NCBI GenBank assembly: GCA_016188545.1
Contig: JACPHO010000001.1
Span: 419,324-483,323 of the forward strand
From: Candidatus Shapirobacteria bacterium
Lineage (GTDB): Bacteria > Patescibacteriota > Microgenomatia > UBA12405
Length of the DNA stretch: 64,000 nt
Reading direction: 5' to 3'
The first letter of the stretch is position 1. The number at the start of each line of letters is the position of its first letter. Made by a program: the position numbers and the translations under genes. Below, piece by piece: positions 1 to 64,000 of this stretch. Under the pieces are notes generated by a model that was not told the origin of the DNA, did no database searches, and was given only the letters and a program-made list of their open reading frames with translations.

Positions 1-743
1 GAGATACGACATTGGCTAACAGCGTTACCACCCCAGAAAAACTACTTGTAGAAATTAGTCGAAATCTTGAAGCTGAAATCACCAAGATTTTTTCGATCAA
101 CGCCAACTTTGATACTGGACTTGCCGACTTTCAAAAAATATCACTTGAGTTATCAGAGATACTACCATTCACAGAATCAGATCGGGTTAAGCTGGTTACT
201 CAGCTAGAAAAAGAAAATAATCCATCTCAATACATGATCGAATTAGTTAAAACAAAATGGCAAGAACGATCAAATTACTTTGGTAAAGACCTAACCAACG
301 CTATCAGTAGTTACGCCATTATCAAGACAATCGATCCTCTCTGGGTAGAACATCTCACCGCACTTGATGACCTTCGTGATGGTGTCCGTCTCCGAGGTTA
401 TGCTCAAAAAGATCCTCTCGTCGAATACCGAAAGGAAGGCTACGAGATGTTTCAAAAACTCATGGGTCAATACCAATACAACTTGTGTCGAACAATTTTC
501 AGGCTAGAACCAGTCGCTGCTCCCACCATTGAACAACCCAAAAATATTATTGAAGGTAGGGGAAGCGATCTGACTGAAGATGATTCGTCATTGCGAGGAC
601 CCTCCGATTCGGAGGAGACGAAGCAATCTCGTTCGGAATCAAATCAGACCATAGTCAAATCAACATCAATCAATCGTAACGATCCTTGTTGGTGTGGCAG
701 TGGTAAAAAGTGGAAAAAATGCCATTATCCCAAAACAAATTGA
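1..743 (+). CDS. secA: Preprotein translocase SecA, C-terminal part (gene starts upstream of the window)
   Basis: Motif DPLWVEHLTALDDLRDGVRLRGYAQKDPLVEYRKEGYEMF matches the conserved SecA C-terminal region. The terminal CWCGSGKKWKKCH matches the SecA zinc-binding tail. ORF is open to the window edge. Confidence 0.88.
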   Translation, partial: DTTLANSVTTPEKLLVEISRNLEAEITKIFSINANFDTGLADFQKISLELSEILPFTESDRVKLVTQLEKENNPSQYMIELVKTKWQERSNYFGKDLTNAISSYAIIKTIDPLWVEHLTALDDLRDGVRLRGYAQKDPLVEYRKEGYEMFQKLMGQYQYNLCRTIFRLEPVAAPTIEQPKNIIEGRGSDLTEDDSSLRGPSDSEETKQSRSESNQTIVKSTSINRNDPCWCGSGKKWKKCHYPKTN

Positions 744-782
744 CACCTTCTCATATCTTCCAATATCTTCTAACATTATCTA

Positions 783-1751
783 ATGTTTTCGTATCACTTT
801 AATAGTACGTTAGATATAAATAAGCATCTTATAGATATAGAGGCCATCAAAATAAGCTTTGAAAATTCCAAAATACTTCCCCAGCTAGAAGAAAAAATTC
901 TCCGTCAGTCAATATTACGCAGTTCAGTCTTTTCCGCCCGGATTGAAGGCAACCCTCTCAGTCTCCAAAATTATGATCGCTATAATGACGAACATATTCA
1001 TAAAATTGAAATAAATAATCTGTTAAAAACCTACCAAAAGCTAAATAATTCAGATACCGTTCCCATTTTAACAATTAAAAAAATAAAATCCCTACATGAA
1101 GAAGTTATGAACAATCTCTCACCAATGACCGGTAAGTTTCGTCAAGAACCCTGGGCTATTTTTGATCAAAGCGGTAACGTCATTCATCTGGCACCTACAT
1201 TTTTAAAACTACCTGAACTAATGGAGGAATATCTAACATATATCGACAGCATTCAAGATCATCCGGTTATCAAATCAGCTATCGCCCAATTTGTCTTTGA
1301 AAAAATTCATCCTTTTGCAGATGGTAATGGACGCACCGGTCGGCTTATCTCCATGTTAATTTTAAAGCAAGCCAATTATCACTTTCGTGGTATGCTTCCG
1401 TTTGAAGAATATACTGATACTCATCGCCAGGCTTATTACTATGCTCTCGAGCCAAGTACAGATATTACCGAATTTATAGAATATTTTTTAAAGTCATTAG
1501 TTGTTACTGGTAAACAGCTGTTGACAAAAATCAAAAACACTCTTGACTCATTGCCACAACTAAGTCCTCGACGTCAAGAAATATTATCTATTATCACCGA
1601 TCATCCCAATTGCTCTTTTAATTTTCTCCAACGACGATTTTCACAGGTTAATTCAAAAACTCTTCATTATGATCTCTTGCAGCTGATGAAAAAAGGTCTT
1701 GTCATCAAACTTGGAACTACCCGTGCTGTGGTGTATACTATTTCAAAATAA
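783..1751 (+). CDS. Fic/DOC family protein (class II, with intrinsic inhibitory helix and C-terminal winged-helix-like domain)
   Basis: Fic active-site motif HPFADGNGRTGR at nt 1308-1343. Inhibitory SxxxEGN motif (SARIEGN) at nt 934-954. Confidence 0.85.
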   Translation: MFSYHFNSTLDINKHLIDIEAIKISFENSKILPQLEEKILRQSILRSSVFSARIEGNPLSLQNYDRYNDEHIHKIEINNLLKTYQKLNNSDTVPILTIKKIKSLHEEVMNNLSPMTGKFRQEPWAIFDQSGNVIHLAPTFLKLPELMEEYLTYIDSIQDHPVIKSAIAQFVFEKIHPFADGNGRTGRLISMLILKQANYHFRGMLPFEEYTDTHRQAYYYALEPSTDITEFIEYFLKSLVVTGKQLLTKIKNTLDSLPQLSPRRQEILSIITDHPNCSFNFLQRRFSQVNSKTLHYDLLQLMKKGLVIKLGTTRAVVYTISK

Positions 1752-1760
1752 GACTAAGTA

Positions 1761-1789
1761 TTGACATATTCATTACACATACCTATAAT
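1761..1789 (+). promoter_or_regulatory. Consensus sigma70-type promoter (TTGACA-17 nt-TATAAT) upstream of the small ORF at 1804
   Basis: TTGACA at 1761-1766, exact 17-nt spacer, TATAAT at 1784-1789. The ATG at 1804 lies 14 nt downstream of the -10 box. Confidence 0.55.
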
Positions 1790-1803
1790 ACACCATTCAC
1801 ATT

Positions 1804-2118
1804 ATGGCTGCTAAAGACAAAAAAATAAAATTTCCAAACCTTTCTGAGAACGCTAGGACACTTTATAACAAAGTAATGGTGGGTATTCCTTCTTCAACTG
1901 AAGGTGAAAGTGACCCAATCACTCCAAGAGAACATGTTCCTGCTTATAACCTATCAGGTGAAGCTAAAAAGAAGTTGATGTTAGAAGTCATCCCCGATAC
2001 ATTAGCAATAAAATTAGGTATTTCCAGAGAAGAAGCACTACAAATACTCAACGGCAAAGATGTGAAACTACCTGATAATATACTCAAGAAGGACGCACTC
2101 CCACTGGGTAGAGAATAG
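1804..2118 (+). CDS. Hypothetical small soluble protein (104 aa)
   Basis: Intact ORF directly downstream of a perfect consensus promoter. No recognisable motifs. Confidence 0.4.
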   Translation: MAAKDKKIKFPNLSENARTLYNKVMVGIPSSTEGESDPITPREHVPAYNLSGEAKKKLMLEVIPDTLAIKLGISREEALQILNGKDVKLPDNILKKDALPLGRE

Positions 2119-2170
2119 CAGAATTCTCTCGAACCTTTACGACTACAACAAGGATTGTGTACAATAGACC

Positions 2171-3184
2171 GTGATCGATAAGAAAATAACTAGCAAGATT
2201 TTGAAAGAAATCAAACTCTCCGAAAATATTCTGCTCCATCTTCATCCTAGCCCAGACCCTGATAGTATCGGAAGTGCACTGGCACTACAGGAATTTTTGC
2301 TATCACTCGATAAAAAAGTTACCATAATTGCAGGTGATTCAAAAGACAAGAACCATCTAGAGATATTTCCAAATGTCAAGTCAATTAAGGCAAAAAACAT
2401 ATTTGAAACTGACTTGTCGAAACTCGATCTGTTTATTATCCTCGATTCATCTGAACCCAGTCAAATATCAAAACTGGGCGATAGTCAAAAATATATTGCG
2501 AATATAAAAAAAATCGTCATCGATCATCACCCCACAAATAAAAACTTTGGTGATTTAAATTTAGTATTGCCCAAACACACCTCAACGGCCGAAATACTCT
2601 TTGATTTATTTAATCTATGGAAAGTAAAAATAACCACAAATATGGCAATCTGTCTATTTTTGGGAATATATTCAGACACCGGAGGATTTTCAAATCTCAA
2701 CACAACCCCACAATCAATATATAAATGTTCAATACTCGCAAAAAATATAAATAATCTTCCTAGAGTAATGTTTGAGTTTCGCAATAATTCTAGTGCCCAG
2801 GAATTAAAATTTATCAAGTTAGGGCTAGTAAATAATAATATACTTTTTAACAACAAAGTCGCTATTTCAGCCATCACCTTAAAAGATCTTAAAAAAAATA
2901 ACCTAGATGTTGAGTCAATTAACAAAGTTCAATTGTCGGAAACTCTACGTAAATGTAAGGACTGGCAAATTACCATAGCTATGGTAGAAACAAAATCAAA
3001 TTACAACACCCTCTCAATGAGATCTAGAAATGAAAAATATGATCTTACAAAAATTGCCAAAAGATTCTCAGGTGGTGGTCATAAGGTAGCCGCAGGAGCA
3101 TTAATAGAGGCTAGTCCAAAGGAAGCTCTAAAACAGTTAATAGCCGCCATTCATAAATGTTTTCCAGAACTTGGAGAACCATAA
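2171..3184 (+). CDS. DHH/DHHA1 family phosphoesterase (NrnA-like oligoribonuclease/pAp phosphatase); GTG start
   Basis: DHH motif (VIDHHPTN) and DHHA1 GGGH motif (FSGGGHKVAAGA). Confidence 0.75.
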   Translation: MIDKKITSKILKEIKLSENILLHLHPSPDPDSIGSALALQEFLLSLDKKVTIIAGDSKDKNHLEIFPNVKSIKAKNIFETDLSKLDLFIILDSSEPSQISKLGDSQKYIANIKKIVIDHHPTNKNFGDLNLVLPKHTSTAEILFDLFNLWKVKITTNMAICLFLGIYSDTGGFSNLNTTPQSIYKCSILAKNINNLPRVMFEFRNNSSAQELKFIKLGLVNNNILFNNKVAISAITLKDLKKNNLDVESINKVQLSETLRKCKDWQITIAMVETKSNYNTLSMRSRNEKYDLTKIAKRFSGGGHKVAAGALIEASPKEALKQLIAAIHKCFPELGEP

Positions 3185-3201
3185 TCTGCTAACATTAGTT
3201 A

Positions 3202-3603
3202 ATGTCTGACTGTGTCTTTTGTAAAATTGCCGCCAAGGAGCTTCCTTCATATCAAGTCTATGAAGACGACGATTTCATGGCTTTTTTAGATATCCACCCA
3301 ATTGCCAATGGTCATGTCCAAATCATCCCCAAAAAACATTTTCGTTGGACATATGATGTCCCTCAGTTTGGGCGTTATTTTGAAGTCGCTCGTATTGTAG
3401 CTTTAGCCACCAAACGGGCTGTTAACTCCGATTATATATCTTTTGTTACTTTTGGAATTGAAGTTGAGCACGCTCATATCTGGATAGTTCCACGATTTAA
3501 GGGAGATATTCACGAGGGATCTGGGATAAATACTACCAACCGCATAGAATTTACCAAAGATGAGTACATAGCAATTCAGGATAAAGTAGTTCACAATATT
3601 TAA
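3202..3603 (+). CDS. HIT (histidine triad) family hydrolase
   Basis: Histidine triad HAHIWIVPR (HxHxHxx) and the N-terminal CVFCKI pattern typical of Hint proteins. Confidence 0.8.
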   Translation: MSDCVFCKIAAKELPSYQVYEDDDFMAFLDIHPIANGHVQIIPKKHFRWTYDVPQFGRYFEVARIVALATKRAVNSDYISFVTFGIEVEHAHIWIVPRFKGDIHEGSGINTTNRIEFTKDEYIAIQDKVVHNI

Positions 3604-3604
3604 T

Positions 3605-3880
3605 ATGATCACCGAAAGCCAAATCCTCGCCGAACTCCAGAAAATTAACCAGCAGTTGAGTCGTCAAAACTCTTCCGTTCTCAAAAGTTTTTCATTCGGT
3701 TTTTTCCACTCTTTGGGGTATTTTTTTGGAACAGCAGTCATCTTCTTTGTCTTTATCTACCTAGCATCCCAGTTTGATTGGACCCGAGCCCTAAGCAAAT
3801 CACTCGAATCAATGATGTCTCAAGTCAACTGGAACAAGGTTATTCCCACGCCCACAATCGAAATCCCCACCGGTTATTAG
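3605..3880 (+). CDS. Hypothetical small membrane protein
   Basis: 91-aa ORF overlapping the stop of the HIT gene by ATGA. Contains one long hydrophobic segment. Confidence 0.35.
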   Translation: MITESQILAELQKINQQLSRQNSSVLKSFSFGFFHSLGYFFGTAVIFFVFIYLASQFDWTRALSKSLESMMSQVNWNKVIPTPTIEIPTGY

Positions 3881-3922
3881 TTTTATTCTAGTTACAAGTT
3901 ACTTATTTCTTGTTTCTATTTC

Positions 3923-5764
3923 TCACTTTCCTTTTCTTTCAGCTCGAACCCGGTCAACCTTAGTCAAATACTTTTTTCTCAATCTAATAGTTTTTGGAGT
4001 CACATCTATAAGCTCATCGCTTTCAATAAAATCAAGTGACTCTTCAATGCTATATTTGACCGCTGGAGCTAAAGTCAGCGCGTCGTCGTTTCCTGATGAA
4101 CGCATATTGGTCAATTGTTTACCCTTGCACACATTGATTTCCAAATCTCCCTCAACCGGTCGGTAGCCTACAACCTGTCCCTCATAAACCCCTTCAGTGG
4201 GGGACACAAAAGTAATTCCCCGTTTTTGTGCTAGATCAAGTCCAAAGCCAAGTGCTTTTCCGGACTCTGAAGCGATCATAACACCATTTCGTTCACGGAT
4301 AGTATCAACAGTCTTAGGTTCATATCCCATCGACAAATAGCTTAACGATACTGATCCCTTAGTTTCAGATACTAGTATACTTCGCAATCCTAGTGCATTC
4401 TTTTCACTAATCTTGTACATCATCTTAACTCCAGCTTTATCATCTGTACTCATATCAAGCATCTGGGCCCTTCTTTTTCCAAGTTCAGAAGTGATAGCGC
4501 CTACATATTCCTCAGGAGTTAATATTGTAAGTTCGGAGTAAGGTTCACACACCTTACTATCAATAGTTTTCAAAATAACCTCAGGTTTTCCCACTTCCAT
4601 GGCATACCCCTCACGTCGTAATTTTTCGATAAGGATTGCTAAATGGAGCTCTCCTCGTCCAGATACTAAAACTCGAATACTATCAGTCGGATCATCTTCT
4701 AATTTTAGTCCTAAGTTTGTTTCCACTTCTTCCTTTAGACGTTCTTTAAGTTCCCGACTAGTCAAAAATCTAGATTCATCACGAGCAAAAGGGGATGTGT
4801 TTGGACCAAAACTAGCTTTGAGTGTTGGCTCAGCTACTTGAATAGTAGGCATAGCTACTTGGAAGTTTGGGTCAGTTAATGTTTGTCCGATTTCAATCTG
4901 ATATATACCAGCAAGATAGGCTATTTCTCCACTTTCGATTTCTTCAGTTTCCACCTTATTCATCCCCTCATTTACATACATCCTTTCAATCTTAAAGTTG
5001 CCCACTGCAACTTGGTTGGGGTTCAGTTGAGTCACATATTGACCTTTCTTCACTTTTCCTTGATGTACTCTACCAACAGCCAGTCTTCCTAAATAGCCAT
5101 TTTTCTCAAACGCCGAAATTAACATTTGAAATGGTTTGTTTTCATCTTGTCGAGAACTGCTTAAGGTTTTTAAAATTGATTCAAATAGGGGAGTGGTATC
5201 AGCCGGTGCCGTCATATCCTCTGGCATCTTGTCCCACGTCTTACCTTCTCTACCGATTGCGTAAATTATTGGGAAATTCAAAAGTTCCGGATCAGAGGCT
5301 AGAGATAAAAACAAATTCTCAGCATCAGCGACGACTCTCTTAACATCAGCGTCTTTACGATCAATTTTATTGATAACCAAAATAACTTTAAGTCCGTAGT
5401 CCAGGGCTCTTTTAAGTACAAACTTTGTCTGTGATAGCGGACCCTCAGCCGCATCTACAATCAAAAGTACCCCATCTGCCATATTTAAAACTCTTTCAAC
5501 TTCACCACCAAAATCTGCATGACCGGGAGTATCAATGATATTAATTTTTATATCTTTGTAAAAAACTGAAGTGTTTTTAGATAAAATTGTGATTCCCTTT
5601 TCTCTTTCCAAATCGTTACTGTCCATTATTCGTTCTTCTAGCATCTCCGACTGGTTTTCTCGAAAAGTATGGGTTTGTTTTAACATTGCATCTACCAAGG
5701 TTGTTTTACCATGATCGACATGGGCGATGACCGCCACGTTACGGATATCTTTATAATTGGACAT
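3923..5764 (-). CDS. typA: Translational GTPase TypA/BipA
   Basis: G-domain motifs AHVDHGKTTLVD and DTPGHADF, 613 aa, EF-G-like domain layout. Confidence 0.9.
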   Translation of the reverse strand: MSNYKDIRNVAVIAHVDHGKTTLVDAMLKQTHTFRENQSEMLEERIMDSNDLEREKGITILSKNTSVFYKDIKINIIDTPGHADFGGEVERVLNMADGVLLIVDAAEGPLSQTKFVLKRALDYGLKVILVINKIDRKDADVKRVVADAENLFLSLASDPELLNFPIIYAIGREGKTWDKMPEDMTAPADTTPLFESILKTLSSSRQDENKPFQMLISAFEKNGYLGRLAVGRVHQGKVKKGQYVTQLNPNQVAVGNFKIERMYVNEGMNKVETEEIESGEIAYLAGIYQIEIGQTLTDPNFQVAMPTIQVAEPTLKASFGPNTSPFARDESRFLTSRELKERLKEEVETNLGLKLEDDPTDSIRVLVSGRGELHLAILIEKLRREGYAMEVGKPEVILKTIDSKVCEPYSELTILTPEEYVGAITSELGKRRAQMLDMSTDDKAGVKMMYKISEKNALGLRSILVSETKGSVSLSYLSMGYEPKTVDTIRERNGVMIASESGKALGFGLDLAQKRGITFVSPTEGVYEGQVVGYRPVEGDLEINVCKGKQLTNMRSSGNDDALTLAPAVKYSIEESLDFIESDELIDVTPKTIRLRKKYLTKVDRVRAERKGK

Positions 5765-5801
5765 TCCTCCATTTTACCACTAAATAGGATAAAATATAAC
5801 T

Positions 5802-6536
5802 ATGAAAAATATAGCTCTATTACTTATCACCACACTGTTTTTATCGAGTTGTACCCAAAAAATTTCACCTCATATTGAAAAAGCTAAAAGCCTTATCGAA
5901 AATGTCACCGAAACTATCGCACCAGTCCCAACAATAATTCTCGAGTCCGGATTACCAAACAAACACCTTATTAAAACGTCATTTATACCTCAAGCTCCCG
6001 AGAAGAATTGGCATCAACCCTGGCAAGACGCTTGCGAAGAGGCATCTCTTTTGACTTTAAAATATTATTACTCAGGCAAAACTCCGGATGTAGCCACTAT
6101 GGTGGCCGATTATCAGCTTTTATTCAGTTTCGAGAGCGACAATAAATTCAAACACGATATCAACATCGACAACATGAGCACCATATCATCCCAATACTTA
6201 GGACTAACCCCAAACATTTTAGAAAACCCTACAATTAAAGATATAAAAAAAGAACTCTCACTTGACCATCCGGTTATTATCACTGCCAATGGTAAAACTC
6301 TATATAAAGAAAACAAAAACTTTCGCTCCGGAGGTCCCTGGTATCACAGCTTAGTTGTTCTCGGTTATGACGATAACAGCCAAAAATTTATAGTTCACGA
6401 TGTCGGTACCCAGCACGGTGCCTATTTTAAATATTCTTATAATTTGCTACTCGACAGCGTTCATGATTTTCCTGTCTCAGGAAAGAAGGAAGAAATTGAC
6501 ACTGGAGCCAAACGAATCCTTGTTTTGTTAAAATAG
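5802..6536 (+). CDS. Lipoprotein, putative C39-like cysteine peptidase domain
   Basis: Lipobox LFLSSCT. Cys in CEEASLL and His in HSLVVLGYDD are arranged as in Peptidase_C39_2/BtrH-like domains. Confidence 0.45.
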   Translation: MKNIALLLITTLFLSSCTQKISPHIEKAKSLIENVTETIAPVPTIILESGLPNKHLIKTSFIPQAPEKNWHQPWQDACEEASLLTLKYYYSGKTPDVATMVADYQLLFSFESDNKFKHDINIDNMSTISSQYLGLTPNILENPTIKDIKKELSLDHPVIITANGKTLYKENKNFRSGGPWYHSLVVLGYDDNSQKFIVHDVGTQHGAYFKYSYNLLLDSVHDFPVSGKKEEIDTGAKRILVLLK

Positions 6537-6540
6537 ACTA

Positions 6541-7143
6541 ATGAAAAAAATAATTGTTACATCGGTTGCTACTCTTTTATTATCGTCCTGTACTCTTTTT
6601 CCCAAGAATACAGATCAAAATGTAAATTTATCAGTTTCACCTACTCAAAATATGGTTCCTCCTACCTCATCAGGATCACCAAGTCCGACCGTTACTACCC
6701 AAAAAGGCGATACAGTCGTTGCCCTCAAGACCACAGATGGTCAAATAGTTATTAAACTATTTTCCAAGGAAACCCCCGAAACTGTCAAAACATTTATGGG
6801 TAAAGTCAACAGTGGATTTTATAATGGTCTCACTTTTCATCGGGTGATAGAAGGTTTTATGGCTCAAGGCGGAGATCCCACTGGTACCGGTACAGGTGGT
6901 GGTAGTCAAAAGTCAGAAATCAATTCTATACCTTTCGTCCGTGGCTCCCTCGGACTCGCTCGAACCCCAGTCAGCAAAGATATTAGTAACGACTCTCAAT
7001 TCTTCATCTGCTTTACCACTGAAGGTTGTCAGCACTTAACCGGAGACTATGTCAATTTTGGTCAAGTCATTAGTGGCTTAGATATACTCGACAAAATTCA
7101 ACAGGGCGACAAAATATTAGAAATTACTGCCAGTACCAAATGA
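6541..7143 (+). CDS. Secreted/lipoprotein cyclophilin-type peptidyl-prolyl cis-trans isomerase
   Basis: Lipobox LLLSSCT. Cyclophilin signature FHRVIEGFMAQGGDPTGTGTGG. Confidence 0.85.
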   Translation: MKKIIVTSVATLLLSSCTLFPKNTDQNVNLSVSPTQNMVPPTSSGSPSPTVTTQKGDTVVALKTTDGQIVIKLFSKETPETVKTFMGKVNSGFYNGLTFHRVIEGFMAQGGDPTGTGTGGGSQKSEINSIPFVRGSLGLARTPVSKDISNDSQFFICFTTEGCQHLTGDYVNFGQVISGLDILDKIQQGDKILEITASTK

Positions 7144-7517
7144 AAAAAATATTAATTGCCATTGTAGTCATCCTCGTAATAGTCTTCACATTCAAAACCC
7201 TCTCAACTCCACCAAAAACAAAAGGCGTTTCTCAGGAAGAGGCTGAACTCATCCTATTTTGGGGAGATGGCTGTCCCCATTGTAAAATTGTCGATGAGTA
7301 TATAACTAGTAATAAAACAGATGAAAAAGTTAAGATTTCCTACAAGGAAGTCTATTACAACAAGACTAATCAAAACCTGCTCCAAGAAACTGTCAAAAAA
7401 TGTCCTTCCATCGACTCAACCCAGGGAATTGGGGTTCCCCTTGCTTTCGTCAAATCCGATAACACTTGTCTCTATGGAGACACACCTATCATCGATTGGC
7501 TCAAAACCCATCTCTAA
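7140..7517 (+). CDS. Membrane-anchored thioredoxin-fold protein (CxxC)
   Basis: N-terminal TM helix followed by WGDGCPHCK, a thioredoxin/glutaredoxin-like CPHC active site. ATGA overlap with the upstream gene. Confidence 0.6.
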   Translation: MKKILIAIVVILVIVFTFKTLSTPPKTKGVSQEEAELILFWGDGCPHCKIVDEYITSNKTDEKVKISYKEVYYNKTNQNLLQETVKKCPSIDSTQGIGVPLAFVKSDNTCLYGDTPIIDWLKTHL

Positions 7518-7520
7518 CCT

Positions 7521-7537
7521 TCTTTCGTTACGAAAGA
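7521..7537 (+). terminator. Short hairpin immediately after the stop codon (weak intrinsic-terminator candidate)
   Basis: tctttcg-tta-cgaaaga gives a 7-bp perfect stem with a 3-nt loop. It is followed by the AT-rich ttaatatt rather than a clean U-tract. Confidence 0.3.
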
Positions 7538-7687
7538 TTAATATTCCCAAGTGAAAAATATGAATTACGACGAAGTTGTAGTTGGACTACAATAAGGAGT
7601 AATGAATATTTTGCAACAGGAATAGTAATCTTGCAGTAGAATGCAGGTTTAGATATGGGTTTTAAAACTAAAATGCTAAAATAAATC

Positions 7688-8032
7688 GTGACAAAACGTT
7701 CAAAAGGCCAGGAGTTTCACTTTAGTCCTGCGGTACTCCTACGCTTTATAATTTTTGTAATTGTGGTCTATCTTTCAATTAGTTATTTTAGTGCTTCCGA
7801 AGTAACAGTTAATTTACCACTTCCAAACCTTGTTCAATACTTACCTCCCCGTTCACAGCAAGTGTTGGGAGAAACTTCAGAGTATATCAACTCATCTCAA
7901 CTTTCAGACAAATTTACTGAGTTTTCATCCTATGTTCAAGAGTTTCCCCAAAAACATCTAAAACAACTAAAAATTGATATTATCAACCGATTGGCAAAAG
8001 AATTAATAAATCGCATCGACAGTCAGAAATGA
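7688..8032 (+). CDS. Hypothetical membrane protein (GTG start)
   Basis: ORF with one TM segment. Its stop overlaps the prfB start (ATGA). Confidence 0.3.
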
Positions 8033-9102
8033 TCGAACTAAACAAATTAAAACTAAACCTGGAAAGTATTAAGTTAAAACTTAATTATGCACAGTTAGTC
8101 AGTGAGGCTGAAGAACTTAGAGGCAAGTCTGAAAACCCTGATATTTGGAATGACCCAGCAAAGGCCAGCGAGACAATGCAAAGCCTTAGTTCGAGGGACA
8201 AAACTATTCAAAATATTAAAGACGTAGAAAACAAACTAATTGAAGTTACTGAACTTGTTGATGTGTTTGGCCAGTCAAAGGATGAAAACTTTCAAATAGA
8301 GATAGAAAAATCTCATTCTGACATTCAAAAGCGGATTGAAGAACTAGAGCTAGAGACTTACCTCTGTGGTAAGTACGATAAGAACCAGGCTTTTCTCTCA
8401 GTTCACGCCGGGCAAGGCGGCACTGAGGCCATGGATTGGGCGTCCATGCTTCAAAGAATGTATATGCGTTATTTCGAGCGCAAAGAGTGGAAATACGAAA
8501 TGCTTGATATGAATCCGGGAGATGAAGCAGGGATAAAATCAGCCTATTTTAAAATCACTGTCCCAAATTCCTATGGTTATCTTCGAAACGAAAACGGAGC
8601 TCATCGCTTAGTCAGACTTTCCCCATTCAATGCCGATCAGTTGCGTCAAACATCTTTTGCAAAGGTTGAAGTTACCCCAGTAATCAACAATGCGACCGAA
8701 ATTGATATTCGACCCGAAGACATCGAATTTTCAGCCTTTAGAGCCGGCGGACATGGCGGACAGAATGTCAACAAAGTAAGCACTGCAGTTCGACTTACTC
8801 ACACCCCATCTGGACTAACTGTTTCTTGCCAATCACAGCGTTCACAAGATCAAAATAGGCTAGTAGCTATGGAGATGTTATCTTCTAAGCTCTGGGCAAT
8901 GGAACAAGAAAAACAGTCAAAAGAAAATCAATCAATAAAAGGAGACAATATTATCGCCGGGTGGGGACACCAAATCAGGTCTTATGTTCTTCATCCATAC
9001 AAGATGGTCAAAGACCTAAGAACAAAGCACGAAACCTCCGACACAGTTGGTGTTTTAGACGGAGATCTTGATGAATTTATCAAATCCGAGCTAAAATTGT
9101 AA
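8029..9102 (+). CDS. prfB: Peptide chain release factor 2, uninterrupted (no programmed +1 frameshift)
   Basis: SPF motif ([20 protein letters not shown]) and GGQ motif ([26 protein letters not shown]). The N-terminus is in frame with no CTT-TGA-C slippery site. Confidence 0.9.
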
Positions 9103-10124
9103 TGAAAAAAAACATTTTAATTTTAGTTATATTCGTCTTATCGTTTTTACTTTTTATTTTTTACTTTTTATTTTACAAGATATCGTCGTATACACATACC
9201 CGCATTTCTCATTTTCCCACAACATTAATAAAGTCATACCAGCACCCCACTTTAGCTCCTGGTTTTAACTTTGTTATGCTCGGAGTTGATCCCAGAGACG
9301 ACCAGCTTGAGAAAACCCAAGTTTCAGATAGTATTATTGTCGGCCGCCTCACCTCATCTCGGCAAGTCAAACTTATTTCAATACCTCGTGATTTATGGGT
9401 TTATTCACTTGAAACAAAAGTAAACCAAATTTACCCGCTCTCACAAGATAAGGTTAGTCCAGTTCAGAGCTATCAATATATCGAAGACGAATTCACCAAG
9501 TTAACAGGTCAAAAAATAAGCCGAACTTTGATACTAACTACTGACAACCTTATAGAGCTCACAAAAATAATCGGTGGAGTCGATGTTGTTCAGGAGTCGA
9601 CTTACACGGACTTGTTTTATCCAAATCCTGAATATGTTAAAAATCCCTCGCCCAAAATCCCCATCTACAAAACAGTTATCTTTCCCAAGGGTTTACTCCA
9701 CTTAGACGAGTCCAATATTACTGAGTATGTTCGGTCCCGCAAAGGCCAAAATGAAGAAGGAAGTGGTAGTAGCGACCAGGGAAGAATCCAGCGCCAGCAA
9801 CTATTATTGGAAGCTCTGATATCAAAACTAAAATCTCCTGCGTTTATATCAAGTCCAACCAATGTTCTTACTTTATATAATTTTTGGCATCAGAGTATCC
9901 GCACAAATATTAGTGATAGTGATTTATTTAGCCTTCTACTTTCCGGCAAAAAACAGATACTCGGGCTTACCCTAACCAAAACCAATGTTCCGGTAGGAGA
10001 AAACCCCAAGAAAGATATTCTTTATCACCCTCGGTCATTCATCAACAGGCAGTGGGTTTATATCCCAGTCGACAAAGAATATAAAGGTCTTCAGGAGTAT
10101 ATTTCCGGTTTTCTTAACCAATAA
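9102..10124 (+). CDS. LytR-CpsA-Psr (LCP) family cell-envelope glycopolymer ligase
   Basis: N-terminal TM anchor, then MLGVDPRDD...SDSIIVGRL...ISIPRD, as in LCP domains. Confidence 0.75.
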   Translation: MKKNILILVIFVLSFLLFIFYFLFYKISSYTHTRISHFPTTLIKSYQHPTLAPGFNFVMLGVDPRDDQLEKTQVSDSIIVGRLTSSRQVKLISIPRDLWVYSLETKVNQIYPLSQDKVSPVQSYQYIEDEFTKLTGQKISRTLILTTDNLIELTKIIGGVDVVQESTYTDLFYPNPEYVKNPSPKIPIYKTVIFPKGLLHLDESNITEYVRSRKGQNEEGSGSSDQGRIQRQQLLLEALISKLKSPAFISSPTNVLTLYNFWHQSIRTNISDSDLFSLLLSGKKQILGLTLTKTNVPVGENPKKDILYHPRSFINRQWVYIPVDKEYKGLQEYISGFLNQ

Positions 10125-10151
10125 TTTGCTATACTGGATTATTAGCATTTA

Positions 10152-10646
10152 TTGATTCACATGGACATACCCAATCTCTCTACTGATAAGCCAAAAACCC
10201 CACCTGCAGATATAAATTTTTCACTCATGCCTATTGTTATTGTATTAGTTTTGGCGCTTGTTTCCGGATTTTGGATCTCAAGATTTTTCCCAATTAATAA
10301 AACCGTAGCAGACAAAGCTACAACTACCACCACCGAGGGTCAGACCGTAATTTCCACCGATAAAATCAGCAGTGCTGACGAAATTAAAGCTGGCAAGGTA
10401 TATGGCAATGCCGAAAAAAGCTTTAAAGACTCAGCTACTGGCGTCGTTGAGAAGGGATCAATCAATGGTGAGGGTACCCACATACTCAACCGAGAGGGTG
10501 GACTTAGTCAGCGAGCCTCACTAATTTCTTCTACGGTAGACCTAGATTTATTTGTTGGTAAAAAAGTCGAGATCAAAGGTGAAACTAATGCCTCAAATAA
10601 AACATCTTGGCTTTTGGACGTTGGTAGTCTTAAGGTACTTGAATAA
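10152..10646 (+). CDS. Hypothetical membrane-anchored protein
   Basis: Single N-terminal TM segment. The rest is Thr/Ser-rich and presumably extracytoplasmic. Confidence 0.35.
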   Translation: MIHMDIPNLSTDKPKTPPADINFSLMPIVIVLVLALVSGFWISRFFPINKTVADKATTTTTEGQTVISTDKISSADEIKAGKVYGNAEKSFKDSATGVVEKGSINGEGTHILNREGGLSQRASLISSTVDLDLFVGKKVEIKGETNASNKTSWLLDVGSLKVLE

Positions 10647-10648
10647 AA

Positions 10649-11356
10649 ATGAATGTATTATTTAAAGATGTCAGTAAGCACTTTGGTTCTATCAAAGCGC
10701 TCGAAAACCTTAACTTTGAAGTAAAGACAGGTGACTTTGTCTTTATAGTCGGTTCTTCTGGTGCCGGCAAATCTACCTTACTCAAGATGATCTTAAGTCA
10801 GTACCGACCTAGTACCGGCGAAATCTACATAGATGGCCATCTACTTAACTTTAAAAACAAACATCTAATCGACAAACTCCGCCAAAATATCGGCGTAATC
10901 TTTCAAGATTATCAGCTTATAGCTGATAAAACAGTCGAAGAAAATATCGCCCTCGCTTTAGATATCAACGGCTTTCCAAGTAGGGAGATCCCGCAGCGTG
11001 TTGATAAGGCCATAGATCAGGTATTTCTTCAAAGCCGTCGCCACCTTTTCCCGGCTCAGTTATCAGGTGGTGAACTTCAGCGAGCAGCTCTAGCCAGAGC
11101 CCTGGCTATTGATCCAAAGCTTATTCTAGCCGACGAACCCACCGGTAACCTTGATCCTGAAAACTCTTGGAATCTAATTAAGCTTCTAAAGGAAATTAAT
11201 GAGTCAAGGGGAACTACTATTATTATGACTACACACAACTTTGACATTGTTGAGTCACTCAATAAGCGTAAAATTACTATGAAAAATGGAACCATTGTCA
11301 ATGACACAATTAAAAAAGTCGTCAAAAAATTAAAGAAGAAAAAAATCAAAAAATGA
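10649..11356 (+). CDS. ftsE: Cell-division ABC ATPase FtsE
   Basis: Walker A GSSGAGKSTLLK. ABC signature LSGGELQRAALARALAIDPKLILADEPTGNLD. Followed by an FtsX-like permease. Confidence 0.85.
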   Translation: MNVLFKDVSKHFGSIKALENLNFEVKTGDFVFIVGSSGAGKSTLLKMILSQYRPSTGEIYIDGHLLNFKNKHLIDKLRQNIGVIFQDYQLIADKTVEENIALALDINGFPSREIPQRVDKAIDQVFLQSRRHLFPAQLSGGELQRAALARALAIDPKLILADEPTGNLDPENSWNLIKLLKEINESRGTTIIMTTHNFDIVESLNKRKITMKNGTIVNDTIKKVVKKLKKKKIKK

Positions 11357-12225
11357 ACATCTATCGCAACACTTGGCATCACATCCGTCGTTCTCCATTC
11401 CAAAGTATTACGGCGATAGTTACCATGACTCTAAGCTTTTTCGCCTTAAGTACTTTTGCCATAGTCAGTAATGGCATGAATTCTCTACTAAACTATTTCG
11501 AGACCAAGCCCGAAATAACCATCTTTCTTAAAGATGGCCTTGATAAATCCACCATTGAGAACCTCCAGACCGAGATCAGTAATTACACATCGATCAAAGA
11601 AATAAAATTCATCTCAAAAGAAAAAGCCTTGACTATATATAAAGAACAAAATAAAAACAGTCCACTCCTTACCGAGATGGTCACTGCCAGTATCCTTCCC
11701 GCTTCGTTTGAGGTTTCAGTATCTGACGTCAAGGTCCTAGAACAAATCTCTCAAAATTTCTCTGCAAAAAAAGATCAAGTAGACGAGATTATTTATCAAA
11801 AAGATATTATTACCTCCATACTATCCTGGACTAATATTATCCGACAGATTGGTATTGTTACCGTTACTATTTTTAGCGGTTTGACGTTCTTAGTTGTTCT
11901 GGTCATTATCGGTATGAAGATCACCAACCGTAAAGAAGAGATCAATATTAGCCGTCTTTTAGGCGCGTCAAAGGATTATGTTAAAGCCCCGTTTTTAATT
12001 GAAGGAACTATCTATGGTCTAGTAGGTGGATTTCTAGGCCCACTGGTCAGTTTAACGCTCATTAGTATTTATAAGTCACAAATCAATCAGTTCTTCGACC
12101 CAGTATTATTTATTTCGACCGATCTTCAATTCATTCTGGTTATTTGGCTAATCTGCGAAGCAGCCGGGGTCACCATTGGCTATCTTAGTAGCTGGATTGG
12201 CTCAAATAGGTATATAAAATTCTAA
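11353..12225 (+). CDS. ftsX: Cell-division permease FtsX
   Basis: ATGA-coupled to ftsE. N-terminal TM, a large loop, then three C-terminal TM helices, which is the FtsX topology. Confidence 0.7.
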   Translation: MNIYRNTWHHIRRSPFQSITAIVTMTLSFFALSTFAIVSNGMNSLLNYFETKPEITIFLKDGLDKSTIENLQTEISNYTSIKEIKFISKEKALTIYKEQNKNSPLLTEMVTASILPASFEVSVSDVKVLEQISQNFSAKKDQVDEIIYQKDIITSILSWTNIIRQIGIVTVTIFSGLTFLVVLVIIGMKITNRKEEINISRLLGASKDYVKAPFLIEGTIYGLVGGFLGPLVSLTLISIYKSQINQFFDPVLFISTDLQFILVIWLICEAAGVTIGYLSSWIGSNRYIKF

Positions 12226-12229
12226 TCAA

Positions 12230-13339
12230 ATGAAACGAACATTACTATGTTTGTTCCTATGTTTCAGTCTATTTTTACCACAAGTTGTAAGGGCAGAAGA
12301 AACAATCGACGAACTAAAAAATACCATTGCCGAACTTGATAAGAAAATATTAGAACTTGGAAAGGCAAAGGATACCTTAGCCAATCAGATAACTCTTCTC
12401 AATTCTCAAGTTTCCCTTACACTTCTAAAAGTCTCACAAACCGAATCTTCAATCAAAATAACTGAGACAGAAATCATTGACCTTGGGGGTAAAATTAGTG
12501 TCCTCGATACTTCCCTGAATCAGCTTTCATCGAAATTTATTGCCGAAATTATTGAGAACTACAAGTTATCAAAAAAATATTCTGGTCTAAGTATCTTTGT
12601 TTCACATAATTTCAACGAATTCTGGCAACAGTACAAATATATCAGCCTGATTCAAAAAAACAGCCAAGACTCACTTATGAACATGGAAACTGTCAGGTTA
12701 AATTACGACACTCAAAAACAACAAAAGCAGAAGAAACAACAAGAATTAGAAGCCTTAAAAGTCAGGCTCGCCGATCAGAAAAATAGTCTTACTAAGCAAA
12801 AACTTACCAAAGCCAACCTTCTTGAAGTAACGAAAAACAACGAAGCAACATATCAAAAACTCAAAGCAGAAGCACAATCTGAACTTGAAGCCCTTCAAAC
12901 CGCAGTCTTTGACGGCAAACGAACCGTTAAAAAAGGCGATCAACTTGGAATCATGGGTAACACAGGCTTTTCATATGGTGCTCACTTGCACTTTGGTTTA
13001 TACAATCTAACTGAAGGCGGACTATCATCATTCTCATACCCAAATGACATCGACGCTTCAGGATTTTTAAATGCTCACAGTTGGCCAATGAAAGATTACA
13101 TTATTACCCAGGGAAGAGGTCACACTAAATACTCCAGTATGTACAGTGATGGTTTTCACCATGGCATAGATATGGCCTCAAACACCAACAAGACACTGTA
13201 TGCAGTTGAAGACGGCGTTGCTTATTTCTTTAGAGATAAATATCCCGGGAGAAGAGTAGGTAACGGTAATCACGTCAAGCTATTTCACGCCGATGGCAAA
13301 ATGACGCTTTATCTACACTTGGATAAGTTCTACAAGTAA
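12230..13339 (+). CDS. Secreted coiled-coil peptidase M23 (PcsB/EnvC-like FtsEX partner); M23 segments appear in permuted order
   Basis: Signal peptide, ~200 aa coiled coil, then KKGDQLGIMGNTGFSYGAHLHFGLY (M23 C-terminal HxH block) before GFHHGIDMA...LFHADGKMTLYLHL (M23 N-terminal HxxxD block). Confidence 0.8.
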   Translation: MKRTLLCLFLCFSLFLPQVVRAEETIDELKNTIAELDKKILELGKAKDTLANQITLLNSQVSLTLLKVSQTESSIKITETEIIDLGGKISVLDTSLNQLSSKFIAEIIENYKLSKKYSGLSIFVSHNFNEFWQQYKYISLIQKNSQDSLMNMETVRLNYDTQKQQKQKKQQELEALKVRLADQKNSLTKQKLTKANLLEVTKNNEATYQKLKAEAQSELEALQTAVFDGKRTVKKGDQLGIMGNTGFSYGAHLHFGLYNLTEGGLSSFSYPNDIDASGFLNAHSWPMKDYIITQGRGHTKYSSMYSDGFHHGIDMASNTNKTLYAVEDGVAYFFRDKYPGRRVGNGNHVKLFHADGKMTLYLHLDKFYK

Positions 13340-13342
13340 CTT

Positions 13343-13957
13343 TTAGTACCCTCTAATCAATTTTCGGAGCACTAGGGCTCCAGAAGTTAGTGACAAGATA
13401 AAGGCACTATTTAGTATCAAACCTGCAGAGCTACCAGTTACTGGCATTGAAGGTTTCTCCACAAAATAGCTAGCATCATCACAATCGCTGACAGTTACGT
13501 TTTTAGCACAAACGTTGTTGGTCAATTTCATTAATTGAGAATAACTAGTTTTTGGTAAGTCCCTAACTATTGCAATTATGTAGTAATTCTTTTTTTCGCC
13601 AGGTTTTAGTACTGGAATAACTGTCTCGATATTTGTTTTATCTGAAGTTACCTTTCCAAAAAAGTATTGTAGTTTCAAATAAGCAGGTAATCTATCTACG
13701 ACATTCAAATCATAAATAGTGCTTGATCCACGATTATCGATAACTATAGAAAACTCGATTTGATCACCCTCTTTAAAGACGTAGTCTGACTTGGAAACAT
13801 TGTCCAACAGGATGTCTTTGTTAGGCAACTTAATTTTTTTATCTACTACGATAATTGGGGCACTAGAATCATTACCATAATATTGCGCCATGACATTAGA
13901 TGGTGTGTAAAATACACCGATGGCTAAGAGTAAAGCGATAATTGTTTTTGTTTTCAT
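13343..13957 (-). CDS. Secreted DUF11-like surface protein with C-terminal sortase sorting signal (MPVTG)
   Basis: Signal peptide. The pattern FSIVIDNRGSSTIYDLNVVDRLPAYL resembles the DUF11 repeat. C-terminal MPVTG is followed by a hydrophobic stretch and an RKLIRGY tail. Confidence 0.55.
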   Translation of the reverse strand: MKTKTIIALLLAIGVFYTPSNVMAQYYGNDSSAPIIVVDKKIKLPNKDILLDNVSKSDYVFKEGDQIEFSIVIDNRGSSTIYDLNVVDRLPAYLKLQYFFGKVTSDKTNIETVIPVLKPGEKKNYYIIAIVRDLPKTSYSQLMKLTNNVCAKNVTVSDCDDASYFVEKPSMPVTGSSAGLILNSAFILSLTSGALVLRKLIRGY

Positions 13958-14064
13958 AATCTGCTCGCAAATGTGTATAGCAAATAATTACAGGATATTA
14001 TATCAAGCTAAATCCATTTGTCAAGTCACTTCTATATATTTCTTTTTGCTATACTCAAAAATAT
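13958..14064. promoter_or_regulatory. Divergent intergenic region likely holding promoters for the DUF11 surface protein (-) and the glycosylation island (+)
   Basis: 107-bp AT-rich spacer between divergent starts. Contains TTGTCA...TATATA and TTGCTA/TATACT-like hexamers. The island's first ATG is only ~8 nt after TATACT. Confidence 0.3.
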
Positions 14065-14793
14065 ATGTCAGATTACATTCTCGAAAGTCTTTCTGTATTT
14101 TTTCCTTGTTACAACGAAGAAAAAAATATTGAATCAACTTTCAACAAAGCCCTGCCAATATTACAAAAAGTAGCTAAAAACTGGGAAATAATTCTAGTTA
14201 ATGATGGTTCAAAAGATAATACCCTCAAGATCCTTCAAAAACTTAAAAAAGCCCATCCCCAGCAAGTTACGATCGTCAACCATACCCAAAACAGGGGATA
14301 CGGAGCTGCCTTCAAATCAGGTGTCTATACCGCTAAATATCCCTGGATTACCTTTACTGACGCTGATGGCCAGTTTGACTTTAATGAAATACATAAACTA
14401 GTTGCCACTCAGAAAAAAACCAATGCTGACCTGGTCATTGGTTTTTATAACGTCAGACAAGTCCCTGCATTCCGTATTTGGGGTTCAGCAGCCTGGCAAC
14501 TAGCCGTATTTATTCTATTTGGCCTAAGAGTCAAAGATATTGACTGTGGATTTAAGCTTTTTCGCAAAGAAGTCATCGACACCATTCCTCATCTGGAAGC
14601 TGAAAGGGGACCATTTATTTCTTCTGAATTCCTTCTAAAAGCCAAAAAGAAGAAATTTAAAATTGTCGAAATAGGTGTCACTCACTTTAGTCGCCAAGCC
14701 GGTAATGGTACTGGAGCCAACTTTGATGTAGTTTTAGCCGGACTAGTAGATCTTCTTCGTCTTTGGTTCAAAGTCAACTTCACCAAATCATAA
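14065..14793 (+). CDS. GT2 polyprenyl-phosphate sugar synthase (DPM1/GtrB/CsbB-like)
   Basis: CYNEE...NDGSKDNT...TDADGQFD...DCGFKLFRKEV motifs of DPM1-like GT2. Immediately upstream of a GT-C membrane protein. Confidence 0.72.
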   Translation: MSDYILESLSVFFPCYNEEKNIESTFNKALPILQKVAKNWEIILVNDGSKDNTLKILQKLKKAHPQQVTIVNHTQNRGYGAAFKSGVYTAKYPWITFTDADGQFDFNEIHKLVATQKKTNADLVIGFYNVRQVPAFRIWGSAAWQLAVFILFGLRVKDIDCGFKLFRKEVIDTIPHLEAERGPFISSEFLLKAKKKKFKIVEIGVTHFSRQAGNGTGANFDVVLAGLVDLLRLWFKVNFTKS

Positions 14794-14794
14794 A

Positions 14795-16234
14795 ATGATA
14801 TTTTTACGTAAAAATTGGCAAATAATCTTAATTATTCTAATAGCCAGTTTTGTTAGATTTTTCCATCTTTACGATTACGCTGAGTTCCTGGGTGACCAAG
14901 GCCGAGACGTAGTCATTGTTAGAGAGTTTCTCAGACACGGTAATCTTTTCTTTATCGGCCCTCAAACTAGTATTGGCAATATGTATTTGGGACCATTTTA
15001 TTACTATTTGTTTGTCGCCCCCGGACTTATTCTTAGCTGGTTCAATCCAATTGGACCTGCCATTGTAGTGGCTATTCTCGGGGTACTTACTGTCTATCTT
15101 GTCTATACTTACTCCTTAGAATGGTTTGACCATAAAACAGCCATGATCGCCAGTCTTATCTTTGCCCTATCGCCAGTAGTAATTAAATATTCCACATTTT
15201 CGTGGAATCCCAATGTCATGCCTCTGTTTTCGCTATTATTCATCCATTATCTTCTAAAATCTCGATATATTTTAGCCACCATCGCCTTCATAATTTGTCT
15301 CAATGCCCACTTTTTAGCGCTTCTACTTCTACCAGTAGGTTTTATCATTGTTGTTTTCAAAAAACCATTTCCTTACCGTGCCCTAATACTGCCATTTGTC
15401 ATTCTTTTGGCTTCGTTTATACCGCAGTTACTTTTTGATTTTAAACACCAAGGTCAAAATATTAATGCTTTTGTTTCCTTTTTTACCAAAAGAGAAACTA
15501 CTATTAACCTAAAACCATATAAAGCCATACCGCTAATGGTGCCTCTTTTTAATCAAGTTACCACTAGGCTAGTTGCCGGAAAAGACGTAATTGTCGGCTA
15601 CTTTATCAGCACTATCTTTGGCTCAACTTTGATATTTATTCTATACCAGCAGTTTAAAAAACGTAAATTCGACCCTCATTTTCTAATGCTTTCCTCCTGG
15701 CTATTGATTGGTCTAGTAGGATTAGCGTTGTACAAACAGCACATCTATGATCATTACTTTGGCTTTTTGTATCCCGCTATCATTATTCTTTTCGCCTACC
15801 TAATCACACGTTTGCCAAAGTTTTTATCAACTATCATCACCATCTTTGTAGTCATTATATCTTTAGTTCAAAACCCGTTACGCTGGTCACCACCGCGTCA
15901 ATTATGGACAACTCAAGAAATTACTAAGCAAATAGTTGCTTCTTCAGAAAATAAACCATTCAACTTCTCCCTATTAGCAAAAATGAACTATGATCCTGGT
16001 TACCGCTATTTCTTTTCCGAATCAAATGCACCAGTCAGATTACTTCAAGATGAAATAACCGAACAACTCTTTGTCGCTTGTGAGCCTTTTCAAATGGACT
16101 GTAACCCCATCAATAACCCTGAGTGGGGGATAGCTGCCTTTGGCTGGGCTAAAATTGACAAAGAGTGGGAAGTGAATGGAATAAAAATATTCCGTTTAGT
16201 CCACAACCAAACAGGTGAAAAAGTAATAAATTAG
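14795..16234 (+). CDS. Polytopic membrane protein, putative GT-C fold glycosyltransferase (PMT_2-like)
   Basis: ~12 predicted TM segments. First loop FLGDQGRD...GNMYLGPFYYYLF is paralogous to the loop in the 16249..17721 protein. Confidence 0.5.
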   Translation: MIFLRKNWQIILIILIASFVRFFHLYDYAEFLGDQGRDVVIVREFLRHGNLFFIGPQTSIGNMYLGPFYYYLFVAPGLILSWFNPIGPAIVVAILGVLTVYLVYTYSLEWFDHKTAMIASLIFALSPVVIKYSTFSWNPNVMPLFSLLFIHYLLKSRYILATIAFIICLNAHFLALLLLPVGFIIVVFKKPFPYRALILPFVILLASFIPQLLFDFKHQGQNINAFVSFFTKRETTINLKPYKAIPLMVPLFNQVTTRLVAGKDVIVGYFISTIFGSTLIFILYQQFKKRKFDPHFLMLSSWLLIGLVGLALYKQHIYDHYFGFLYPAIIILFAYLITRLPKFLSTIITIFVVIISLVQNPLRWSPPRQLWTTQEITKQIVASSENKPFNFSLLAKMNYDPGYRYFFSESNAPVRLLQDEITEQLFVACEPFQMDCNPINNPEWGIAAFGWAKIDKEWEVNGIKIFRLVHNQTGEKVIN

Positions 16235-16248
16235 TCTTTCTCGACTAG

Positions 16249-17721
16249 TTACTCAGTGTATCCAAGCAATGGATCAAGCTGAGCAGAAGTATTTTTACAG
16301 TCCGCTTCGGTTGCCTTATAGTCACCCGCCACTGGCTTCAAAACTCCAAATCTGCCAAAACTCACCGGCTTTTCATAACGACTAAGTTGCCAAGGAATAG
16401 GAATGTTATATACTGGTACACCCGGTGAACCGGGCTTTACAATATCTACCCCGTAGTACCAAAAGAGATATCTAAACCCAACTCCAACCCCAGGATCCGC
16501 AATGAAGTTAACCGCGATACAGTTATAGTTGTTTTTTTCCTTATCTGCTTTTATATATTCAACTACCTGTCTTCTGTATAAATACGATTGATCTTCATCA
16601 GTTTTAGTAACCAGCCAATAGCTATTAATTACCAGATACAGAAATATCACTAGTATCGCTGCGTTTTTTGTAATAACTTTAGCCAAAAATATTGCCATTA
16701 CCGCAATCACTATTGGTACTGTGTTAGTAAAATAATACTCTGAAACTACTCTTTTTGACACAAACTGTGCGACCATTATAAGTCCAATCCATCCCCACAT
16801 TAAGCCAACTTCCTGCCATTTGATATGTTTTTTCCAAGTTAGGTAACCACAAATTGCGATAAACATCAGCCAGTAAACATAGTTGTTACTGTATTTAAGA
16901 TCAAAAACAATTCGTTGTTGGATCTCCCTACCCGAGGCTTCGATCACCTTTATTAACTTCATTTTACCAGTCGGTGCTCCTATATCCTTTTGAGTTGAGG
17001 CAGCCATGCTCCTAACTTGTGACCAATTATGTTTTAGTTCAAATACAAAGAAAGGAGAAATCGTTATCAAAAATATCAAGATACCTCCCCACACATAACG
17101 ACTAATATTTTTATCAAACAAACTTGAAAATTTATTCTTTCCGACAAAAAATGCCAGAATTGGTAAAGGAACAATCGGCAGCAAAGCTATGTGCAACTGC
17201 CAAATGAACCCAACTAAAAATCCATATATTGGAAGCCATTTCAAATTACCTTTTCCTAATTCCATAATTACTCCCCAAAACCAGATCGACCAGGTTAGGG
17301 TGGGCAGTGTTGGTACTGACCATCTATCAAACCTCGCTATTCCAAACGAAAATGCGTATATTGCTGCAGCTATTAGTCCCGCTCTCATACCCCAATTTCT
17401 TTTAATCACCCAGTAGATACTAACTATATTAAAAATAGAAATTAGTGTTATTGGCACAATAGCCGATAGGGGATTCATCCCAAAAAGTCGATAAAATATC
17501 GCCATGACATAGTAATAAAAACTACCTATAAAAACCCCATCCACACTTGTAATTTGCCCAACTAATCTTTGATGACCGTTAACGATAATGTCTTTAGCAA
17601 TCCACGAATATAGATCCTGATCATGAGCAAAAAAGAAAGATCTTTCAAAAAAAAGCCACCTCATTAATAACCCGGCCCCCAACAAGACTACCCAAATTGG
17701 TACTCTGAACCTAGCTTCCAT
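16249..17721 (-). CDS. Polytopic membrane protein, putative GT-C glycosyltransferase (paralog of 14795..16234)
   Basis: FAHDQDL...GVFIGSFYYYVM loop pattern shared with the 14795 protein. Multi-TM. Confidence 0.5.
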   Translation of the reverse strand: MEARFRVPIWVVLLGAGLLMRWLFFERSFFFAHDQDLYSWIAKDIIVNGHQRLVGQITSVDGVFIGSFYYYVMAIFYRLFGMNPLSAIVPITLISIFNIVSIYWVIKRNWGMRAGLIAAAIYAFSFGIARFDRWSVPTLPTLTWSIWFWGVIMELGKGNLKWLPIYGFLVGFIWQLHIALLPIVPLPILAFFVGKNKFSSLFDKNISRYVWGGILIFLITISPFFVFELKHNWSQVRSMAASTQKDIGAPTGKMKLIKVIEASGREIQQRIVFDLKYSNNYVYWLMFIAICGYLTWKKHIKWQEVGLMWGWIGLIMVAQFVSKRVVSEYYFTNTVPIVIAVMAIFLAKVITKNAAILVIFLYLVINSYWLVTKTDEDQSYLYRRQVVEYIKADKEKNNYNCIAVNFIADPGVGVGFRYLFWYYGVDIVKPGSPGVPVYNIPIPWQLSRYEKPVSFGRFGVLKPVAGDYKATEADCKNTSAQLDPLLGYTE

Positions 17722-17751
17722 AAAACGATAATACCACGTATAATCACTCTT

Positions 17752-18513
17752 ATGACTTCAATCAGTATTGTAATGTCCTGTTACAACGAAGAAAATAATC
17801 TCAAGAGAGGTGTTCTTTCCGAATTAAACGATTACATTTCTAGGTCAAATCTAAACTGGGAAGTTGTTATAACTAATGATCTCTCTACTGACAAAAGCTA
17901 CGAATTATTACTTAGTTTTGCCAAAAAAAACAAAAGCTTTCGAATTTTAAACCTTGAAAAAAAAGGCGGCAAACCAGGTGGTATCTGGAATAGCATCCAA
18001 GCCGCCAAATATCCCTACGTTCTCATGACTGATATTGATCAGTCCACCCCAATTAGTGAATTCGATAAGTTTCTTCCATTTATCAAAGACAGCGATATCG
18101 TCATCGGATCTCGAGGACTTCATCGTAATGGCAATTCGTTTTTAAGGAAAATTGGAGGCCCTGTTTTTCTTACACTACGGCGACTAGTCATTCTTCCCAA
18201 CATTATCGATACCCAGTGCGGCTTTAAACTCCTCAAAACCGAAGTAGCCAAAGAACTGTTTCCCCACCTGCAATTTTTTCAGAAAGAAAAAAACCCGACT
18301 GGTTGGAGAGTTTCTGCATTCGACGTTGAGCTATTATTTATGGCTCGCAAATGGGGTCATCCAATCAAAGAAGTTGAAGTTGACTGGCGTAACGAAGATA
18401 CCAGTAATACCAAGGGAGACGATACTTCCCGCTACAAGAAAGAGTCAGTCCAAATGATTAGGGAAATCATTAGGGTCAAGCGTAACGACATCTTGGGCAA
18501 ATATGAAAAATAA
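17752..18513 (+). CDS. GT2 polyprenyl-phosphate sugar synthase (DPM1/GtrB-like)
   Basis: SCYNEENNL...NDLSTDKS...TDIDQSTP...TQCGFKLLKTEV. Confidence 0.72.
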   Translation: MTSISIVMSCYNEENNLKRGVLSELNDYISRSNLNWEVVITNDLSTDKSYELLLSFAKKNKSFRILNLEKKGGKPGGIWNSIQAAKYPYVLMTDIDQSTPISEFDKFLPFIKDSDIVIGSRGLHRNGNSFLRKIGGPVFLTLRRLVILPNIIDTQCGFKLLKTEVAKELFPHLQFFQKEKNPTGWRVSAFDVELLFMARKWGHPIKEVEVDWRNEDTSNTKGDDTSRYKKESVQMIREIIRVKRNDILGKYEK

Positions 18514-19966
18514 ACTAATACCTGAACTGGGGATAGTTCTATTAATCTCCACTCTCTATTTATTCACACGGGTTCAGTCTCTAACCATTTTACCTGTTTT
18601 TGGCGACGAAGCCATCTATCTTCGCTGGTCACAAATTATCAAAAGCGTCGATACCTTACGTTTTGTTCCCGTAACTGACGGCAAACAACCACTTTTCATG
18701 TGGATCACCGTGGCTTTCTTTAAAATATTTTCTGACCCGTTATTCTCAGGACGCTTATTATCTGTTTTTTCCGGACTATTAAACTTACTCAGTCTTTATT
18801 TTATTGGCCGGTTTTTTATATCTCGAAAAGTAGCCATTATCTCTTCGATTGTTTACCTCATATTACCTTTTACATTTTTTTTCGACAGACTTTCTCTTCC
18901 CGACAGCCTTTTGTCGGCCCTGGGTTCACTGTCCTTATTATTTAGTATTTTACTAGCCAAGTATCCTCGGCTTGATCTAGCCATGATCTTAGGAATAATT
19001 CTTGGTTTATCTTGGCTGACTAAGTCACCGGCGATATATTTTATAACTTTGTCAGCCTTCACTTTTATTCTCTACAATCCTAAAAACATTAAAAAAATCT
19101 ACCTACCAGCTGTTTCAGTCGTGTTCTCATTTGTAATCTACAACATTCTCCGACTTGGTCCTCAGTTTTCGCAGATTAATATTAGAAACCGTGACTATGT
19201 TTGGGGAATTTCTGATATAATCTCGCACCCACTCGATCCTTTTATTCCCCACCTTCGAGACTTATTTGTTTTGTATTCACAATATATTTCTATTCCTTTA
19301 TTAATTGTTTCACTACTGGGAATTTTAATTTATCGCCAAAAACTAAATCACAAAATATTTTTCATTCTTTTATCCTGGTGGGTTCTCCCACTTGTAGCCA
19401 ACATGATGTTTGCCAAAGTTTTCACTGGTAGGTACATTCTTTTCACCGTTCCACCTCTAATCATTCTCATGTCCATCGGACTAAGTCAGTTTAAATTGTC
19501 ACTAAAATATACACTCGTCGTTCTTACAGTACTATGTACTCCCGGACTTATGTTTATTTGGAACATGTCAACCAACCCATTCATAGTCAAGCTCTATAGC
19601 ACTGAAAGTGGTTATGTCTCAAGCTGGACATCGGGCTGGGGGATTCAGGAAGCTTCCACTTATCTTATTAGTCGTTCACACAGTGCCAACGTCATTGTTG
19701 GTACCGAAGGCTATTTTGGCACTCTCCCCGACGGACTTCAAATCTACACAAACCAAATACCTCAGCTTACTGTCTTCGGTGTGGGACTAGATCTAACTTC
19801 AGTTCCTGAAAAACTTATTGATGCTCGTAATCACGGAGACGAAGTCTATATGTTATTTAACCGTTCCCGACTAAAACTCACCCCAAGTGATTCATCTCTG
19901 CTCACAAAAGTATCCTCCTATTCCAAGCCGGATGGAGATGAACTACTATTATTAAAGCTAAACTAA
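18503..19966 (+). CDS. ArnT/PMT-family GT-C membrane glycosyltransferase (GT39/GT83-like)
   Basis: First periplasmic loop FGDEAIYLRW has the ArnT/PMT DE signature. Multi-TM N-terminal domain plus a C-terminal soluble region. Confidence 0.6.
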   Translation: MKNKLIPELGIVLLISTLYLFTRVQSLTILPVFGDEAIYLRWSQIIKSVDTLRFVPVTDGKQPLFMWITVAFFKIFSDPLFSGRLLSVFSGLLNLLSLYFIGRFFISRKVAIISSIVYLILPFTFFFDRLSLPDSLLSALGSLSLLFSILLAKYPRLDLAMILGIILGLSWLTKSPAIYFITLSAFTFILYNPKNIKKIYLPAVSVVFSFVIYNILRLGPQFSQINIRNRDYVWGISDIISHPLDPFIPHLRDLFVLYSQYISIPLLIVSLLGILIYRQKLNHKIFFILLSWWVLPLVANMMFAKVFTGRYILFTVPPLIILMSIGLSQFKLSLKYTLVVLTVLCTPGLMFIWNMSTNPFIVKLYSTESGYVSSWTSGWGIQEASTYLISRSHSANVIVGTEGYFGTLPDGLQIYTNQIPQLTVFGVGLDLTSVPEKLIDARNHGDEVYMLFNRSRLKLTPSDSSLLTKVSSYSKPDGDELLLLKLN

Positions 19967-19967
19967 T

Positions 19968-21659
19968 ATGTTCACCCGCCTCAAGCCACTAATAATCCTG
20001 CTAGTTCTAATAATCCCCAGTATATCTTTCTTTTTTAAACCAGGCGTTTATTGGAACATGCACGATGATATGCAGCTTATTCGACAGTTAGAAATGGAAA
20101 AATGCATCCTCGACGGACAAATTCCTTGTCGTTGGACACCTGACCTTGGCTACGGTTACGGATACCCCTTGTTCAACTTCTACCCACCACTCCCATATTT
20201 TGTTGGTGAGGTGTTTCGAGTATTAGGTTTTTCATTTATATCCACTATCAAACTAACCGCCGCTCTCCAATTCATTGTCGCCGCCTTAGGAATGTATTTA
20301 CTTGTCACTTCTATTTTTGGACCCATCTCCGGACTCGTAGCTTCGCTTCTATACAATTACGCACCGTATCACTCTGTAAACGTTTATATAAGAGGAGCAA
20401 TGAACGAAGCCTGGGCAGCAACATTTTTCCCTTTTATCTTCTACTTTGGACGCCTTGCAATCATCAAAAAAAATCTTTTCTCCCACCTTCTCCTAACCCT
20501 TTCCTATAGTCTATTACTCCTATCTCACAACCCTATGGCGCTTACATTCAGTCCGTTTTTGGGTATCTGGCTACTTTACTGGCTTATCAGCAGTTATGGC
20601 TTTACCAAAGAAACTTTTCTTAGGACTTTTACACTCGGCATATCACTTATTTTTTCAGTTTTAATTTCCGGATTCTTCACCTTCCCAGTCCTATTTGAAT
20701 CTAAAATGGTGCAAATAGAATCCATGTTTCAAAACTACTACCACTTCTCAGTCCATTTTGTCTCTTTTTATCAATTATTTATTAGCAATTTTTGGGGCGA
20801 TGGGCCATCGGTTTGGGGGACTACCGATGGAATGTCATTTTCAGTTGGGTACCTCCATTGGGGTATTGCTCTAATTTCCTTACTTCTAGTATTTTTTAAT
20901 TATCTAAAAACTCGTCGCATCACCTGGCTACCAATCATATTATTTATCGCCTCCTTTTTTAGCATATTCTTAGTCCATGAGCGATCCACACCTATTTGGA
21001 GCGTTATAGGTATCATCCAAAAAGTCCAGTTCCCATGGCGTTTTCTAAACATCTCAGCATTTCTACTGTCCCTACTTGCCGGCACTGTCATTTCACTACT
21101 CCCTCAAAAACCACACATTCGACTTTTTAGTTTATTCACCATCACTCTGCTCATATTTGCTTTATATCAGCCATTATTTACACCTGTCACTTCCGGGCCT
21201 ATAAACGATGACCAGAAATTCGCAGGTAAAGCCTGGGTAAATCAAGTTACCGGAGGTATCTACGATTATCTACCCAAAACTGCTCTTACAGCAGCTAAAG
21301 CACCAGCAAAAGAATATGTTGATGAAATCAACCTCCTTCCAGATGAATATACGTTATCTGGTCAAAAGAAAGGTACTGACTGGATGTTTTTTAATACTAG
21401 CCTAAAAAAACCAGCTAAAGTTACCTTACCTGTTCTTTACTTTCCAAACTTTGTTTTACTCGTTGACAACATCACTACAAGCATCAGCCCTGAATCATCC
21501 CTCGGAAGAATTACTTTTGAATTAACTCCCGGAGATCATCAAGTATATCTAAAACTTCATGACACTCCTGTTAGAACTACCTCTAATATTTTATCCTTAT
21601 TTTCCATACTTCTTTTTTCAAGTCTACTGTTCACCACCCTATGGAAATCCAAGAAGTAG
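19968..21659 (+). CDS. Large polytopic membrane protein, YfhO-like/GT-C candidate (paralog of 41777..43360)
   Basis: N-terminal signature MHDDMQLIRQLEMEKCILDGQIPCRWTPDLGYGYGYPLFNFYPPLPYF is shared with the 41777 protein. ~13 TM segments and a C-terminal domain. Confidence 0.5.
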   Translation: MFTRLKPLIILLVLIIPSISFFFKPGVYWNMHDDMQLIRQLEMEKCILDGQIPCRWTPDLGYGYGYPLFNFYPPLPYFVGEVFRVLGFSFISTIKLTAALQFIVAALGMYLLVTSIFGPISGLVASLLYNYAPYHSVNVYIRGAMNEAWAATFFPFIFYFGRLAIIKKNLFSHLLLTLSYSLLLLSHNPMALTFSPFLGIWLLYWLISSYGFTKETFLRTFTLGISLIFSVLISGFFTFPVLFESKMVQIESMFQNYYHFSVHFVSFYQLFISNFWGDGPSVWGTTDGMSFSVGYLHWGIALISLLLVFFNYLKTRRITWLPIILFIASFFSIFLVHERSTPIWSVIGIIQKVQFPWRFLNISAFLLSLLAGTVISLLPQKPHIRLFSLFTITLLIFALYQPLFTPVTSGPINDDQKFAGKAWVNQVTGGIYDYLPKTALTAAKAPAKEYVDEINLLPDEYTLSGQKKGTDWMFFNTSLKKPAKVTLPVLYFPNFVLLVDNITTSISPESSLGRITFELTPGDHQVYLKLHDTPVRTTSNILSLFSILLFSSLLFTTLWKSKK

Positions 21660-23098
21660 AAAATATAAAAATCAAGACGACCATCAGTATCATTTTTTTA
21701 ACTATAAGGAACTTTGGGATCCAGGCAGTTTCCATGCTTGGTTTTTTTATTCTCACCATTCTACTCGGAACTGGAGAAATTGGGTTATTTGCCATAGTCG
21801 CCGAATCAGTTAGTATTCTTGGATATTTTTCCGATGTTGGTTTAGCACCTACTCTAATCCAACAAAAACACCTACCCACCATAAAGCAACTTCGCACCTC
21901 CTTTTTCATCCAGCAGGTCTTGGTCATAATAGCCTTAATAGTTGTTGCGATCATCTACCCTAAAATAAGTCTTTCGCGTTCCTACGGATCAAAAGAAATG
22001 TGGATCACCATATCACTCTGTTTTTCTTTTTTAGCCGCTTCGCTTAAGACAGTCCCCTCAATTCTTCTAGAAAGGGAATTAAACTTTAAATTACTATCAA
22101 CCATCGACATAATTGAAAATCTTGTTTTCTATATTGTCGCAGTCACCTTTGCCTTTATGGGGTTTGGAGGCTATTCATACGCAATAGCAACTTTTTGTCG
22201 GAGTATCTTAGGTTTGATAATTATTTATTACCGTGCCCCTTGGAGTATTGGCATTTATTTTTCTCTCGATACAGCCAAAGAATTATTTAAGTACGGCATA
22301 CCTTTCCAGCTGAACTCCTTTATTGCCATGGCCAAAGACAGGCTTTCAAACCTACTTGTAGCTGGCATTATTGGTCGTGATTCTTTTGGCCTACTAGCCT
22401 GGTCTCAAAAAGGTCCCCGAATTCCTCTTAACTTTATGGATGCTATTATGAAAGTTACCTTCCCCACCTTTGCTAGAATTCAAGACGAGCCAGAACTTCT
22501 TAAAAAATCCCTGTCTCGAAGTATATTCTTTATTGCAGTAGTTGTATTCCCCGCTCTGGCAGGCATATCGGTAATTGCCCCCGATCTAATTAGCATAATT
22601 CCCAAGTATTCCAAATGGGCACCAGCAATTCTTCCTATGTACTTATTTGCCATCAATGCGGCAATTGCGGCCGTTACTACTCCACTTACCAATGCCTTCA
22701 ACGCGGTAGGTAAAATAACAATTACCACTCGACTGATGATAATGTGGACAGTTTTGACTTGGATATTTTTCCCAATTCTTAGTAAACAGTATGGATATAT
22801 TGGTACTGCCACAGCCAACCTAATTGTTGGGTTGAGTTCTTTTATCGTCTGGCTTATCGCCAGAGATATATTTGGTATAAATGTCCTCAAAACAATTATT
22901 CACCCCCTAATTGCCACTCTCCTGATAGTTATCTCGGCGCTAGCTATAGATATGTTAGAAGTTTCTCACTTGAATAGTATATTTATAAAAATATTCATCG
23001 GGACATTTATTTACATCAGCTACCAATATCGATTTACATTTAACGAGATCACTTGGTTTTATAAACAGCTAAAATGGCTAAAAGTCAAAAAATCATAA
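21641..23098 (+). CDS. Wzx-like oligosaccharide flippase (MOP/polysaccharide biosynthesis protein family)
   Basis: 485 aa, ~12-14 TM helices, Polysacc_synt-like N-terminus (LGTGEIGLFAIVAESVSILGYFSDVGLAPTLIQ). Confidence 0.62.
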   Translation: MEIQEVENIKIKTTISIIFLTIRNFGIQAVSMLGFFILTILLGTGEIGLFAIVAESVSILGYFSDVGLAPTLIQQKHLPTIKQLRTSFFIQQVLVIIALIVVAIIYPKISLSRSYGSKEMWITISLCFSFLAASLKTVPSILLERELNFKLLSTIDIIENLVFYIVAVTFAFMGFGGYSYAIATFCRSILGLIIIYYRAPWSIGIYFSLDTAKELFKYGIPFQLNSFIAMAKDRLSNLLVAGIIGRDSFGLLAWSQKGPRIPLNFMDAIMKVTFPTFARIQDEPELLKKSLSRSIFFIAVVVFPALAGISVIAPDLISIIPKYSKWAPAILPMYLFAINAAIAAVTTPLTNAFNAVGKITITTRLMIMWTVLTWIFFPILSKQYGYIGTATANLIVGLSSFIVWLIARDIFGINVLKTIIHPLIATLLIVISALAIDMLEVSHLNSIFIKIFIGTFIYISYQYRFTFNEITWFYKQLKWLKVKKS

Positions 23099-24759
23099 CT
23101 ATTGTACTATTTATTATCTGCGTTATTATCCAGATAATTCCTCTAATTAAAAGTGGACTAACCTACAGTTATGGTATTGGATATTGGGGAGCCATGGGAC
23201 ATGATGGAGTTTGGCACCAAAGTCTAAGCTCACAAATAACTAATCCATTAAACCTTACCTTACCTATGTACCATTCCACTCCTCTTCAGGGATACCATCC
23301 TTTTTATAACATTTTAGTAAACACACTCCATCGCCTTACGTTTCTGCCTATAAGTCTTATAATATTTCAGGTTATTCCAATATTAACTGCAATTACCTTT
23401 TGTATATTAAGCTATAAAATTGGCGTCCTTTTGACTAAAGAAAAACTTGGTGGATATACGTTACTGATACTTAACACCACTGCCAATTCTTTTGGCTGGA
23501 TAGTCTCTGTCCTGAGAAATGGGACTCTTTCTGGAGAAAGTATGTTTTGGGCTATGCAAGCTCCATCCAATCAAATTAACCCACCATATCAACTTTCTCT
23601 AGTCTTAATACTAGCTCTTATCTACATTCTTCTCCGGGCTCTAAAACTGAAAAGACTAACCCTTCCTTCGTCCCTGACGATAGTTCTAATACTGGTCCTC
23701 CTGCCTATTACTAAAGTTTATTCAGCACCTCTCGGATTTGGACTGTTTTTCTTCTACGCCTTTTATAACATTTACCTATTTAAAAATTTCCGACCTCTAG
23801 TCATCCTGATAGTTTCTTTAATTTTTTCAGCGGCACTTTTCTTTAACTACAACCGAACCAGTTTATCTCTACTAGAGTTTCATCCTTTCTGGTTTATCAA
23901 CAGTATGATTGAGTCACCAGATAGACTATACATTCCTCGTCTGGCAAATATGCGCTATACATTAGAGTCATCTGGAAATATCGGACCCAGATTTCTTGCA
24001 CTCCAATCTCTCACTTTTATTATATTTATCATCGGCAATTTCGGCTGGCGTGTCTTAGGGTTTATTCCCCAAAAGAAGACGAGATACCTTAATTGGGTAC
24101 TTAATATTCTCATTCTACTTACCATCCTAATTCCTACATTTTTTATCCAAAAGGGGACTAGTTGGAACACCATTCAATTTATGTATTATGGTCTTTTTCT
24201 AGGTAACATCGGCCTAACTATATTTATACTTTCTCAAAAGAAACCGATTCGCCATACCCTACTTATAGGCATCATCATTTCATCAGCCCTACCATTAATT
24301 GGTTCTCTCCCTCAATATTTGGGTTCTCTGCCACCATCAGCTCTACCAGCTAACGAAGTAAACGCCCTTACATTTTTGTCATCACAGCCAAAAGGTATAG
24401 TTCTAACAGTCCCCTTCGATTCTTTTCAAAAATATAATTTCGATACTACTCCTATACCACTCTATGCTTATGAAACCACCAGCTATGTCTCAGCCTATTC
24501 AAAACATCCAACATTTCTAGAGGATGAAATGAACTTAGGCAATTCCGGAATTGTATATAAACCGTTGTTAGATGCCTCAACTAAATTTTTTGAACAAAAA
24601 AATGTCTTTCAAGATAGGGGATTCCTAGTAAATAATCAAATAGACTATATCTATCTCACCGGCTTGCAAGTAGCTAAATTCCCCTTAAATAGTCAAGAAC
24701 TTTCGATCAAGGAGATCTATCATCAAGGCGATACACTTATCTACAGAGTCCTTAGATGA
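23074..24759 (+). CDS. Polytopic membrane protein with C-terminal extracytoplasmic domain (possible polymerase/GT-C; unknown)
   Basis: 561 aa with many TM segments and a ~150 aa soluble C-terminus. No recognised motif. Confidence 0.4.
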   Translation: MAKSQKIITIVLFIICVIIQIIPLIKSGLTYSYGIGYWGAMGHDGVWHQSLSSQITNPLNLTLPMYHSTPLQGYHPFYNILVNTLHRLTFLPISLIIFQVIPILTAITFCILSYKIGVLLTKEKLGGYTLLILNTTANSFGWIVSVLRNGTLSGESMFWAMQAPSNQINPPYQLSLVLILALIYILLRALKLKRLTLPSSLTIVLILVLLPITKVYSAPLGFGLFFFYAFYNIYLFKNFRPLVILIVSLIFSAALFFNYNRTSLSLLEFHPFWFINSMIESPDRLYIPRLANMRYTLESSGNIGPRFLALQSLTFIIFIIGNFGWRVLGFIPQKKTRYLNWVLNILILLTILIPTFFIQKGTSWNTIQFMYYGLFLGNIGLTIFILSQKKPIRHTLLIGIIISSALPLIGSLPQYLGSLPPSALPANEVNALTFLSSQPKGIVLTVPFDSFQKYNFDTTPIPLYAYETTSYVSAYSKHPTFLEDEMNLGNSGIVYKPLLDASTKFFEQKNVFQDRGFLVNNQIDYIYLTGLQVAKFPLNSQELSIKEIYHQGDTLIYRVLR

Positions 24760-25712
24760 TAAAATATACACACCTTATGAAACAAAAACCGCTGATTAGC
24801 GCCGTAATAAATGTCCGAAACGAAGGAGAAAATCTTAAAAAATGTCTTAAAACACTAAAAGGGTTTGCCGATGAGGTTATCGTTACCAACATGCATTCCA
24901 CCGATAATAGTCGTGAAATAGCTGTAAACGCCGGAGCCAAGGTGTATGACTATAGATGGCTAAAGCACGTCGAACCTGCCCGTAATTACGGTCTTAGCAA
25001 AGCCTCCGGTAAGTGGATAGTACTTCTCGACCCAGATGAATATCTAAATAAAACGCTCAAAGCTGAACTGCTCAAGATTACCAAACGCTCCGATGTCGAC
25101 TGGGTCCGTATTCCCCGAAAAAACATTATATTCGACAAGTGGATTCGTCACTCGCGTTGTTGGCCTGACTATCTTATTCGTTTTTTCAAAAAAAATCATG
25201 TCACTTGGAAGAATGAAATTCATTCGCAACCTCATACTACAGGTAATGGCTTAACTATTCTCGACAGTGAAAAATTAGCTCTACGTCATATAAATTATTC
25301 CACCATTACTCAATACCTCAACCAAACTATCCGCTATAGCCATATCCAAGCAGACGAGCTCAAAGCTGCGGGTTATAAGCTAAAGATCTCCGACCTTATC
25401 CTCAAACCGATGCAGGAATTCAATAGTCGCTTTTATTTCGCTGAAGGATTCAAAGACGGTATGCACGGACTGGTTTTTTGTCTACTTCAAAGCTTTGCTA
25501 TCGGGTTCATTTACATTCGACTTTGGGAAAAGTACGGTTTTACTGACAAAGTATTATCAAAAGAGTCTTTTGTCTCAGCTACCCAGGAAGGACTTTTTGA
25601 ACATAGTTTCTGGTTTACTAAGTTTTATTTTCAGGAATACTCTCACAATCCCGTCACCAATTTAATTATTCGCATTCGACACTTTTTTTGTCGGCTTACC
25701 AAAAATCTATAA
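24756..25712 (+). CDS. Glycosyltransferase family 2
   Basis: ISAVINVRNEGENLKKCL N-terminus with the LLDPDE DxD-like motif. ATGA overlap with the upstream gene. Confidence 0.7.
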   Translation: MIKYTHLMKQKPLISAVINVRNEGENLKKCLKTLKGFADEVIVTNMHSTDNSREIAVNAGAKVYDYRWLKHVEPARNYGLSKASGKWIVLLDPDEYLNKTLKAELLKITKRSDVDWVRIPRKNIIFDKWIRHSRCWPDYLIRFFKKNHVTWKNEIHSQPHTTGNGLTILDSEKLALRHINYSTITQYLNQTIRYSHIQADELKAAGYKLKISDLILKPMQEFNSRFYFAEGFKDGMHGLVFCLLQSFAIGFIYIRLWEKYGFTDKVLSKESFVSATQEGLFEHSFWFTKFYFQEYSHNPVTNLIIRIRHFFCRLTKNL

Positions 25713-26632
25713 TGGATTACATCAGCATAATTGTCTTAAACTGGAGAACACCTGTCCTAACCATAGATACTGTTTACTCACTACTCAAGATTGAACATAC
25801 GGACTTCAAATACAAAATATTTATTATCGATAATGGCTCAGGTGACGGATCTGTCGATCAATTCAAAAAAGAGTTTTCCAATAACCGGTTAGTTTCCATT
25901 CACGACACCGGATCTAACCTTGGTTATGTCGATGGTAACAATTATGGAATTAATATTGCCATTAAAGAAAAACCTAACTATATACTTGTTATAAATAGCG
26001 ATGTTATCGCCAAAAAAGACTTTCTTTCAGTGCTTCACAGCTTCCTGGTAAAAAACAAAAATTATGGTATGGTTGGACCAAAAATTTACTTCGCACCTGG
26101 TTATGAGTTTCATAAAGAACGATACACCGAAAAGGAAAAAGGCAAAGTATTCTGGAGTGTCGGTGGCAAGATTGATTGGCAAAATGTTTATGGCTCAAAC
26201 CTAGGAATTGACGAGGTCGACCACGGACAGTACGACTCCAACAATCCTTCCATAGACTATCTAAGTGGCTGCTGTCTTCTGATCAGAACCTCGGTCATCA
26301 AAGAAATCGGACCATTTGATAGTCGTTATTTTATGTATTCCGAAGATGCAGATTATTCTAGAAAAATTCTTAAACACGACCACAAGATAGCTTATATTTG
26401 GAAATCAGTTTTATGGCATGTAAACTCTGGTTCATCTGGTAGGGGACCTATTCATGACTATTTTCTGACACGCAACCGACTCCTTTTTGGATTTCGCTAC
26501 TGTTCATTTCGTACCAAGTTTGCCCTTTTCCGAGATTCAATTAAAATCATCCTGTCTTCACCATATCCATGGCAGCGGATTGGAGTTCGTGACTTTTATA
26601 TCAATCGACTCAACAAGGGAAGTTGGAAATGA
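25712..26632 (+). CDS. Glycosyltransferase family 2 (rhamnosyltransferase-like)
   Basis: ISIIVLNWRTP...IIDNGSGDGS...LVINSDV. TAATG overlap, so start taken at 25712. The ORF-track start at 25688 is an alternative. Confidence 0.72.
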   Translation: MDYISIIVLNWRTPVLTIDTVYSLLKIEHTDFKYKIFIIDNGSGDGSVDQFKKEFSNNRLVSIHDTGSNLGYVDGNNYGINIAIKEKPNYILVINSDVIAKKDFLSVLHSFLVKNKNYGMVGPKIYFAPGYEFHKERYTEKEKGKVFWSVGGKIDWQNVYGSNLGIDEVDHGQYDSNNPSIDYLSGCCLLIRTSVIKEIGPFDSRYFMYSEDADYSRKILKHDHKIAYIWKSVLWHVNSGSSGRGPIHDYFLTRNRLLFGFRYCSFRTKFALFRDSIKIILSSPYPWQRIGVRDFYINRLNKGSWK

Positions 26633-27408
26633 AACAGGACTTATCAATAGTCATCATCTCAGGCAACGCCCAAAATAATATTAAAAGATGTCTCGAATCC
26701 TGTACATTTGCCAAAGAAATCATTTTAGTCGCCGCCAATTCTACCGACAACACGGTAAAAATAGCCAAATCAGTTGTTCCAAATGTAAAAATTACCCATT
26801 CTACAGATGGTTACAATCGCAACTTTAGTAAGTGGAGAAATTTGGGATGGAAAATGACTACCAAAAGGTGGATCCTTTATGTAGATACTGATGAGGTCAT
26901 AACCTCAGAACTCCAAGAAGAAATCATCAAGACTATAAATTCAAATAACCAACCCCATTCATACTATGTAATTCCTCGAAAAAACCATTTTTTGGGACAT
27001 CCTGTTAGTCACGGTGGAACATATCCCGATTACGTCAAGCGACTTTTCCACTCTCCCGACTTTCAAGGCTTCAAAGGAATTCTCCACGAAGAACCGGTCG
27101 TCACTGGTAGTTTTGGCTACTTCACGTCAGCATTTCTTCATTTCACACACCAAGACCTCAATTCTATGCTTAAAAAAAGCATTGTCTGGACAGACATGGA
27201 GGCACAAGCACTCTATCACGACAACCACCCACCAGTAGTCTGGTGGCGTTTCCCCCGGATGATGCTTACTAAGTTTTGGGAAAGACTTATTATCCAAAAC
27301 ATGTGGCGTGATGGTATAGTAGGATGGACATCAGTAATTTTTGAAATTTTTGATACATATATGATATATGCCAGATTATTCGAACTACAAAGGAATAACC
27401 ATGCTTAA
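26629..27408 (+). CDS. Glycosyltransferase family 2
   Basis: LSIVIISGNAQNNIKRCL...YVDTDE. ATGA overlap start. Confidence 0.7.
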   Translation: MKQDLSIVIISGNAQNNIKRCLESCTFAKEIILVAANSTDNTVKIAKSVVPNVKITHSTDGYNRNFSKWRNLGWKMTTKRWILYVDTDEVITSELQEEIIKTINSNNQPHSYYVIPRKNHFLGHPVSHGGTYPDYVKRLFHSPDFQGFKGILHEEPVVTGSFGYFTSAFLHFTHQDLNSMLKKSIVWTDMEAQALYHDNHPPVVWWRFPRMMLTKFWERLIIQNMWRDGIVGWTSVIFEIFDTYMIYARLFELQRNNHA

Positions 27409-28579
27409 AGCAGGTATCTATGACCCCTATTTAGATACTTTAGGAGGCGGTGAGCGCTATTGTCTAAGTGTCGTCGAAGTACTTCTAAAAAACAATTACA
27501 ACGTTGATATATTTTGGTCAGGCGACCAGGAAATTCTCCCAAAAGCCGAGAGGCGTTTCGGACTAGAGCTTTCCGGGGCGAACCTTGTTCCTGACATATT
27601 TCAAGAACATCCTCATCAAATAGAGAGTGTCGAAAACCAAGAAATCCTAAGTAGTATTGCCAGTCGTCGTTTTACTACTGACGACAGGATTACAAAAATA
27701 AAGAAAATTGTAAACAAAATAAAAATCACTCAACAATATGATGTTTTCTTCTATATAAGCGATTGGAGTATTCCCTTTCTTTTTTCCCGCAACAATCTAC
27801 TCCACATTCAACTTCCACTTGCCAAATCCATTCCTCTTCCCCAAAAAATAATCAACAAAATTAAACTATACAACTACAATAAAATTCTCTGCAACTCAGA
27901 ATTCACTATGAATGTCGCAGCACCTCGACTCGGATCAAAATGTACAGTCCTCTACCCACCTGTCGACACAAAACAGTTTAATCCCAATGGAACAAAGGAG
28001 AATATCATCCTTTCTGTGGGACGTTTTGACACACTCTTCAACTCGAAAAGACAAGAAGTCTTGATTGAGGCATTTAAAAAAATGTATGATCAAAAAAACA
28101 TTTTAGGCTGGAAACTAGTTTTAGCCGGCGGTGTTCTAAATCACATGGAAGAAAATAGTTTTCTAATCCGGTTAAAAGAAATGGGCAGCGGCTATCCAAT
28201 CGAGTTTCAAATAAATCCAGATTTTACTATTCTTAAAAGTATCTACGAGTCATCCAAAATCTATTGGCACGCTACTGGCTACAACGTTGACCAAGAATTA
28301 CATCCAGAAAATACTGAACATTTTGGTATTGCTCCAGTCGAAGCTATGGCCTCTGGTGCTGTTCCAATCTTAGTCGATAAAGGGGGACTTGGGGAAATTG
28401 TTACTGACGGTATCTCAGGATACCTCTGGAATACAACTGAAGAGCTTGTGGCAAAAACTCAATTACTAATAGGTTCCCCACAAACCATGTTGCAGATATC
28501 TCAAAAATCAATCGAGATAGCCTCGAAATACTCAAAAGAATCATTTGAAACTAACTTTAAAAGTATCTTAAACATATGA
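27401..28579 (+). CDS. Glycosyltransferase family 4 (GT-B, retaining)
   Basis: C-terminal EHFGIAPVEAMASGAVPI motif. N-terminus MLKAGIYDPYLDTLGGGERY. Start chosen at the overlap ATGCTTAA. Confidence 0.75.
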   Translation: MLKAGIYDPYLDTLGGGERYCLSVVEVLLKNNYNVDIFWSGDQEILPKAERRFGLELSGANLVPDIFQEHPHQIESVENQEILSSIASRRFTTDDRITKIKKIVNKIKITQQYDVFFYISDWSIPFLFSRNNLLHIQLPLAKSIPLPQKIINKIKLYNYNKILCNSEFTMNVAAPRLGSKCTVLYPPVDTKQFNPNGTKENIILSVGRFDTLFNSKRQEVLIEAFKKMYDQKNILGWKLVLAGGVLNHMEENSFLIRLKEMGSGYPIEFQINPDFTILKSIYESSKIYWHATGYNVDQELHPENTEHFGIAPVEAMASGAVPILVDKGGLGEIVTDGISGYLWNTTEELVAKTQLLIGSPQTMLQISQKSIEIASKYSKESFETNFKSILNI

Positions 28580-29451
28580 AAAAAATTTCAGTCATAGTCA
28601 CCAATTGGAACACCATCAATTTACTTCAGATGTACTTTATTCATGTTGTCGAAAACTCACCAGAGGCTGATGAAATTATATTTGCAGACGACGCCTCACT
28701 AGACGAAAGTGTCGCCTACATACACACCCTTCAAAAAAAAAACCCAAAAATACGCATTATCACCCACAAGGATAATGTCGGGTTTGGCAAAAACTCAAAC
28801 AATGCTGTAAAAGCAGCCAAAGGTGAATACGTTGTCCTTTTAAACAGCGATATTCTTCCACATAAAGGCTATATCACTTCCGCCTATAAACATATGAGTG
28901 ATCCAAAAGTTTTTGGAGTCGGATTTTGTGAGCTTGGTAACGAAAACTGGTCTCGTATATTTTGGAAAGATGGCTATCTCCAATACAATCGCGGCCAGCC
29001 AGTCAACAAATTACATATCAGCGGCTGGATCTCCGGTGGAGGTGCCATTATAGACAAGGAAAAATTCTTAAAACTAGGCGGCTTTGATAATGTCTATGCA
29101 CCCTTCTATTCTGAGGATGTTGACCTAGGTTACCGCGCCTGGAAATCAGGATACACCCTCCTGTGGGATCCTCAAAGTATTATCGAACATAAGCACAAAT
29201 CAACTATGTCCAAGTTTCCCAAGCGCCATCTAGACTATGTCAAAGAACGTAACCGACTTCTAACTGTTTGGCGCAACATAACTGACCCAAAACTCCTCAG
29301 AGAAAATAATATTACCCAATTTTTCCGAGTAGCCTTTGGACCAAACTACATTAAGATAATCATGGCTGCTAAACGTCAAATAAAATCCAATCCGCCTCCA
29401 ATTGTTTTTCCCGTCAGAACGGACCAGGAAATTTTTGACATGTTCAAATGA
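28576..29451 (+). CDS. Glycosyltransferase family 2 (contains an A10 homopolymer)
   Basis: ISVIVTNWNT...DDASLDES...LLNSDI. A10 run at 28733-28742 inside the CDS. Confidence 0.72.
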   Translation: MKKISVIVTNWNTINLLQMYFIHVVENSPEADEIIFADDASLDESVAYIHTLQKKNPKIRIITHKDNVGFGKNSNNAVKAAKGEYVVLLNSDILPHKGYITSAYKHMSDPKVFGVGFCELGNENWSRIFWKDGYLQYNRGQPVNKLHISGWISGGGAIIDKEKFLKLGGFDNVYAPFYSEDVDLGYRAWKSGYTLLWDPQSIIEHKHKSTMSKFPKRHLDYVKERNRLLTVWRNITDPKLLRENNITQFFRVAFGPNYIKIIMAAKRQIKSNPPPIVFPVRTDQEIFDMFK

Positions 29452-30920
29452 CATCCACTGGGCTTCACTACTTCTTATTCTTCGTTGTCCTTGTAACAGC
29501 TTTCTTTTGTTTCACCTTTAAGCTCCTCCAGATTCCACCTGGCTTGGAAACCGATGAGGGCTCTATAGCCTATAATTCCATTCTCATTTCTCAAAATCTT
29601 CGAGATCAAAATAAGCGATTTTTACCTTTTTTTATTCTATCTAGTGACCGCGTTGACTGGAAACAACCAGTATTAATCTATTCATCTGCTATTTTTTTAA
29701 AAATCTTTGGTGCTAGTCTCACTGGATTTAAACTAGTTAATGTGCTGTATTCTATCGGAGCAACTTTGCTAATTTATTTAATTGCTAGATTACTGATCAA
29801 GGAAAAAAACTACGCACTTTTTGCTATGGCTCTATATGCCATCTCACCGATAGTTATTTCCACTACCCGTATTGGGAATGAAAGTATTCTTCCGGCATTT
29901 TTCGGTTCACTTTGGTTACTATTAATCACTTTGTATTATAAAAAAAATCAAAATAGCTACTTATTTCTAGGAGCTTTAGCCCTTGGAATCGGTTTCTACA
30001 GTTTCAAGGGAATGCGGATTATAATTCCCGTTTGGTCAATTTTGACAATTTTCTTAATCGCGATAAAAAATAGTTTTTCCAAAACCTCTCTCAAGCCTAT
30101 TCTCATCTTCGGATTAACCATGGCTCCTTTTGCTCTTATAATTCCACTTTTAGAATCTAAGTATCCCGGAGCTATCTTTGATAGAAGCTCCATTCCCATT
30201 GAAGGATATCGTTACTACCTTCATTATTGGCTCGCCAATATCAACCTATATGCCTTATTTTCCGAGGCTGATATCGGCAAGATTTATGAAATGAAATATT
30301 TTGGGGCCATGCTGATAAGTACCATGCCCTTACTAATTCTTGGTATCTATGCCCTGGCAATTAAAACCACTTTACACCGATTCATACTGGCTGTCTTTTT
30401 TCTTACCCCAATACTCTTTGGAATTGCCAAATCCACCGAATACGGTCACCGCTTAGTTTCACTAGTTCCCCTCTACTCTCTAATCAGCACTTTTGGGATT
30501 CGCCATATAATTGTTTCCAAACACTTTAAATACAAACAACTATCCTTAATACTTTTAACATTATTTATCGCCTTCAATTCCCTAGATTTTTTCAACTATT
30601 ACTTTTTTGTATATCCAAAACAAATAACCACCCAAAAAGCCTTTTCCAATAACTATTATCCTTTATTCTTAGACCTTTCAAAAGAGTCCCAAGCCAGAAA
30701 CCTTGAACCATATATTCAGTCCGACTTATATTTTGGTCACAATGATGCCAACTTATTTTACGAACAAGCCTATTTTAAAAAACCCATCAACATCTGGAAA
30801 TTAGGTGATCCTATGCCACCAAGGTCAATTCTACTCACCCAGCTAAACCATCTTGATAACGCCACGACCTTAAGAAACGTTTCCACTTTCCCCGATTCAT
30901 ATCTATTAATCACACCATAA
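29448..30920 (+). CDS. ArnT/PMT-family GT-C membrane glycosyltransferase
   Basis: Loop PGLETDEGSIAYNSI carries the DE motif. Multi-TM. A9 run at 29940-29948. Confidence 0.55.
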   Translation: MTSTGLHYFLFFVVLVTAFFCFTFKLLQIPPGLETDEGSIAYNSILISQNLRDQNKRFLPFFILSSDRVDWKQPVLIYSSAIFLKIFGASLTGFKLVNVLYSIGATLLIYLIARLLIKEKNYALFAMALYAISPIVISTTRIGNESILPAFFGSLWLLLITLYYKKNQNSYLFLGALALGIGFYSFKGMRIIIPVWSILTIFLIAIKNSFSKTSLKPILIFGLTMAPFALIIPLLESKYPGAIFDRSSIPIEGYRYYLHYWLANINLYALFSEADIGKIYEMKYFGAMLISTMPLLILGIYALAIKTTLHRFILAVFFLTPILFGIAKSTEYGHRLVSLVPLYSLISTFGIRHIIVSKHFKYKQLSLILLTLFIAFNSLDFFNYYFFVYPKQITTQKAFSNNYYPLFLDLSKESQARNLEPYIQSDLYFGHNDANLFYEQAYFKKPINIWKLGDPMPPRSILLTQLNHLDNATTLRNVSTFPDSYLLITP

Positions 30921-33076
30921 TGTGGTTTTTAGTTTTAGTTTGGAGTGTCTTTTTTTCGCCCTGGATATTTAATCACCTCCATCCTATTCCAAGTGATATT
31001 ATCGCCGGCATGTATTACCCATTTATCGAACAAAAACTAGGACCAGCCGCCGGGATACCAGTCAAAAACCCATTGCTAACTGATACAGTGTCTCAATTTT
31101 GGATCTGGCGAAACTGGGCCATTAACACCCTTAAAGCTGGTGATATAGCGATTTGGAATCCATATTCACTGTCAGGCCAACCAATGTCACCATGGTTTCA
31201 TACCATTCTTTTTTCTCCTCTGAACGTTTTTTATTTTATTTTCAACACTATCAATGCCATGTCAGCGATTGTGGCAGCGCAACTGCTAATCTCACTTATT
31301 TTTTCGTATCTATTTCTCAAAAAAATTACCGCCTCTTCTACAGCGTCAGTTTTTGGCAGTATCTCATTTTCATTTTCCTCGTACTTTATCGGCTGGTTAA
31401 CTTGGGGGACTATCTCAGCCACCTTAGCATTCATCCCCCTTTCTCTTTATGCAGTTCTAAAAACAAAAGAATCTAATCACTTCGGATACAAACTTTTATT
31501 ATTTATTAGCCATCTTTTTGCGTTACTCTCTGGTCATCCTCAAACTTATCTTTACTATTTAATTATTGTCACATCATTTATTTTTTCTCAAAAATTACTT
31601 AAAAAAACTATTCCGAATCTCATTTTATCGCTGGCGGCGAGTTCTTTTGTTCTTTTGCCTAGCACCAATATCTTAAGCCATTCGATCCGCTCACTTGATC
31701 AGTTTATAAAAAGCAATAATTATGGATTTATCCATCCATTCGAAATTATCTGTTCTCTGATAACTCCCGGTTTTTTTGGAACTCCAGCCACTTATAATTA
31801 CTGGGGCATTTATTCAAACTTTCAAGAAAAATTAGTTTGGTTTGGGATAGTTCCTTTTACATTTTGCATTAGCTGGATTATTGATAAGTTTAAGAATAAG
31901 AAATTCGAAGCTGTCGATAAGTGGTTAGCCTTCCTCTTTATTGCCGGGATCTTACTATCCACCAAGTATCCAGTCGGGTTCCTGGTCTACAAACTAAATA
32001 TTCCCTTATTATCAACCTCACCCGCCGGAAGGGGAATCATATTAACCATATTTAGTGGTGTCGTTATGGCAACCAAGCACCTTTCCTCTGGAAAAAAGGT
32101 AAACTTTGTTCTTCCGTTCACAGTAATAGCTTCGCTGTTTTTATCAATATTTATTTACAAATATTCTGGGCTAGTAGAACCTCAAAACTATTCCGTATCC
32201 ATTCGTAATCTGAGTCTTTCTACCGGAATACTTTTTCTATTGTTTGTCCTAGGTATTTTCAAAGGCAAGTTATTTCATGTGGCCGTAATCTGCTTAACCG
32301 TAATTGACTTACTATATTTTTCAATAAAATATACTCCTTTTGCACCTAAGTCATATTTTTTCCCAAAAAATGATTTACTTGATAGCATCCGACCCACAGA
32401 CGACTATTATCGAATTGAAAGAGAAAAGTCAGAACTGCTACCTCCAAATATGTGGCAAGCCTACAATCTCAGCTCTTCCCAAGGCTATGATCCAACACTT
32501 AGCTATTCTTATCTGAAATATCTCCAACTAGAAAAACTTGTCATTGACCCCACTCGTTTTATTGAGTGGAAAACTGATGAAATACCCCTACTTAGTGAAC
32601 TTGGTGTCAAATACGCCTTGGTACTCAAAAAAGATCAGGATAATCACATCAGCCCTAATGGATTGCCACCTCAAACACTTTTAGATGATGGTTGGAAACT
32701 ATATAAGGAGTCCGGTTCGGTTGCTGTGATGACCAATCCCAACTACAAACCCCTTTATCATTTGACACACCCCGGTTCACTAAAGCTAATAAACAAAACC
32801 GATAGTACTTGGGAATTTAAAATATCTACCTCAACAAAAAATAGTTTAGTAATTTTTGAAAACAATGACCCATCAAACTGGTTAGCCAATATCGGTACCA
32901 AAGATATCGTAGTAACAAATTACAAAGGAGCATTTAAATCTGTTGATTTACCTTCTGGAGAATATAACCTCATTCTAAGATATATAAACCGACCATTCTT
33001 ATATGGTATTTACATTTCGTTTCTATCTGTCATAGCCTTTATAATATATTTATACATAATCAGAAAAAAACCATGA
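30920..33076 (+). CDS. YfhO-like large GT-C membrane protein (718 aa) with C-terminal extracytoplasmic domain
   Basis: ~14 TM segments followed by a ~250 aa soluble C-terminal domain and a final TM anchor. The size and layout resemble YfhO. Confidence 0.45.
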   Translation: MWFLVLVWSVFFSPWIFNHLHPIPSDIIAGMYYPFIEQKLGPAAGIPVKNPLLTDTVSQFWIWRNWAINTLKAGDIAIWNPYSLSGQPMSPWFHTILFSPLNVFYFIFNTINAMSAIVAAQLLISLIFSYLFLKKITASSTASVFGSISFSFSSYFIGWLTWGTISATLAFIPLSLYAVLKTKESNHFGYKLLLFISHLFALLSGHPQTYLYYLIIVTSFIFSQKLLKKTIPNLILSLAASSFVLLPSTNILSHSIRSLDQFIKSNNYGFIHPFEIICSLITPGFFGTPATYNYWGIYSNFQEKLVWFGIVPFTFCISWIIDKFKNKKFEAVDKWLAFLFIAGILLSTKYPVGFLVYKLNIPLLSTSPAGRGIILTIFSGVVMATKHLSSGKKVNFVLPFTVIASLFLSIFIYKYSGLVEPQNYSVSIRNLSLSTGILFLLFVLGIFKGKLFHVAVICLTVIDLLYFSIKYTPFAPKSYFFPKNDLLDSIRPTDDYYRIEREKSELLPPNMWQAYNLSSSQGYDPTLSYSYLKYLQLEKLVIDPTRFIEWKTDEIPLLSELGVKYALVLKKDQDNHISPNGLPPQTLLDDGWKLYKESGSVAVMTNPNYKPLYHLTHPGSLKLINKTDSTWEFKISTSTKNSLVIFENNDPSNWLANIGTKDIVVTNYKGAFKSVDLPSGEYNLILRYINRPFLYGIYISFLSVIAFIIYLYIIRKKP

Positions 33077-33882
33077 AACCAAAACTTAGCATAATTATCC
33101 CCACCTGGAATACCGCCGATATTACCCTAAAGTGTATCGACACTCTTCTCAAACACACTCCAAAATGTTTTCTCCAAATAATTATAGTTGATAACGGCTC
33201 TACTGATGATACTCAACAAAAGATAGGTAAGTTAAAAGACATAACCTATGTCCGTAATGATTCTAATCTCGGTTTTAGTAAAGGTAATAACGTTGGTGCT
33301 AAAAAAGCAACTGCTGATACCTTGTTTTTTCTTAATTCCGATATGGAACTAATCGATAGCACCATTGTCGACATGGTGGAATATTTTCTTATCAATCCCA
33401 CTATTGGTTTACTTAGTCCCCGTTTTTTGAATCCCGATCTGACCCCACAAGGCTCGGTAATGCCACCTCAAAACGCCGTAAATGCATTTAAAGAGTATTG
33501 GCTGGGTCAAGAGAGCTCGTATACAAAATACACTCCGAAAACTACTTTGCCAGTACCAGTATGGGCAGTATCTGGCGGGGCAGTCATGATAAGTCTCAGC
33601 GACTACAAAAATGTTGGTGGGTGGGATGAAAAATATTTTTTTTATTACGAAGATTTAGAGCTTTGTCGTCAAATCCGCAATCTCGGAAAACAAGTCATCT
33701 ATTACCCCCAGTGCCAAGTAATTCATCGTCACGGTGCCTCTGGTACAGCGGTAGCCACTGCTCAAAACCAGTGGCGCAGACTTATTCCTAGCAGTATAAA
33801 ATATCATGGCTATTTCACCCACTATTTGATCAATGGAGTTATCTGGCTAAGTCAAAAGCTTCACTTACCCTTAACTAAGTAA
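33073..33882 (+). CDS. Glycosyltransferase family 2
   Basis: LSIIIPTWNTADITLKCI...VDNGSTDDT...LNSDM. Confidence 0.72.
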   Translation: MKPKLSIIIPTWNTADITLKCIDTLLKHTPKCFLQIIIVDNGSTDDTQQKIGKLKDITYVRNDSNLGFSKGNNVGAKKATADTLFFLNSDMELIDSTIVDMVEYFLINPTIGLLSPRFLNPDLTPQGSVMPPQNAVNAFKEYWLGQESSYTKYTPKTTLPVPVWAVSGGAVMISLSDYKNVGGWDEKYFFYYEDLELCRQIRNLGKQVIYYPQCQVIHRHGASGTAVATAQNQWRRLIPSSIKYHGYFTHYLINGVIWLSQKLHLPLTK

Positions 33883-35438
33883 AACACACTGTTCCCATAA
33901 AAATTCCGGACTGTTTTAAGCACCTCAGCATTTTCAGGAGGCTCTTTCTCCAAGTCTCTCAAACCACCGATGTTCTTTTCCTGAGAAAGTAAGTAAAGAG
34001 TCTTATCGTCCAAGTGATTGATGTCAAGATTGTTACTAAAATCCATAAAACACACCTTATCAACACAATAGTTACCCTTATCTTCTAGATCCATAATTAC
34101 TGCTGGGTCAACTCTATTCCAAAACAAATATCGAATTAGTGCCGGTTCATAAGTATTATCAATTAGTACGTGCTCATATGTATCCTTATTTTCATATACA
34201 TAACTCATCGCCGCTTTATACCCAGTATGCCACCATCGCCAAGATTCAGTCCTATAAAAACCCCAATAATAATATTGAAAAAATACAAATTCAAAAACCA
34301 ACACCAACCCCACCAGAATACGCCAATTTTTACCAATCTCTCCAATCCCTTTTGCCGCCAAATAACATAACGGAAATACCAACAAGAACAGCCTGGAACC
34401 ATGGTTATAACCATCAAAAGTCAAACTAGAAGGTATCGGCGCAATCAATAGCCATAACACCATAACTTTATTTGCACTCATTAATCCAATGATGATCAGT
34501 GGCAACATAATCCAATAGAAATAACCTACTTGATGCAGTGAATGTCTAAAGGTCACATCACCAGTTCTAAACAAGAAATCACCAGAAAATGCGTTCGAGT
34601 AATTGAACAATACTCTACGAAATGAAACGTTGTACTTGTTAAAAAAAATCTTTGAGACAAATGAAGAATTATCAGCATTACGATAATCATTGATCTGGGC
34701 GATAATCTCTTTGTTATTGGTAATAGAGACCTTTGAAAACCTCTCAGCAGCATGCCCAAAAAATATTTGGAGTATTAAAGGTAAACATATTAGTATCCCC
34801 GAAACTACCAAAATGGCAGTTTGCTTAAAACTAGCTTTATATATAAGCAATATAACAACACAGAATAATGGTACGTAAATGTTTGCTGTATTGTAGGTAT
34901 ATATTGCAACTGATAAAAGTAATGCAGCTAAAATAATTTGAGTATTTTTCTTCTCAGCTATTCCTATATGCAGAAATGTAATCCCCAATATTAAAACAGC
35001 AGCTAATAATGTCAGCTCAAATGCCGACCGGCTATATTGTATATGCCATGGAGATATTGCTAAAAACAAGACCGACAATAGAGCCACACTTTTTTTTGCT
35101 TTTAATCGAATTAACAACCAGTAAAAACCTATGATAGACAACATTCCAAAAAATACCGGACCAGTCCGTACCCCCCACTCATTTAATCCAAATAACTTTA
35201 TAAAAGGCACCATCGCATACATCATCCCCGGAGCTCTCCATTCCGAAAAGCTTTCCATGTAAGGTGGTAACAGGTTTCCTCTATAATCCCGACCATGTAA
35301 TAGTATCGAGTAGCTCTGATATCCAGCATCTACCTCGTCACCAAAAAGCTCGAGATAATCCAGTTGATACAACCGCAGTCCCATTGCCAATAGCAATATC
35401 AACACTAACCAAATATTTTTTTTGATGATACTCACCAT
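33861..35438 (-). CDS. ArnT/PMT-family GT-C membrane glycosyltransferase (DE-loop subfamily)
   Basis: FGDEVDAGYQSYSILLHGRDYRGNLLP...FIKLFGLNEWGVRTGPVFFG resembles the ArnT N-terminal loop. Confidence 0.6.
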   Translation of the reverse strand: MVSIIKKNIWLVLILLLAMGLRLYQLDYLELFGDEVDAGYQSYSILLHGRDYRGNLLPPYMESFSEWRAPGMMYAMVPFIKLFGLNEWGVRTGPVFFGMLSIIGFYWLLIRLKAKKSVALLSVLFLAISPWHIQYSRSAFELTLLAAVLILGITFLHIGIAEKKNTQIILAALLLSVAIYTYNTANIYVPLFCVVILLIYKASFKQTAILVVSGILICLPLILQIFFGHAAERFSKVSITNNKEIIAQINDYRNADNSSFVSKIFFNKYNVSFRRVLFNYSNAFSGDFLFRTGDVTFRHSLHQVGYFYWIMLPLIIIGLMSANKVMVLWLLIAPIPSSLTFDGYNHGSRLFLLVFPLCYLAAKGIGEIGKNWRILVGLVLVFEFVFFQYYYWGFYRTESWRWWHTGYKAAMSYVYENKDTYEHVLIDNTYEPALIRYLFWNRVDPAVIMDLEDKGNYCVDKVCFMDFSNNLDINHLDDKTLYLLSQEKNIGGLRDLEKEPPENAEVLKTVRNFYGNSVFYLVKGK

Positions 35439-36016
35439 ACTGCCAACACCGAAACCGCTAATGGCAACAATAAAACAATTGGCTGGGACATAACCTTAGA
35501 CATAATGTCTACAAGGCGGGTCATGACGGCACTCACACTGTTCGAATCATAATACTGAATAATATTCACAACTTCATTTTTAGTACCAACCATCAGCTTT
35601 CCGTCAACGTATTTCGTCATTACTACTTCTACTACTAAGTTTTCACCATATACTACTCCTTTTGGCAAATCTACTCTCGCATGTGATGTATCACCTAAGT
35701 TAAAACCCGAGAAATCTTTTTGAACGACTTCAGTCCCGTCAGTCTTTAATATTCTTATCTTCAGCTCATCTCTACTTTCCAAATTAGGGTTTTTAAAAAG
35801 TACATCAATCCGCTCGAGTTCACTATAGCTAGTTCGAAAACTTGTCCTAAGTAAGCGTTTTTCAGACAAGTTATCAAAATAGGTCGGATAATTCTTTGAC
35901 TCTTCAACCGACAACTTTGATGGAATAATCGCTGCCACCATAAACAATCCACCGAGTATTAGTAAGCTACCAATCAACACCGTCAGAATTCTAGAGGTTC
36001 TATCTGTTTTTTTCAC
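35432..36016 (-). CDS. Hypothetical bitopic membrane protein embedded in the GT-C operon
   Basis: TM helices at both ends with a soluble middle. Overlaps both neighbouring genes. Confidence 0.35.
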   Translation of the reverse strand: MKKTDRTSRILTVLIGSLLILGGLFMVAAIIPSKLSVEESKNYPTYFDNLSEKRLLRTSFRTSYSELERIDVLFKNPNLESRDELKIRILKTDGTEVVQKDFSGFNLGDTSHARVDLPKGVVYGENLVVEVVMTKYVDGKLMVGTKNEVVNIIQYYDSNSVSAVMTRLVDIMSKVMSQPIVLLLPLAVSVLAVW

Positions 36017-37220
36017 TTAAAACTTTCCAAAACCAATAACCACTAAGAGCTGCTGCCAAACTATGGAGTAAGTTGGAAAGTAACACCACATCCACCCCAC
36101 GTCCGATCAAAACATCACGAATTAAAGGAAGATTTAAAAGTCCATTATTCAGAGGACTCAATATTCCCCAGTACAAAAATTTATCATCAAATAATAGCAC
36201 CACTCCAAACATCACCCCCACAATCATCAATAGACTTAAAAAATCCTTGCGTCTATGTGCCAGATAGATAGACATAAACGGCAAAACCCATATAAACCAC
36301 TGGGGATGAAAATGTATGAATCCCAAAATTATTAGATTAACTGCAACCAATAACTTAACAATATCTGTTAGAGATTTTCCCACTTTTCTTCTAATAGCCA
36401 CCAGTAATAATATCCCCAGCAGTAACGGTACTATCAATACCCGATCGCCTAGTCCTATATCGATTCCTGCTTCAAACATTCGTGTCGAGAGCCCTGAATA
36501 CAGTACTTCATTTCTAAAATATTCAAATTTTAAAAACGGCGCCATTGTCAGAAAATAAACCACAACACTCGTCACCGCCAACAGGACTCTTTTCCAAACC
36601 GGAAACCTGATATATGTCATCGCCAAATATATTGCCCAAATTAGTGGATATGTTTTAATCCCTCCAGCTATTCCAAAAATGACAAAGGCCACCCAAGGGT
36701 GAGCCGCCAGTAAATACCATCCCAACATAAATGGAGTGATAGCCAGCATATCGTTCTGACCCATTAGAACAGCACTGTATAAAGTGACTGGGTTAAATAA
36801 CCAAATAGTAGCTGCCAGTCTTGATTTATATTTGTCATATCCCTGCTGCAAACAAATTTTATATATTGTCCATCCAGTCAACAGCACCATCACTAATAAT
36901 GGAATTTTTGTAGCTAAGTTATAAAGGAATATGTTTGAGTCATCAAAAGCTTCATTGGCTCCCCGCCGCAACCAGCTATCAAGACCCTCCCCGCCAAACA
37001 TTCTTACAATTGGGTATTCCGCTTTTACCACCCAGTAGTGCACCGGAGGATAGTGAAACTTTGGTGCTGCATCATAGTTTGTATTCAAATAACTATATAT
37101 ATCCCATACTTTCCCGTTTCCTAGTGTCGCGTAATATAAAACCAGTTTATTATCAGGATGATAAGTAAACGGAGCAATAAGTAGATACAGTGTCGCCGCA
37201 AATAACAATATTTTTCTCAT
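36000..37220 (-). CDS. Polytopic membrane protein, possible GT87/DUF2029-like glycosyltransferase
   Basis: 406 aa, ~10 TM segments. Weak resemblance only. Confidence 0.35.
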   Translation of the reverse strand: MRKILLFAATLYLLIAPFTYHPDNKLVLYYATLGNGKVWDIYSYLNTNYDAAPKFHYPPVHYWVVKAEYPIVRMFGGEGLDSWLRRGANEAFDDSNIFLYNLATKIPLLVMVLLTGWTIYKICLQQGYDKYKSRLAATIWLFNPVTLYSAVLMGQNDMLAITPFMLGWYLLAAHPWVAFVIFGIAGGIKTYPLIWAIYLAMTYIRFPVWKRVLLAVTSVVVYFLTMAPFLKFEYFRNEVLYSGLSTRMFEAGIDIGLGDRVLIVPLLLGILLLVAIRRKVGKSLTDIVKLLVAVNLIILGFIHFHPQWFIWVLPFMSIYLAHRRKDFLSLLMIVGVMFGVVLLFDDKFLYWGILSPLNNGLLNLPLIRDVLIGRGVDVVLLSNLLHSLAAALSGYWFWKVLSEKNR

Positions 37221-37221
37221 C

Positions 37222-38874
37222 TTATTCGATGGTTATTATTCTGGCAGTATCGTATAAAGCATTCGGTACTACCATACGTAGTTTAGCACCTGGAATTGAC
37301 TCGATCTCTTCTTTGCTCATAGTATCGTCAGTCCAAACGATTGTATTCTTCAAGAGTCTATCTTTTGGCCAGTCGATTGGTCTAAATACAAACTTTTCAA
37401 AGTTAAAGTTGAGATTTCCCTCAATACCCGGTTTTGGCCGAATATCAGCATACTTATGAACAATATTCGGATCAATTTGTTGATAAAACAATACAAATAT
37501 AAAGCTCTGGGCATGAGGAGAATCAATAATCACCTGATCATAATCTTTTGACAATTCCTTAAGTTCCATCATTCCTTCTCTAAAACCTCCAGGCTGGTAT
37601 TCCCCATGATTTTCGTAAGCACTATAAAGAAGTTCGTTATTAATTGTATAAACCACAGTTACAAACATAACTGCTGCGATGACTCCATACCAAAGTTTGT
37701 TTTTGACTAGTCTTATTATCTCCACTGCACCTAATGCCACAATTATTTCAATTGCCGGGAAAATATTTAATGATCGAAGTGGGTGATACCAAGTCCAAGT
37801 AACTGCGGCTGGAGCAATTCCAGATATCATCCAATATATAAGGTAGCGGTGGAGAAATGATTTCCTTAGGTTTTTTATAACAACTATTAATCCAAACACA
37901 AATACAATTCCCTCTATCCACCCCAACATTCCCATACCAGGAATAAATTGTGGCGACATCTTAACCCAAGCGTAGATTCGGGAGTTCAAATTTATCGGAG
38001 AAAAATATGACATTATATGTCCACTCATAATTCCGCCAAAGTAATACAAAGCATTTGAATTGATAGACAAAAAGGGATTGTTTCCTTCTACTAACTCTTT
38101 AGGTGCGTAAGGATAAAATCGTTTGAAAACATTCTCTTGGTTAAACCGTGTCAATACCAAGCTGCTGTTTGCCATAAACACCGGTATAACCATTGCAACA
38201 AATAGCGCCACCATCCACCACATTTTTTTAATCCCTTTCAAAGTGGAAGTAATCACCTCAGAAACATTTTTCGTCCAAAACCATCTTAGAGGATCGATAC
38301 CCCACAGGATAATTAGAGCCGGTACACTAAGTCTGGCTGAGTGATAACTGTATGCTGACAGTCCGAAAAATAACAAACTCCAAAATATTTTTTTATTTTT
38401 AATCAGGTAGTACGCCCCCATCATAAAAAACGCTGATGACAGGTGAGTCTCAAATGCATTTCTAGAAAAATGCAATCTCCAAGGTTCGAATGATAACCAT
38501 AAAAATATCAGACTACAAACCAATTTGTCCTTAATAAAAACCGACAATAGTTTGTACAAAAACCACAACGAGACTATTCCCGCTAATGCAGATACCATTC
38601 GAACAGCTGACTCATTCAGCCCAAAAAGTTTTATAAAAGGAACAGTTAGATAGCCATACAGTGCTGGCTTAAAATCATTAAAAGAACGTAAAGATATTGG
38701 CAAAAAATTACCATACTCATCTTTCCCAGTCAGTAATAGTGAATAGGCGTTATAACCAAGTGCCGCTTCATCAAACCCCAGTGAAGGAGGGGACTTGTCC
38801 AAACCAGTAAAACGAAGCGCGACTCCTACCACCATAGTCACCACCACAATAATCATGGCTATTTTTTTTCTCAT
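37222..38874 (-). CDS. ArnT/PMT-family GT-C membrane glycosyltransferase (DE-loop subfamily)
   Basis: GFDEAALGYNAYSLLLTGKDEYGNFLPISLRSFNDFKP...FIKLFGLNESAVRM. Confidence 0.6.
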   Translation of the reverse strand: MRKKIAMIIVVVTMVVGVALRFTGLDKSPPSLGFDEAALGYNAYSLLLTGKDEYGNFLPISLRSFNDFKPALYGYLTVPFIKLFGLNESAVRMVSALAGIVSLWFLYKLLSVFIKDKLVCSLIFLWLSFEPWRLHFSRNAFETHLSSAFFMMGAYYLIKNKKIFWSLLFFGLSAYSYHSARLSVPALIILWGIDPLRWFWTKNVSEVITSTLKGIKKMWWMVALFVAMVIPVFMANSSLVLTRFNQENVFKRFYPYAPKELVEGNNPFLSINSNALYYFGGIMSGHIMSYFSPINLNSRIYAWVKMSPQFIPGMGMLGWIEGIVFVFGLIVVIKNLRKSFLHRYLIYWMISGIAPAAVTWTWYHPLRSLNIFPAIEIIVALGAVEIIRLVKNKLWYGVIAAVMFVTVVYTINNELLYSAYENHGEYQPGGFREGMMELKELSKDYDQVIIDSPHAQSFIFVLFYQQIDPNIVHKYADIRPKPGIEGNLNFNFEKFVFRPIDWPKDRLLKNTIVWTDDTMSKEEIESIPGAKLRMVVPNALYDTARIITIE

Positions 38875-40151
38875 TTCTTTATGACTAAACCAATATCATT
38901 ACCGTATTTATAAGCTACAGTATCACGAATATTTTCTTTAGAAATCAAAGTCAGGTCTTTTGCTGGAAGCTGTGAATCCCAGTCTGAACTGAAATCGTTT
39001 TTAAACTTAGGTCCGACAAACTCACCTGCAAAACCTGCATATAGACCGTTATCGATATTACCTGTAGATAGATTGAAACTATTAAAAACAAACTTATCAG
39101 TTTTACATATATCTCCCAAATAAAACCAACAATAATTCTGGCTACTACCAATTAGCGTAGAGACATATATTTTTTCAAAATTTTCTACCCCCAGTGGTTT
39201 TATGCCCGTATACCAGTACTGATAAACTAGTGGCCGATTATCAAGCCAGAAATCAGCCCTCTTAGAAATGTCATAACTATTTACATAAGTTGCATAAAGC
39301 AATACCACCCCCACAACTGCTCCAACATACCTATTGGCAACTAATATTTTTTCAACCCCATATGCCATCAATAGTGACAAGGGTATCAGCAACAATATAA
39401 ATCTCTGATACAAAACAGTGTTTGAAAATAAAAAATCAATAAACGAAATCACCAACAAAACAACCAAAATATTGTTGGAATCATTTTTTAATTTTGAAGT
39501 AACCCAAAAATATATTCCAAATATCAAAATAAATATTTCCGGCCAATAAAATAAAACAACTGATTTTTGTTCCATTGGATGAACCTCCTGGAAATAAAGA
39601 GTTTCCAAATCAAAAAAAGGTAACAACTCAGCCAAAACCTGACGATAAGTTATAAAAAGTTTGTTATATCCAATTCTTCTCCACATAAGTGGCAATTCCA
39701 TTTTGATACGGAGCGTATCCTCAGACATAAATCTGTTATTTACTTCATTTCTAGCGTCGGACATAGTAATTTTCGACAAAATCGCCGGATTTTGTTTCAG
39801 AAAACTCACGTTATAAAAACCCAATCCCACCAATACTAGTAAAATAATCCACCACTTAGTTTTTAGGAATGTTACTACACATAGTACTAGTACCAACTTA
39901 ACTACCATCAGTGGATACGACCACCCGATCCCCCATACCGCCGGGGACATTACTAACAAAATGATCGAAATTACTGAACTTTTTACTGACGCAACTGTCC
40001 TTAACTTATTAAACCAAAACCAAAAAACAATTCCCATTAATAATATTGTCAGTATCCTCAACCACAAAAGACCAATTTCACTACCCGTTCCCGTCTTCAT
40101 CAAAATCCAAATTTGTTCTTCAGTTGGTGGATAATTAAACAGACTAATCAT
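38871..40151 (-). CDS. Polytopic membrane protein of unknown function
   Basis: 426 aa, multi-TM. ATGA-coupled to the upstream GT-C gene. Confidence 0.35.
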   Translation of the reverse strand: MISLFNYPPTEEQIWILMKTGTGSEIGLLWLRILTILLMGIVFWFWFNKLRTVASVKSSVISIILLVMSPAVWGIGWSYPLMVVKLVLVLCVVTFLKTKWWIILLVLVGLGFYNVSFLKQNPAILSKITMSDARNEVNNRFMSEDTLRIKMELPLMWRRIGYNKLFITYRQVLAELLPFFDLETLYFQEVHPMEQKSVVLFYWPEIFILIFGIYFWVTSKLKNDSNNILVVLLVISFIDFLFSNTVLYQRFILLLIPLSLLMAYGVEKILVANRYVGAVVGVVLLYATYVNSYDISKRADFWLDNRPLVYQYWYTGIKPLGVENFEKIYVSTLIGSSQNYCWFYLGDICKTDKFVFNSFNLSTGNIDNGLYAGFAGEFVGPKFKNDFSSDWDSQLPAKDLTLISKENIRDTVAYKYGNDIGLVIKK

Positions 40152-40182
40152 ATAAAGGATGGTATAAAATGAATATTATCAC

Positions 40183-41775
40183 ATGATCAGGCGATTATTA
40201 ACCATCGTTATTTTTGTCACCCTAGCCGTCTTGGCTGTCTATCCACGGATAAGTAATATTACCTCTCTTCCACCATCACTGTTTTCTGACGAAGTCGACG
40301 CTGGCTACCAGGCCAAAACTTTCAACCAAAACCATACTGACTACTTTGGCAATAAATTTCCGGTTCATTTTCAATCTTTTTCCGACTGGCGGACTTCTCT
40401 ATATATATACTCAGTGGCTGCAGTTCAGAATTTTATCTCTTCCCCAGAGTTAAGCGTCAGGCTTCCTTCAGCTATCTTTGGAATATCATCTATTGCGGTA
40501 TTTTTTCTACTAACTAAGTCCATTCCCGCGGCTTTTCTTTTAGCCATTTCTCCCTGGGCTATTCACTATAGTCGCACCGGATTTGAGGTACCCGGAATGC
40601 TATTGAGTCTCTTAACAGGAATATATTTTTGGGAAAAGCATCATCAGAAGCGCAACACAATCCTACTTATAATTTCTATGATTGCCTTTTCACTTTCGGC
40701 CTACTTTTATAGCACCGCCAAACTTTTTATTATTTTTCTGATACCACTTTGCTATCATATTTGGAAACCAAAAACAAAATCACTGATGATCTCCCTTATG
40801 GTGGTTCTTGTAGCGCTTTCTCCACTGGCTATCGACACTATTAAGGGACGGTCTGGCTATCGCTTTTCTTACATCAGTATCTTTACGCTGCCTCATCGCG
40901 AACAGATAACCAACACTCAAAGATATCAAGACATTCTCCTAGAACATCCCAACGAAGTTGGCGTTCCCACCCCACCCCTGTCTTACATCTTTCACAACAA
41001 ATACCAACTAGTGCTCGAACGATTTATCAAAAATTATCTTATATCTTTCTCTCCCGAATTTTTATTTATAGAAGGGGACAAAAACATCCGCCAAGGCTTT
41101 GGCCAACATGGCATGCTCTACGTACTCGACTTTTTTATAATACTCTATGGTCTTTATCTTCACTTTCATAAACCTACTTCTCTGGGCAAGCTTTTTTTTT
41201 GGATGCTCGTCTTGGGACCAATTCCTTTTGCCTTAACTCGTGATTCACTTGGACCTCACGCCACCCGCCTCATTATTATTCTTCCTTCCCTAGTTTACTT
41301 CTCTTCTCTTACCCTTCACAAAATTCCTCTTATTACCCCCATATATTTATTACTCTTTATAAATTTTTGGCATTACTATCAAAACCATTATCCCCAGCTA
41401 TCCGCTAGAACATGGCATACCAATCTAAAAGAAACTGTTTTAGCTACCAATAATTATCCTAAACACCAAATATATTTCTCTGACACAGCCGAACCATTTA
41501 TGCCTTTTTTCCTATATTACTATCCATATCTCCCCACTGATTCCCTCACTTCTCATCTCACCGAAGTGAAATCACCTTATTTTTCCGGTAAGTGTATCGA
41601 CAGTAAGTATTGTTTTGGGCAGATAGACCCGTCTTTCTTTCCACTAACAGCACCACCCTCTCTACTAGTTGTCCCTCAATCACAACAATTTATTCCACCT
41701 ACTGGGTTTACACTTATTAATACTATTCCAAAAAAGTATCAGGAAAGTGAAATATTCTATATCTACTCAAATTAA
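40183..41775 (+). CDS. ArnT/PMT-family GT-C membrane glycosyltransferase (DE-loop subfamily; contains T9 tract)
   Basis: LFSDEVDAGYQAKTF...SVRLPSAIFG. T9 run at 41192-41200. Confidence 0.6.
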   Translation: MIRRLLTIVIFVTLAVLAVYPRISNITSLPPSLFSDEVDAGYQAKTFNQNHTDYFGNKFPVHFQSFSDWRTSLYIYSVAAVQNFISSPELSVRLPSAIFGISSIAVFFLLTKSIPAAFLLAISPWAIHYSRTGFEVPGMLLSLLTGIYFWEKHHQKRNTILLIISMIAFSLSAYFYSTAKLFIIFLIPLCYHIWKPKTKSLMISLMVVLVALSPLAIDTIKGRSGYRFSYISIFTLPHREQITNTQRYQDILLEHPNEVGVPTPPLSYIFHNKYQLVLERFIKNYLISFSPEFLFIEGDKNIRQGFGQHGMLYVLDFFIILYGLYLHFHKPTSLGKLFFWMLVLGPIPFALTRDSLGPHATRLIIILPSLVYFSSLTLHKIPLITPIYLLLFINFWHYYQNHYPQLSARTWHTNLKETVLATNNYPKHQIYFSDTAEPFMPFFLYYYPYLPTDSLTSHLTEVKSPYFSGKCIDSKYCFGQIDPSFFPLTAPPSLLVVPQSQQFIPPTGFTLINTIPKKYQESEIFYIYSN

Positions 41776-41776
41776 A

Positions 41777-43360
41777 ATGTTCAAAAAATTTAATCTTGTA
41801 CTACTAATCCCACTACTTTTCGCACTTCTGGCATCACATCGTTTATGGCGTCCCGGTTATTTTAGTATGCAGGATGATATGCACGTCTTCAGGCTCTCTC
41901 AATTTCACCAATGTCTCCTTGACCGCCAAATACCTTGTCGACTGATTTCCGATGGGGGACTGGGCTACTCTTATCCTCTGTTCAATTTCTATTCTCCACT
42001 ACCTTATGCAGTGGCTGAAAGTTTTCATCTAGTCGGTTTTTCGCTTATCGATAGTCTAAAGATATCTTTTATCATTCCGTTTTTTGTTGGTTCAGTCGGA
42101 ATGTATCTACTCTCTTTTACATTTTTTGGTCCAGTCGGTGGGCTTATTAGTAGTGTCCTTTATACCTTCGCTCCCTACCATGCTCTCGACAGTTTTGTCC
42201 GAGGTGCTCTAGCAGAACACTGGGCTATAAACCTCCTCCCGCTAATTCTCTATTCACTTTATCGCAAAAAATCAAATCTTTTTATATTGTCACTCACAGC
42301 CCTTCTACTAAGTCACAACCTAACCCTGGTCTATTTCCTTCCGGTATTGTTTGTCTTTTCCTTAATCCACAAAAACATTTTATATCTCATCAAAAATTCG
42401 TTGTACTCATTTTTAATGGCATCCTTTTTTATTCTTCCCGCTTTTCTTGAGAAAAACTTAACTACCGTGAGCACTATGACTCAAGGCTATTTTAATTACA
42501 TCATTCACTTTGCCACTCTTTACCAACTGTTTGTTTCCCGGTTCTGGGGTTATGGCGCTTCGCTTTGGGGTCCGATTGATGATCTCTCGCTTCAGGTAGG
42601 ATATCTTCATTGGATACTCCCACTCATTGCTCTAATTTTTGCTATACGTTCTCCTAGCAAAAAAACTATCTTTACTTTTTTTAGTATCGGACTATTCTCA
42701 CTTTTTCTGACACACAACCGTTCCACTTTCATCTGGCAAATGTTTTATTTTATGCCTTATTACCAGTTTCCTTGGCGTTTCTTGGGCTTAGCCATATTCT
42801 GTTTCTCGTTCATTTCTGGGATAGTTACCAAAAGCAAATTTCTTCTCGTCATAATTATTGCCCTAACCGTAGGACTAAATATCAATTACTTCAAAGAAGA
42901 TATTTGGTATCCCAACCTGACGGATAGTCAAAAACTTACCACTGAGGAAGTTTATCGTCAAAGTGGCGCAGGTTTAAAAGACTACTGGCCCAAATATTCC
43001 ACAGAGTTTCCCACTACCATGGCACCTTCACAGCCACAAGTTCTCAACGGTGAAATTTATGCCAGTGACTTCTTCAAGAATTCAAATATTGCCAGCGGTT
43101 CTATTAATATCACTTCCGAAAAAGCCACCATCAATCTCCCTATCGTTTATTTTCCAACCTGGCAGCTAACTGTTAACGGCTATCCATCAGAATACCAAGT
43201 CAACCCATCCACTGGCCAAATGCAACTAACTCTGCCTCAAGGCAGTCACCAGTATAAACTCGAATTCTTAAATACCCCCATCCGCACTTTTGCCAACGTC
43301 CTTAGCCTTATTGGTCTGCTCTTGTTTATAATCAAACTATATCGTGAAGCCAAATCATAA
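41777..43360 (+). CDS. Large polytopic membrane protein, YfhO-like/GT-C candidate (paralog of 19968..21659)
   Basis: MQDDMHVFRLSQFHQCLLDRQIPCRLISDGGLGYSYPLFNFYSPLPYAV. Start taken at the ATG at 41777 rather than the upstream in-frame extension. Confidence 0.5.
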   Translation: MFKKFNLVLLIPLLFALLASHRLWRPGYFSMQDDMHVFRLSQFHQCLLDRQIPCRLISDGGLGYSYPLFNFYSPLPYAVAESFHLVGFSLIDSLKISFIIPFFVGSVGMYLLSFTFFGPVGGLISSVLYTFAPYHALDSFVRGALAEHWAINLLPLILYSLYRKKSNLFILSLTALLLSHNLTLVYFLPVLFVFSLIHKNILYLIKNSLYSFLMASFFILPAFLEKNLTTVSTMTQGYFNYIIHFATLYQLFVSRFWGYGASLWGPIDDLSLQVGYLHWILPLIALIFAIRSPSKKTIFTFFSIGLFSLFLTHNRSTFIWQMFYFMPYYQFPWRFLGLAIFCFSFISGIVTKSKFLLVIIIALTVGLNINYFKEDIWYPNLTDSQKLTTEEVYRQSGAGLKDYWPKYSTEFPTTMAPSQPQVLNGEIYASDFFKNSNIASGSINITSEKATINLPIVYFPTWQLTVNGYPSEYQVNPSTGQMQLTLPQGSHQYKLEFLNTPIRTFANVLSLIGLLLFIIKLYREAKS

Positions 43361-44921
43361 ACTGCTCTTCTGGACAATTCTATTACTGGCCGCTTTTTTC
43401 CGCTTATGGAAATTAGATACCATGCCATCAGGATTAAATTGGGATGAAATTTCTCATGGATACAACGCTTATTCAGTCCTAGAGACAGGACGTGATCAGT
43501 GGGGGACTTCGCTTCCTATTTTTAACTTTAGAGCCTATGGCGATTATCCCACCACCCTAAATCTATACCTCACCATTCCTTTCATTAAGTTACTCGGCCT
43601 AAACGCACTTTCGATCCGTATACCGACTGTTATTTTCTCGTTGTTATTCGTAATCTATACCTATCGCTTTGCACAGTTATTATTCAAAAAGATCCCACCC
43701 TCACTCATCGCCATGTCTTTAGCCGCTTTCCTACCTTGGGCATTTTTCCCTTCTCGTGGTGTTTTTCAGTCCACTTTTTCCCAAACGCTACTTCTGATGG
43801 GTATTTATCACTTTCTAATCGATAAAAACCGGTCCAAGCATTTACTCCTCTCAAGTATTTTTTTTGGACTTTCGATGTATGCCTATCATAACGCCAGGAT
43901 AATTGTTCCTTTACTACTTCCAACTCTATATTTTTTTCACCCAATTAAATTATCTAAAAAAATATTACCCGCAATTATTGTTCTGTTAATACTAGTCATT
44001 CCCAACGTTATTAATCTAATTTCACCTTCCTCCTTTGCTCGCAATCGCTGGGTCGGTATTATCAATCCCAACGCAGTTAATCTAATCAATCTTAAGCGAA
44101 ACTCATTTACCGGCCCGCAAATTATAAATCGACTAATCAACAACCGACCGGTTTATTTTGTTCAAACTCTGTCACTAAACTATCTCAATCAACTTAATCC
44201 TTTTCCTTTATTTTTAAATGGCACCGAAAACCAACAACTATCCGTGCCTCAGACTGGTATTTTATTTCTAATTCTTATGCCATTTTTATATGCCGGACTT
44301 ATTTTCTCACTAAACGACGGACGCTATTTCTATCTACTCCCACTATTATTTATAACCCTACTTCCTGCGGCACTCACCGTCGGTGACTTTCCAGTCCTCA
44401 GATCTAGCACAGCCCTAATTTTTTATATTCTATTCATAACCATAGGGATATCCCTTCTTAAAATTGATTATCGGATAACCATACTAACTATTTTCGTATT
44501 TTTCATATTTTATTGGACAAAATACACAAATTACAGTCAAAAATATTCTTACGCCTGGCAATACGGCTATAGTCAAGCTGTTGAAATTGCCAAAGAAAAT
44601 TATTCGAAATACGACCATATTGTTATAACTAAAAAGTATGGTGAACCGCACGAGTTTTTCCTGTTTTACTGGCCATGGCCTCCGCAGAAGTATCAAAAAG
44701 ACCCCTTACTCTCAACTAATTTTCATTCAGATTGGTACTGGGTAGATGCCTATGATAAGTTTGAATTCAAAAATGACTGGGAAATTAAAGAACTAAATTT
44801 TTCTCCCAAAACTCTACTAATCACCAGCCCAAAAAACTATCCCTCTAATGGAGCCAAACAGTTAAAAACCATTGACTTCCTCGATAGTTCGCCAGCGTTT
44901 GATATCATCAGCTATGACTAG
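43344..44921 (+). CDS. ArnT/PMT-family GT-C membrane glycosyltransferase (DE-loop subfamily)
   Basis: LNWDEISHGYNAYSVLETGRDQWGTSLP...FIKLLGLNALSIRIPTVIFS. Confidence 0.6.
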   Translation: MKPNHKLLFWTILLLAAFFRLWKLDTMPSGLNWDEISHGYNAYSVLETGRDQWGTSLPIFNFRAYGDYPTTLNLYLTIPFIKLLGLNALSIRIPTVIFSLLFVIYTYRFAQLLFKKIPPSLIAMSLAAFLPWAFFPSRGVFQSTFSQTLLLMGIYHFLIDKNRSKHLLLSSIFFGLSMYAYHNARIIVPLLLPTLYFFHPIKLSKKILPAIIVLLILVIPNVINLISPSSFARNRWVGIINPNAVNLINLKRNSFTGPQIINRLINNRPVYFVQTLSLNYLNQLNPFPLFLNGTENQQLSVPQTGILFLILMPFLYAGLIFSLNDGRYFYLLPLLFITLLPAALTVGDFPVLRSSTALIFYILFITIGISLLKIDYRITILTIFVFFIFYWTKYTNYSQKYSYAWQYGYSQAVEIAKENYSKYDHIVITKKYGEPHEFFLFYWPWPPQKYQKDPLLSTNFHSDWYWVDAYDKFEFKNDWEIKELNFSPKTLLITSPKNYPSNGAKQLKTIDFLDSSPAFDIISYD

Positions 44922-46503
44922 GTTTGCAATTATTATCATTACAGTTCTAGCCCTAGCAGTTCGACTCTATAGCTCAAACTACCCCCCATTACTTTGGGAC
45001 GAAGCTTCTATCGGCTACAATGCTTACTCCATCCTTAAAACAGGCAAAGACGAATACGGCACTACTCTACCTCTAGTTTTCAAATCATTTGGTGATTACA
45101 AACCAGGATTATATGTCTATCTCACTGTTCCTTTTGTCGCCTTATTTGGTCTAAACTCCTTGTCGGTTAGACTACCATCGATCATCCTCGGATCACTACT
45201 TCCCCTAATTGCCTACCTACTTGTTCTAAAACTTAGTCCAAAATCAAAAACTATCGCACTACTAACCGCCATTCTTTTAGCCTTCAACCCTTGGAATATT
45301 CACTTTAGTCGGGGAGCGTGGGAGACCAATATCCTTTTATTTGAACTGACCCTAGCTTCACTACTATTTATCAATCAAAAAATAGTCTGGTCCTCCATTA
45401 TGTTTGGTCTTACTTTTTACACCTACCAAGGAGGGAAGATCATGACCCCTCTTTTATTGTCAATTCTTTTCTTTACCCATCTATCTCTTTTCAAATCTTT
45501 CAAAAACATCTTTAAACTCGCCCTTCCTCTGATATTACTAGCTGTTCCCATCCTCTACGGACTTGTAACTCAAAACGATTCCAATCGTCTTAGCGTGTTT
45601 GCACTCTGGAACTACCACCGTCCCGCAAATGACATTAGTCAGATCGTCGGTGAAGGCAATGATCTTAACTTCTCGTTATTTCACAACGAAGCTATCTTTT
45701 TTACTCAAAATTTTTTAACTCGTTACTTCAACCATTTCTCACCAAAGTTTTTATTGTTTGAGGGCGACTGGCAAATCCAACGCCACTCTGCCCCGTATAT
45801 CGGAGTAATTCTCTATCCATCAATTATCTTTATTCTTCTAGGGATATTCTCTACTCTGTCTACATCGCTCAAAAAACCTGGCTTAATATTCTTTCTTTGG
45901 CTTCTCATTAGCCCACTTCCCGGAGCCTTAACGCGGGACATTATTCAACCCGTCAGAACTCTTTCCTTATCTATTCCCCTAATGTATTTTGCCGCCAAAG
46001 GCATTGTCTTTACCCTTAGTAAAATTCCTCAAAAACTATATCATTTTTTTTACTTTTTACTTTTTACTTTTTACTTTTTTTCTTTTGTCTATTACTCCGA
46101 CCTATATTACAATCACCTGACCAAAATCACCCCCTCACATTTACTTTACGGTTATAGCCAAGCAGCCCAGTATGTGATTGATCGTGGTAAAGACAAGCAA
46201 GTCACCTTTACAGATTTTTATGGTCAGCCATATATCTATTATCTTTTTTACTCCAAGTATCCACCTAAAAACTATCAGTCTCAGGCCAATCTTTCAGTCT
46301 CAGGCCAAGATACTGGAAAAATATTAAAGATAGACAATATTAAGTTTGAAGTCCCCAGTTTCAGCTACCAAAAAACACTACCAGGCCAAGTATTAATCCT
46401 TTCCTATGATGACGCCATTAGGCAGGGGATTGATCTAAAAACCCTTACTCCACTAAGTCCCATCAACAATACCTCAACATTTTACGCATATGAAACAAAC
46501 TAA
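44914..46503 (+). CDS. ArnT/PMT-family GT-C membrane glycosyltransferase (DE-loop subfamily; contains 7-bp tandem repeat)
   Basis: LWDEASIGYNAYSILKTGKDEYGTTLP...FGLNSLSVRLPSIILG. Start at 44914 (ATGACTAG overlap). ACTTTTT x4 at 46052-46079. Confidence 0.6.
   Translation: MTRFAIIIITVLALAVRLYSSNYPPLLWDEASIGYNAYSILKTGKDEYGTTLPLVFKSFGDYKPGLYVYLTVPFVALFGLNSLSVRLPSIILGSLLPLIAYLLVLKLSPKSKTIALLTAILLAFNPWNIHFSRGAWETNILLFELTLASLLFINQKIVWSSIMFGLTFYTYQGGKIMTPLLLSILFFTHLSLFKSFKNIFKLALPLILLAVPILYGLVTQNDSNRLSVFALWNYHRPANDISQIVGEGNDLNFSLFHNEAIFFTQNFLTRYFNHFSPKFLLFEGDWQIQRHSAPYIGVILYPSIIFILLGIFSTLSTSLKKPGLIFFLWLLISPLPGALTRDIIQPVRTLSLSIPLMYFAAKGIVFTLSKIPQKLYHFFYFLLFTFYFFSFVYYSDLYYNHLTKITPSHLLYGYSQAAQYVIDRGKDKQVTFTDFYGQPYIYYLFYSKYPPKNYQSQANLSVSGQDTGKILKIDNIKFEVPSFSYQKTLPGQVLILSYDDAIRQGIDLKTLTPLSPINNTSTFYAYETN
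46052..46079. repeat. Perfect heptanucleotide tandem repeat (ACTTTTT)x4 inside a GT-C CDS
   Basis: Read directly: tac ttttt ac ttttt ac ttttt ac ttttt, preceded by a T7 run. Encodes FYFLLFTFYFF. Confidence 0.8.
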
Positions 46504-48094
46504 AATATTTTTACTACTAATACTACTTTTAGCTGCTGTCCTTCGCATATATCGTATCGACACCCTACCTCAACTAAATCCTGATGAAGCAGCGCTTGGT
46601 TACAACGCCTATTCTTTGCTGAAGACCGGTAAAGACGAGCATGGTATCAGCTACCCTCTCCATTTCCGCTCTTTTGGTGACTACAAACCGGGAGGCTACG
46701 TATATCTAGCCATGCCTTTTATAAAGATTTTAGGGCTTACTCCACTGGCCGTCCGTCTACCCAATTTAATTTTCTCTGTTTTAACTATATTTGTTATTTA
46801 TAAACTTGTTTTTCTTTTAACTTTTAACTTTCAACTTTCAACTTTGACCGCCTTTATTTTAGCGGTCAGCCCTTGGCACATCCACTTTAGTCGTGGCGCC
46901 TGGGAGTCTTCAACTGCCCTGTTTTTTGTAATCCTTGGTATCTATTTGTTCTATTCATACATCATAAATCATAAGTCAAGATTCTTTTTCTTCTCATGCC
47001 TCTCTTTTGTCGCCTCACTCTACGTCTATCACTCGGCTCGTATCGTCGCTCCGTTTATTTGTCTTTTTCTACTGGTCACTAATTTTCAATTTTTACTAAG
47101 TCATTTCAAAAAGATTATTCTCCCCACACTTTTTGCTGCAGCAGTCGCTGTTCCAGTACTTGTCTCATTTCTGAACAGTGGTGGCGCTGCCAGATTTGGT
47201 GGGGTAGGATTAACCGCTGACTATGGACCAGTCGCACGCTCAGAAGAATTACTAAATCACCACGGCAACACACTTTTATCCAACCGGATAACTCACAATC
47301 GACGGGTTTTATATCTAATGTCTTGGGCTCAAAAATATGTTTCTCATTTTGATCTTAATTTTCTTTTTCTCAAAGGTGATGAAGTCCCTAGGTCAAAGTC
47401 GCCCGACATTGGCCAGCTCCACTTAATTGAGCTACCTTTATTAATTATCGGTATTGTTTTTCTCCTCAAAGACAAAAATACCAAACGACTTTCCCATCTT
47501 TCGCTGGCACTACTCTTTATATCTCCGCTGGCATCGTCGCTCACTTTTCAAGCCCCATCAGCTCTTCGAGCCTTACCCATGGTCTTACCATTAGCAATTT
47601 TTACAGGTGCCGGTCTTTATAGTCTTATTGAAACCACAAAATCATTTAAGCCACACAACTTATTCGTCATCACCGTTCTCTACATTTATTCCATTTTCTA
47701 CTTTGCCGACGCTTACTTTGTTCATGCTCCCCAACGCTATCCATATGCCTGGAACACTGGCTTCTCTAGCCTGATGCCTTTTATTGATAGTCAAAAGACA
47801 AAATATGACAATATCTACTTCACCTCCACATATGATCAACCTTATATTTTGTATTTATTTTTTACCCGCTATCCGCCTCAAAAAATACAATCTCAAATCC
47901 AGCTAACCCCACCCGATAAATACGGTTTTTCAACAGTAACCATGATAGATAATCTCCATTTTGGTAAAATCAACTGGGATTCCATTCCTCCCAAGAGTTT
48001 AGTAATCGCCGGCGATGAAGAAATAAAAGCTGTACCAATGGCATCTTTAGTTCTTCCCGGAGGAACTATCGGATTCAGAGTTTATGAAAAATAA
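46490..48094 (+). CDS. ArnT/PMT-family GT-C membrane glycosyltransferase (DE-loop subfamily; contains imperfect 7-bp tandem repeat)
   Basis: NPDEAALGYNAYSLLKTGKDEHGISYP...FIKILGLTPLAVRLPNLIFS. 7-mer repeat at 46814-46848. Confidence 0.6.
   Translation: MKQTKIFLLLILLLAAVLRIYRIDTLPQLNPDEAALGYNAYSLLKTGKDEHGISYPLHFRSFGDYKPGGYVYLAMPFIKILGLTPLAVRLPNLIFSVLTIFVIYKLVFLLTFNFQLSTLTAFILAVSPWHIHFSRGAWESSTALFFVILGIYLFYSYIINHKSRFFFFSCLSFVASLYVYHSARIVAPFICLFLLVTNFQFLLSHFKKIILPTLFAAAVAVPVLVSFLNSGGAARFGGVGLTADYGPVARSEELLNHHGNTLLSNRITHNRRVLYLMSWAQKYVSHFDLNFLFLKGDEVPRSKSPDIGQLHLIELPLLIIGIVFLLKDKNTKRLSHLSLALLFISPLASSLTFQAPSALRALPMVLPLAIFTGAGLYSLIETTKSFKPHNLFVITVLYIYSIFYFADAYFVHAPQRYPYAWNTGFSSLMPFIDSQKTKYDNIYFTSTYDQPYILYLFFTRYPPQKIQSQIQLTPPDKYGFSTVTMIDNLHFGKINWDSIPPKSLVIAGDEEIKAVPMASLVLPGGTIGFRVYEK
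46814..46848. repeat. Imperfect heptanucleotide tandem repeat (CTTTTAA/CTTTCAA/CTTTGAC)x5 inside the next GT-C CDS
   Basis: cttttaa cttttaa ctttcaa ctttcaa ctttgac. Confidence 0.7.
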
Positions 48095-49001
48095 CACCCC
48101 ACTTTCCATTGCCATTGCCACATATAATGAATCAGCCAATATCGGTCGTTGTCTAAAAAGCATCGAGGGGCTGGCAAGTGAAATCATAATTGTTGATGGA
48201 CAATCTACCGACGACACTGTGGCTATTGCCAAAAAATACCCGTCTATTAAGGTCATATCGACGACCAACAAACCAAACTTTCACATCAATAAACAGATGG
48301 CCATTGATGAGTGTAAAAACGATTGGGTACTTCTACTCGACGCTGACGAAGCAGTCTCAAAAGAACTTTTTGCAGAAATAAAAAAACTTCTAACCCTCAG
48401 TACCGAAAAAATTGTAGAAGAGTCTAATGCTGTTTTACAATCCCATCCTTTATTTTTACGACATCAACAAATACTTCAGGACAGAGACGGTGAATATGGC
48501 TCTAAGTCAAACGAATACACGGCATTTTTTGTTCCTCGACTAAACTATTTTCTAGGAAGGTTTATCCGCTACGGAGGTGTCTATCCCGATGGCCAAATCC
48601 GACTTTTTAGAAAAAGTGTTAGTCATCAACCAGCTAAGGACGTCCATGAACAAATTCATACTGACGGTCGTGTCGGTTGGTTAAGTTCTGACCTACTCCA
48701 TTTTGCCGACCCCACCTTTTCTAGGTATCTTTTAAGAAATAGTCGCTATACCTCAAATATAGCCACTGAGTTACAAGAAAAGAAACTCCCCATCTCTTTT
48801 ATTTCGTTTTTAAATTATTTTATGGTTAAACCAATTTGGTGGTTTGTACTTACCTACTTTCGACACAAAGGGATCCTTGATGGTTTTTCCGGTTTTGTCT
48901 TCTCCTGGTATTCATCACTCCGTTTCCCGATTGCCTATATAAAATATTTTGAACTCACATCCACCAACCAAAAAATAACTGTTGGCAAGGACTGGGATTA
49001 A
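48084..49001 (+). CDS. Glycosyltransferase family 2
   Basis: LSIAIATYNESANIGRCLKSI...IIVDGQSTDDT...LLLDADE. Confidence 0.72.
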   Translation: MKNNTPLSIAIATYNESANIGRCLKSIEGLASEIIIVDGQSTDDTVAIAKKYPSIKVISTTNKPNFHINKQMAIDECKNDWVLLLDADEAVSKELFAEIKKLLTLSTEKIVEESNAVLQSHPLFLRHQQILQDRDGEYGSKSNEYTAFFVPRLNYFLGRFIRYGGVYPDGQIRLFRKSVSHQPAKDVHEQIHTDGRVGWLSSDLLHFADPTFSRYLLRNSRYTSNIATELQEKKLPISFISFLNYFMVKPIWWFVLTYFRHKGILDGFSGFVFSWYSSLRFPIAYIKYFELTSTNQKITVGKDWD

Positions 49002-49002
49002 C

Positions 49003-50157
49003 ATGAGTAAAATTTTTAGGATCGCTATCGATGTTTCACCTTTAAATGACGGCAACTCCAAAAGGGGGGTGGGTTTTTATACTCGCAACCTGGTTAGCTC
49101 TCTCAAAGAAGAAATTAAATTAAACCCCTTATATAAAAACTTCGAAATTGTTCTAATTGAAAATTGTAAATTCCTGCCTGCCGGCAGGCAGGGTAAAATT
49201 AAAAATTATGACCTGGTTCATTATCCCTATTTTGATCCGTTCTATCTCACTCTCCCCACCAAAAAAGATATCCCTCAAATAATCACCATTCATGACCTAA
49301 TACCCATCCAATTCAAGCAACATTTTCCCTCCGGCATAAGAGGGTTCCTTAAGTGGCAAATTCAAAAACATAAAGCTAAGCAGTCAGATTACATCATTAC
49401 AGTTTCAAATTATTCCAAATATGTCATCGCTGAAAGTCTAGGATTTGCTGCAGATAAAATATACGTGACTTACGAGGGAGCCACCCCTGATTTTAAGAAG
49501 ATCATAGATCACAAAAAGTTATCTCAAATCAAAAAAAAATATAAATTACCTGAAGAGTTTGTTTTTTACACTGGCGATATAAATTGGAATAAAAACATTC
49601 CCTCATTAGTTAAAGCATGCATCGACCTAAACTACCCATTGGTTATCGCCGGTAAACAGGCAATCGATATCGACAATCTCAAACTTGAAAAACCAAGTAT
49701 AGCTAGACCCATGGACTTATTTAGACACTTGTTAGATATTCCCAGTCCTCAGTTAAAACATTTAACAACCCTAAAAAAAATATTTCATAGTCCGCTGGTT
49801 TATAGATTAGGGTTTGTTGATAGTGAAGATTTACCTTTTCTATATAACTTAGCTACAATTTACTGCCAACCTTCATATGCAGAAGGCTTTGGACTTTGCC
49901 CACTGGAAGCTATGCAGTCCGGCACTCCAGTTGTTTACAGTTCTGATACCAGTCTCCCTGAGATCATGGGTGAAGCTGGTATATCATTTAATCCGTATAG
50001 TACTGATGGTCTGATCAGTTCACTCAAAAAACTCTGGATTGACAAAACCTTACAAGACCAACAAATTAAAATGGGTATTAATCGCTCCAAGTTTTTCTCC
50101 TGGAAACAAACAGCCAAGCAAACCTTAGCAGTTTATGACTTAGCTCTCAGTCGATGA
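49003..50157 (+). CDS. Glycosyltransferase family 4 (GT-B)
   Basis: EGFGLCPLEAMQSGTPVV motif. Start taken at the ATG at 49003, just after the upstream stop. Confidence 0.72.
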   Translation: MSKIFRIAIDVSPLNDGNSKRGVGFYTRNLVSSLKEEIKLNPLYKNFEIVLIENCKFLPAGRQGKIKNYDLVHYPYFDPFYLTLPTKKDIPQIITIHDLIPIQFKQHFPSGIRGFLKWQIQKHKAKQSDYIITVSNYSKYVIAESLGFAADKIYVTYEGATPDFKKIIDHKKLSQIKKKYKLPEEFVFYTGDINWNKNIPSLVKACIDLNYPLVIAGKQAIDIDNLKLEKPSIARPMDLFRHLLDIPSPQLKHLTTLKKIFHSPLVYRLGFVDSEDLPFLYNLATIYCQPSYAEGFGLCPLEAMQSGTPVVYSSDTSLPEIMGEAGISFNPYSTDGLISSLKKLWIDKTLQDQQIKMGINRSKFFSWKQTAKQTLAVYDLALSR

Positions 50158-50966
50158 AAAGCCAACTGCATTTTTTATCAGTAATTGTTCCGGTTTATAA
50201 ACAAGAAACTACCATCAGGAAAGACCTAACCACTATTCTCCGGACACTAGAACAGATTCGCTATCCTTTTGAGCTTATCGCTGTTATTGATGGCAAAAGT
50301 ATCGACAACTCATTCAAGATTGCCAGTTCTATCCATCACCCCAACCTAAAAGTCACCGGCTACAACCAGAACCACGGCAAAGGCTATGCTATCCGATATG
50401 GTTGGGCTCATACACACGGAGACTATGTCGCCTTTATCGACTCCGGTATGGAGATCGATCCAAACGGAATTTCTATGCTTCTTGAACACATGGAGTGGTA
50501 TGAAGCAGATATTGTAGTCGGCAGTAAATTTCATCCCGCCTCCCAAATAGCGTATCCATTCCATCGACGAATTATTAGTTTTGGTGCCCACCTAATCTCG
50601 CTTTTTCTTCTCCGCATCAACCTCCACGACACCCAGGCTGGAATCAAAATCTTCAAACAACAAGTGCTCAACAAAATACTCCCCAGGCTTTTAATCAAAA
50701 CTTTTGCCTTCGACCTGGAAGTGTTAGCTGTTTCTAAACATCTGGGTTTTACCCGAATCTACGAAGCACCTATCAAACTAAACTATGATTTTTCCGGAAC
50801 CCATCTTGATGGTTCTTTCCTAAAAACAGTCATGCTTTGTCTCAAAGATGCCCTAGCAGTCTTCTATCGACTATACATTATTCACTACTATGATGACAAA
50901 AACAGACGAAAGTGGGTTTACGACAAAGACTTAGAAATGAGAATCAACACCGGTGAATATGAATAA
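50154..50966 (+). CDS. GT2 polyprenyl-phosphate sugar synthase (DPM1/GtrB-like)
   Basis: LSVIVPVYKQE...VIDGKSIDNS...IDSGMEIDP...TQAGIKIFKQQV...FAFDLEVL. Confidence 0.72.
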   Translation: MKSQLHFLSVIVPVYKQETTIRKDLTTILRTLEQIRYPFELIAVIDGKSIDNSFKIASSIHHPNLKVTGYNQNHGKGYAIRYGWAHTHGDYVAFIDSGMEIDPNGISMLLEHMEWYEADIVVGSKFHPASQIAYPFHRRIISFGAHLISLFLLRINLHDTQAGIKIFKQQVLNKILPRLLIKTFAFDLEVLAVSKHLGFTRIYEAPIKLNYDFSGTHLDGSFLKTVMLCLKDALAVFYRLYIIHYYDDKNRRKWVYDKDLEMRINTGEYE

Positions 50967-51930
50967 ATCACCATTTTTTTCTATTATTATTCCAATACGA
51001 GTAGTTACCCCATATCTTCGGGAAACTATTGCCGCTCTCGAGCACCAAACTTTCAAGAATTTCGAATTGATTATTGTTGATGACAAAATGTCTGGAGTTG
51101 TCTCACCCGCAATCAAAAGGAATCTCGGCACCAAAAAGTCCCAAGGTTCTTACCTTGCTTTTATTGACGATGACTCCTATCCCGACCCAAATTGGTTAAA
51201 AAACATCCACCAGCAAATAAAAATCCATCCTGCCTACGCTGCTTACTGTGGTCCATGTCTAACCCCACCTGAAGATGATGTCTACCAAAAAGCATCTGGT
51301 TTAGTTTGGGCATCCTTTTTGGGCAGTGGGGGAGCCGGTGTCTATCGCAATACAATTAGTAAATCACAAGAAGTCGACGATTTTCCTTCAGTCAATCTAA
51401 TTGTCAAAAAAGCCGACTTCAACTTAGTCCACGGGTTCAATACTCACCACTGGCCAGGAGAAGATACTATTCTTTGCTTAGATCTAACCAAAAAATTACA
51501 TAAGGTCATCTACTATCACCCCTCAATCATTGTTTATCACCATCGTCGGCAAGTCATTATTCCACACCTCCAACAAATAACCAGATATGCCCTCCATCGT
51601 GGTAATTTTGCCCGAATCTACCCTGAGACAAGTTTTCGATTAGGGTATCTTACACCTAGTTTTTTTGCCGTCTATTGCCTACTAATCCCACTTTTCATAA
51701 ACAAACTATTCTACTTTACCTGGCCACTATATCTATATCTGGCTCTACTTTTCGTTACATTAGTAAAGTTCATTGCACAAAGAAACAATATCTACTCGTC
51801 AGCTTTAGCCGCCATCACCATTCCCATCACTCATCTCTATTATGGTTTATTATTTATTTGGGGTTTCTTTTCAGTAAAGTTATTATTCAAACCCCACCGT
51901 CTTTCTCAAGATCAATACCACGGAGGTTGA
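50953..51930 (+). CDS. Glycosyltransferase family 2 with C-terminal membrane anchor
   Basis: FSIIIPIRVVTPYLRETIAALEHQ...FIDDDS, followed by ~3 C-terminal TM helices. Confidence 0.68.
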   Translation: MNMNKSPFFSIIIPIRVVTPYLRETIAALEHQTFKNFELIIVDDKMSGVVSPAIKRNLGTKKSQGSYLAFIDDDSYPDPNWLKNIHQQIKIHPAYAAYCGPCLTPPEDDVYQKASGLVWASFLGSGGAGVYRNTISKSQEVDDFPSVNLIVKKADFNLVHGFNTHHWPGEDTILCLDLTKKLHKVIYYHPSIIVYHHRRQVIIPHLQQITRYALHRGNFARIYPETSFRLGYLTPSFFAVYCLLIPLFINKLFYFTWPLYLYLALLFVTLVKFIAQRNNIYSSALAAITIPITHLYYGLLFIWGFFSVKLLFKPHRLSQDQYHGG

Positions 51931-51961
51931 TTTTATACTCCTATAAATATAGTATTAGTTT

Positions 51962-53476
51962 ATGAAACATCCTTTCTCCATCGCCATTTCTTACCCACCA
52001 CTGGAGAGTTCAAAAGGAATTCCATTTTTAGCTCAAAACAGACAATTTCAGTGGACAAATACGGGCAATGTAATCCTGCCGGTTATCCCCGCATACGGAG
52101 CCTCCGCCTTACATCAATTAGGTTACAAAGTCTATTGGGACGACGCCATTGCTGAAAAAATTTCTTATCAAAAATGGTTAAGCCGCATTATCAAGTGGCG
52201 CCCGTCTCTAGTAGCCATCGAATCAAAAACTCCCACAATTAAGCGTCATTGGGCTATTATCAAAGATCTAAAATCTGCCGCTGCTAAGGACAAAAAGTGG
52301 AAACTAAAAGTAGTTCTTTTTGGTGATCACGTCACTGCTATGCCTGAAGAATCACTCAAAAACTCTCCCGTCGACTATGTCATTACTGGTGGCGACTATG
52401 ACTTCATGTTACTCAACCTAGTTGATCACTTAGTCAACAGCACCAAACTTGAACCCGGCTTCTACTATCGCTCTAACGCTCTAAAGTTCAAAAGTACTAT
52501 TATAAATACTGGTAAATTTGCCCTAAAACATCACAACCTAGATACACTTCCACCAATCAACCGGGAACTAACCAATTGGAAACTATACGGTAACGACAAC
52601 ACCAATTTTAAATATCATCCCGGCGCCTATCTCATGACCGGACGCGACTGTTGGTGGGGAAAATGCACTTTTTGTTCTTGGATCAGCATCTTCCCTGGCA
52701 ACAACTTTCGAAACTTCTCGGTCAAACACACGGTCGACGAAATCGAGTACATGGCTTCTCTTGGTATTCGTGAAATTTTTGATGACGCCGGCACACTCCC
52801 CATTGGCCCCTGGCTTCGAGACTTTTGCAACGAGATGATTAAAAGAGGACTCCACAAAAAGGTTGTTATAGGTTGTAATATGCGCTTTGGTGCCCTCAAC
52901 CAAGAACAATATGATCTGATGGGTAAAGCCGGATTCCGGTTTATCCTCTACGGTCTAGAATCCAGCAACCAAAAGACCCTCGATATGATTGTCAAAAATA
53001 CCAAAGTTGAAGACTCTCGCAAAACCCTAATCATGGCCAAAAAAGCTGGACTAGAACCCCACCTAACAATTATGATTGGCTACCCTTGGGAAACCAAAGA
53101 AGATGCCCAAAACACTCTAGAGGAAGCCCGTAGCTTATTCCGTGATGGTTTAGCCGACAGTATGCAGGCAACTATCGTTGTCCCATATCCTGGCACCCCT
53201 TTGTTCAAACAGTGTCAAGAAAACAATTGGCTAAAAACCGAAGATTGGGACGCCTACGACATGCGTCATCCTATTATGAAGTCACCCCTATCAGACAGTG
53301 AACAGCTTGAGCTTGTCCAGAGTCTCTTCCATGGTATTCTCACCCCACGTTTTCTAATTCGAAAAGTCCTCTCCATCCGCTCGCTTGACGACATTAAACA
53401 TCTTTTTACCTATGCCATCAAATACCTCAAAAAACTCCGCGATTTCCCCATCGCTTCCAAGCCAGCTACTCACTAA
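51962..53476 (+). CDS. B12-binding domain radical SAM protein (class B-like), non-canonical Cx4Cx2C cluster motif
   Basis: N-terminal Rossmann-like cobalamin-binding region, then TGRDCWWGKCTFCSW. C-terminal region is typical of B12-rSAM enzymes. Confidence 0.68.
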   Translation: MKHPFSIAISYPPLESSKGIPFLAQNRQFQWTNTGNVILPVIPAYGASALHQLGYKVYWDDAIAEKISYQKWLSRIIKWRPSLVAIESKTPTIKRHWAIIKDLKSAAAKDKKWKLKVVLFGDHVTAMPEESLKNSPVDYVITGGDYDFMLLNLVDHLVNSTKLEPGFYYRSNALKFKSTIINTGKFALKHHNLDTLPPINRELTNWKLYGNDNTNFKYHPGAYLMTGRDCWWGKCTFCSWISIFPGNNFRNFSVKHTVDEIEYMASLGIREIFDDAGTLPIGPWLRDFCNEMIKRGLHKKVVIGCNMRFGALNQEQYDLMGKAGFRFILYGLESSNQKTLDMIVKNTKVEDSRKTLIMAKKAGLEPHLTIMIGYPWETKEDAQNTLEEARSLFRDGLADSMQATIVVPYPGTPLFKQCQENNWLKTEDWDAYDMRHPIMKSPLSDSEQLELVQSLFHGILTPRFLIRKVLSIRSLDDIKHLFTYAIKYLKKLRDFPIASKPATH

Positions 53477-54182
53477 ATATCGCATCTACGGGTTTTACTG
53501 GACAATCAAATTAACCTTTCAGTTTTTGTATCGTAAACTATTTTTCGAACTACTTCGCCAATCTCACTCTCAATATGGCGAAGACTTGATTATCAGCGAA
53601 ATATTGAAAACCAAAGATATTTTTTATGTTGATATCGGAGCCAACCATCCTAAGAAATTCAACAATACCTATTTTTTCTATCGACACGGTAGTCATGGCA
53701 TAAACATTGAACCAAATCCATATTTGTTGCAACAATATTCAACCGTTCGCTCAGGCGACACCAATCTAAACATAGGCATATCTTCAAAACCAAGTGTCAT
53801 GAAATTCTATCAAATGTACCCCGATGTCAACTCCACTTTTTCAAAAAGTAAATATCTCCACAATCTTCAACACAATTCTTTGCTTGTTGATACGCCCAGT
53901 ATAGAAGTAACAACTCTATCACTGTTATTCGACAGTTATCTACCGCAAAGACAAACCATCGACTTATTATCAATCGATACCGAAGGCCACGATCTAACCG
54001 TTCTCAAAAGTAACAACTGGCAAAAATATTGTCCTAGACTAATTTGTGTTGAGACTCAGTCAGACCACTCATTACATAGTTATCTGCTAAAATTAGGCTA
54101 CAAACAAGTCCACAAGACCCCAATTAATAGCCTATATGTCCAAAAAAGTTATTCTCTTTTTTCCCTCCCCACTTCCCTATGA
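53385..54182 (+). CDS. FkbM-family SAM-dependent methyltransferase (overlaps the upstream gene end; true start uncertain)
   Basis: YVDIGANHPKKFNNTYFF...GINIEPNP matches the FkbM domain. The ORF overlaps 51962..53476 by ~90 nt, so the start may be a non-ATG codon further downstream. Confidence 0.6.
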   Translation: MTTLNIFLPMPSNTSKNSAISPSLPSQLLTKYRIYGFYWTIKLTFQFLYRKLFFELLRQSHSQYGEDLIISEILKTKDIFYVDIGANHPKKFNNTYFFYRHGSHGINIEPNPYLLQQYSTVRSGDTNLNIGISSKPSVMKFYQMYPDVNSTFSKSKYLHNLQHNSLLVDTPSIEVTTLSLLFDSYLPQRQTIDLLSIDTEGHDLTVLKSNNWQKYCPRLICVETQSDHSLHSYLLKLGYKQVHKTPINSLYVQKSYSLFSLPTSL

Positions 54183-55671
54183 AAGAAACTGGCACGGTGT
54201 ACCGCTTGCGCTGTTGGCCATATCCCGCTATCTAGTCAACGAAAATTACGATATTAAGATTTACACCCGTTACCTTCAAAAAAACTACGAACGGAAGCTC
54301 CTAAAATCTGGCAAAAATGCTATTTGTTTGGGAATTAGTGCCATGACTGGACATCAAATATACGACGGGTTGAGACTCGCCAAAAAATTTAAAAAAAAAT
54401 ACCCCAAAGTACCAATTGTTTGGGGTGGCTGGCACCCTTCAATTTTACCCCTTGAGACAATCAAAGACCATCGGGTCGATATTGTAGTCAAAGGACAGGG
54501 TGATATTACCTTCACCGAACTTGTACATGCTCTGGAATCCAAATCAGATCTAAAAAATGTAAAAGGAATTGTCTTCAAGAAAGGTAAAAAAATAATTGCC
54601 ACTCCAGACCGGAGACCAGTCGACCTTACCACGGTGCCGCCCCTTCCCTATCATCTTGTCGATGTTTCCCAGTGCACCATCCCGACTGAGTACGGTCTGC
54701 GAACCGCCCCCTACATTAGCAGTTATGGATGTCCTCATCGTTGTGCGTTTTGTGTCGAAGAGATCGTCAACAAACGTAGCTGGAAAGCCGTTCCTGCCGA
54801 AAAAGTCCTGAATGAATGGGAAGGTTTGTATCGCAATTATGGTGCCGATTCTATTGCTGTCTATGACAGCAACTTTTTTGTAGATGAAAACCGAGTCCGA
54901 GAGATTTGCGAAGGACTAATCCACCGCAATTTACCAATAAAATTTGGTAATGCCAACGGTCGGGCTGGTCAACTAAGTCGCTACAAACCAGAGACTTGGG
55001 AGCTCATGGAAAAGGCCGGGTGCACTATGATTCTCACTGGAGCTGAGTCAGGTGATCAAAAATCTCTCGACTTTATTAGTAAAGACATGAATGTAGAAGA
55101 GATCGTCAAGTTCACAGAACTATGTCACAAGCACAATATTAAAATCCTCTATTCATTTTTGGTTGGACTTCCTTGGTCAAAAGATCCCCAAGAAAATGAT
55201 GAGTTTGTGGCCACAGAGTACCGATCCACTCTTTCCCTTATCGACAGGTTGTTAAAAATATGTAATCGTAACCGGTATACTTATTACGTGTTTTTACCCT
55301 ATCCTGGCGCTGCTTTATACAACCGTGCCGTCGGTCTTGGACTAGAGGCTCCTAAAAGTTTTGAAGATTGGACCAACTACCTTATGTCCCCCGAAAATGC
55401 CTTCAAAGAAACCATTCGTCAACAGTGGATTAGTCCCCATGATGCAAGACTAACCGCAATGTTAACCCAATATATTTTTGGAATAATGGATCGTGACACC
55501 TACACCATGCTATACCCTAGACTTAAAAATCCTATTTCAAGAGCAGCCTTCACATCCGGATATTATATTGCTCTTGCCATGGTGACAGTTCGCTGGAAAC
55601 TCAAGTTTTTTGACTTCCCGTTAGATTATTGGCTGTTTTCTCTTGTACATCGCTATGGCGGCATCCTCTAA
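54136..55671 (+). CDS. B12-binding domain radical SAM protein (canonical CxxxCxxC)
   Basis: Cobalamin-binding-like N-domain (ISAMTGHQ...VWGGWHPS) and SSYGCPHRCAFCVEE. A9 tract at 54391-54399. Confidence 0.75.
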   Translation: MSKKVILFFPSPLPYERNWHGVPLALLAISRYLVNENYDIKIYTRYLQKNYERKLLKSGKNAICLGISAMTGHQIYDGLRLAKKFKKKYPKVPIVWGGWHPSILPLETIKDHRVDIVVKGQGDITFTELVHALESKSDLKNVKGIVFKKGKKIIATPDRRPVDLTTVPPLPYHLVDVSQCTIPTEYGLRTAPYISSYGCPHRCAFCVEEIVNKRSWKAVPAEKVLNEWEGLYRNYGADSIAVYDSNFFVDENRVREICEGLIHRNLPIKFGNANGRAGQLSRYKPETWELMEKAGCTMILTGAESGDQKSLDFISKDMNVEEIVKFTELCHKHNIKILYSFLVGLPWSKDPQENDEFVATEYRSTLSLIDRLLKICNRNRYTYYVFLPYPGAALYNRAVGLGLEAPKSFEDWTNYLMSPENAFKETIRQQWISPHDARLTAMLTQYIFGIMDRDTYTMLYPRLKNPISRAAFTSGYYIALAMVTVRWKLKFFDFPLDYWLFSLVHRYGGIL

Positions 55672-56686
55672 AACACCTTCTATTTCTTTCATCATTCCCA
55701 CCCTAAATTCTGGTGCAGTTTTGATTGATTGTCTTCAGTCAATTGTCGATCAAAAATATCCAAAAGATAAAATAACTATTTTAATAGTTGACGGCGGCTC
55801 ATCTGATTCCACACTTAAGATTGCCAAATTATATCGTACAATAATCATCAATAACCATCTAAAAACAGCGGAATCAGCCAAGTCATTAGGCATCAAGAAA
55901 TCAACAACAGACTTCATCGCCTTAATCGACTCGGATAATATTCTTCCCACCCCAACTTGGCTTGAATCAATGCTCTTACCCCTAACAACAGACCCCGCCA
56001 TTATTGGCTCAGAACCATGGAGCTACACTTATCGACCGGAAGGTGGATTTATAGAGCGATACAGTGCCCTTACTGGGGTCAACGACCCCTACACTTTAGT
56101 CGTCGGAAACTATGATCGTCAAAATGTCCTCACCGGCAAGTGGACCGGACTAAAACTAAATATCGTCGATCATCAATATTACCAAGCAATCCGGTTTAAA
56201 AGTAACTCATCACTTCCCACTATTGGTGCCAACGGCACTATTTACAAAACCATCATCGCTCAACAATATCTAAGCGGTGATTACTTTTTTGATATCGATT
56301 TCTTGTCCACAATTCTATCCAAAAAAAAATCACTTGAGTTTGCCAAGGTCAAGGTTGGAATTATCCACACCTACTGTGAGTCATCAATATCCAAATTTTA
56401 CAAAAAACAGTTACGTCGGGCAGTCGACTTGTATACCCACCAAAACGATCGAACCTACCCCCTAACCAAAAACAATTTCCTCCCCACAGTCATTTTCTGT
56501 CTTTACGTGGTTACCTTGCTTCCCATGACCATCGATACACTCAGAGGCTTTGTAATCAAGCCCGACATTGCTTGGTTCTTTCACCCACTGGCATGTGTTA
56601 TAACTCTATTCACTTACGGCACAACTACCATAAAGTATAAACTTGGTTCACTCAAGCCTCTTGATCGTAAACAATGGCATCAATAA
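55643..56686 (+). CDS. Glycosyltransferase family 2
   Basis: ISFIIPTLNSGAVLIDCLQSIVDQ...VDGGSSDST...LIDSDN. Confidence 0.7.
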   Translation: MYIAMAASSKTPSISFIIPTLNSGAVLIDCLQSIVDQKYPKDKITILIVDGGSSDSTLKIAKLYRTIIINNHLKTAESAKSLGIKKSTTDFIALIDSDNILPTPTWLESMLLPLTTDPAIIGSEPWSYTYRPEGGFIERYSALTGVNDPYTLVVGNYDRQNVLTGKWTGLKLNIVDHQYYQAIRFKSNSSLPTIGANGTIYKTIIAQQYLSGDYFFDIDFLSTILSKKKSLEFAKVKVGIIHTYCESSISKFYKKQLRRAVDLYTHQNDRTYPLTKNNFLPTVIFCLYVVTLLPMTIDTLRGFVIKPDIAWFFHPLACVITLFTYGTTTIKYKLGSLKPLDRKQWHQ

Positions 56687-57792
56687 AAACTATCCTCCAC
56701 ATCACTCCATTTTTCCACCCCAATATTGGAGGGGTCGAAACTCATCTAGACGACCTTACCTATGAACTACACAAAAGGGGATACAAACAGATTGTTCTTA
56801 CTTATTCACCACTATCAACCATTGTTCCCTATCAAAAATCAGAGTTGTCGACCAACTTACTCATTCATCGTTTTTACCTACCTGGTCACAATTTATTTCA
56901 TTCTCTCGAAAAATTTCCTCTATTAAATTTTTTATACATCACCCCTTGTTTACTTTTTCACTCCCTTATTTGGCTTTTGGTCAATCACCCTCACATCGAC
57001 ACCATCCATTCTCACGGTCTAAACTCCGCTCTAATCGGCAATATTATAAAAAAATTCCTGAGAATTCCCAAACATATCACCTCTATCTACTCTACCTATG
57101 ACAATGTTCCCTTAAATTCAACTACTACAAAATTATTTGTCCACATTCTCAACAATACCGACAAAGTTCTTACTCAGTCAGACCAATCAGTTATACAACT
57201 CAGAAATTTAGGAGTTATCAAAAATAAAATCGCCAGATATTATCATTGGATTGATATTACACGCTTTAAACCAATTCCAAAAAAATCATCCAAATTTTCT
57301 GTATTATTTATCGGTCGTCTAATTCCTCAAAAAAACTCCATAACTCTTGCCACATTAGCCCCAGAATTTACTCAGATAAGATTTGATTTTATCGGTACCG
57401 GTCCTGAATTAGAAAATCTCAAAACTTTAGCCAAAAAATATTCCAATATAAATTTAATTGGCGATGTTCCTTATAAAAACTTGCCACAGTTTTATCAACA
57501 AGCAACTGTTTTTTGTATGCCCTCTACCTATCACGAAGGCTGGGGTAGGGTACTTGCCGAATCAGTTGCCTGTGGCACCCCCGTGATTTGTTCAAACTTA
57601 GGCGGCACCACTGAAGCCGTCGACAGTTCTGTAGCAATTATAGTACCTCCCACTTCAGATCATTTCAAAAAATCCATCAAAAAACTATTTGAAAATCCGT
57701 CCCAACTCCGAAAACTTAGATACAATTGCCATACATACGCCAAAAAACACTATTCCTCAGATAATGTTACTTACATCACCCGACACTATTAA
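56674..57792 (+). CDS. Glycosyltransferase family 4 (GT-B)
   Basis: EGWGRVLAESVACGTPVI motif. N-terminal HITPFFHPNIGGVETH. Confidence 0.72.
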   Translation: MASIKTILHITPFFHPNIGGVETHLDDLTYELHKRGYKQIVLTYSPLSTIVPYQKSELSTNLLIHRFYLPGHNLFHSLEKFPLLNFLYITPCLLFHSLIWLLVNHPHIDTIHSHGLNSALIGNIIKKFLRIPKHITSIYSTYDNVPLNSTTTKLFVHILNNTDKVLTQSDQSVIQLRNLGVIKNKIARYYHWIDITRFKPIPKKSSKFSVLFIGRLIPQKNSITLATLAPEFTQIRFDFIGTGPELENLKTLAKKYSNINLIGDVPYKNLPQFYQQATVFCMPSTYHEGWGRVLAESVACGTPVICSNLGGTTEAVDSSVAIIVPPTSDHFKKSIKKLFENPSQLRKLRYNCHTYAKKHYSSDNVTYITRHY

Positions 57793-58412
57793 ACTTTGCT
57801 TGCCTCAATATACAAACCCAGCTCTTGGTGAATCGGTAAGTCAAGAATATCAACATCCTTCATCGAGCTTTTTCTGTATGCCGAATTTTTTATTTTAGTA
57901 AACCCAACTTTATTAATCAGTCGACTAAGGTTTTCAAAATCATACATCCATTGGTGACCTCTGATTGCCGATTTACCAAGACCCATGTTTTTGTCTTTAT
58001 CAAATCCATAAAACTCTCTACAAAAAACATCCGCGTCACCATTTTTTAAGTATTTATCCATTATCTTTTTTAGGTCTGGGACAACCAAACGAATTTTTCC
58101 ATTTTGTTTCAGTACCCGCAAACACTCTTTTAAGAGTTCCTCGGCTTCATATTTTTCAAGATGCTCTAAAAAATTTGAACTATAAATCCAATCAACACTA
58201 TTTGCCATTAAAGGAATTCCTTTTCGAAGATCATGTAATACTACTTCCCTCCAATCTCTTTGATAACTCTTGTCAAGAATACCCAACGACACCAATAATC
58301 TTCGTAATAGTGGAATCTTAGCCAAAAATGGCAACCATCCCCAGTCATAGTTAATCCACCCCTGTACCCCGTCTGGCCCCGAACCCAAGTTAATTCTCAC
58401 TTCCCCTTTCAT
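57789..58412 (-). CDS. Class I SAM-dependent methyltransferase (Methyltransf_11/23-like)
   Basis: LKQNGKIRLVVPD and an overall ~200 aa Rossmann-fold MT pattern. Confidence 0.55.
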   Translation of the reverse strand: MKGEVRINLGSGPDGVQGWINYDWGWLPFLAKIPLLRRLLVSLGILDKSYQRDWREVVLHDLRKGIPLMANSVDWIYSSNFLEHLEKYEAEELLKECLRVLKQNGKIRLVVPDLKKIMDKYLKNGDADVFCREFYGFDKDKNMGLGKSAIRGHQWMYDFENLSRLINKVGFTKIKNSAYRKSSMKDVDILDLPIHQELGLYIEASKV

Positions 58413-58431
58413 AGCTATATAATATCAGAGT

Positions 58432-59625
58432 ATGTCTCTTCCCAAGCTTCTCGTAGTCTGCCACACCAATTTGGGTACCAGCCTCAGCGGAGGAGACAGG
58501 ATTTTTCTAAAACTTATCAAATATTGGCAAAAGTATTTTGAAATAACCGCCCTAGCATCCCCAGAAGCCAAAAAACTTATTCAAAGAAATAAGTTGAATA
58601 TACATATCATCAGTACTACCCATGTCCCAACAATCACTAATTTATCGACTTTCCACTTAGTCCTACACCATACCATTAGATTCCTGACCGCGATTACTTT
58701 CTGTCTTACTCACCCTCCTCTTTTCCAAAAACACACCCACGTCTACACATCTTCTGATTTTTACGGTGACTTTACTTTCGGATTCTTATCCAAATTATTT
58801 AATGGCAAAATTACTTGGTATTGTGGTTACTATCTTTTAGCCCCATTTCCAACAGATACCAATTCTCCTTACCTCACCAACCACCATCCAATTCGTGGAC
58901 TTATCTACTACTTAGCCCAAAGACCAACCATTCTACTTGCTCGACTATTAGCAGATTATGTATTTGTCACTTCCAAACCAGATATTGTCCCATTTAAAAA
59001 TAACCGGTTACCTTCATCAAAAATTATTATCGTCCAGGGCGGTGTCTACATCCCTACCAGCAAAACTATCAAAACACTTCTACCCATTACCAAGAGGGCA
59101 TATGACGGATTTTACCTTGGTCGTCTCCACAACCAGAAAGGTGTTATGGAAATGATCGATATCTGGTCTTTAGTTACCAAAAAAATACCCGCAGCTCGTT
59201 TAGTCATCGTCGGTGACGGAGAGTTAATGTCCCAAATGACCCAGAAAATTGATGCATTAAAACTTCAAAAAAATATTAATGTCATCGGTTTTTTGGTTGG
59301 TCCCAAAAAATTTGCTCTCATCAAAAATAGTAAAATAGTTCTTCACCCTGCCACCTATGACAGTGGGGGAATGGCCGCAGCAGAAGCCATGGCATGGGGA
59401 CTTCCTGGTGTCTCTTTTGACCTCCCATCGCTAAAGACATACTATCCCAAAGGCATGGTCAAAGTACCACTTTCAGATCTAAACAAGTTTGCCAACTTAG
59501 TCGTCAAACTTTTGACAAATAAAGAGTTCTACAAAAAACATTCCCACGACGCCCGGGATCTAACTATTGAAAATTGGAACTGGAAAACCCGGTTTGACAA
59601 TATCTACAAAAAAATCTCAGTGTAA
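58432..59625 (+). CDS. Glycosyltransferase family 4 (GT-B)
   Basis: GGMAAAEAMAWGLPGV motif. GRLHNQKG. Confidence 0.7.
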   Translation: MSLPKLLVVCHTNLGTSLSGGDRIFLKLIKYWQKYFEITALASPEAKKLIQRNKLNIHIISTTHVPTITNLSTFHLVLHHTIRFLTAITFCLTHPPLFQKHTHVYTSSDFYGDFTFGFLSKLFNGKITWYCGYYLLAPFPTDTNSPYLTNHHPIRGLIYYLAQRPTILLARLLADYVFVTSKPDIVPFKNNRLPSSKIIIVQGGVYIPTSKTIKTLLPITKRAYDGFYLGRLHNQKGVMEMIDIWSLVTKKIPAARLVIVGDGELMSQMTQKIDALKLQKNINVIGFLVGPKKFALIKNSKIVLHPATYDSGGMAAAEAMAWGLPGVSFDLPSLKTYYPKGMVKVPLSDLNKFANLVVKLLTNKEFYKKHSHDARDLTIENWNWKTRFDNIYKKISV

Positions 59626-59710
59626 ATACACAGACTTAAAGATTATTTATCTAAAACGCTTATCTCTTACGCTCTAACGTTCTAATGATCTAAAGTTCTA
59701 TCTCGTTCTA

Positions 59711-61159
59711 CTATGCTGTCATCGCCCGATAATACGCTTTCCCAAATGCAATTAGCTTTACCCCAAACGAGTTCCAACCATCTCGCCGAACAATCTCCAT
59801 AACCGTCTCTGCCACCCCCCTTCTTCTGACTCTAGTCTTTAAATAAAGCCAAGCAGCTTTTGGCAAGTTACTCTCAATATCTCGTTTCTTGTAGTCAGGG
59901 TATTCATAGACAGCTGTATTCCCATTGTATTTTCTCCAATCATCGGTCAACAGATTTCCCCGACTCTTCAATAAGTTATAAAAAGGTGTCCCTGGCTGAG
60001 GTGTGCACACCGATGCCTGAAAATCCCACAGCAGCCCTTCTTTTGTTAATTTCTCTATCAAATCCAATGTCTTCCCATCCTCTGTCAGGTTCGAATCAGG
60101 AGAACCAAATGTAAATGTTGCATACATTCTCATCCCCACTTTCTTAGCCATCTTAAGAACTTCAATAATTCGGTCAACATTCACATTTTTTACCATTCCT
60201 AGGGCCGTCTTTACCGATGCTGTCTCAATCCCAATTCTAATTTTGTAATAACCAGCCTTTCTCATCATGGTCAGCATTTCCTCATCGAAAGTCCAATACC
60301 CACACATGGCATCATACTTTAGATCCTGCAATCCATTATCAATTATGGCTTGACACAGTTCCATGACAAACTTTTTGTTCGAATTATGATTTTCTTCATC
60401 AAAGAAAATCCCATCCATTTCCGGATATTTATTCTTAAGATATTTAATTTCATCGATTACATTTTGAACTTCTCGGACTCTAAAATTTGGTTTGCCATAA
60501 TAAGTTTGTCGAGCTACACAAAAGTTACAATTCATCGGACACCCACGGGTTGCAAAGAACTCAATTTCCTTATAGTCACAACCGCCAATTCGGGTATAGT
60601 TCATCCGACTGATATCATCGTCCTCAGGAAAGGGGAGTGTGTGTACATCTAAAAGTTCCTTTACTGGGTTAGGATAAATTCCGTCAATTGTTTTCGGCTT
60701 TTCACCACTAACCAGCTTGACTACAGCCGGTTCGTATTCCCCAGTTGCCACGTAGTCGACACCATCAGCCAACACTTCTTTTGGAAAAGCAGTCGGATGT
60801 TGACCACAAAAAATAATTTTTGTACCGTACTTTTCCTTAAACTTAAGAGCAAATCTAAGATCGTATTTATAGACAACCGATGATGTTTCAACCACCAGAT
60901 AATCAGGCATAAACTTTTTATACTTCTCAAAATATTCCTCGGCTGTTAGTTCTTCATAATTCCCATCTACCATTTTCACTTCCAAGTCTTTGTTTTGCTT
61001 TAACATCGATGACAGATATCCTAGCTCGTATGGATAAAAGTTAAACGATTTGGTTTTTCCAACACAAGTCGACCATCGAGAAGGAAATAAAATGTAATGA
61101 TTTCCATCATCATCTTTACCTACAGAGTTCGCTATCAACACTTTTGTCCTGGATTTCAT
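59711..61159 (-). CDS. B12-binding domain radical SAM protein (canonical CxxxCxxC)
   Basis: ATRGCPMNCNFCVAR. N-terminal cobalamin-binding-like domain. 482 aa. Confidence 0.75.
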   Translation of the reverse strand: MKSRTKVLIANSVGKDDDGNHYILFPSRWSTCVGKTKSFNFYPYELGYLSSMLKQNKDLEVKMVDGNYEELTAEEYFEKYKKFMPDYLVVETSSVVYKYDLRFALKFKEKYGTKIIFCGQHPTAFPKEVLADGVDYVATGEYEPAVVKLVSGEKPKTIDGIYPNPVKELLDVHTLPFPEDDDISRMNYTRIGGCDYKEIEFFATRGCPMNCNFCVARQTYYGKPNFRVREVQNVIDEIKYLKNKYPEMDGIFFDEENHNSNKKFVMELCQAIIDNGLQDLKYDAMCGYWTFDEEMLTMMRKAGYYKIRIGIETASVKTALGMVKNVNVDRIIEVLKMAKKVGMRMYATFTFGSPDSNLTEDGKTLDLIEKLTKEGLLWDFQASVCTPQPGTPFYNLLKSRGNLLTDDWRKYNGNTAVYEYPDYKKRDIESNLPKAAWLYLKTRVRRRGVAETVMEIVRRDGWNSFGVKLIAFGKAYYRAMTA

Positions 61160-61161
61160 TG

Positions 61162-62004
61162 TTAAATCTTACCACTTTTTCCCTCAACCTCAACTACTCC
61201 ATGTTGAGCCACTAAGACCGAAAAGATCCAAAGTATTGGGATAGTTATAGTTTGAAATACAATCATTGTTGGAATAGTTAGTTTAAACCCAAACTTCGAC
61301 AATATTGAGTAGCCCATCACCTGACGATATTCACCAAAATAATTTCTGCTCTTAATATCTTTAAAACCTACATCTTCAAACATCTTGAGTAGACCCGCTT
61401 CACTAAACAAAGTCTGATGATTCGGATAATCCAAATGGTACCAATTAGCACCCGCCAATTTTGCCTCCCACGACTCAACATTTGGCACCCTGACAACTAG
61501 TCTACCCGTAGGTGATAATATCCCTAAAATTTTTCTAATATATTCTGCTGGTTTTTCGATATGTTCCAAAACATGATACATCACCACCAACTCAAACTTT
61601 TCTTTAACTTTATCAATATCGTCAAACAGATGATCTTTTCCTAAGACGTTTTCTATTTGCCTCCTGGCATACTTTGACTTTTCTACACCAAAGACCCGAT
61701 ATCCCATAGATTTAAGAGCTTTTAAAAATTTACCTTCACCAAAACCAATTTCTAAAACCTTATCATTTTTTGACAAACTAAGAGTTTGATATCTATCCCA
61801 AAATGCGAATTTGTCAACAATATTCATTAGCCATCCACTTTTACTCCTACCATAATATTCCTTATCATAGACACTTTTCACCACACCGCTCATCGACACA
61901 CTTCTACACTGTAAGCACTCCACAAAACTTGAATCTATCTTCCACTGACGAGTATTATCTGACTCACATACCAGACATTTTCTTTGCTTCTTTTGTGTAG
62001 CCAT
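61162..62004 (-). CDS. Class I SAM-dependent methyltransferase with N-terminal CxxC-x14-CxxC zinc ribbon
   Basis: CLVCESDNTRQWKIDSSFVECLQC, followed by VLEIGFGEGKFLKAL (SAM-binding motif I). Start chosen at MATQKK; the ORF-track start at 62022 is an alternative. Confidence 0.6.
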   Translation of the reverse strand: MATQKKQRKCLVCESDNTRQWKIDSSFVECLQCRSVSMSGVVKSVYDKEYYGRSKSGWLMNIVDKFAFWDRYQTLSLSKNDKVLEIGFGEGKFLKALKSMGYRVFGVEKSKYARRQIENVLGKDHLFDDIDKVKEKFELVVMYHVLEHIEKPAEYIRKILGILSPTGRLVVRVPNVESWEAKLAGANWYHLDYPNHQTLFSEAGLLKMFEDVGFKDIKSRNYFGEYRQVMGYSILSKFGFKLTIPTMIVFQTITIPILWIFSVLVAQHGVVEVEGKSGKI

Positions 62005-62845
62005 CTGATTTCCACTTAACAACTAACCACTGCATAATTATGTTCGGATAATTGTCAGTTGTTTTAACTATCCACTCCATTATATTTCGAATACGATTCA
62101 TTATTCGCCATTCCAATATCAAGATAATAAATCTACCCAATTTATTTTTAATTAAAAAAGGTAAAAAATTCACCGGCAATTTAGATTTTAAATAATATAA
62201 ACCACGTCCGTGACTAATAAATCTGTTTTTAATATCCTCAAATTTTAATTGATGGAAATGCCAAACTTTAGCGTTGCTATCAAAATATAATTTTAGACCA
62301 TTTATTTTGGCACGATAGGCAAACTCAATATCTTCCCACGCTGCTGTCGGAAATTCTTCACAAAACCACAATTCATTTTTTATTACAAAATTTCTCTTCA
62401 TTGAAAAGTTGCACGTCCACAAATAATACCAAGGTATTCTTCGAATTTTATCGGTATATTTAAATCGATAATTAAAATGTAGCCCACTTTGTCCCACCAA
62501 CCATTTCATCGCATTTATTTTGATTGTCTCAGGGTGATTTTCTGTCAATCCTACCATCCCCGCCGATTCTGATTTATGCCTACTATGAAAATCTAAGTGG
62601 GATTTTATAAACCCAATTTCTATAAAACTATCATCATTTAAAAACAGTAAATATTTTCCCCTTGACCTTTTTATCGCTTCATTTCTAGCCTTTGCGGGTC
62701 CATTATTACCAATTACTATTACGATTTCGTCACGATCTTTGTCAATCTGTGCTTCTAAAAGTGCCAGGGCCTCTTTTAATATCTCTTGTCGCTTAAGTGT
62801 CGGGATAATAATACTAAACCTTACTCTCCTCTGGCTACTTTCCAT
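61964..62845 (-). CDS. Glycosyltransferase family 2
   Basis: FSIIIPTLKRQEILKEALALLEAQ...FLNDDS. Confidence 0.68.
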   Translation of the reverse strand: MESSQRRVRFSIIIPTLKRQEILKEALALLEAQIDKDRDEIVIVIGNNGPAKARNEAIKRSRGKYLLFLNDDSFIEIGFIKSHLDFHSRHKSESAGMVGLTENHPETIKINAMKWLVGQSGLHFNYRFKYTDKIRRIPWYYLWTCNFSMKRNFVIKNELWFCEEFPTAAWEDIEFAYRAKINGLKLYFDSNAKVWHFHQLKFEDIKNRFISHGRGLYYLKSKLPVNFLPFLIKNKLGRFIILILEWRIMNRIRNIMEWIVKTTDNYPNIIMQWLVVKWKSDGYTKEAKKMSGM

Positions 62846-64000
62846 ATCTTTAGAATTATTTTTATGACTATCACTACCGGTGCCGAAATAATCGGTGATT
62901 GCTTCATTATAAACGCCGTGCCCAGTAACATTTTTCGAAGTACTATCATGTCAAAAGAGGATAGATACTTAGTCCTCATGTTACTAATATTTCCATTAAA
63001 TTTATTCCAATCAAAATCTTGAATTAGTCCCGACTTCATGGCATCAGCAAACATTTCCGTCCCAGGGTATGGAGTAATTGTGCTGAACCCTACCGATTCT
63101 GGGTTGAGTCTAACCAAATAATCAAATGTGTTTGACATTGTCTTCAAATTATCATCAGGCAACCCGATTATCATCAAAAAGTGAAGTTTCACTCCAACTT
63201 TTTTGGCAACTTCTCGAATATTTTGAATCGATTCCAAAGTCACTCCCGGCTTACCTTGGTAGATAATCAATTCTTGGTCAAGAGTCTCTATCCCCACATT
63301 AATCCCCAAACACCCAGCCTTTTTCATTATTTTTAAAAGCTCTGGAGTTAATACATTTATCCGTGTCTCACACCACCACCTAATCTTCAGTTTATTTTTT
63401 ATTATCAAGTTACAGAGTTCCTCAGTTCTTTTATTATCCAGAGTAAAAGTTGCATCACGAAATAGCACACTTTTAATTCCCAGTTTACTAATTACTTTTA
63501 ACTCTTTAATTACCCGTTCATTACTCATAGCTCTCCAAGTCTTTCCCTGGACTAGGGGATAAGGACAGTAAAATCCACATGGGTAGGGGCAGCCTCGACT
63601 TGTCTGCATAGTCGTCACCACCCCAGGAAGTAGTACATAGCGATACCGGTCAATTTTGGTTTCCTCTCGAGCTGATAGTGGCAGATCATCGAGATTTTTA
63701 ATCCTATCCTCCACAGTCATTGGCGACAGCCCAACTTTTTCATTATTCCAGTAGACACAGCCCGTTCTTCTTTTTCCACTCAAAAATTCTTCGATGGTTA
63801 AGTCACATTCACCAAAAATTATTAACTCAGCCCCAGAATCCTTAAGCACCCTTTCCAATATTTGTTTATAGTTTATCCCGGTCTTAAAAATTACCCGAAG
63901 ACCTGGGATATTTTCCATCAACTTTCTAGCAAATTCTGTATCTTCCGACACGGTTGGTAATGCCAAACCTGAGATTACAACTTCAATCTTTTTGTTTTTT
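62821..64000 (-). CDS. B12-binding domain radical SAM protein, non-canonical Cx3Cx3C spacing; N-terminus runs off the window
   Basis: TSRGCPYPCGFYCPYP ~125 aa into the visible ORF. The upstream residues look like a partial B12-binding domain, so the true start is probably beyond 64000. Confidence 0.6.
   Translation of the reverse strand, partial: KNKKIEVVISGLALPTVSEDTEFARKLMENIPGLRVIFKTGINYKQILERVLKDSGAELIIFGECDLTIEEFLSGKRRTGCVYWNNEKVGLSPMTVEDRIKNLDDLPLSAREETKIDRYRYVLLPGVVTTMQTSRGCPYPCGFYCPYPLVQGKTWRAMSNERVIKELKVISKLGIKSVLFRDATFTLDNKRTEELCNLIIKNKLKIRWWCETRINVLTPELLKIMKKAGCLGINVGIETLDQELIIYQGKPGVTLESIQNIREVAKKVGVKLHFLMIIGLPDDNLKTMSNTFDYLVRLNPESVGFSTITPYPGTEMFADAMKSGLIQDFDWNKFNGNISNMRTKYLSSFDMIVLRKMLLGTAFIMKQSPIISAPVVIVIKIILKIWKVARGE

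Follow-up and report, generated by a model that had tools for sequence, protein, structure and literature searches.

Candidatus Shapirobacteria bacterium (Patescibacteria/CPR, Microgenomates) carries an island of about 50 kb for sugar building and envelope glycans, which lies within the 64,000-nucleotide stretch of DNA analysed here (the window). The island encodes at least 15 GT-C membrane glycosyltransferases of the ArnT/PMT type, comprising the eight listed in an earlier note on this DNA and at least seven more. Very probably these genes encode GT-C glycosyltransferases and are old paralogs, conserved throughout the class, and we put at roughly 70% the overall explanation that joins this identity to a specialised, assembly-line mechanism. 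Several of the genes are already annotated as GT39 in GenBank.

The seven additions (genes are named by their lower coordinate; Table 1) are the PMT_2-like 14795 and 16249, both with DQ, the truncated 38871, three PTPS/YfhO-like proteins and the GT87/PimE-like 36000. Other GT-C families are interleaved with the array, namely 36000 (PimE/PIG-M/ALG3-like) and 41777, 19968 and 30920 (PTPS/YfhO-like). The island also holds 16 GT2/GT4 genes: three small GT2s resembling ArnC, GtrB and DPMS, nine other GT2s and four GT4s. Open reading frames of at least 150 aa in the window include no recognised initiating phosphoglycosyltransferase. The host genome is about 1 Mb or less.

Table 1 Glycosyltransferase and associated genes of the island.
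Feature	Position	Strand	Observations
Small GT2, candidate polyprenyl-phosphate sugar synthase	14065..14793	+	Pfam Glycos_transf_2 6e-33
Probable distant PMT_2-like GT-C	14795..16234	+	DQ after TM1; ~11 hydrophobic segments; weak evidence
PMT_2 GT-C, ninth	16249..17721	-	DQ not DE; Pfam PMT_2 3.9e-10, 40.6 bits
Small GT2, candidate polyprenyl-phosphate sugar synthase	17752..18513	+	Pfam GT2 1e-21; paralog of 14065 (E 6e-18)
PMT_2 GT-C outside six-member subfamily	18503..19966	+	Pfam PMT_2 1.2e-14; DE at residue 35 after TM1
PTPS_related/YfhO-like polytopic, GT-C-like	19968..21659	+	Pfam PF10131 7e-8; paralog of 41777
Wzx-type polysaccharide flippase	21641..23098	+	Pfam Polysacc_synt_3 2.7e-45
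PMT_2/PMT GT-C with DE	29448..30920	+	Pfam PMT_2 4e-12, PMT 1.7e-5
718-aa YfhO/PTPS-like polytopic protein	30920..33076	+	hhalign 98% to PTPS_related family, 83% to subfamily core
Subfamily GT-C paralog 1	33861..35438	-	DEVDAGYQSYS; Pfam PMT_2 5e-9, PMT 3.5e-6
Bitopic 194-aa protein	35432..36016	-	Overlaps 36000-37220 by 17 nt
GT87/PimE/PIG-M-like GT-C, different GT-C class	36000..37220	-	Invariant H-P-D after TM1
Subfamily GT-C paralog 2	37222..38874	-	DEAALGYNAYS; Pfam PMT_2 21.7 bits, below 26.1 cutoff
Truncated paralog, probably non-catalytic	38871..40151	-	hhalign 99.1% to subfamily positions 83-513
Subfamily GT-C paralog 3	40183..41775	+	DEVDAGYQAKT; Pfam PMT_2 25.8 bits vs cutoff 26.1
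PTPS_related GT-C-like protein	41777..43360	+	Pfam PF10131 weak, 18.3 bits; NCBI start 41777
Subfamily GT-C paralog 4	43344..44921	+	Pfam PMT_2 3.9e-9; 1:1 orthologs in 60 loci
Subfamily GT-C paralog 5	44914..46503	+	Pfam PMT 1.3e-10; orthologs in 52 loci
Subfamily GT-C paralog 6	46490..48094	+	Last gene of array; protein chosen for modelling
GT2 tightly linked downstream of array	48084..49001	+	Adjoins 46490 ortholog in 78 loci
Third small GT2, candidate polyprenyl-phosphate sugar synthase	50154..50966	+	Nearest solved DPMS 1e-9, then ArnC, GtrB

Fold, family and first extracytoplasmic loop

The earlier note had assigned eight open reading frames to ArnT/PMT-like GT-C enzymes. All eight were recovered at the coordinates it gave, as were both peptides that it quoted, FGDEAIYLRW (18503-19966) and LWDEASIGYNAYS (44914-46503), and the assignment was upheld by Pfam and by a fold check. 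The gathering cutoff of Pfam PMT_2 (PF13231; 26.1 bits) was passed by 18503 (55.3), 29448 (47.0), 16249 (40.6), 43344 (37.4), 33861 (36.9) and 46490 (28.7). Just under it fell 44914 (25.9), 40183 (25.8) and 37222 (21.7), which are tied to the remaining paralogs by BLASTP (E 1e-26 to 1e-46). The Pfam PMT cutoff (PF02366; 22.7 bits) was passed by four of the eight (29448, 33861, 46490 and 44914, the last at 41.7 bits), with alignments spanning part of the 245-position model. No curated NCBIfam equivalog model was reached, the best scores being 20-43 bits against cutoffs of 126-567; for the ArnT equivalog NF009784 the best was 19.6 bits (33861) against 567. There was no sequence-level match to the PDB. 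The AF2 model of the 46490 protein (pLDDT 85.8), which ends in an alpha/beta domain of about 110 residues, has a GT-C fold: its top 37 Foldseek matches in the PDB are all GT-C enzymes. ArnT (5f15; TM 0.52/0.52 over 523 columns) is alone among solved GT-Cs in matching almost the whole length of the model. Structures of Emb, AftA, AftB, AftD and PimE also figure among the fold matches of the island's GT-Cs.

An acidic DE dipeptide, which the earlier note had placed in the first loop of all eight proteins, was confirmed there by alignment, 8-12 residues past the first hydrophobic helix (TM1) in every case. Across ten aligned window sequences the Asp is the sole invariant internal column, with which the Asp of 14795 also aligns; the Glu is present in all eight originally listed proteins, and 14795 and 16249 carry DQ. 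The first half of the extended motif proposed for six of the proteins, DE...GY[NQ].[YK][ST]...D..G..P, matches exactly those six and none of the others. The rest of the motif fared less well: 40183 lacks the PFIKLxGLN part, and three members have DY or DQ in place of the second DE. The sharing of the first half is far beyond chance, because the six cross-match by BLASTP and the loop residues are kept in divergent homologs. Among 150 database representatives that are mutually <50% identical, D32 is kept in 144 (six have Glu) and E33, D49, R89 and R135 in all 150, so the loop is conserved in other genomes. The two checks that the earlier note had set for its assignment, GT-C fold and loop conservation, both support it.

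Three ortholog clades share 36 conserved positions, 18 of which lie in the 65-residue first loop. A search for residues conserved within single clades, as expected if specificities differ, gave just nine positions with no clear cluster. The DE motif has been described as the catalytic hallmark of the group (Pmt1 D77/E78, Mtb Pmt D55/E56, ArnT D55; PMC8698208; PMC7801869). The conserved Asp-Glu at the start of the loop stands where ArnT, PMT and other GT-Cs have their catalytic residue, and the window proteins carry the acidic residue typical of GT-Cs (an Asp, mostly within DE, DD or DxD) in the first extracytoplasmic loop after TM1. From homology and the N-terminal Lys/Arg residues we infer that the loop faces outside.

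Paralogs in the array and their age

The six subfamily members match one another by BLASTP at E 1e-18 to 1e-70, and their pairwise identity of just 24-34% makes the subfamily less tight than the earlier note had it. 33861 matches the other five at 1e-27 to 5e-46; 40183, whose first loop is the most divergent of the six, is linked to 33861 at 9e-46; and 37222, named hypothetical by NCBI, is linked to 44914 at 8e-43. 44914 is named 'phospholipid carrier-dependent glycosyltransferase' (NCBI start 44914). The nearest outgroup is 29448, at 105 bits to the subfamily HMM.

Eight proved too low a count, since 16249 ('glycosyltransferase family 39 protein' at NCBI), 14795 and 38871 are a ninth, a weak tenth and a truncated eleventh gene of PMT_2 type; 14795 matches 16249 at 3e-7 and 33861 at 2e-4 by BLASTP, and Pfam PMT_2 at merely E 1.2. 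Likewise, the supposed tandem of four on one strand is a run of five genes: the PTPS_related gene 41777-43360 sits between 40183 and 43344, and it lies inside the array in 31 loci. Its paralog 19968 is 36% identical to 41669-43360, and hhalign links the 19968/41777 family to the GT39-like subfamily core with 94% probability and to 30920 with 98%. 30920 has no Pfam match itself; its homolog at the same position in locus L003 carries Pfam YfhO. 35432 aligns to residues 418-602 of a 614-aa homolog (P0318; E 3e-19) and corresponds to the C-terminal extracytoplasmic domain that homologs of 36000 carry as a fusion in other genomes.

Deep co-linear 1:1 orthology extends across Shapirobacteria and Woesebacteria. 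Locus L002 has the same gene order with orthologs 51-69% identical (51% for 40183), orthologs in L003 are 39-56% identical, and each paralog is more similar to the ortholog at the same position in a different genome than to any window paralog. In a neighbour-joining tree the ortholog clades span both groups, with Woesebacteria in each of the clades of 43344, 44914 and 46490. The earlier note had ascribed the array to recent serial duplication, a reading to which we give almost no credence. The subfamily genes do adjoin, mostly on one strand and with similar lengths (525-550 aa), but the proposal is refuted by the low identity between paralogs, the closer positional orthologs and the presence of Woesebacteria in the clades. 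DNA repeats in the window, moreover, are just 60-65-nt stretches of 65-82% identity over conserved motifs.

Purifying selection acts on every copy: dN/dS between orthologs is 0.04-0.14 (0.044 for 37222), the same range as in neighbouring GT2, GT4 and radical-SAM genes. The last three paralogs each have one ortholog per locus, in fixed order, in 52-81 loci. These observations bear on a second proposal of the earlier note, that the set could serve surface variation. On this view the paralogs would be alternative, interchangeable or fast-diversifying enzymes that alter the glycan coat. A single locus does hold many paralogs of a surface-glycan enzyme, copies vary between genomes (2-7 per locus, mode 5, in all 43 loci of at least 20 kb), and 72 subfamily members elsewhere are not assignable to a window paralog. 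We nevertheless reject this proposal as improbable, together with recent duplication, because of the 24-34% paralog identity, the co-linear 1:1 orthologs and the low ortholog dN/dS. Nor were invertible elements or recombination-suited repeats found in the window, where promoter-like sites are not above chance.

Donors, acceptors and possible complexes

Two of the small GT2 genes lie immediately upstream of GT-C genes, 14065 before 14795 and 17752 before 18503, whose start it overlaps. The nearest solved relatives of 14065 are ArnC (1.7e-15), GtrB/sll0501 (7e-15) and DPMS (5e-13), and those of 17752 are GtrB/sll0501 (4e-9) and DPMS (8e-8). In NCBIfam, 14065 matched ArnC, dolichyl-P-hexose transferase and PpgS along its whole length but below threshold, and 50154 gave a full-length PpgS-like match, also below threshold. 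A control GT2, 48084, is nearest to SunS, ThuS and GmaR among solved proteins, with matches confined to its N-terminal 100 residues. Going by these relatives, 14065, 17752 and 50154 could supply polyprenyl-phosphate donors, and the presence of three such genes in the island suggests that a polyprenyl-phosphate-linked sugar could be the donor of the GT-C paralogs.

We consider it an even bet that the array works as a specialised assembly line on an envelope glycan. The three GT2s would load sugars onto polyprenyl phosphate at the cytoplasmic face, the lipid-linked sugars would be flipped across the membrane, and each GT-C paralog would transfer its sugar to a different acceptor position at the outer face. 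The likely acceptor would be an envelope glycopolymer or lipid-linked glycan, its core made by the nine other GT2s and four GT4s and exported by the Wzx-like flippase 21641. The array would then consist of non-redundant, specialised steps and not of recent copies that can stand in for one another. That each paralog may add its own sugar or linkage, as the earlier note suggested, would fit old paralogs that are all retained as 1:1 orthologs.

A protein could equally be the acceptor, as for PMT. The stricter proposal that the paralogs are PMT protein O-glycosyltransferases, each with its own secreted, S-layer or pilus Ser/Thr targets, is unlikely: none of the eight has a MIR, TPR or PMT_4TMC domain (Pfam, E <= 0.01), the one near end-to-end structural match is to an enzyme whose acceptor is a lipid, and the surrounding island, which encodes a Wzx flippase alongside 16 GT2/GT4 genes, is of polysaccharide type. 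Where a PMT is known in bacteria it is usually present as a single copy, against six to ten here.

Some or all paralogs might instead act as hetero-oligomers, as Pmt1-Pmt2 and EmbA-EmbB do, with 38871 as the non-catalytic partner of 37222, which we regard as somewhat doubtful. As judged from profile alignments and ortholog N-termini, 38871 is a clear homolog (HMM alignment over subfamily positions 147-397) that has neither TM1 nor the Asp (PPTEEQ) and retains little of the first loop, yet it is conserved in 11 loci and is under purifying selection (dN/dS 0.12). It adjoins a minus-strand subfamily paralog, as in 37222/38871, in those loci in which it scored with the subfamily profile, and the EmbA-EmbB and Pmt1-Pmt2 heterodimers are among the solved relatives. 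Adjacency of 37222 and 38871 alone does not establish a complex.

In its broadest form the assembly-line reading becomes tentative, short of even odds: a vertically inherited Microgenomates cassette would form an extracytoplasmic assembly line, possibly hetero-oligomeric, that builds a lineage-specific complex envelope glycan. Such a co-linear cassette, shared by Shapirobacteria and Woesebacteria, would comprise 5-7 specialised GT39-like GT-C paralogs, a further one that is conserved but catalytically degenerate, and GT-Cs of PTPS/YfhO-like and PimE-like type. If so, the glycan would be comparable in enzymatic complexity to mycobacterial arabinogalactan/LAM and probably central to envelope integrity or host attachment in an organism whose genome is about 1 Mb and which has hardly any other biosynthesis.

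Comparison with known systems

ArnT (GT83, undecaprenyl-phosphate-L-Ara4N:lipid A transferase; 5EZM/5F15) shows an identity of 11-13%. It is normally encoded by one gene and modifies lipid A, whereas this Patescibacteria genome has 6-10 paralogs. Compared with GT39 PMTs (yeast Pmt1/2/4; Pmt of M. tuberculosis and S. coelicolor), the window paralogs lack MIR and PMT_4TMC, and DExxxGYNAYSxLxTGKDExG is specific to the subfamily described here. The arrangement resembles three-component systems (GtrA/GtrB/GtrC, CsbB/YfhO, GtcA/GtlA/GtlB) in having a GtrB-like GT2 directly upstream of a GT-C, with YfhO/PTPS-like proteins present. Unlike those systems, it has no GtrA-type small flippase identified in the window, and it chains many GT-Cs where they add a single decorating sugar.

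In mycobacteria, embC-embA-embB and Aft/PimE are adjacent GT-C paralogs that make distinct, non-redundant linkages and assemble envelope polysaccharide outside the membrane from decaprenyl-phosphate sugars. The likeness to Emb/Aft/PimE extends to fold matches and to the PimE-like 36000 embedded in the array. Emb proteins, however, reach about 1,100 aa, have large carbohydrate-binding domains and show an identity of just 9-15%, and compared with embC-embA-embB the window-type array is longer (5-7 genes) and belongs to a genome no larger than about 1 Mb. The proposed assembly line can also be likened to that of ALG3/9/12/6/8/10 in the ER lumen.

A GT-C family with a conserved acidic loop

The eight open reading frames that an earlier note on this DNA had singled out as ArnT/PMT-like glycosyltransferases (named here, like all others, by start position: 18503, 29448, 33861, 37222, 40183, 43344, 44914 and 46490) are all present, with the peptides quoted for them. 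All eight products match Pfam PMT_2 and/or PMT, although PMT_2 falls just below its 26.1-bit cutoff for 37222, 40183 and 44914, the last of which passes Pfam PMT (41.7 bits). We modelled the 46490 protein with AlphaFold2 from a 35-sequence input (mean pLDDT 85.8, pTM 0.88). In a Foldseek search of the PDB with this model, ranks 1–37 were occupied exclusively by GT-C enzymes (PglB, STT3, ArnT, Pmt4, ALG9/12, Emb and AftA), bearing out the proposed fold; ArnT (5F15) was the sole near end-to-end match, with a TM-score of 0.52 by both lengths over 523 columns. Sequence-level PDB searches with either the subfamily profile or the product of 44914 gave no match even at E ≤ 1–10, and the link to solved GT-C enzymes is by comparison of the predicted fold only.

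These proteins belong to the GT-C superfamily and to Pfam PMT_2, a real enzyme family that had been correctly recognized. Because their score for the curated ArnT equivalog (19.6 bits) is below its cutoff of 567 and they contain none of the PMT-specific MIR and 4TMC modules, we do not class them as ArnT or bona fide PMTs. The best NCBIfam match, TIGR03663, would indicate an Agl23-type ‘flippase-associated’ role, but scores only 24–43 bits against a cutoff of 126, and we did not adopt it given the strict conservation of the catalytic DE loop.

In each protein, the DE (Asp–Glu) dipeptide follows the first hydrophobic helix at a distance of 8–12 residues. As claimed, it is a shared feature: the Asp is the sole invariant internal column of a ten-sequence alignment and is followed by Glu in all eight proteins. 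DE is a hallmark catalytic element of PMT/ArnT-type GT-Cs, represented by D77/E78 in Pmt1, D55/E56 in Mycobacterium tuberculosis Pmt and D55 in ArnT (PMC8698208), and D55/E56 of 5EZM align with D77/E78 of 6P25 (PMC7801869). A profile of the six-member subfamily (33861 to 46490) retrieved 6,244 sequences at E ≤ 1e-30 from 1.84 billion representatives of 50% identity clusters. Among the best 150 of these with mutual identity below 50%, profile position D32 carries Asp in 144 sequences and Glu in the other 6, whereas E33, D49, R89 and R135 are invariant (150/150) and R360 is kept in 149, so the loop is conserved in homologs from other genomes. Of the 36 positions conserved throughout the ortholog clades of 43344, 44914 and 46490, 18 lie in the 65-residue first loop; only 9 positions (4 in the C-terminal domain) are conserved in a clade-specific manner, and these are at most tentative candidates for determining specificity.

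Other parts of the initial description need correction. The first half of the proposed extended motif is found in precisely the six proteins named, whereas its PFIKLxGLN half is missing from 40183. The six do form a clear subfamily (BLASTP E values of 1e-18 to 1e-70, compared with only 1e-4 to 1e-16 against 18503 and 29448), but at 24–34% identity it is not a tight one. Four members had been placed in tandem, but the run is broken by 41777, a gene of another family. The count of eight was also too low, as the window encodes an additional PMT_2 protein (16249) and a weak relative (14795), both carrying DQ. Low-threshold Pfam searches of the unannotated membrane proteins yielded nothing useful; 38871, 41777, 19968 and 30920 were assigned by hhalign and 36000 by structure. 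In GenBank, the 46490 protein (a 100% identical entry from Candidatus Shapirobacteria bacterium) and 16249 are already ‘glycosyltransferase family 39 protein’ and 44914 is ‘phospholipid carrier-dependent glycosyltransferase’, whereas 37222, 38871, 14795, 19968, 41777, 23074 and 30920 are ‘hypothetical’; by exact look-ups, locus tags HYV64_02630 to HYV64_02735 of that same record span ten further window proteins.

Features of the window, with strand where assigned
Position	Strand	Feature
14795–16234		Weak relative of PMT_2 proteins
16249–17721	-	Additional PMT_2 protein
19968–21659		PTPS_related protein, paralog of 41777 (36% identical)
23074–24759	+	561 aa, about 12 hydrophobic segments; immediately follows Wzx-like flippase
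35432–36016	-	194 aa; equivalent to C-terminal domain of fused 36000 homologs; 17-nt overlap with 36000
36000–37220	-	GT87/PimE-like
38871–40151	-	Subfamily homolog (hhalign 99.1%), aligned to positions 83–513
41777–43360		Pfam PTPS_related
48084–49001	+	GT2, directly after the array
51962		Radical SAM with B12-binding domain
54136		Radical SAM with B12-binding domain
59711		Radical SAM with B12-binding domain
62821		Radical SAM

Age and maintenance of the array

The paralogs had been attributed to recent serial duplication, which we reject on the basis of co-linear orthologs, a locus scan, tree clades and scant DNA repeats. One related genome (L002, GCA_049287145) has a gene order identical to that of the window, with orthologs of 40183, 41777, 43344, 44914 and 46490 that are 51, 51, 64, 65 and 69% identical, respectively; in each case the runner-up window paralog is merely 29–34% identical, and the paralogs share only 24–34% with one another. 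A more distant genome, L003, keeps the last three array genes at 39–56% identity. With an ortholog-rich alignment as query, at least 541 related loci were found in GTDB species representatives. All 43 loci of at least 20 kb from other genomes carry two to seven subfamily genes in the 10 kb upstream of the 46490 ortholog, with a mode of 5. In a neighbour-joining tree covering nine genomes and 53 members, 43344, 44914 and 46490 fall into distinct clades, each containing both Woesebacteria and Shapirobacteria sequences, and the only DNA repeats between 33 and 49 kb are stretches of 60–65 nt with 65–82% identity over conserved motifs. The duplications are therefore older than the Shapirobacteria–Woesebacteria split.

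The titles of the 80 loci retrieved name Shapirobacteria, Woesebacteria, Collierbacteria, Microgenomates or Patescibacteria, but with these exceptions: one Parcubacteria, two generic titles and about 38 ‘TPA_asm’ records of uncultured Gammaproteobacteria or Pseudomonadales. The 46490 orthologs in these TPA_asm records (L005, L009, L012, L014, L017 and about 33 others) are 39–65% identical to the window protein, and the sufficiently long records share the GT-C array of Shapirobacteria and Woesebacteria; the organism names on these metagenome-assembled genomes are probably wrong.

The set had alternatively been read as a repertoire for surface variation. As synonymous sites are saturated at 24–34% amino-acid identity, we estimated dN/dS (Nei–Gojobori) from orthologs rather than paralogs, comparing the window with strain L084, a close relative whose array GT-C genes are 87–97% identical at the amino-acid level. 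Values were 0.044–0.143 for the GT39-like genes, 0.14 for the PTPS-like gene and, where dS could be estimated, 0.02–0.13 for neighbouring GT2, GT4 and radical-SAM genes. Each locus carries a single ortholog of 46490 (81 loci), 43344 (60) and 44914 (52). Low dN/dS of the GT39-like genes and one ortholog per locus argue against a variation repertoire and favour non-redundant, individually maintained functions. Synonymous divergence from L084 is itself a mosaic across 37222–57792, with dS of 0.36–0.47 for most of the GT-C array, 0.62–0.83 for 46490 and 41777, and above 1.1 or saturated from about 49 kb on, which suggests a recombination boundary within the island. Promoter and terminator scans gave counts at or under shuffle expectation.

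The array and its glycan island

Beside 37222 lies 38871, a truncated paralog in which TM1 and the bulk of the first loop are missing and PPTEEQ takes the place of the DE motif. Its orthologs in 11 loci have a shortened loop and no Asp in common, with TM1 kept in some, and the gene is under purifying selection (dN/dS 0.12 against L084). As replacement of the catalytic Asp by Glu inactivates Streptomyces coelicolor Pmt and ArnT (PMC8698208), the 38871 protein is, judging from its sequence, probably non-catalytic, and it may be a partner subunit. The adjacent genes 36000 and 35432 together correspond to one protein of 600–650 aa elsewhere in Microgenomates; stand-alone homologs of 36000 of about 400 aa are common among Shapirobacteria-annotated and other closest matches, so the split is probably genuine rather than a frameshift. 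The PTPS_related proteins (41777 and 19968) and the 718-aa 30920 are mutually related (hhalign 98%) and align to the GT39-like core at 94% and 83%, respectively. The GT2 gene 48084, which has paralogs in the island at 24756 and 26623, adjoins the 46490 ortholog in 78 loci.

The array lies in a nearly unbroken glycan island of roughly 50 kb that takes up the rest of the window from 14,065 onward; bases 1–13,300 hold housekeeping genes (SecA C-terminus, BipA, release factor, LCP-family protein, FtsE/FtsX and M23 peptidase). The island encodes 12 GT2 and 4 GT4 proteins, a Wzx-type flippase, four radical-SAM proteins, several methyltransferases and numerous large membrane proteins of polytopic type. 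Its GT-C-like proteins total about 15 and represent three families. The mycobacterial GT-C complement is of similar scale; Patescibacteria (CPR) genomes are minimal. Between 51962 and 63966, radical-SAM genes alternate with FkbM-type and class I methyltransferase and GT2/GT4 genes, and the radical-SAM set may serve C-methylation or other unusual tailoring of sugars in the same glycan. The 23074 protein, with no Pfam (low-threshold included) or NCBIfam match and one homolog only among the fetched loci, may be a polymerase or ligase of Wzy type, or else a further GT-C. G+C content is about 38%, and GC skew is negative in all 2-kb bins of the window (−0.06 to −0.32; cumulative −6.28), minus-strand gene stretches included, which matches the chromosome-wide strand disparity reported for Microgenomates order UBA1400 (PMC7143001).

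Proposed donors and acceptors, and comparison with known systems

The small GT2 proteins 14065, 17752 and 50154 cluster together and have the polyprenyl-phosphate glycosyltransferases ArnC, GtrB (sll0501) and DPMS as their closest solved relatives (E values of 1e-9 to 2e-15), with full-length, below-threshold matches to NCBIfam ArnC, dolichyl-P-hexose transferase and PpgS. By contrast, 48084, used as a control GT2, matches the peptide/protein glycosyltransferases SunS, ThuS and GmaR over its first 100 residues. In the most economical model, polyprenyl phosphate would be loaded with sugars at the cytoplasmic face, the lipid-linked sugars would be flipped through the membrane, and individual GT-C paralogs would each serve a distinct acceptor position in an envelope glycan or glycoprotein. 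Since the genes sit in this island and MIR and TPR modules are absent, we consider a polymer or lipid-linked acceptor about twice as likely as protein O-glycosylation in the strict sense.

GT-C enzymology with a DE loop and polyprenyl-phosphate donors is textbook knowledge, and several of the genes already carry the GT39 label in GenBank; our analysis adds the great age of the array, its co-linearity and its class-wide presence. Searches of the accessible literature library combining CPR, Microgenomates, Shapirobacteria or Woesebacteria with GT-C, GT39, PMT_2 or glycosyltransferase found no account of these arrays; one Microgenomates genome paper merely mentions ‘29 genes of glycosyl transferases’ (PMC7143001). 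The commitment of about 50 kb to glycan genes, the many GT-Cs, the class-wide core array and purifying selection point to a cell-surface coat, complex and conserved, made of glycan or glycoprotein. To our knowledge, nobody has chemically characterized such a coat. As the subfamily is large and has a sharp signature motif but no characterized member, one biochemical assignment would annotate thousands of proteins.

A GT-C gene lies immediately downstream of two of the three small GT2 genes, the classic layout of GtrB–GtrC and CsbB–YfhO. For the whole set, the closest functional analogy, in line with the fold matches, is the mycobacterial embCAB, Aft and PimE enzymes or the ER-luminal ALG enzymes.
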